A DNA stretch of 59,538 nucleotides, the filler included, from Dugesia japonica (lineage: Eukaryota), in assembly GCA_001938525.1 (NCBI GenBank). It is 5 parts of 5 records of this genome, joined end to end, with 100 filler letters (N's around TTAATTAATTAA, not from the genome) between each part and the next. Parts side by side here need not be neighbours in the genome. Positions count along the whole stretch, not along the records: positions 49,325 to 59,538 come from MQRL01614401.1; 4 more parts are not named here. One strand, written 5' to 3'. Of this stretch, positions 1 through 59,538 are shown piece by piece; position 1 is the first letter of the stretch; every line of letters starts with the position of its first letter. Position numbers and translations under genes: made by a program. The notes beneath the pieces are model-generated. The model had not been told where the DNA came from, did not search any database, and was given only the letters and a program-made list of their open reading frames with translations.

Positions 1-1029
1 TATTGTATTATTAATGTGTTATATTGTATGATGTATGAATTTTTTGTATTCACATAACGTGTTGCATTCATGAGAATGTTGTATGCATGAGCTTATTGTG
101 GGCATAAATATATCTCAATAAACGGATACTTCTAACAGCGTGAGTTATCCTCTAATTTTTATTATCAGGATTTCTTCATACTTAAAAACATGAAAACTAT
201 TATTTCAAATTTTATTGAAGCTCAATAGTGATTAATTTTGCTAGAAATTCCAGTGACTATTTGTTACCAATGGCGGTGATAATTTTGTCAGTCCCAATTC
301 TCGAGGAAACTAATTCCTTGGTATTCAATAAGTTAGGAATATATAAACTTTCATNTTCATTTCTCTTTTATTAGAAACAAACTAGATTCACTAATAGATA
401 CAAAAGAAATCATTTAGATAAATAAATCAGCTGCCAAGTGCGCCTGTGCAACAGAGGGTGGAAAAATCTTAACATATTAGTCAATGTAGACGAGATATTT
501 TATTCCAACTATTAGTTATCAATCGAGATTTTCTTCCATAATTTTTACGTAAAGCCTTCATTTTCAGAAGAGTCTTTATCTTTCAGAATATCTTTACTTT
601 TTTTCATTTTCTTAATGTTTCTAGAATCCGTAGAGGTCACCGCTTCTTTTAATAGTTAAATATAACGCTGATTTGAAATAGAGTTTATATACTATTTTAT
701 AATATACTATTAAAAGTTTAATAAGAGAAAAATTGCATTAAAATACTAACCTTATAATAATTTATTGTATTATTGTTGACTGCATACATAATACAAATAA
801 AATAGATTTATATGCATAAAAAATTTACTAAAAGTTTAATGAGTGATTATATAATAGAAAAAGGTTAGAAAAATAATACACACTAAGCACACACGTAGAT
901 GCACACATTTTTATAATAGAAAAGATTAAAAACTTATTTAACTTTTAACTGTATAAAATAATCAAATCACAATAATTTTTATTTTAATTTTAAATTAAAA
1001 AATATTGCTATTAAATTAATTCTAAAAAA

Positions 1030-1615
1030 TGGAAAAATGATATATTCATAANGGTAAGAGAGATTTCTCGATTTTCAAGTTAAGATTTAGTATTTTTAGA
1101 TGAGACCAACTTTAACTTACATAAAACAAGAGTGTATGGTTATTCTCCACGTAATACCAATGTCTATAAAATTGTTCCATCTAATCGTGGAAGGAATATA
1201 AGTTGAATGTGTGTTATTGATAGTGGAGATATGGTTGAGTATAAGGTACAACATGGTTGATATATCATTAATTTTTATCACACATCGCTTAGTTAGCTAT
1301 TTTTTGTGCTTCACCAGTCGTATTTTAATCATTTTAATCATTTAATTGGATTTCACCATGTAAGACATTTAGAAATTTGCCTACGATCTCTTGAAATATC
1401 CTTTTTATTTTTACCAGCTATTAGTCCTCAATTGAGACTTCAATTGAGGAATTTTATTCAATGATAATAGTTAAATTTTGTAAAATAAAGAATAGGTGTA
1501 ATTCCATTTATTTAATTCAACGTATTCTTACATGAAATTTTAAAGAAACTAGACAATTTTATAGTTATATGCTTGAATGGGTAGAGAAACCTAGACATCA
1601 TGAAGCATTTATTTA
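1030..1615 (+). pseudogene. Tc1/IS630-type (DDE_3) transposase remnant
   Basis: Reads DLVFLDETNFNLHKTRVYGYSP...NRGRNIS* from 1084 and FLPAISPQL (LPPYSPxLN-like) near 1410; contains stops and frameshifts. Confidence 0.8.
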
Positions 1616-1692
1616 ATAAATTTCTAGTTCGGTTTTTCAAATTTTATTTTAATAAGTTTTAAAATAGAAAATAGCTTTACAATACTCTATAA

Positions 1693-2090
1693 TAGTGGTT
1701 CTCAACCTTCCTAATGTCGTGACCCAATTATGAAATTTTTCATGTTGTGGTGACCCCAAATAAATATATAAATAAATACATATTTTCTTTGCTACTTTAT
1801 AACAGTTATTTTTCTAGTTTGATGTACCGCAACGTAAATATCATTATTCTCAACTGTATATTATGTGAACCATTGCTTTATTTAAGGAAATTATGATTGC
1901 TGACATCATTATGTGTACTCTTATGAGAATGTATCTACATGTTAAATGTTCTACTTGGAGACAGTGAGAAAAGAGTTATCTCAATTCTTTAGATCTTAGG
2001 AACTGCGTGTTTTCATATAGTCTTAGGCGCCTCAGTGAAAGTGTCATTCAATTCTCAATGGAGACTCAACCAACAGGTTGAGAACCACTG
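1693..2090. mobile_element. Non-autonomous hAT (Charlie group) MITE, SPIN/URR1-like
   Basis: TIRs TAGTGGTTCTCAACCT / AGGTTGAGAACCACTG (15/16 match); 8-bp TSD CTCTATAA/CTCTAAAA; subterminal text resembles the rodent URR1/SPIN consensus as I recall it. Confidence 0.9.
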
Positions 2091-2259
2091 CTCTAAAACC
2101 ATAGATGAACATACGAAATTTGTAATTGTTACGTAAGAGTGTATTGCGTTATATATTTAATTATATATTTGATTTTCTAACCCTCTTTTATTAAATTTAA
2201 ATCATTCTATTGAATACAGATATACCACAATTGATTTTCTCATTGTTAAATTATTTTAG

Positions 2260-3316
2260 AAACAAGGGTGTTAAAAATGTCAAAAGCAGTAAACAGGATA
2301 ATTCAAAAAAAAGAAAGAATAGTTTAACAACAGCAGTTGGTCTTTTCCAGTCTGAACCAAGTGAAATTAGCAAAGATATGAAATGTAGTGATTCAAAAGA
2401 TTCCCAAGAAACATTTTATATGACTGATGAAGTTTCTGAGAACAATCTTTTAAGAGAATTACTAAGCAGTAGTAATAACGATGATTGCTATGCAAATAAT
2501 GAAAATGAGAATGAAGGAAATGATTCAAATATTCAAAGCAACGAAACTATGGCTTTAACAGCTATTGGTATTGATGAAAACCAACNNNNNNNNNNNNNNN
2601 NNNNNNNNNNNNNNNNNNNNNNNNNNNNNNNNNNNNNNNNCAATGATGACAGTGATGAAATTAATGAGGAAAATATAGACGAAATAGATTTTTCTAATTT
2701 AGAGATGGATTTAGTGCTCAATGATTATGTTATCAATATCCTCAAACAACAAGCAAATATTTTACAACTTCAATTCAGTGTAATTAGTTCTGAAACGAGT
2801 TTAGCTAATCAACTATTAGAGAATGAAGGGTTAGAGACCAACGTTGAACAAGTAGATTACCAAGAAATTCCAGATAATATAGTGGAACATTCTTCAGAAA
2901 TTGGTCATTTATTGAGCAGTTTTCAAACGAATTGTGATGACCCATCACTAGATTATTCAGATAACAAAGAAGAAATGTCAAATAAAGAGGAAACCATTAA
3001 ACCAATAAATGAAATCTCAGTGGAATCCAAAACCGTATCAGATACAAAACGTGTTTCCAACCAAAATCCTGAACACATTAGTCAAACAGCTAATGATAAA
3101 GATGATGATTGCATATCCTCTCAACAGAGAAATGAAATATCAAATGATTATGTAAACAGTATAAAAGGAGAACATATTTCAGACGTTGATAGTATCGAAT
3201 CAAATGCTTTGGATAAAATCAATCCTCAAATTGATAAGAAAAATGACAATGAATTTATTGATGAAAATCCACTTAGAAATCTTTCTGAACATCTTCGACA
3301 AACAATTTCATTATAA
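2260..3316 (+). CDS. Large terminal exon of an acidic D/E/N/S-rich low-complexity protein (host gene, 5' exons not located)
   Basis: About 350 open codons in very AT-rich DNA (N gap 2586-2640); likely acceptor TTATTTTAG ending at 2259; AATAAA overlaps the stop. Confidence 0.6.
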
Positions 3317-3365
3317 TAAATACAAAACGGAAATGATATAAGAAATTATCATTATAAACAAGTGA

Positions 3366-4344
3366 TTATTCCATTCTCAAATATGTATCCAGATTCTGTG
3401 AACTATTTTCATTATTTGAATTCTCCGTGATTTCATAAATGTTAGATGTTATGTCTTCTCGTAATTTTTTATCATTATTTGGGGTATAAGAATTGTCGTT
3501 GGAGGTTTCCATGATCTCATAAATATTAGACGATATTCGATTTTCATTAAGAATCCTTGTGGTATTTCTTCTTAGCTGATTGTCGATTTCGGGATCGTAA
3601 GCATCATTGTTAAATACTGGCATTGAAACATTGGGTTCATTATGAACAGGAACTCTTTTTCTATCATTGTAATTAATATCTTTAGATGACTGCTTCGATC
3701 CCCTACGAAATGAGCTCGATTTCTTTGTTTTATAAAAATAAATAACAAAACATATCGTGACCACCCCTAATAATATTATTAAAATAGGTATTGTAACAAT
3801 ATATCCAATTGCGGAATTTCCTTCTTTCAAAAGAGAATAATTCGAAATATTTTGACAATTAATGCTAAAATTTGTGTTTACAATTCCACCTAACACCAGT
3901 TTATCAATATTTGCTGAGAGGCATAGATTAGCAAAGAAGTTTTTATCTTTAAGTGCAATATCTAAATTATCAGTCTTCTTCATTTCTATCGTTTTTGAAA
4001 ACATTTTCCTTTCTAGATAATAATTATTATTTTGTTTAATTTATTTATTAGTGGTGTAATCTACCTTGTGAGTATAGAGATAAATCAAGAAAATAATTGT
4101 TAATAGGAATTGTTTCAATTTTCCACCCTACTCGAAATTTATCTGTTGAAATCTCACTCCAAATTTTCACATTTCCCGCATTCATATAAACTTGTAAAAG
4201 AGTTTCATTGTAAATAGTGTCCAATATTGTTGTTTCGCTATCAAACATCCACCCATACTTGATCACTGAATATTTGTTGACAGAATTTTTGAAAGAGCAC
4301 TTGAGATCATTAGTGAACGTGATATCTTGTAATTTTAGAAATAT
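3366..4344 (-). CDS. Single-pass type I membrane protein with cytoplasmic Tyr motifs (last two exons; 5' end uncertain)
   Basis: TM segment IGYIVTIPILIILLGVVTICFVIYFY followed by KTKK; 52-nt phase-1 intron 4064-4013 (GTAG...CTAG) joins YSQ-E-RKM in frame; upstream exon open to about 4344. Confidence 0.75.
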
Positions 4345-4914
4345 CTAAATCATTAAAATTATTTAAATATTTTTCATGAACAAACTAATAATGGAATAAT
4401 TGAAATAATCTATGGTGTCCGCTACTATTCCACTATTCAAATACCAAAGATTAATAAAAAAACAGATTCTTGCGTTTTAATATTATTTTTAGGTTGCAGT
4501 TGAATTTTGATTAGTGTATTATATTTCATTTCAGAAATTAAAATTTTAAAATTTTTCATTATCTAAACATTAACTTTTCCATTGATCTGTAAATTAAACA
4601 AATATTTTGGAAAACAAATTTAATAAGTAAACTTTATTTTCAATTGCAAAGATCAAAACTATGTTTTTCTATTTTCATAGAGAGTTCAATAATTCGGCTA
4701 TGCCTTCTTCAGGAACAACTATTGTTCAGTTCATTCTGGTAATAAATGTTTAAATAGAAACACAATTTAAATTAATCTGATTAAAATTAATTTTCATTGA
4801 TAACTAATTATAACATTAAATTTATAATTTATTGAACATTTTCTCGGATAAATGGTGCAAACACTTATTAGATTTTTAAATTTCTGAAATTTAAATTACT
4901 TGATCGATTGATAA

Positions 4915-5826
<912 letters not shown>

Positions 5827-6729
5827 GTTTAGTATATGTGAATGGAATTTCCATGTGAATGGAAGATGGAATTTCCAGTTTGGTTGTTTTTCATAAATAT
5901 AAGATATTTGTTTCACTACTCTTTGATAGAAAAATATTTTAGTTATCTGAAAGCAATTTATACTTCAATTCGGCCTGCAGTGTCCATTTGCCAATGGTTT
6001 GAAAGAGCGATAAAAGACACTTTTAAATTCCGAATAAATTTCATTTGTTGGTTGATTTATCAACATGAGAAAGATTTATATTTATTTAAACCTGTTGTGC
6101 CATTTTAGCTGTCTTAGATATTACTCGGAGTTAATATNTCAAAGAAATGAACTCAAAGTTGTCCAGTTTAAGCATTTCTCACAAACCATTAGAAGAGTGT
6201 TATTTATGGTAAAGATAATAAAATTCACATAATATCTAATAAATATATTAGTGATGAGTAATAATTCTTTATGAATTTTATCAATGATGATTATAATTAA
6301 CAGTAGACTTCACAGCGAGTTTCAATGAATACACGAATTCTTATTATATTGAGGGAGACTACCTCTAAGAATAATATTTTAAAATAAGGTAAATTGTAAT
6401 TTACGAGATGTTAGTATTCGTATTCTTAAGATATGGCACTTGAAAGATTTGAGATATTTCTAATGGATTTACACTGATTAATCAGTCATTGTCGATGTGT
6501 TCACTCAGGGGTTCATAACATGTCAGATTGTCAATTTATCATGAATTTTCTCACGAAAACTAGATGTGTTTAAGTGGAAAAGTAGTGTAAAGGGATTCAG
6601 AGATAAATACTTCTTCTCGAATAGCATGAAAACTTTTTATATGGATTATTGAAAACTTAATGTAAAAGGATATTTACAAATTAACTGATTTACGAATTAA
6701 CAGATCAATCAGAAAAATAAGTTCTTATT

Positions 6730-6894
6730 GTTCGATGTAACCATTTTTAAAATTCATTAAAAACAAAGCTTTGATCAAATTATTTTTGTTTTTGATAGTA
6801 TTTCGAATTTTCGACTTTGTCTTCGTCAGGAATTGACTTTTTTGATTTATTCAATATCTAATTTTATAATAAAAATATTTTTTTAAATTAATTA
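6730..6894 (-). mobile_element. 3' tail/pLTR of a Penelope-like element, separated from its body by the Gypsy insertion
   Basis: Continuous with 10474-10930 once the Gypsy and one AATTA copy are removed; carries a hammerhead core. Confidence 0.65.
6797..6838 (-). ncRNA. Minimal type I hammerhead ribozyme (partly decayed)
   Basis: Minus strand AGTCAATTC-CTGACGA-A-GAC-AAA-GTC-GAAA-ATTC-GAAATACT: CUGANGA and GAAA cores, 3-bp stem II, palindromic AATT stem III, imperfect stem I. Confidence 0.7.
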
Positions 6895-7092
6895 TATGAG
6901 GAAATAATTATTATTTNNNNNNNNNNNNNNNNNNNNNNNNNNNNNNNNNNNNNNNNNNNNNNNNNNNNNNNNNNNNNNNNNNNNNNNNNNNNNNNNNNNN
7001 NNNNNNNNNNNNNNNNNNNNNNAAATAAAAAATGTCTAACAATATGAATTCTGATTTGCAAAATGAATTAACAATTGAAGATTTACCTAACA
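6895..7092 (+). repeat. 5' LTR
   Basis: Matches 10282-10473 on both sides of the N gap; ends CCTAACA directly before the PBS. Confidence 0.9.
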
Positions 7093-10000
7093 TGGTCGAA
7101 GCGGTAAATACAGATTCTATTACTGAGAGGTTATTACCAAAGATATTCTGCAGAGAAGATGATATTGAGAAATTTATCAAGCGTTGTGAATTGTATTTTG
7201 GTGCTAAAAACATCACTCATGTGAAACAACAGGAGAGATTAGTCTCTTGTTTGTTAGATGAAGATTTGTTGGAAGAATATGCAAAGACGTTGAAAAAAGT
7301 TGAAGGTTTTCAGGTTCGTTTACGTATGGCATTTGAGAAAAAGAAAGATGTTATCAAAGATTTCAAAATTTGATTAACTTCAGGCAAGGAAATGAAGAGA
7401 TTCAAGTTTATTTTAAAAATGTAAAAGATTTAGTAAAAAGATTATTTACAAATAAAGATTTTACTGAAGAATAGACATGTGNAACAAAGAAAGGAAAAAC
7501 AAAATATTGAATGTTGGTCATGTCATAAGATCGGTCATACTAAAGCAAGTTGAGGAAACAAAGAAAGTAGTAGAATGCTGGAGTTGTCTTAAAACAGGAC
7601 ATAAATGTTTTAGTTGTGGAAAGGTTGGCCATATAAGAAGGTTATGTCAAGAAGTTAGGTGTAAACAATGTGGTAATGATGGACATAAGGCAGAAGAGCG
7701 CTACACAAATTTTAAAATGAAAAGAACTACTGAGAAATTTATGACTGCAGAAAGTCACGAAACCGATATAATCGATGACATGCAATTGCAGATGAAGATG
7801 TCAGTACAAACGATGGATATGAGGAAGTATAAGAAAGTGTTTCCGAAAGGCAATACCCAAAAGGCAAAACTCCACCATTAGAGGAGTTGGTTGGAGCCAT
7901 CCATTGTTAAATGAAGTTAGTAATTATCCTCAAGGAGTCGAAAAGTGGGATGATATAGGAGAAATTACAGAAAAAGTATACAGGTTCTTAAAGAGGGAAA
8001 ATTTTGCAAATGATAGAAAAGTAGAATGGGTTGGAACAGTTGAAGCAGAAAAGAAAACAAATATTTCGTACTACAAATTGCAAGGCAGACCAAGTATTAC
8101 GGTATCAATTCAAGGAAAAAAAGTAGAATGTCTATTAGATACAGGGGCTGGAATTAGCGTGATGAATTTGAGTTGTTTTAATAAATTACGTGATGGAAAT
8201 TTAGAAATGAGTGATGAAAGATTGCATTGTGCAAATAACAGTGCACTTAAAATTGTTAAGAAAGTTAGAACCGGAGTGATAATTGATGAAGTTTGCAAAG
8301 AGATTACCTTCTTAGTTGTTGAAAGAGTAACACCAGATCTGATAGGAGGAATAGATATGCAGAGAAATTTTTGATACCAGCTTATGCGAAAGGTCGATAG
8401 TAAATCGGATTAAAAGGTCGAAAATTACATTTGCAATATTGAAGCAAAATTCGGAAGACAAATTAAAAAAGGAGAGCGATTGACAAGAGCTTTAAATATT
8501 ATGAAGATTAAAGAATATCAACGTTTATTGAAACAAATTGAAAGTAAAGAAGAAGCTTTTATGGCAAATAAATGGAATGTAGGACGCACACATCCGATAA
8601 GACACAAAATTATCAGAAGTAGTGAAACAATCAATGTAAAATCGTATAGAAAACCAATGAACGTAGAATCTAAAATTGAAGAAGTTATCCAAACTTTTTT
8701 CGAGAATAATATTATTTGAAAATGCAACTCTCCATGGAATACCATACTGATATGGGTTTTTGGAAAAAGAAAAAGAAAGACATAAGAATATGCTTAGATT
8801 TTAGACAATTGAATGCAGTAACAAAAAGACAAGCCTTTCCGATGCCTAATGTCGATGAAATGCTGGACAAGTTAGATGGAGCCAAATATTTCAGTTCAAT
8901 AGATTTGGGAAATGCATACTATCAAGTAGAGCTGGAAGAAGAATCTCAAGAAAAAACGGTGTTTTCAACGAAACATGTGCAATATTTTTTTAATAGAGTG
9001 CCATTTGGCATCGCAGTAGCACTATAGACATTTCAAGAGATGATGACAAAAGTGGTAGGCGGAATCAAAGGAGCCATGGTTTATCTTGATTACATACTGA
9101 TATTTACGAACAATAAAGATCAACACTATGAAGTAATTGAAAGAGTATTGATGGAAATAATGAAGGCTGGTCTAAGAATTAATCCAGAAAAGTGTCACTT
9201 TCTTCAAAGTGAAATCAATGTCAAATGTCACATGAAGATGCCAAGAAAGGGAAGATTAAAACGAGAATACTGAATATAATTGAAAAGGAAAAAGAAGATC
9301 ATTTAAATATTTCTGAGGAAACAGATTTGATCAAGAAGATGACAAATTACATGAAACAATAGAAGAAATACATAAATTATTATGTTATGCAGGAGTTGAA
9401 AATGTGTACGAATATATGAGGAAAAAATATATTGCAAAGAATTTGTGCAGCCAAATACAGAAGATATTTCGAAATTGTTAAATTTGTCAGTAGACTAAAG
9501 TAGTGACAACACCAACTAAAGAGAAGACAAAGAGTTAGAAGCTACAAATTTGTCTGAAGTGATATTCACAGATAAATGTAGGGCAATGAGGGGAAAAAGT
9601 GGACGGAAAATATACATTCTTGAAATAATCGACCAATACAGTAAATATCTGGTTCTTATACCATTGCCTAGACAAGACGAGGAAANGATACGAAAAGCTA
9701 TTTTTGAAAAGTGGATATTGAGATTTGGATGTCCAAGAGAGATAAAATTAGATTGTGGAATCCAGCGTTTGAATCCAGAGTTATGAGAGAGTTTGCACAG
9801 TAGCTAGATATTAAACTTTGCTTTTCGAGTCCCTATCATCATAATGCAAACGAAAAAATTGAGAGACAGTTCAGGACAATTTGAGATTTGATTAATGCAA
9901 CACTTCAGGAAAGAAAGTCAACAGATTGGGAAGATCTTTTACCGGAAATAGAATTTACAATGAACGCAACCAAACAGAAGACGACTGGAAAGAGCCCGGC

Positions 10001-10281
10001 TGAGATTTTATTTGGAAAGAAAATTAGCGGAGAAAAGTAGTATGAGTCAGAAGTTTCAGAAAGAGCTAAAGAAAACCCTTCAGACGTGATTACTAAAAGA
10101 GAATTCAAAGTGTGAGATATAGTACTCATCCAGATAGAAACAAAACATAAAACCCAAGACAGATTTGAAGGACCCTATCAAATAATTGAGAAAATTCATG
10201 AAAAGCGGTATGCGGTACAAGAAGAAAATGGACAGCGATTAGAAAGAGATGTGGAAAAACTTAGAAAGTTTCTTAAGGGGA
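7032..10281 (+). pseudogene. Gypsy gag-pol remnant (zinc knuckles, protease, RT, integrase; RNase H deleted)
   Basis: CFSCGKVGHIRRLC, LLDTGAGIS, RICLDFRQLN, SSIDLGNAYYQ, YLDYIL, IIDQYSKY, SPYHHNAN; many stops and frameshifts. Confidence 0.95.
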
Positions 10282-10473
10282 TATGAGAAAATAATTATTA
10301 TTTATTAATTTTGAGCCAATAGAAATTGAGTTAAATCTGAATAAAGATTTTCTAAATACTATTAAATAATCATTTCTCTTATTAAGTTTAGTTTGTAGTA
10401 GTAAAATAAAAAATGTCTAACAATATGAATTCTGATTTGCAAAATGAATTAACAATTGAAGATTTACCTAACG
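10282..10473 (+). repeat. 3' LTR (192 bp)
   Basis: Follows the PPT; direct repeat of the 5' LTR; followed by the AATTA TSD. Confidence 0.9.
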
Positions 10474-11070
10474 AATTAATTTTACTGAATTTTAATTGTT
10501 TTAAATTTTAATTATTTAATTATTATAAGTTACAACATTGATTTTAGGATTATCTTCTTTAATTAGTAATTTTTCATGTTTTTTTTCTATGTAGTGTAGA
10601 AATGTAGCATGTTTCTAGTGTTTTACATGTTATGTTTTGTTGTTCTGGTGAAATTTGATGTTTGAAAGTGTTTGAAGACTTCACTGTCTTTTTGTTTCAA
10701 ATGTTCCTTAATTCTTGTTCGGATAGTTCTGCATGTTTCTTGACAAATGGTCCATGTTATTTTATAAGTGACATTTTTCTTATTGCATATATTTCTACCA
10801 TCACAAAGGATTCATTTGGGACTACAAAAATTTTGTCGTGTTTTCTGTAATTGGATGCAGAAAAGTGCTTGCGTTTTGAATATAATTCTTGGATTGTGCT
10901 TGAGTTTAGATTTCTTTTTATTAAATTTTGCATGATTTGGTTACATTTCTCATTAATAAAATAAAATTAAAGAAAATTAAAATTAACCAATTAAAATTCA
11001 GTAAAATAAATTAATTCATTTTAAATGTTAATAAAGGCATATATAAAGAAAGAAACATGTAACATAACCA
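10474..11070 (-). mobile_element. Penelope-like element 3' fragment with GIY-YIG endonuclease and inverted tail copy
   Basis: Minus strand CNKKNVTYKITWTICQETCRTIRTRIKEHL...HEKLLIKEDNPKIN (YIG lost); 10474-10530 is inverted at about 10960-11017. Confidence 0.8.
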
Positions 11071-11583
11071 GCGACGGATCGTGGAATTTTTCATGGGAGG
11101 AGGGGCAATATAAAAATAAAAAAAATTGAATAAATGAATCACAATTCTTGAAAAAGATAAAATCGAACATTTGGGGAGGCAAGTTAAATTTTTGAAATTT
11201 TTAACCTTTATAAAAATTTTTAAAAAATATTTTTTGATCTAAGCCTTAGTTTATTTTCTTAATTTTGAAAGTATTTAATTTTATCATTCAGAGAGAGATC
11301 AATGGTTAAAAATTTTCAAAAAGTGAATAATTACCAAAGAAGTAACTTTCACAATAAACAAAATATTTGTACAAATAATTCAAATTTTCATGAGAATCCG
11401 GCTGAACAGTCCAAGGTTTATGCTCAGATTTCAAATACTTTTAAATCATTCTGTTAAGAATTTGGTTTTTTCAATATTTTACATAGATTTTCCGAAAAAT
11501 AAAAATTACTTCAAATTTTATCATCAATCCATCTATTCAATAGAGAATTTTATGCTGAGTAAGAATAACACGAGTAAAAATCG

Positions 11584-11683
11584 NNNNNNNNNNNNNNNNN
11601 NNNNNNNNNNNNNNNNNNNNNNNNNNNTTAATTAATTAANNNNNNNNNNNNNNNNNNNNNNNNNNNNNNNNNNNNNNNNNNNN
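11584..11683. other. Artificial scaffold join (44N-TTAATTAATTAA-44N); same at 29735-29834, 41015-41114, 49225-49324
   Basis: Identical 100-bp layout four times; the 12-mer has stops in all six frames. Confidence 0.95.

Positions 11684-11749
<66 letters not shown>
11684..11749. repeat. (AAT)n microsatellite
   Basis: Perfect TAA/AAT run next to the gap. Confidence 0.95.
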
Positions 11750-11751
<2 letters not shown>

Positions 11752-12084
11752 GTATATTTCATGAATATTTAATAAGTAAAATATTTTTTAAAAAAATAAT
11801 AAATTTATTAATCATATTAATAAGTAATGCCTTTTTCATTAAAAAAATTTTTAAAGTCATAATAATTGTATAGAAAAATAATATTATTAATAATATTTTT
11901 GAATAATTGTTAAATAACTTTATCAAAATATTAATAAAAAAATTAAACTGTATTTGATAAAAAAATTGAAATATTTATAAAAATGATTCTATTTCAAAAA
12001 AAATTTAATAAAATATTAATAATAAACTTTATTTTTTTTTACTTCAAAAATAATAAGTGACAATTAAAATATGAAAGGTCGTGT

Positions 12085-12290
12085 TTGAAGTGTGAAATTT
12101 CTTATTATTATATGAACATTTTAGAGTTTACATTAAGGTGTGAAAGTTCACACTTTAGTTATAAGGTATAAAGAAAATCCACGCCTATGAAAAAAATTTT
12201 TTTATAATAATATTAAGTTAAAAATCAATAAAAATATAATCGTTTAAGGTGTGAAATTAGCGTCAAAGGTTTGAAATTCACACCTATAAG
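12085..12290. repeat. Cluster of AGGTGTGAAA(TTCACACCT)-like short palindromic motifs
   Basis: Four to five degenerate copies, e.g. AAGGTGTGAAAGTTCACACTT and AAGGTTTGAAATTCACACCT. Confidence 0.5.
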
Positions 12291-12310
12291 ATATTTAAAA
12301 TAACAATATT

Positions 12311-12432
12311 AATTCATTTAATATAAAAACTTTGATCAAAATTTTGGTTTTTTCTATTGATATCGAATTATTATCCAATATCAATTAAAAAAAAACCAAA
12401 ATTTTGATCTAAGCTTTTATATTAAATGAATT
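12311..12432. repeat. About 120-bp imperfect palindrome related to the Penelope tail
   Basis: AATTCATTTAATATAAAA...TTTTATATTAAATGAATT; arms resemble 6751-6810. Confidence 0.8.
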
Positions 12433-39859: not shown

Positions 39860-40280
39860 TCCTAATATCAGATCTTCGAGGTACACTTTAATGATAGCTT
39901 GAATTTGAACAAGAGTAATCAGAACTTCAAAAACGTTAAAGTGAGCTTTATTTAATCTTCTGGATAGCCTAAAGTTGAACTTTTACGCAAAGTTGTTTGT
40001 TTTCTATCATAGTTATTAAAATGAGACCAAACCTCAACATTATCTAGGCAAGTATATTACCAACTTTACTTCCCTTTATCAAATATTAAAATTTCGTGGC
40101 ATTTTGAAGTTTGATAAACACTCCATCTCTTGTTGTAGCTGTCACTCTACATGAATATAAAGCACACTTTCAGTATCTTGTTATTCCACGATTGGAAACA
40201 AACTTGTATCCATTAATAAAAGGTAAAACAGAGCTTTTTTTAGAGAGCAACCACTGTAATTCCGGAATAATAAAATTATA
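39860..40280 (-). mobile_element. MULE (FLYWCH-type) internally deleted remnant
   Basis: FINGYKF...RY*KCALYSCRVTATT (FLYWCH) joined to W...RTNNFA*KFN...AHFNVF. Confidence 0.7.
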
Positions 40281-40360
40281 TTTAAAAAAAGTCAATCATT
40301 TTAAGTATATAGTTAAATTAAATAAATAAAAACATAAAAAATTAATGTTATATATTCATT

Positions 40361-41014
40361 TGTTGGGGTTCCAGCTGAGAAGCGGATAGAAAAATTATGG
40401 CTGGGGGAATAGACAGCCCTCAGTGGACCCCGCGAAGTATTTAACCTAAAGTCCCTGTTTTAGGCCTTCAGTGCAGAGTCGTTGACTTCCAAAGTTTATT
40501 TGGAGTGAATACTCGTGCACCTTTAATTTGGATTCGAGAATTTCCACTCAATTCAAATTCACGGAAGCAAAGACATATGATTTACAAACATTTATTTTAC
40601 AAATACTTAATAGCTTCAAGGTCAAGCCATTGGGCTGGCTCGTCATTTAAAAAATCAAATGTGACCTCATCATTATCACTGTTCTACCTTGTCCATGTCT
40701 CCAATTGGAGACAGGAGGACAAGTCAGCAATATATTGTTTGAGAAAGTTGACTTTATTCCTTAGTTGTAGGTTTGTATGGTTCACGATTGCTAATTGTTT
40801 CTTATTTATCAATTCTAGTTTTTGAATAAGTCGATTTTTCTGAGAAAAAAGTCGCAGAAGGGACCGTTCGCACTTTTTCGAATAGTGACTCTCGATTATG
40901 AACTTCATCAATAATTTATGGCAGCGTCGTAGAGAATTGAGTAGTCTAACTCTTGGCACTAAATACGAGAATATTAACTAGGAATCGAATAAGAAATAAG
41001 TAGAATGATTTACT
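40361..41014 (+). mobile_element. Unclassified TGTTGGGG-terminated element, copy 1
   Basis: About 170-nt terminal region homologous to 56064+ and to the reverse complement ending at 53077. Confidence 0.8.
40597..40958 (-). pseudogene. ORF-A, coiled-coil/acidic accessory protein (one premature stop)
   Basis: PRVRLLNSLRRCH...KVNFLKQYIADLS...FDFLNDEPAQWLDLE; TTTAG acceptor before it, AATAAA directly after the stop. Confidence 0.75.
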
Positions 41015-41114
41015 NNNNNNNNNNNNNNNNNNNNNNNNNNNNNNNNNNNNNNNNNNNNTTAATTAATTAANNNNNNNNNNNNNNNNNNNNNNNNNNNNNN
41101 NNNNNNNNNNNNNN

Positions 41115-42527
41115 TATTGAGGTTATGTCCCCAGTCGTTAGAAGAAGAAATATTAAATCTGAACCGAAGGTTGAGCTAAAACTCCTGCTTTGCCACCTCC
41201 TAATCGTCCTGTTAAACAAGTTAAAACAACTGTTCATGAAAATCCTGCCTATTTTTCTAAGCCTATTGATGTGAAAAAGGAACCCCAGTAATATCTTGTA
41301 CCTGATTGCTTGTTTTTTGATACTATGGTTTCTGATGATGATAGTTTATTTAATAAGCCTAGTACAAAGCAAGAGTCTACTTCATTATTGAGACGTCCTG
41401 GGGATCCTGATCAGAAAATTACTCGGCGTCGAACTTAGACATAGCCTACTCGTTCGGTATCTAATCCGGTTGCATATCGTATTCAATCTATTAAACGTGC
41501 AATAAGTAAGTTAAAGACACTTGTTTTTCGGCCTATTGGTGTTAATCCTGGTGCAATTCAAAGATTATTTAAAAGATTTAGAACTGTTACTCGTCCAGGG
41601 CGTAGTCATCATGTTACAACTGGGATGGCTCAAGATCTATTTGTACAGGCTTTATTTCCAGCTGTTATATCACTGACAACCTTTCAATTAACTCCTGAAG
41701 ATGCAAAATTTTAAGAGTATGTATCTAGGGAATATGCTAAGCATGCTGAAAAGTTGGCTCCGTTTAAAAAGCAGAAACGTATATTGGAATATAGTTTAGC
41801 TCATCCAAAACGTATACCTTTATCATCCAAATTATTGCCATTGCAAACTTTAACTGTTTAATCTTTTGGTCAGTTTATTATGTACTTTAATCAGCGGTTG
41901 CGTAATTCTTAAAATGTGAATGAAATGTTACGTGTTTTGATTGCTTTATTAGAAGCAAAGAGGTAAGTTCCTTATACTGATTGGCAGGAGTTGGCTACTT
42001 GTATTAAGCAATATATAACTGATTACTTAACTGTTGATATATCGCATGATGAGCGTTTACGTGTTCAAATGGATCTAGTAATGTCTCGTCATAATATAGA
42101 ACAAGTTACTGAAGCTGTTGAATATGATGGTGAGGAACCAGCTCCTCCTCCTGCTGAGTCTCCCATATCTATAACTGCGGGTGTTGGTGGTGGTGGTGAT
42201 GAGTCACCTTCTGAAAAAATTCCGCCAGGTGTTTCAACTGACCTGCCTGTTAAAAACGAAGATAATACTCATAAATGTGACTTTTAAAAACAAAGGCTTA
42301 GTTCTATTGCTTTAAATATACTAATTAATAAAATTAAGCGTGCTCTAGATCAAACTACTTATTATCAGCCGCCGAGTATAAATTCTGAATCTCTTGTGTC
42401 GTCTAATAGTCGTACTAGACAACGTTTTACTAATAATCTAACTGAAGCTCAAACTGTTATTCAATTTATTCGTTTAAGAAGATATTTTGGTAAATGTCCG
42501 CTGTGCAATCAGCATATATTGGCATAG
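41115..42527 (+). pseudogene. Unknown ~460-codon Pro-rich protein remnant
   Basis: One long frame with about 7 scattered stops, strong NNT codon bias, ends GKCPLCNQHILA*, AATAAA downstream. Confidence 0.7.
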
Positions 42528-42790
42528 AGTTGAGTGCGCCTATCAAACAATAATAATAAAAATAATAAAAATTTATACATTTATACATAATATTCTTTAA
42601 TAATTAATTTGATTCATTTTAACAATGATGTATATATTTTGCAATTTCTTTGATAATTTCATGACAATCCAATGACTTAAATCCAAGAATCACCACTTTT
42701 TCCTTGGCAAAAACCTTGACACATAACGGTTGGCAGGAAATAATTTTGGTTCGAACCAATAATTTAATACACTGATCAATTTATAGAAAT

Positions 42791-43105
42791 TCACTCCCGT
42801 TCAAGATCACATGTTACAGCAATTGATTGAATACCATCTATTTGGATATTGACATTTTTCCAAGTGATTTGTTTATCCGTGATTGGTTTTTTGCATTCCA
42901 TGATTTGACATTTTCTCAATTCAAAAACAATTACTGAATAATCTTTCATTTTTACTACACACTGTCTGGGTATCTTACATGTATTAAATCGAAGATCTGA
43001 AAAAGAACCAATTAGATGAGCTCTGTAATTAATATTTGATAACATTGTTTGACAAATGAGCAATAACCATGGGCTTATATACTCTTTTTGTATAAACAAA
43101 TTCAT
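42791..43105 (-). CDS. Hypothetical Polinton accessory protein (probably truncated by stops)
   Basis: 104-aa ATG ORF divergent from the ATPase; no recognised motif. Confidence 0.35.
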   Translation of the reverse strand: MNLFIQKEYISPWLLLICQTMLSNINYRAHLIGSFSDLRFNTCKIPRQCVVKMKDYSVIVFELRKCQIMECKKPITDKQITWKNVNIQIDGIQSIAVTCDLERE

Positions 43106-43129
43106 TTTTATGGTTTCTGTAAAATGTAA

Positions 43130-43750
43130 TTACAAAACAACGCGGGTTTTCAAATGGTCGGTCCCAGTGGAAGCGGCAAAAAATTATTTATTTGTAAATT
43201 ACTACTAAGCAAATTGTTTCAAACAAAGTTTAAACATATTTATTGGCATCAAGGTGGTGGAGATGAAGCCGATTTGACTAATGAAGAATTTTGCAAGTTG
43301 AGAAAGATTACGATAATTAATGAATTCGATGATGAATGGTTAAAGAGATTAAATACTGGGGATGTTATTCTAATTGATGACTTCTTCCAAGAAGCAAAAA
43401 AGCAGGTTGATTTTAATAATCTCTTTACAAAAACTGTACGTCATGGTAATGTAACTGTCATCTTCATCACTCAAAGTCTTTTCCATCAAGGTGGTATGCA
43501 TCGTACACATAATTTAAATGTCCATTACTTGGTTTTATTCAAACATCCACGAGATCAAACTGTGGTTGACTATATTTCTCGTCAAGCATTTCCACAACCA
43601 AAAGGTTTTTTATCTGATGCATTTTGTAATGTTACTACAAAACCATATGGATATTTTTTTATTGATTTTACCCAACAATGTCCCGATGATGAACGAGTAA
43701 AAACCGATATATTCAATTTAGAAGTTATAGTTTACAAACCATTGGTATAA
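43130..43750 (+). CDS. FtsK/A32-like DNA packaging ATPase
   Basis: Walker A GPSGSGK, Walker B VILIDD, RHGNVTVIFITQ, KPYGYFFIDF; 5' end probably frameshifted. Confidence 0.92.
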   Translation, partial: LQNNAGFQMVGPSGSGKKLFICKLLLSKLFQTKFKHIYWHQGGGDEADLTNEEFCKLRKITIINEFDDEWLKRLNTGDVILIDDFFQEAKKQVDFNNLFTKTVRHGNVTVIFITQSLFHQGGMHRTHNLNVHYLVLFKHPRDQTVVDYISRQAFPQPKGFLSDAFCNVTTKPYGYFFIDFTQQCPDDERVKTDIFNLEVIVYKPLV

Positions 43751-43789
43751 ACAAAACTAGTACTTAATAAAGGAAACAAGATTTTGAAT

Positions 43790-44280
43790 CGATTTAAAAA
43801 AGTTTTCATCAAACAAAAGGGTGCTAGTGATGCTGGTAATTTGAGACTTTTTTCACGAAATATTACATAATTTAGGGCAATTTTAAGAGCTCCATTAGAT
43901 TCTCGATAGCAAATCTTGAAATTAATGCCGGCATTTGTCATGAATGATTTCATTAGTGTTTTGCCACAAGTTGTTTTGGGCCGAGTCAATGTAGGTCACA
44001 AAAGTGGAAAAGTTTGATTGAAAAAATATCAAGAGGCTCTTGTAGATATGGCGAAAGCAATAAATTTGGCATAAAAAAACGAATATTTGAAAGACATATT
44101 CCTATACAAAAAGAAATCAAGAAGAAGAGCAAAAAACAAGTTTATTATGGACAAAGTGGAATTGAATTTGTTTGGACTGCAATTTTACCCATTCTAGGTT
44201 TATTAGGTAAAGTGGCTGCAACCAGTGCAGTTGTGGCTGCTACAGGATATGCTACAAAGAAAACTATTGATTCTGTATAA
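43790..44280 (+). pseudogene. Cupiennin-like core/membrane-lytic protein
   Basis: NDFISVLPQVVLGRVNV, LKKYQEAL, QSG then FVWTAILPILGLLGKV; stops and frameshift. Confidence 0.7.
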
Positions 44281-44389
44281 ATAATTTAAATTCGTTTCAA
44301 TATTGCAATATAAATGGGTGTTGCACCTTGATATTATATTCCAGACATTTCACAAAATATTCTTTGTTGTATTTCGCGCGATCAAGGTG

Positions 44390-44971
44390 ATGGAACGACG
44401 ATGGTACAATCCGAAGGACCCGGTTGAATACGCTGGTATTTCAAAGCTTGCAAATGCGGCAAATGTTTCGGTAAAAGAGACGATGAAATGGTTAGGTAAT
44501 CAGTTGGCATATAGTTTGAATATAATAATGCGAAAATGGTTTCCAATCCGGAAATATATTGTTGCTGGGGTTAATAGACTATGGAAAAAGAATTTGATAG
44601 AAGTGATTCCATATACAAGCATAAATAATGAATATCGATATATTTTGACATGTGTTGATGTGTTTAGTCGATATGCACGCGCAGTTCCAGTAAACGGAAA
44701 AAATATTTTGTTGGCTTTGACGGCAAAGTTCAAAGATGTTCATCCAAAAGCTATTAAACCGATTTGGGTAAAATGTTTTACAATACTCAGGTCAATTCAT
44801 TACTGACAAAATATAGCATATTGCATTACTCAGTATTTACTCAGTACAAGGCAGCTCTAGTTGAGCAATTTAATTGAACATTACGCACACGATTAAACAT
44901 GTTATTTACGAAACAATGTAATAAAAAAGAATACATGTTTTACCAAAAATAATTTATGCATACAACAATTC
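44390..44971 (+). pseudogene. Retrovirus-like (rve) integrase of Polinton
   Basis: YNPKDPVEYAG, YILTCVDVFSRYA, TDLGKMFYN, KAALVEQFN*TL; 3' part deleted. Confidence 0.92.
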
Positions 44972-45059
44972 TGATATTTATAAAATTATTCATCAAATAT
45001 TTAAATAATTTGTTATAGATTCAAAGTTTAGACTGGTCATGTTTAAATTACTTGATAAT

Positions 45060-45446
45060 GTTTAATATGTATCATTTGATGATAATCTTTTGCTAATACT
45101 CAGTCTTTCTTCTGCAAAATTCAACAGGTCTATAGAACAAGAAAAGGGTTTGCATAAACTGCTATTACATGGTAGTATTAGACAATTATATATTTACTCA
45201 TCGATTGTCGATCCAAATTTGGTTGGTGATGTACGCGTGTCGCTTTTAATGAGTATATAGGTTGATAGTAATAAGCATTCATTTGGTGATGTTGTACATG
45301 TGAGACTTGAAAATCCAATGTACTTACCTGTATCATCATCATATATCAACAAAAATGAAGGAAACATACGTGATGATGCCAGAAGATTGATTAATTTTCC
45401 ATATGGATCAAAGACAAGTTCAACTCTACATTTTCGTCAAGTATAA
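45060..45446 (+). pseudogene. Penton / minor capsid protein C-terminal part
   Basis: LYIYSSIVDPNLVGDVRVSLL, PMYLPV, IRDD, TLHFRQV*. Confidence 0.88.
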
Positions 45447-45479
45447 ACAATTTGATTACCACGTGATTCATTATTGAAA

Positions 45480-45881
45480 ATGGTTGATCGAGCTATTATC
45501 ACAATGTATAGTCGTCCACAAATAGGTAGAGACGTGCAATATTTTATCGGTAGTCAAAAACAGCAAGGTGGTGAAAATTGACTGCATAGAATTAGACGTT
45601 TTTCAATTCCAATTTTGCAGAAATTTGGACTTCCAATTGCAAAGTCAGTGGGGCGAGCACAAATTAAAGCTCTTGATGATGTTATCAACAAGAAACAGTC
45701 ATTTAAAGAATCAATCAAAAACCAAGCAATGAATATGTTGCCGAATGTGTAGGAAAATGCATTTAATGCATTAAAGGAAGTGGTTGATGGACAGCATGGC
45801 AGTGGAACACGTAAACGGAAAAAAATAACATCGACTATAATTAAAAGACGCCGATTAGATGGAACCATCTTTGCAAAATGA
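45480..45881 (+). pseudogene. GasderminX-like basic core protein
   Basis: QQGG, RRFSIPILQK, KSVG, FKESIKNQ, QHGSG, basic tail; stop overlaps the hexon ATG (ATGA). Confidence 0.75.
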
Positions 45882-47118
45882 GCGTGTATGCCAGAAAAAC
45901 TGAATTATCGCTTTTTGGCCATAATATACCATAAATTGTTGTTGGAAACTCTACATTCTACAAACGATTCTATAACTAGGTATGCTGGACAACAAATTGA
46001 GTTCAATATTATTCGTTCAGATAATGATTACTTGAATTTGAATGATACGTTGCTTATTAATAAAATGAAGACAGTAAAGCGTGATAGAACGGGTTTTGCA
46101 TCAACTGATACTACCAACATGATTTCTTCCATCTACTTGCTTCACACTATATTCAAATAACATAATTAACACTAAATAATGTAAAGTTTGAAGATACAAA
46201 TGATACGTATATTAAAAGGCGGTAATTGAATCCGCATTGAATTCTGGATCGGATACAAAAAACACTTTTCTTGAAGCCATTAGTTATCGTAAAGAAGATG
46301 ACAAGAGAAAGAGTTGGATTAAAATGTCTACAAAGCTAAAGCTCTATCGTGCACTTAATTTGGATTTCTTTGACCAACCAAAGTATTTGTTGCAGGAAGT
46401 CAATGTGACAATCAGATTGACTAGAAATGTGGATTCGGTAATGTACAAATATACCAAGGGTACAGAAACAGTTGAGATGAATCCACAATCGTACACTATA
46501 GAAGCAAAATTGGTACTGCGACGTGCTCGTATTGATCAGTTGGTTAGGATTGAACATCGTCAAGGATTGGAACATCAAAATGCAATTTATATTTTCCAGA
46601 AAACAAAAATCGTACATTTTACAATTCTGAAAAACTCACATGGGGAATATAAAGATAATTTCTTTACCGATGAACCATTACCGAAATTTGTTTTGACTGC
46701 TTTCCAATTGGCAAAACAAGCAAGTGGTGATTACCGTTCATTTTGTTCGACATTCTCAAATTTCAGTGTAAAGTCAATATGCTTGGCGAGAAATGTTGAT
46801 TATCGAAAAAACATATACTACTACTTTGATACCCACTATACGAAGGCATATATTCAATCGATTATTCGTAATATGGGTCTGTTAAATGTTGATCTAAACA
46901 ATGGTTTTACACTGAAGGAAATTAAAGACTCGTGTACGTTTTTCACATTTGTATTGGCTTTAGACTTTGCAGTTAATCAACCGCAATTGCCAAAAACCGG
47001 AAATTTCAAGTTGGATCTGCGATTTCATAAATCCTTGACGGAATCAGTGACAATGTATGCATATGGAGTATTTGATTCGGAAATTAAAATCAACAAGAAT
47101 GGAGTAGTAGTTGTATAA
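45878..47118 (+). pseudogene. Hexon / double jelly-roll major capsid protein
   Basis: KTELSLF, IEFNI, YLNLNDT, DFFDQPKYLL..V.IRLTRN, LPKFVL, GNFKLDLRF, YGVFDSEIKI; stop and frameshift in the 5' part. Confidence 0.92.
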
Positions 47119-47187
47119 ACACTACATAAATTTATGTGTGTATTGCATAGCATGAAGTATGTATTGTTTTTATAAAGAGAATGTAAT

Positions 47188-47523
47188 AATAGTACTTTCT
47201 AGATTGAGACTATACTGAGACGCATACGATTCAAAGGATTTTATCCACTTGAATGATTACCGCACTTTTTACAAAGCGGATTCTATGTAATCAATACACA
47301 TACCTCAAATTTAGATGGTGAGTATTATATTGCAATTCATGTCAAACCAAATATTATTCGTGTATTTGATCCAATGGGCATGTTTTATCCACCATTTCTG
47401 GTAAGAACGTTTTTGCGTATGCAACAACGTGAATACAATCAAATCATGTATCAGAATTCATTGAAATTTTCCTGTGGACAATATTGTATTGAATAGCTTA
47501 AAAGCCAGTATGAACAATTTTAA
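47188..47523 (+). pseudogene. Adenain-like maturation cysteine protease
   Basis: VINTH..DGEYYIA (GEHW decayed), FDPMG, YN..YQ..SCGQYC. Confidence 0.85.
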
Positions 47524-47547
47524 TATGATTATCAATAAAATTTTAAA

Positions 47548-48002
47548 ATGTCTGTGTTTTTTATTGATTATGAAACCTTTCAGGATAATAATGCCGAAGG
47601 TTTAATTAAAAAGATATGCATAATGGATGTGAATTATATTCTTCAACCTTTTTATTTCATGTTTGCCATGGCGGAATCAATGGGCAGTTTATCAAAGTCT
47701 GCTCTCATCATCTCAGGTGGGTTGATGGAGATTTTAAATTTGATATAATTCAAATTCTCAATGACTTGCAAGCAATTTCTTATGATGCATTGTTTTATGT
47801 GAATGACCAAGTGAATGGAAAGAAAATCAATACTGTTAAAGATATTATCCCGAGGCTTCGAATTGCCAATTATAACTCAAATGAACAATTACAATTATGT
47901 ATACCAGATAATATTTCTTGTTCATATTATAATCATGGGGATTATTGTGCTTACAAAAAATGTTTAACACTTTGTATACATTATCTATCATCATGTAAAT
48001 AA
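47548..48002 (+). pseudogene. Small DEDD-like exonuclease-fold protein (frameshifted)
   Basis: FIDYETF..LIKKI, HHLRWVDGD, C-terminal CSYYNHGDYCA. Confidence 0.65.
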
Positions 48003-48037
48003 ATATTTCTTTTGCTTTTTGGCTATTATTATTAATA

Positions 48038-49224
48038 TTAGGTTGTCACATATGAAATGTCCGATTTTAGAACTCGTTTTTTAACTAATGTATTTTCATG
48101 TAATGTTTAACATTTAGAACTTATTTATATATCATTTTGAAGGTAAAATATTTGATTATCATGTTATAATATTTGTTTTAAAAATCTATATTTTAAAATT
48201 ATTTTTAGACAGCATGGAACACAAGCTAAAAAATACGGAAATGCAAACATTATTTTTTTATGAATGGAAATTAAAGCATAACCCAACAGTAGCTGCCTGA
48301 AACATTAATTTTGCATTTAAAGAGGGTTTAGCTAATGAACGAAATGTTCGGAGATGGTTCGAAAAATTTCAAAAGGGTGATTTAACCCGGGTCAATATGG
48401 AGAGTGATCGCCCCGGGATTGTCATTAGCAACGACTATGTAAAACGTGAAGTGGAACTAAACACTAGTCCATCAGTACGACAACTTAGTAAAACGTTAGA
48501 CGTTAGTCATCAAACAATTTTCGGTAATTTAAAGGCATTGGAAAGAAAAAAAAGATTGACCAATGAGTTTCTCATTTATTGAATAATTCCCAAAAATCGA
48601 AAAGATTGAAAATTTGTCAAATGCTGCTGGATCGAAATAAATCGGAATATTTTTTTAGATTGCATTGTCACTTGTGATCCAAAATTGGATATTCATCACA
48701 ATCGTAGACGTTCTGCACAATGATTAGATGCCGATCAACCTCCTTTACACTGTCTTAAACTGGATTTTCACCCGAAAAAGACAATGCTAACAGTTTGGTG
48801 ATCTATAGCTGGAGTCATACATTTTTCTTTGTTTTTAAGAAGGTCAAACTATTACCTCAGACAAATACTGTTCTGAAATTGAATTAATGCATTAAACATT
48901 ATGCATTAAACAGCCTTCATTGGTGAATAGAAAAAGAAATAATCCTCTTGCATGATAATGATTGACCACATGTGGCAAAGAAGACGTCGCAAAAGTTGAC
49001 AGACTTAAAAATTGAAACTTTACCATATCCACCATATTTGCCCGATTTATCAACGAAAGATTAACATTTTTTTAAGCATGTTGATAATTTTTTGGTTTAA
49101 AAAATCATTGCTGATCGGGAGCATGTCCAAATGGCCATATCCGAATTCATAGACTCCAGAGAAAAAAATGTTTTTGCTAATGGTATTTTGAAACTAGTTT
49201 CTAGATGGCAAAAAGGTGTAGAAT
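48038..49224 (+). mobile_element. mariner element (cecropia/Hsmar1-like), degraded
   Basis: TA followed by TTAGGTTGTCACATATG TIR; ATG at 48214; VRRWFEKF, IVTCD, HDND*PH, PPYLPDLSTKD. Confidence 0.93.
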
Positions 49225-51138
49225 NNNNNNNNNNNNNNNNNNNNNNNNNNNNNNNNNNNNNNNNNNNNTTAATTAATTAANNNNNNNNNNNNNNNNNNNN
49301 NNNNNNNNNNNNNNNNNNNNNNNNATAAAATATACTATTTCGATGAGAAGACGAACAAGTTTTATGAAGAACAAGAAGAAGATGAAACTTTGAACAAATA
49401 CAAAAATCTTCAAAGTCGTGATATTTTATGAATATCAGTTCAATGGCATTTTTGTTTCCATAAATATTTTTTTCGGTAAGATATTCATTTGAATACCGTT
49501 TAGAAGATTTAAATGTTCAACATTAATAATTTTTGATTTTTAAAATTTTCAATATCTTTTGAGTTGTTAGTTACCTTTTTATTTTTTTGTAACTTTTCAT
49601 TAACATTCATTGTATACTGTATTCGTAACTTTTTCTTTAGATTTTTCAAACTTATTGCACATTTGACAAATATTTGAAGTTTTGATCATATTTTAACTTT
49701 TTCAAAATTTNNNNNNNNNNNNNNNNNNNNNNNNNNNNNNNNNNNNNNNNNNNNNNNNNNNNNNNNNNNNNNNNNNNNNNNNNNNNNNNNNNNNNNNNNN
49801 NNNNNNNNNNNNNNNNNNNNNNNNNNNNNNNNNNNNNNNNNNNNNNNNNNNNNNNNNNNNNNNNNNNNNNNNNNNNNNNNNNNNNNNNNNNNNNNNNNNN
49901 NNNNNNNNNNNNNNNNNNNNNNNNNNNNNNNNNNNNNNNNNNNNNNNNNNNNNNNNNNNNNNNNNNNNNNNTTGAATAAATTATTGATTTTGAGAATCTT
50001 TATTTTGAAATTCTTTGTGAACAATAAAGTCTCTTGATAAAGTGGATGTTGGTGTTCTTCATTATTATTGAGAAATTTATCAAAAATTGATTATTGTAAA
50101 TTTCGGTCGAATAATAGGAATTGATTTTTTTCGTGTTGTTTTTCTTATGAGAAATAACCTTTTCTTGTGAGTTTTCGTTTGTAGAGTTAATCTTTTCGCA
50201 CAGGCCTTGAATGGCAACGTGGAGAAATTCAATTGATCGTTTTAAATTATTGTTGAAAATTTTTGGCATCTGAAACGGTCTCGCCAAAGACAACTAATAG
50301 CGTACCTATTATTTCATGACCTGATCCTGTCACCCCACAAAACCGACCTGTGGTGTTTTGAGGAACTATTTCCGCTGCAGCCTGACGTCGATCTAGATTT
50401 ATTTTATTTTTATCTTATTTTTTTAATTGTTTGCATTAATTAAATAAAAAAATTTTAAGTTATAAATAATTGATGAAATTATTATTAACAAATTATGTTT
50501 TGGTATGTATCACAGCTAATACCACTATTTATCCTTTTTAGTGAATTACCAATGGGTACGAGTTTGGGACCGCTAAATTCGGCCGGCAGTTTTCAAGCGA
50601 TACACCAACCCTTTCAATATGGACGCCGGCGTATTGTCGGATCGGTCTATTCTGCCTGCTGTAGAGGTGGTAGTTTGAAGGATACCGGATTTTTACGAAT
50701 GGCAGAATTATTATTCGTACCATTTTGTCCCATCGCAAAGTTTAGTTAGCCAGTTTTTGTTCGGGACTCCACCAGCTCTCCCTGCAATAAGGGCAGCTAT
50801 CGATAACTTATTATGGAGTGCCCGAAACCACGACAAACATAGAAAAAAACCGAAAATTTTCAAACCCAGGAGAACTGATTTTGCTCGTTGTTTTGTTTTT
50901 AATTAATTTCTACCTATGTAGTCTGATAAAGAGTCTTGTTTTTTCTGAATTAAGCGTTCTAACACCTGTCGTTCGGCAATCAGTTTTAATTAGAGATTCT
51001 ACTATCGTTTGCTACTTTTTATTTTTAAGAGAATTCTGAATGATAAAGTGCTAGGCAGTGGGTTTTCCGTAATAATTTATTAGGATTAAGCTTGATTGCA
51101 GTAATCGTAAATCCATTATTTATGATAATTTCTTTTAG

Positions 51139-51487
51139 TTCATTCTTCGCTTAATTGGTCTGTCGCTCTCACCAAAAATTTCCGCAAGGATAGTAAACAT
51201 AGAGAAATGTCATGTGACCTCTATCGTTTAAGCAAAAAAAGTAGGAGGCCCTTACCACCACCGCTAATAGTAAGGTGAAGCTGTACAATGATAAATGTCA
51301 CGCTTACAAACTTGAAGCTGAAGCTACACACGCACAACAGCGCGTGTGGAAGCAACAGTAAGAAACGTTTGCCGATGTCATCCAGCCCCTCCATGACCGA
51401 GAAAATAAACTGGTTACTTATCTGCTCAACATGCGGAGACGAATTCCTTTGTAGCTGCTGATAGTAGATAAAGCTACCCAAACCTGA
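51139..51487 (+). pseudogene. ORF-B, helical accessory protein ending DKATQT
   Basis: DLYRLSKKS...RVWKQQ*ETF..HDRENKLVTYLL..VDKATQT*; homologous to 56867-57222. Confidence 0.75.
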
Positions 51488-51598
51488 AATTGATTATTTA
51501 AATGTTTTTCTTATAAATAAATCTTTCTGTATCATCCGCCTTAACATTTTTTGATTATTTAGTCTTATCTTGTTGTTTTTAATTTTATTCTCTTTTAG

Positions 51599-52832
51599 TA
51601 CCTCGAATACGATTATTAAATAGTCGAGTTGTCACTGACTGATTCACAAGCTGCTTCTAGAACGTCCTTACGCTAAACCGAATGAGCTCACCCTGCTACG
51701 CCACCTGGCCCAACGTAACTGGCTCATTAAAAAGCTAGATATAATGGTAAAAAATGACGATTTGGCTCACAGTGTAGGGTATTTAACTCAACAAAAGTTT
51801 ATGGTTCGTATAGTATAGTTATAAATAAGATAACTGTAAGATTGTGTGTGATTTATCTTTTGAAATATTGTTGTTATTCAATGTATGTAGCTACAAANNN
51901 NNNNNNNNNNNNNNNNNNNNNNNNNNNNNNNNNNNNNNNNNNNNNNNAATGTATGTAGCTACAAATACTATATAGACGATATTTTATCAAAATATAAATA
52001 TGGTTATATCTTGTATACTTCTTGATATAAATGAATAAGCAATCACCTTTTCAAAATATTTATTTTGGATATATATATGCTTAACCTTATAGGTAATAAT
52101 TTATTTAATGAAGGAAAACCACTTAAAGAAAGAGGTTTCCTTAATTAAAAATTTTCTTCAAAACTAAACTGACATACGTCAGTATTTATAGTAAAATTTA
52201 CACTAGGCATCATGCAATGACTTAGTGATTATCATTCCAAAATTCAAAAATTTTTTACTTACATAATAAAATTCCATTAAATCAATTCATAAATAATAGA
52301 ATTTTCCATAAAATTTTCAGACAAAATATATCAATCAACAATTCCGATTAAACTTCAAATTAATTTACAAATAATAATAAACATTAATAAAATTTTCAGG
52401 TTTAGATAATGTTTATACAATAAAGCCGAAATAATTAAACAAAACCGAAATTAATTTACAATGTCTAAAATCATAATAATAAAATGTAATGTCAGCATAT
52501 TTGAGTTGGATTGATTGATCTTGATTTGAGGACNNNNNNNNNNNNNNNNNNNNNNNNNNNNNNNNNNNNNNNNNNNNNNNNNNTTTTGAGTTATATTACT
52601 CTGCTTGTTTATTGTGTGTTGTGTGTATTGCATGCTTGTATATTCAAACCTCAACAACAGGACTAAACAAATGCTGGTCAACAAAAAAGATTTTTTAAAC
52701 CAATATATCGCTGACCTATCCACCTGGCTGGAATTAGAAAGCTCGACAAGGTGGAATAGTGACGATGATTTGGTCGAATTTGATTTTACAAATGACCAGT
52801 GGCTTGAATCTGAGGCGCTAAGTTTTATGTGA
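51599..52832 (+). pseudogene. ORF-A, split by a ~0.9-kb insertion (51753-52640)
   Basis: PRIRLLNS..LLRHLAQRNWLIKKLDIMVK // SNLNNRTKQMLVNKKDFLNQYIADLS..FDFTNDQWLESE. Confidence 0.75.
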
Positions 52833-53155
52833 ACAATTATTTGTGTAAATAAAATTTTTTATTAAGTAATTGTTAACTTTGCTCTTGATTACCAGATTAG
52901 TATAGTGGAGAAATATTGAAGTTGTGCGAGTGTGTACTTCAATTAAGCGTTGAAAGTCAACCGCTCTATACCGAAACACTAAAAAGGGACTTTAGATAAA
53001 TTCTTGAAAGGGTTCCCTAAAGGCTTTCGTTTCCCCAGACATATTTTTCTACACCAAACTCAGGTGGAACCCCAACATTATTATCAATACTTTTCTCTGA
53101 ATGCTTAATCGTGCAACTACATTTTCAGCAGTCAGCTGCATAGCTAAGATGTTGC

Positions 53156-56063
53156 ATGATTTCAGTTTATGTCAAGCGATGCAAAGTGTATTTTGAAAGT
53201 AAAAACATCACTCAGATGAAACAACAGGAGAAATTAGTCTCTTGTTTGCTAGATAAAGACTTGTCTGAAGAATATGCAAAAACGTTGAAAAAGGTTGAAT
53301 GTTTTCAGGCTCTTTTACCTATGGCATTTGATAAAGAGAAAAAGTTTATAAAAGATTTTCAAAATTTGATTAACTACATGCGTGAAAATAAAGAGATTTA
53401 AGTTTATTTTAAAAATGTAAAAGATTTAGTGGAAAGGTTATTTACAAATAAAGATTTTACAAAGGAAAAAATGGTAGCAAAGATACTAGTTTTTGGTTCA
53501 GATAGCAAAAAAGTTGAAGAACAAGTTACTTGGTGGAAACGACAGAATGTAGAATAAATTGAAGAAACAATGACGTTAGTAGATCAAGTAGGGAAAAAAA
53601 GAGATCGAGTTGATGCAATTAGAAGTTACGTGAGAGTTACAAATCAAAATTATCAGAAACCGTTAAATCATACAGTGAACAGACATGTGGAGCAAAGAAA
53701 TGAAAAACAAAATATCGAATGTTTATTATTATTAAGATCGATCATACTAAAGAAAATTGTCCAACAAAAAAAATGGTAGAGTGCTGGAGTTGCAATAAAA
53801 CAGGACATATAAGTCGAGACTGTCCAAACAAAAACCAACAAAAGGTTTTGATTGTGGAAAAGATGGCCATTTAAGAAGGTTATGTCAAGAAGTGAGGTGT
53901 AAACGATGTGGTAATGGTAGACATAGAGCAGAAAAGTGCTACACAAATTTGAAAATGAAAAGAACCAATAAGAAATTTATGACTGCAGAAAGATCAAGAA
54001 ACCCATATAATCGAGTACAAGCGAATGAAGATGAAGATGTCAGTACAAACGATTGATATGAAGAAGTATATGAAAGCGATTCCGAAAGGCAGGGCTCCAC
54101 CAGTAAAGGAGTTGATTGGACCCATCCATTTTAAATGAAGTTAGTAATTATGCTCAAGGGGTCAAAAAGTGGGATGATTTCAGAAAAGTTACGAAAAAGT
54201 ATACAGGTTCTTAAAGAGGGAAAATCTTTCAAATGAGAGAAAAGTTGAAAGCAGAAAACAGTTTAAGCAAAACAGAAAACAAATATTTCGTACCATAAAT
54301 TGAAAAGCAGACCAAGTGTTACGGTATCAATTCAAAGAAATAAAGTCGAATGTCTATTAGATACAGGGGCTCAAATTAACGTGTTGAGTTTGAGTTGCTT
54401 TAATAAATAACGAGAACTAAATTTAGAAATGAGTGAGGAAAAATTGCGTTGTGCAAATAATAGTACACTTGAAATTGTTGGGGCAGTTAGAACCAGAGTG
54501 ATAATTGATGAAGATTGCAAAGAGATTACTTTCTTAGTTGCTGAAAGAGTGGCACCAGATCTGATAGGAGGAATAGATATGCAGAAGATTTTTGGATATC
54601 AGCTTATGCGAAAGGTTGAAAGCAAAGCGTTTGAAAAAGTTGAAAATTATATTTGTATTATTGAAGCAAAATTTGGGAGACAAATTAAAAAAGTAGAGCG
54701 ATTGACAAGAGCCTAAAATATTTTGAAGATTAAGACGGATCAACGGTTTTTGAAAATAATTAAAAGTAAAGAAGTTGCTTTTATGGCAGATAAATGAGAT
54801 GTAGGACGCACACATCTGACAAAACACAAAATAATCACAAGTGGTGAACCAATCGATGTAAATAGTATAGACAACCAATGAACTCTTCTTGGAATACCCC
54901 ACTGATCTGTGTTTGGAAAAATTTAAAAAAAGACATAAGAATATGTTTGGATTTCAGAAAATTGAATGCCTAATGTCGAAATGCTGGACAAGTTTGATGG
55001 AGCCAAATATTTCTGTTCAATAGATTTTGGAAATGCATACTATCAGGTAGACCTCGAAAAGAAAAACAGCGTTTTCAACGAAACACGGGCAATATTGTTT
55101 TAATAGAATGCTATTTTGCATTGCAGCATCACCAGGGACATTTCAAGAGATGATGACAAAAGTGGTGGGCGGAATCAATGGAGCCATGGTTTGTCTTAAT
55201 GACATTCTGATATTTACTAACAATAAAGATCAACAATATTAAGTCATTGAAAAGTATTGATAGAAATAATGAAGGCCGGTCTAAGAAATAAATCAGAAAA
55301 GTGTCAGTTTCTTCAAAGCGAAATCAAATTTCTTGTACACATAATTAGCAGGGATGGTGTTAGAACTGATCCGTCTAAAATAGAAGCAATAAGATTACTT
55401 GGAAAACCTAACTGTGTGAAGAAGTTACGAATTTTCTCGAGAATTTGTAATTTTTACATGAAGTTTATAGAAAAATACTTAAGAAATTCAAAGATATTAG
55501 AGCAGTTGCGTAGCGGATCAAGCAACAAGAAATTAGAATGGACAGATAAAATAAACGATACTTTGGAGGGTCTAAAAATATATCTAATGACTGCACCAAT
55601 ATTTTGTTTTCCGGACATAAACAAAGGATTAATATTAGATACAGATGCCAGTTTTGATACAATTGGAGCAGTATTGTTACAGAATGAAGGAAGAGAAAAA
55701 GTTGTTGCCTATGGATCACACTCAATGACAAGTCATGAAAAAGGATACTGCATTACACGAAAAGAGTTATTGGCATTTTATTATTTCTGTATGCATTTCA
55801 AGCATTACTTGTACGGTAGAAGATTTATTCTTAGAACAGATCACAAAGCTCTAACTTTCATGATGACAACAAACAAACCAATTACGCCGCAATTTCAAAC
55901 ATGGATTAATTATCCGAGCAGTTTAGATATGGTTTTGGAATATAGAAAAAGAATTCAAAATGCAGATATGTTATCTAGACCAAGATGTGAGGGATGTGTA
56001 CAATGTCAAATGTCACATGAAGAAGCTAAGAAAGGGAAGATTAAAACGAGAATACTGAACATA
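53156..56063 (+). mobile_element. Ty3/Gypsy gag-PR-RT-RNase H remnant, same family as 6895-10473
   Basis: High similarity to 7178-9270; RNase H motifs ILDTDASFDTIGAVL, ITRKELLA, RTDHKAL, NADMLSR. Confidence 0.95.
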
Positions 56064-56312
56064 TGTTGGGGTTCCATCTGAGTTGATGATGGAGAGAATA
56101 AACTGGCCGGGGAAAAACGATCCTCAAGTGTAACCCGTCAAGAATTTAAATCTAATGTCCCTAAATTAGATATTCAGTGTAGAACGGTTGGCCTTCAACT
56201 TCATGTGAGGTTCACACTCCTACACTTTTGGTTCGGGTACGTGATTATTTCCCTATTATTTTAAAGTATCAAAAAGTAAACAACAGATTACTCAAATTAT
56301 ATTGTTTCTAAA

Positions 56313-56690
56313 CTACATTCCATCTAGATCCTCCGGGTCTAACCACTGGGCAGGCTCTTCGGGTATGAAATCGAATACTAAATGGTCATCCTGATCGTCC
56401 CAGTTGAGACACGTTTCATTGCCTAACTGGCGGGATAGGTCGGCAATATACAGTTTCAAGAATTCGACCTTGTGCTGCAGGACTTGTTTTGCCTACTCGG
56501 CTAGGTTATTCTGCTTTTTTACTATTTTGTCTTATTTCTTAATCAGCATATTCCTTTGAGCCAAGTCTTTTAAAAGAGCCCTCTCGGTTTGACGTTTGAA
56601 ATGCGATATATCCATCAGTACTGGCTCGGACCAACCATCAATTTCGTCGATCCGCCTGCATTACCAACTCCATCGTTCACGGAGGATTAC
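56313..56690 (-). pseudogene. ORF-A homolog
   Basis: SHFKRQTERALLKDLAQRNMLIKK*..KVEFLKLYIADLS..FDFIPEEPAQWLDPE. Confidence 0.75.
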
Positions 56691-56866
56691 GAGAATCATT
56701 TTTTGAGCGAGTGATTCAGCAATTATAAGACCTCCAATTATTCATTTTAAAGCTGTAATACTAAAGGTGTCACGGATTTTTCTGAGCTTTTTTTTTAATC
56801 TTTTTATTATAAATAATGTTCAGAGTTGTACTAATAAAGAATTTATATCTAAATCTTTCATTTAAG

Positions 56867-57222
56867 TTAATCAATTATGAGCGAAATCCACTGTGTTTAC
56901 TAGTAAACCGCTTCATGACGACAGTGATTACCAAGAAATTACTTGGGAGCTGTACCGGTTAGCAAAACGCAGCTGAGAAGCACAGGATTCAACAAAGAAG
57001 TCAAAAAACAAAGTATACAAGAAACGTCGCGAATTCAGGGAGAAAGCCGCCCTTTCTTATGATAAAGAGCGCCTCTGGAAGGCCGAACTTGAAACTTTCT
57101 CTGAACTTTTACACCAGTCGCATGACCGGGAGAACCGGATAGTGGGATATGTACTGAAATTAAAATTTCAAGTACCAATAAATCCATTAATGATAAATAA
57201 AGCTACACAAGCTAAATTCTGA
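56867..57222 (+). pseudogene. ORF-B homolog
   Basis: ELYRLAKRS*..RLWKAELETF..HDRENRIVGYVL..INKATQAKF*. Confidence 0.75.
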
Positions 57223-57389
57223 TGACTTTTTGTAATTAAATAAATTCTATGTAGAACATTTTTGAATTTGCTATATTTTATTTTAAACCTCTAATTTACT
57301 CTATTAATTTAGTGCCAATGCGTACTCAGCAAATTCGGTACGCATGTGTCACTATTGGATTAGTTATTTGAGCAGTTTAGATATAAATA

Positions 57390-58255
57390 TTTTATATAGA
57401 AAGGATCGTTTCATACAAATGCGGATATGTTGTCAATGAGTAAATGCGATACATGTGCACGACGTCTAATGTCCCATGAAGTTCCCAAAAGTATAAAATT
57501 AAAAATAAGGATGTTAAATACAGTAGATATCCAATAGAAGCAAGACAATTTTGAAGAAAATGATGAAGTAACAAGGATACAAGGATACTCCATCTATTAT
57601 GTCATGCTGGAGCAGAAAAGTAGCAAAGTATATGAAGCATAAATACAACTCGAAACATTTGAGGAACAAAGTACAAGAGATTGTCCGAAGCTGTATAACA
57701 TACCAGAAAGCTAAAGTGTTGTCAACAAAAAAGAAGGAACAAACGAAAATGACACAGCTAGTTAAAATGTTTGATTTGTTATTTATATATGTGTGTGGAG
57801 ACAAAATATATAGGAGACAAAAAAGATGTTTTCGGTATAATATATCAATGCATTAAGTATGTAGTTTTGATAGCAATGGCAAGACAAGACGAAGATACCA
57901 TACGGAAGGCAAAGTTCGGGTGTCCGAGAGAAATTAAAGTTGATTGTGGAAGAGCATTTGAGTCTAAATCATTAAAAGATGTTGCAGCTGAACATAGATA
58001 TACTCTCAGGATTTTAAGTCTATATCATCATAACACAAATGGACAAATCAAGAGACAGTTTAGAACTGTGAGATATGATAAATGCGACGCTTAAAGAAAT
58101 GAATTCCTCAGATTGAGCTGATGTATTGTCGGAGATAGAATTTACCTTGAAGACTACAAAACAAAAGATCACTGGAAAAGATCTACTGAAATCATATTTT
58201 GAAAGAGAATAAGCAGAGAAAAATGGTATGAAACAGATTCTCAAAGAGAGCAATT
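57390..58255 (+). mobile_element. Gypsy integrase remnant (another subfamily)
   Basis: NADMLS, HLLLCHAG, SCITYQKAK, FGCPREIKVDCGRAFES, YHHNTNGQIKRQFRT. Confidence 0.88.
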
Positions 58256-59538
58256 TTCGATTTTTTTATGTCATTTCACCGTCGTTAACACTGGTTCCAT
58301 ATAAATTTATCTTATCATAGCTTATGAATTTCCCTTACATCACATCGCTCGTTTCTTTTATGCATTTCTACTCCGTAAGTCTCATCACTTATTTACCCTT
58401 CTTTCTTTTACTACACAATTCGAATTTTGCAACCCATCTTGCTTATTTAATAGACCACATACTTGCTATAATTATTTCTCGACCAAAACCTCTTTCACCC
58501 AACCTAATTAACAGCACTCTTTCGTGCTGCTAGCTAAGAATGAATAGACAATCTCGTCGTTCATTAATAAATTATCACATAACAAACAATTAATAAATTT
58601 TACTTTCTTTTGATACGTCTGTCCGATTGTTAGCAATATTACCACTCAGTATTTTTAACAATAAATTACTGAGAGTTTCATAAATGAAATTTTTAAGAAA
58701 TTGATTTTCTGAAAAATGCTTTTTTTTTATACTCCACTGTTTCGTCAAATTTTGACTAATACAGTTGGTGCCAACTTTAGATTTATGTTAATGCAAGAAT
58801 TGTACGGTTCTCACCCGTAAATTCTACAAAGATGCCCAAATATGGTCATGATTATTTTTATTTTTTGTTAATTCTGTTACGGATTAGGTGCTCACAGATG
58901 TTCTATGTTTTTCCTCACGTGATCGGCTTATAAAAATAATAATTTTCTGAAACTTTTAAGAGTTTTAAAAATAAAGATAACTACACAATCACATGCAAAA
59001 ATGAACATATCTATCCCGAATTCTTACATAAAATCATCTTCTACATATAACATTCCTGTTATAATTTCTTCTTGTTCATTATAAATAATAATATTTATTG
59101 AATAATAAGTATTTTAATTATATTTATCGATAATAATAATAATTTCATATTTAATTATAATAATAATACAATTCTTCTACTTAAATCTGACGAATAATAC
59201 AATATTTTATTATTTATAATGATGATGATGATGATGATGATTCATTTCGCTTTGCTTTTCCTATCATTTCACTTTAAAATATCAAAATATTTTAATTTAC
59301 AGTTATTTGTAGTTATTTGTTTTAATCTTTCCTTTTATCTCATCAATATAATTTTTTTTAATATATAAATACTTTTAACACATTTATATAAATTATAAAT
59401 AATGATTTATATTTCTTGTTTTATTTACATTCTCCTTTTCGATCACTAAAACAATTTGATTTATTTACTGAGTACTATTTTATCTTATTAACTTCGGAGC
59501 CATATAATTATTAATTATCTTCAATTACTATATCTTTT

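Follow-up and report, generated by a model that had tools for sequence, protein, structure and literature searches.

What kind of mobile element ended in the TG-starting termini found at three places in this locus, and did the small reading frames facing those termini belong to it? The locus lies in a window of 59,538 nucleotides of Dugesia japonica DNA (the whole stretch that was analysed), which is made up of five scaffold pieces with artificial 100-base spacers between them. Its GC content of 19–36% per 2-kb bin is that of AT-rich eukaryotic DNA, and decayed mobile elements are heaped throughout it, with Gypsy relics at 7023–10472, 37676–39826, 53172–56063 and 57352–58250 and a Polinton-like gene set at 41115–48000. 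A mariner relic also lies inside the window. A preliminary description had proposed an unclassified TG-ended mobile family with small genes. The signs of purifying selection on these genes, for which we found no known relatives, bear this out, and the results given below support a real, high-copy, unclassified TG-ended mobile family that is represented here by just broken, nearly silent relics.

The ends of the element read TGTTGGGG. The 19-nt terminus is present as exact matches at 40361 (plus strand), 53077 (minus strand) and 56064 (plus strand), the three places at which it had been described, and no match occurred in 100 shuffles even when three mismatches were allowed. All three termini carry TGTTG, and a profile of the terminal region located no fourth terminus in the window. 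Over ∼400 bp the three copies are 62–68% identical in DNA. Moving inward, identity is 62–81% in the first ∼160 non-coding bp, 38–56% in the next 80 bp, and rises again in the reading frame that we call ORF-A. We considered a conserved terminal hairpin and dropped it, as stability is restricted to copy 1 (z −2.1 and −2.7) with z of 0.1–0.4 in copies 2 and 3. Rfam gave no match, either for the window or for two of the termini.

The edge of the insertion can be placed by comparing the third copy with the sequence that it interrupts. A sister copy of the Gypsy relic (9216–9300) continues into integrase at the point where copy 3 begins, and 81 contigs of one sequencing run (X1) and 90 of another (X4) depart from the window sequence at 56063 and continue as Gypsy. 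This demonstrates that the TG at 56064 is the exact insertion edge. The interrupted sequence is a decayed Ty3/Gypsy gag-pol (53172–56063, plus strand) from an abundant family that has its own ∼190-bp LTR and a PBS-like site. Because this Gypsy has its own short LTR, its pol is the target and not the owner of the TG end. The preliminary description had stated that no pol or transposase is attached to the termini. A decayed gag-pol does in fact adjoin them, abutting the terminus of copy 3 and lying 94 bp from that of copy 2, but it is a target outside the TG-ended element, and we found no transposase linked to these relics.

The one-sided flanks at the three termini (CATT, ATAA and CATA) are AT-rich, with CCGG or CCGT/ACGG in none of the three and no clear match to an RTATAY motif on the single side available. 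No copy in the window has both ends, hence neither the inverted repeats of one copy nor a target duplication is seen, and no direct-repeat partner of the termini lies within it. A PBS after or a PPT before the terminus was found at none of the three, which for the PPT is what had been described. The outer edges of an LTR element and solo LTRs would lack both, and the PPT check is a weak one since the tract of the control Gypsy itself is just seven purines.

Four copies can be distinguished. Copy 1 begins with a terminus and subterminal non-coding block, of which the first ∼160 bp are conserved (40361–40597, plus strand), followed by an ORF-A exon of ∼119 codons from an acceptor-like site with one internal stop (40597–40958, minus strand), and is interrupted by a scaffold gap at 41015. 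Copy 2 retains the 3′ half of ORF-A (52644–52832, plus strand; ∼62 codons, AATAAA downstream) and a terminus with its subterminal block (52833–53077, minus strand). Copy 3 opens with a terminus inserted exactly after 56063 in the Gypsy pol (56064–56312, plus strand) and an ORF-A facing it (56313–56615, minus strand; 100 codons from its ATG, two internal stops, without the 5′ exon part). After a spacer come two parts that face away from this terminus, an exon of a second reading frame, ORF-B (56867–57222, plus strand; ∼118 codons from an acceptor-like site, two internal stops, AATAAA downstream), and a second ORF-A 5′ exon start (57313–57352, plus strand). Copy 4 consists of an ORF-B exon (51139–51487, plus strand; acceptor-like site at 51139, one frameshift, two internal stops, AATAAA downstream) and the 5′ half of ORF-A (51599–51797, to ∼51800, plus strand; acceptor-like site at 51599, one frameshift), broken off by an AT-rich repeat from ∼51797. 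A single interrupted gene made up of copies 2 and 4 was considered and rejected, since the two have an overlap of several codons in their homologous parts and differ within it; we count two copies, with doubt.

ORF-A homologs face each terminus at stop-to-terminus distances of 237, 245 and 249 bp. The orientation and spacing previously claimed for a ∼120-aa frame at each terminus are thereby upheld, but its length is not, as the full ∼119-codon exon exists in copy 1 only. None of the copies is intact, every ORF being broken by stops, a frameshift or truncation. A fourth ORF-A start reported at 57313 is indeed homologous to the exon start of copy 1, but it is only a stub that a Gypsy RNase H fragment ends after ∼40 bp; two of 385 TT[TA]AG-anchored 46-nt windows reach its score against copy 1, and by construction these two should be copy 1 itself and the 57313 start. 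When the ORF-A of copy 3 was compared with the 5′ exon part the best scores were 26.5 and 24, against 33–33.5 for true sites. The 5′ half of ORF-A at 51599–51800 and ORF-B as a second shared gene go beyond the preliminary description. ORF-B is shared by copies 4 and 3 (tblastn E 2e-15), and at both places an ORF-A start follows ∼90–110 bp on. Copy 4 thus has B then A, and in copy 1 that A start is linked to a terminus. ORF-B is not oriented alike towards the terminus in all copies. One relative contig, ∼86% identical, bridges B's end and the A start, and another, ∼85% identical, takes in the DNA upstream of B together with its initial part, which shows that the B–A unit is present elsewhere in the genome.

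The 5′ edge of homology coincides with TTTAG or TTAAG in all five retained exon starts (three A, two B). Every one of these acceptor-like starts is in phase 1, has in-frame stops a short way upstream and lacks a conserved ATG. In four of five cases AATAAA occurs within about 35 nt after the stop, compared with 257 of 2852 background 40-nt windows (9%), the counted copies being homologous and hence non-independent. In copy 1 the AATAAA begins 4 nt into the stretch scanned after the last codon. From these sequence features we infer that A and B were probably alternative last exons, each spliced to an upstream exon; our search for that exon found none.

Substitutions between copies indicate whether these frames once encoded proteins. 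The preliminary description had held that a protein pattern is kept despite low DNA identity, and the motifs that it quoted are present in copies only 62–68% identical in DNA. It had also set a dN/dS near 1 against its own proposal. We obtained pN/pS values of 0.33–0.56 in all six pairs (five A, one B) with bootstrap upper bounds of 0.56–0.85, from alignments built on protein in the annotated frame, which biases pN downward. Third codon positions are the most diverged in every pair (identity 23–55%), and the annotated frame has the lowest pN/pS among the six frames in every pair. Synonymous sites are saturated in four of the six, and corrected ratios are 0.27 and 0.30 in the other two. The open antisense frame over ORF-A was rejected as a shadow frame, its pN/pS lying above that of the sense frame in all five A pairs. 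These patterns show past purifying selection on ORF-A and ORF-B.

AlphaFold predicts ORF-A as one helix (residues 2–73, mean pLDDT 78) followed by an acidic tail of low confidence, and ORF-B as mostly one long helix (mean pLDDT 80). Hydrophobic periodicity peaks at 3.5 in the ORF-A of copy 1 and the ORF-B of copy 3 and is unclear in the ORF-A of copy 3. The acidic FDF...W tail of ORF-A may resemble activation domains, LIR motifs or those FDF motifs through which DDX6-type helicases are bound. By its own terms the proposal would also have been weakened by a match to a known family, and A and B remained without one in every search. In homolog searches none of seven candidates scored for ORF-A and neither of two for ORF-B. 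A profile search of 1.84 billion representatives returned two matches at E≤0.001, which we rejected as repetitive proteins matching the helix only. Pfam gave sub-cutoff matches only for A and B, PHROGs matched none of eight proteins, and PDB sequences yielded three weak helical-repeat matches only. The best Atlas values (0.89 for A, 0.82 for B) are leads only. The ORF-A model matched no fold among viral structures at E≤0.001, and the ORF-B model, compared with 48,161 chains, reached a best Z of 7.1, all hits being generic long helices. Viral contigs scanned with the protein sequences of A, B and the window's ATPase gave no match, and a single 13-residue match in prokaryote genomes was taken as chance. 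The terminus pattern matched viral contigs once, within a phage gene, which we discounted, and metagenomes 12 times; none of these 13 loci has ORF-A, ORF-B or likeness beyond 24 bp. There is thus no significant sequence or profile match of A or B to any described protein family among the resources searched. The literature covered does not describe the terminus or the genes; Repbase, subscription papers and supplements lay outside its scope, and prior annotation is possible.

Public DNA contigs were compared at 80% likeness with 49972–58400, a range that copy 1 lies outside. Summed contig depth, which is not copy number, was 2,066–3,043 in terminal bins, 226–405 in the bins that hold the ORF-A of copies 2 and 3, and 7–83 in the interior of copy 3, with 4–12 for single contigs of the element region as a reference. 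The ends are thus much more highly repeated than the interior. Transcripts were assayed in about a quarter of two oligo-dT runs, the libraries of which look unstranded. RNA depth was 0 on 56154–56715, including the ORF-A of copy 3, and in one run it was about 2 per direction on the terminal bin of copy 2. A single ORF-B position had 26 reads. A search of sequencing runs listed no RNA run with copy 3, which counts neither for nor against its expression. No expressed parent gene for A or B was found at 80% identity in the two runs.

Giving it slightly less than even weight, we favour the reading that these decayed TG-ended repeats derive from a cut-and-paste, integrase-like DNA transposon of Ginger2/TDD type with long inverted repeats and two accessory exons. 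The TGT end suggests an integrase-type transposase, as in Ginger elements. Each end would be an inverted repeat of about 550 bp containing the last ∼100 ORF-A codons. The left end would carry a 5′-truncated mirror of ORF-A, the left repeat of copy 3 ending near 56620, and the right arm would run B, A, terminus, as pieced together by overlap from copies 4, 1 and 2 and the right part of copy 3. Such inverted repeats would account for the lack of the 5′ exon part in the ORF-A of copy 3, this being the repeat boundary, for B facing away from the copy 3 terminus, and for ends outnumbering interior. A transposase from an autonomous copy elsewhere would bind the conserved terminal ∼160 bp and move the element, mostly as short deletion derivatives. 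B and A would serve as alternative last exons through phase 1 splicing to an upstream exon. Their products may oligomerise through the helix, and the acidic FDF...W tail of ORF-A could bind a host factor, most plausibly blunting silencing or activating transcription. Several observations weigh against this reading. A 550-bp repeat exceeds the 40–297 bp listed for Ginger families in the available part of PMC2836005. The window offers no copy with two ends and no linked transposase, and to the left of copy 4 we found neither a terminus nor a significant ORF-A mirror (16 of 300 shuffles in the best of 12 tests). The flanks lack a clear RTATAY, the upstream exon was not found and RNA is near zero in two runs. 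Furthermore, the depth gradient is also expected from the conserved R-U5 of many LTR subfamilies, and in a region so dense in repeats copy 3 may have arisen by chance fusion.

Ginger termini follow a TGTNR rule, and Ginger2 targets an AT-rich RTATAY site with a 4–5 bp duplication, according to the available part of PMC2836005. Ginger2/TDD elements resemble the relics in their TGTNR terminus and AT-rich insertion sites, and non-autonomous derivatives of them exist (PMC2836005). They differ in that the autonomous element has an H2C2-DDE integrase-like transposase, of which the relics have none, and in listed repeats of 45–297 bp, compared with a putative coding repeat of ∼550 bp here. The selected accessory exons seen here go unmentioned for Ginger2/TDD in the part of the source available (PMC2836005). 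Ginger1 shares the TGTNR terminus and has intron-containing genes, but it requires a CCGG or CCGT/ACGG target duplication (PMC2836005, in its available part) and fails on the target site with none of the three flanks. GingerRoot elements have TA or TG ends, are integrase-like with a DDE domain, often hold extra gene pieces and lose their transposase. They have, as far as the available part of the source goes, a 6-bp duplication and repeats of 100–150 bp, compared with a conserved terminal block of ∼160 bp here, and differ in a cargo of host fragments and not of family-wide selected genes (PMC6839031). Membership of the relics in Ginger2/TDD, or in a GingerRoot-type group with cargo, is unproven.

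The preliminary description had offered an LTR and a Ginger-like DNA element as alternatives; the DNA element fits somewhat better, although not as Ginger1. An LTR origin is possible if rather doubtful. The pieces would in that case be the 3′ parts of multi-kb, mostly solo LTRs of a retrotransposon outside the window, B and A being spliced U3 accessory exons, after which would come a poly(A) signal and an R-U5 of ∼220 bp with CA at its end, and in copy 3 two relics would have been fused head to head by chance. Complex retroelements usually carry spliced accessory exons at a 3′ location, as B and A would be. The TG/CA end, the single direction of B, A and terminus, the phase-1 acceptor-like sites at five of five exon starts and the AATAAA after four of five stops are all in agreement with an LTR, which also explains the depth gradient. 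Giant Gypsy elements with accessory ORFs do exist in planarians, and these Burro elements share TG/CA-type ends, accessory coding capacity and an AT-rich animal host (PMC6431247, available in part). However, Burro extras sit in or upstream of the polyprotein, and the relics have no match to the Burro domains given in the available part of that source and no linked gag-pol, PBS or PPT (PMC6431247). The adjoining Gypsy, as an interrupted target with its own ∼190-bp LTR and PBS, does not supply the gag-pol. PBS and PPT are missing from all three termini by the weak test described above, no direct-repeat partner lies in the window, and the copy 3 junction is without an LTR-like start. It is the differing orientation of ORF-B and terminus, which requires rearrangement under one LTR orientation, that makes the DNA-element reading fit somewhat better. 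The antisense accessory proteins that had been suggested for an LTR are not established, since in an LTR ORF-A and its AATAAA would more naturally form a sense U3 exon before R-U5-CA.

We consider it improbable that the Polinton-like element lying between 40361 and 53077 has these two termini as its own ends, with A and B as outward-pointing subterminal accessory genes. These facing termini, 12.7 kb apart, do flank an A32-type ATPase (Pfam E 6e-5) and a weak rve match (E 0.06), and their 5-bp flanks agree at four of five positions. Long terminal inverted repeats and accessory genes are features of Polintons as well, vertebrate Maverick repeats being 46–1,447 bp with accessory regions in the available part of PMC8097293, and a relic of this kind is nearby in the window. 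Yet the two arms are 67.5% alike with synonymous sites near saturation, unlike two repeats of one insertion, and the 6-bp flanks agree at only three of six positions. The AGT, AG or AC repeat ends, 6-bp duplication and intronless intact ORFs given for vertebrates in that source are unmatched here (PMC8097293). Two artificial spacer gaps also separate the ends from the core, and copy 3 has no neighbouring Polinton genes. More improbable still, to the point of being hard to credit, is a capture by a Pack-type TG-ended carrier, in which A and B would be exons taken from a lineage-specific family of host genes, the selection predating the capture. Acceptor-like starts and poly(A) signals do resemble host last exons, and GingerRoot carries intron-containing host fragments (PMC6839031, available in part). 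This is contrasted by the stop-to-terminus distance of 237–249 bp, which is kept across copies with saturated synonymous sites and indicates that gene and terminus diverged together, and by the failure to find an expressed parent gene (80% identity, two RNA runs) or a host-type homolog.

Returning to the DNA transposon with long inverted ends, it may be extended to an undescribed class of TG-ended DNA elements, an extension we regard as unlikely. Such elements would have a coding exon in long inverted repeats, alternatively spliced orphan genes selected across many subfamilies and a transposase acting in trans. The ORF-A product would form a coiled-coil oligomer with an FDF...W tail binding a host silencing or decapping factor, and would thus be a transposon-encoded animal anti-silencing protein.

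Animal DNA transposons usually encode little besides transposase. If the element is instead an LTR retrotransposon, it would add an invertebrate example to the LTRs with spliced accessory exons. Two orphan genes selected until synonymous saturation in a high-copy family would suggest counter-silencing or transactivation functions, and repeat annotation misses such accessory genes because their proteins are without database relatives.

All three termini of the TG-ended element retain ATTTA followed 27-30 nt on by TC[AG]GT (40439-40472 in copy 1, 52970-53001 in copy 2 and 56144-56178 in copy 3), a spacing resembling that of a putative TATA box and initiator firing inward. In copy 3, a stable hairpin at 57310-57355 (z -2.9, reached by 0 of 200 shuffles) straddles the junction between the stub of ORF-A, one of the element's two small orphan exons, and the second Gypsy fragment.

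A near-complete Gypsy relic lies at 6896-10472. The start codon of gag and some 20 codons lie inside its LTR of ~190 bp, after which comes a PBS-like TGG site. This Gypsy family is transcribed and extremely abundant, with a summed depth (which is not a copy number) of 134,000-315,000 over 53344-56153 in the DNA runs.

The window carries four artificial 100-base joins (11584-11683, 29735-29834, 41015-41114 and 49225-49324), each composed of an N run, a spacer with stops in all frames and a second N run, and adjacency across them is putative. Two contigs from DNA run X1 join the flanks of the N gap at 51898-51947, showing this gap to be false.

A decayed Polinton/adintovirus-like gene set occupies 41115-48000. 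Its A32 ATPase has a Pfam match and its rve a weak match only; the capsid, protease and other labels, which we assigned presumptively by motif, found no support from searches of the set, and a broken ORF of ~470 codons at 41115-42527 is without a Pfam match. To the right of these genes is a mariner-type relic with an HTH_48 match (48040-49224), and a second is possible on the minus strand near 14700-15500. A fragment within 17770-18978, lying between short inverted repeats (17770-17977 and 18844-18978), presumably resembles a protein-primed B-type polymerase, judging by its motifs; it had no matches in Pfam or PHROGs. Neither of two host-like open frames, 2201-3316 (+) and 3366-4040 (-), has a Pfam match, and the latter has a hydrophobic stretch resembling a membrane anchor.

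Left of ORF-B, the second orphan exon, in copy 4 lies low-copy DNA (49972-51050), whose GC content is higher over 50490-51050; a few contigs carry relatives. The stretch has broken minus-strand frames, one with a faint ORF-A-like segment (50156-50257, E about 10), and it may be further interior of the TG-ended element. The ~100-bp ORF-B core within 51330-51450 is matched by a high-depth family in DNA contigs (depth 6,332 at 51386 in X1, where 102 contigs carry the variant) and by 26 reads in RNA run X14. Together, this family and these reads suggest that an abundant ORF-B-bearing subfamily exists elsewhere.

Follow-up and report, generated by a model that had tools for sequence, protein, structure and literature searches.

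The window analysed here is a 59,538-nucleotide stretch of the Dugesia japonica assembly GCA_001938525.1, filler between its five parts included, and is AT-rich eukaryotic scaffold sequence interrupted by many gaps. It contains four decayed fragments of Gypsy gag-pol (7032-10065, 37683-39990, 53159-56063 and 57356-58250). Their family reaches extreme abundance in the DNA runs and has transcripts in both RNA runs; the third of the fragments, on the plus strand, lies between two of the element termini described below. A decayed Polinton/Maverick-like core occupies positions 41115..48006 (plus strand), and a decayed mariner-type transposase (48150-49224, plus strand; HTH_48 E 6e-10, Transposase_1 E 4e-10) separates it from an array of short coding blocks that includes ORF-B, the subject of this work. 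A search of Rfam with positions 40000-59538 gave no match.

The genes of the Polinton-like core all lie on one strand and include an A32-like ATPase, an rve-like integrase, a capsid-like gene and a large proline-rich ORF; the putative link between this core and the exon array is broken by scaffold gaps. The Pfam matches to Pox_A32 (E 3e-4) and rve (E 0.058) are both under the cut-off, and no polymerase was seen within the core. The capsid-like gene has 34 unnamed homologues in public assemblies, at 40-75% identity; a DJR was found in 1 of 28. A capsid relative has an Atlas likeness of 0.98 to eukaryotic clusters, one of which has a double-jelly-roll domain in 15% of its members. Pfam gave no match for the protease and penton candidates of the core, and we take both labels to be resemblances. 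Presumably also a resemblance is that of 18380-18715 (plus strand) and its neighbours to a protein-primed family B polymerase; this fragment, 22 kb from the core, has no Pfam match either.

ORF-B is present as two homologous, broken copies

ORF-B was found on the plus strand as copy 1 (51139..51487) and copy 2 (56867..57222), the only two that a profile search of the whole window returned. The first-pass annotation had described them as diverged copies that share the blocks LYRL.K+S, R.WK...ETF and HDREN++V.Y+L and end in the tails DKATQT* (51467-51487) and NKATQAKF* (57196-57222). Blocks and tails are present as claimed, and the homology is firm: the copies are 36.7% identical over 79 aa and 39% over 28 aa (tblastn, joint E 9e-15), and their alignment scores 145 against a shuffle maximum of 48.

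The description of ORF-B as an open reading frame did not survive. The reading frame from 51139 does not yield the ORF-B protein: the N-terminal and C-terminal blocks of copy 1 are in different frames, broken near 51245 by a frameshift, and the copy carries two stops in frame, at 51359-51361 and, four codons upstream of DKATQT as counted from D, at 51452-51454. In copy 2 the frame is interrupted by stops at 56878-56880 and 56974-56976. ORF-B is a pseudogene in both cases, and neither copy is readable through to the motif-bearing tail. The end of copy 1 is uncertain, with a further stop two codons on, at the position where copy 2 stops. The copies have no common start codon; both start right after a pyrimidine-rich AG, an acceptor-like site, in the manner of 3' coding exons. 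In the region of copy 2, DNA contigs match 56815-57201 with 0 differing letters and 57043-57384 with 1.

ORF-B belongs to a multi-copy repeat and was under selection

Between copy 1 and copy 2, pS was 0.79 (41/52) and pN 0.39 (67/173) in the C-terminal part of ORF-B, and 0.81 and 0.39, respectively, in the N-terminal part. In a Gypsy pair of the same window, used as a control, pS and pN were equal (0.12/0.12). Since pS of ORF-B is about twice pN, with the control equal, we conclude that ORF-B was real coding sequence and that its copies diverged under purifying selection.

Two DNA runs, from two studies, and two RNA runs were aligned to 49972-57450 at 80% likeness, giving tables that are mostly Gypsy; of the letter table, 40 rows are listed and 1279 lie beyond these. 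In the two DNA runs, 102 and 99 contigs cover position 51386 in the core of ORF-B, and the summed depth of the three bins immediately upstream of this core is about 30-40 times lower. At the last internal stop of copy 1, all covering contigs (11/11 and 9/9 in the two DNA runs) have a different letter, indicating that this stop is private to that copy. RNA was seen over 51386 in one of the two RNA runs, as 26 reads with about 16 starts, all of which differ from the window there and so derive from related copies. The second RNA run had no depth over ORF-B, and for 56064-57350 no run is listed in the RNA data. The ORF-B segment is part of a multi-copy repeat, and the repeat is likely mobile. The earlier suggestion that ORF-B is a mobile-element accessory protein fits, in that the segment is multi-copy, was under purifying selection and is tied through ORF-A to a TGT-ended terminus, one example of which interrupts a Gypsy pol gene.

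ORF-B is likely a spliced last exon within an array of similar blocks

ORF-B copy 1 is preceded on the plus strand by two blocks. Block C (50542..50906; about 120 codons, 43% GC) follows an AG acceptor-like site and contains two internal stops; its probable coding status is judged from a single copy. Block D (50170..50430), a candidate coding block of 37% GC, is the weakest member of the array. We note that 10 residues of block D (50280-50310) resemble the RENKLVTYLL block in ORF-B (uncorrected shuffle p 0.03). After ORF-B copy 1, an ORF-A exon starts at an acceptor-like site (51599..51812, plus strand), coding from the acceptor on and broken, and an ORF-A C-terminal part at 52641..52832 (plus strand) overlaps it in homologous positions and is probably from a different copy. 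The ORF-A pieces at 51645-51800 and 52647-52829, on either side of gaps, overlap by about 15 homologous codons and are for this reason different copies or a mis-join. ORF-B copy 2 is likewise followed by a short exon start at an acceptor-like site (57313..57355, plus strand), which is truncated by Gypsy sequence. Two ORF-A copies are on the minus strand: the best preserved one (40597..40958), with one internal stop, heads towards the terminus at 40361, and one with a different N-terminal part (56313..56699) stands head to head with ORF-B copy 2. ORF-A and ORF-B have no detectable relation to each other.

The pyrimidine-rich AG sites number six: those of both ORF-B copies, of block C (50542), of ORF-A (51599, and 40958 on the minus strand) and of the piece at 57313. 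At both ORF-B starts and both ORF-A starts, the frame that is conserved is in phase 1. PRxRLLNS is retained at each ORF-A start, beginning at the acceptor, and most of the changes are synonymous. A frame conserved from the acceptor in phase 1 suggests that the start codon would be found in an exon further upstream. The phase of block C and of the exon that follows copy 2 is assigned by analogy; in each of these two, the first 35 codons are more open in another phase. A same-phase chance of 0.004 was set aside because the frame is independently fixed in only four of the six sites, which form two homologous pairs. AATAAA occurs at 50443, 51516, 52848, 57239 and 40596, that is, after block D, both ORF-B copies and two ORF-A copies, and the GC content is 37-43% in the blocks and 18-31% in the spacers. 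The order is ORF-B, then ORF-A, then the terminus. We read ORF-B as a likely spliced last exon and the blocks as an array of alternative last exons that would comprise C, B, A and perhaps D.

No splice joint for the array is among the 15 of 959 joints listed in the Gypsy-dominated table, and no leader exon was found. Two further arrangements were rejected. An internal splice donor that would make the tail non-terminal was set aside because no shared GT site was seen in the two ORF-B tails. A start AUG from a flatworm-type spliced leader would, given the ending of such leaders, need phase 0, in conflict with the phase 1 of the conserved frame.

The proteins of the array are without database relatives. 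The homologue search with ORF-B gave two candidates, of which none passed, and its single match among 1.84 billion sequences, a TPR-repeat protein, was rejected as a helical-repeat artefact. Against PDB the best E was 0.12, Pfam gave two weak matches under the cut-off, and neither PHROGs nor the viral contigs gave any. For ORF-A, 359 candidates were obtained and none passed; its best Atlas likeness (0.90, to short coiled-coil clusters) came with low recognition and was not taken as evidence. For block C no homologue was found. We regard the array as no less interesting than the motif discussed next: it offers several proteins of about 120 residues that lack database relatives, at the end of an element to which about 100 contigs are related.

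The tail of copy 1 resembles known LC8 ligands

The sequence (K/R)xTQT is the canonical ligand of the dynein light chain DYNLL1/LC8, and rabies P is a viral LC8-binding protein. The tail of copy 1 reads VDKATQT (positions -5 to +1 of such a motif; 51464..51484, plus strand), and that of copy 2 carries the variant INKATQAK (57193..57216, plus strand), with Ala at +1 and Lys at +2. According to the sections of PMC6607443 on LC8 ligands, these bind as an eight-residue strand anchored by TQT; the anchor is intolerant of deviation, and the favoured flanks are polar at -4, large or basic at -3 and non-aromatic at -2 (section 9). Of the motifs predicted with a matrix in the study reported there, 7/19 bound. 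The phage-display part of PMC3078936 gives a twentyfold higher LC8 affinity with Val at -5, and its text also states that dimerisation domains often flank LC8 motifs.

We compared both tails with the 62 measured LC8 binders of PMC12057147 (supplement 1, the complete list). Over -4 to +1, the DKATQT of copy 1 is that of Bmf (EDKATQTL, 0.7 uM), with the same residue at 6/8 positions of the Bmf peptide, and over -3 to +1 its KATQT is that of Swallow (SAKATQTD, 1 uM). Copy 1 also has Val at -5, so that -5, -4 and -3 are all favourable by the published preferences. The flanks of both copies (-4 Asp or Asn, -3 Lys, -2 Ala) fit the rules of PMC6607443, section 9. The preference for Pro, Asp or Glu at +2, which is not a requirement, is not seen in either copy, with a stop there in copy 1 and Lys in copy 2. 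A complete TQT-type anchor (Thr, Val or Ile at -1 and +1, Gln at 0) is present in copy 1; copy 2 has Ala at +1, a residue found there in 0/62 of the listed binders. The claim that ORF-B ends in an LC8-type motif thus stands for copy 1, whose tail reads as an excellent match, and only imperfectly for copy 2. Likewise, of the TQ anchor proposed to be kept across copies, K-A-T-Q is present in both and the +1 Thr of TQT in one only. Two copies would not tell decay (the Ala of copy 2) from accident (the Thr of copy 1).

These results leave considerable room for another interpretation, which we rate as a serious one though below even: ORF-B was a real accessory protein whose tail formed an ordinary structural strand, with KATQ kept either because folding requires it or by chance, and with the TQT of copy 1 a coincidence of the kind met when many frames and motifs are considered. 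The anchor is broken in copy 2, and at about 37% identity the KATQ run is within chance, since a run of at least four identities among 105 aligned codons (39 identical) has P=0.75 anywhere and P=0.08 in the last 10 columns. The motif, C-terminal as it is, is preceded by a hydrophobic stretch (mean hydropathy about +1.0), unlike the disordered context typical of LC8 sites, and this segment has a beta-type periodicity, with a moment at 170 degrees of 1.1-1.5. In the six frames of the window, [KR]xTQT was observed 2 times against 0.9 expected (at least 2 in 11/40 simulations), the other match being KATQTQ, antisense to Gypsy at 54401; [DS][KR]xTQT was observed once against 0.125 expected, a count reached in 5/40 simulations. 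Within the protein itself coincidence is harder to invoke: among residue shuffles of copy 1, 0.7% contained [KR]xTQT and 0.17% the six-position motif, the residues at -5, -4 and -3 are all of the favourable kind, and conservation extends to the very end of the protein. Taking both sides together, we predict from the motif that LC8 binding by the intact ORF-B protein has about an even chance, a judgement that combines a prior near 0.5% for a small element protein with a likelihood ratio of a few hundred.

TGT-ended termini and the carrier element

Three element termini were recognised, at 40361..40379 (plus strand), at 53059..53077 (inverted, minus strand) and at 56064..56082 (plus strand), and all three begin with TGTTG. 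Read on the plus strand, the terminus at 53059-53077 resembles the 3' end of tRNA-Gln, which may be a primer-binding-site relic or chance. The terminus at 56064 splits a Gypsy pol gene: Gypsy reads run on elsewhere at 56063, and the Gypsy copy at 9278 provides the empty site. ORF-A runs towards the TGTTG terminus. No second end was found for the insertion at 56064, nor was a second end, a target duplication or an own integrase found tied to the array unit; among the terminus flanks the best agreement is 4/5 bases, with none over 6. The terminus pattern had one viral-contig match.

The arms adjoining the three termini are 61-66% identical in all pairings (65.5% between those at 40361 and 53077, 61-62% between each of these and the third) and differ mostly at synonymous sites (pS 0.59-0.95, pN 0.26-0.37), indicating that they are separate diverged copies. 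This synonymous bias rules out that the termini at 40361 and 53077 are one neutrally decayed repeat pair.

As for the carrier, TGTTG fits the TGTNR 5' pattern that PMC2836005 gives, in its account of element ends, for Gypsy LTRs and Ginger, and the same account describes introns in Ginger genes. Giant planarian Burro elements have long LTRs and accessory ORFs, as outlined in PMC6431247. Unlike the array, none of these elements is described with a set of short last exons in the parts of PMC2836005 and PMC6431247 that deal with them. The accessory regions of Polintons/Mavericks are similar to the array in holding small unrelated ORFs beside an ATPase/integrase/capsid core near inverted termini. 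Unlike them, the array has TGT ends rather than AG-type ones, acceptor-like sites and selection-diverged arms, and in the core no polymerase is seen; the near-identical terminal inverted repeats of Polintons are replaced here by arms of 65.5% identity with synonymous bias, and the AG-type ends with 6-bp target duplications that the vertebrate section of PMC8097293 reports are absent from the array. In our judgement the carrier is possibly, though short of probably, a long Gypsy-type LTR, and an arm of this Polinton-like element or a Ginger-like or other inverted-repeat element are each, taken alone, somewhat unlikely.

The position of the array, between the capsid/ATPase/integrase core and an inverted terminus, with the termini at 40361 and 53077 enclosing the core, brings up a second alternative, in which ORF-B is a gene of the neighbouring Polinton-like virus and its tail links a particle or ribonucleoprotein of the element to dynein, through LC8, for transport to the nucleus. 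Viral proteins (VP35, VP4, E4) are indeed among the LC8 binders listed in supplement 1 of PMC12057147. We find this improbable: the two enclosing arms are about as distant from each other as from the third, with the synonymous bias noted above, and do not make one decayed pair; four scaffold gaps lie between the left end of the core and ORF-B or the left terminus; vertebrate Mavericks, in the section of PMC8097293 on them, have no introns besides their different ends; and LC8 is now generally viewed as a dimerisation hub and not as a cargo adaptor (PMC6607443, introduction). Least tenable is the idea that ORF-B was non-coding and that its likeness is repeat DNA translated after the fact, which the stops, the frameshift and the want of a start codon or a database homologue would suit and which appears largely refuted already by the inter-copy differences at codon positions 1/2/3 (0.45/0.30/0.71), by pS at twice pN and by related copies without the last internal stop.

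Discussion

We propose that ORF-B is a coding segment, once under selection and now broken, of a likely mobile repeat and likely a spliced last exon, and that its intact product would be clamped by LC8 through the KATQ(T) tail; as a whole we give this proposal slightly less than even weight. Blocks C, B and A would be alternative last exons joined to one leader exon. The intact ORF-B product is predicted to be a small helical protein, the helical hydrophobic moment upstream of the tail being 1.2-1.6 in both copies, and its C-terminal tail may dock into both grooves of the host LC8 dimer in the form of a beta strand, as Bmf and Swallow do. The LC8 dimer would thereby pair two ORF-B chains via their amphipathic helices, the usual role of LC8. 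If LC8 is bound at all, dimerisation is by analogy likelier than microtubule transport, which the first-pass annotation had offered as the other purpose and which is the weaker option because the introduction of PMC6607443 describes LC8 as a hub.

The comparison with known ligands works in both directions. With Bmf and Swallow, as listed, copy 1 shares the residues over -4 to +1 and over -3 to +1, respectively, and ORF-B has a helical segment upstream of the motif. Unlike in Bmf and Swallow, the motif of ORF-B is at the extreme C-terminus, without a +2 residue in copy 1, in a hydrophobic context and encoded by a repeat, with Ala at +1 in copy 2. The viral binders VP35, VP4 and E4 offer the parallel of a parasite-encoded protein with a motif for a host hub, ORF-B binding being a prediction; unlike them, ORF-B is carried by a genomic repeat, and no sequence relationship to them was found. 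In literature searches on polintons and the dynein light chain, and on LC8 and transposons, we found no element-encoded LC8 ligand; to judge from their listings, the papers that turned up for LC8 and transposons deal with piRNA silencing in the host or with epigenetics.

LC8 mimicry is well known in viruses, and the present evidence for it here consists of two dead copies and one perfect motif. A broader model, which we consider unlikely, would have the abundant TGT-ended element carry a cassette of small proteins, unrelated to one another and each expressed from its own alternative last exon behind a common leader, much like an adenovirus early unit, with ORF-B capturing host LC8 through its Bmf-like tail and possibly titrating or hijacking a host complex that depends on LC8, for instance one of piRNA silencing. 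The piRNA silencing complexes of Drosophila reportedly need LC8 for dimerisation, and the thought that ORF-B acts as a decoy for silencing complexes that depend on LC8 is speculative. Should intact copies have kept TQT, and should they bind, this would be a genomic parasite using the very hub that Drosophila piRNA silencing is said to need, which gives the idea of counter-silencing its interest.

Other features of the window

Outside the array, the window contains an intact 212-aa ORF on the minus strand (3366-4004) that has no Pfam match, a single hydrophobic segment and, in the tail, two NIYEI tyrosine motifs, and, convergent with it, a 368-aa acidic low-complexity ORF on the plus strand (2210-3316). 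Self-BLAST also revealed a diverged tandem repeat of about 200-320 bases at 16994-17605 and palindromic or inverted-repeat stretches at 12311-12432, 31714-31942 and 59076-59222.
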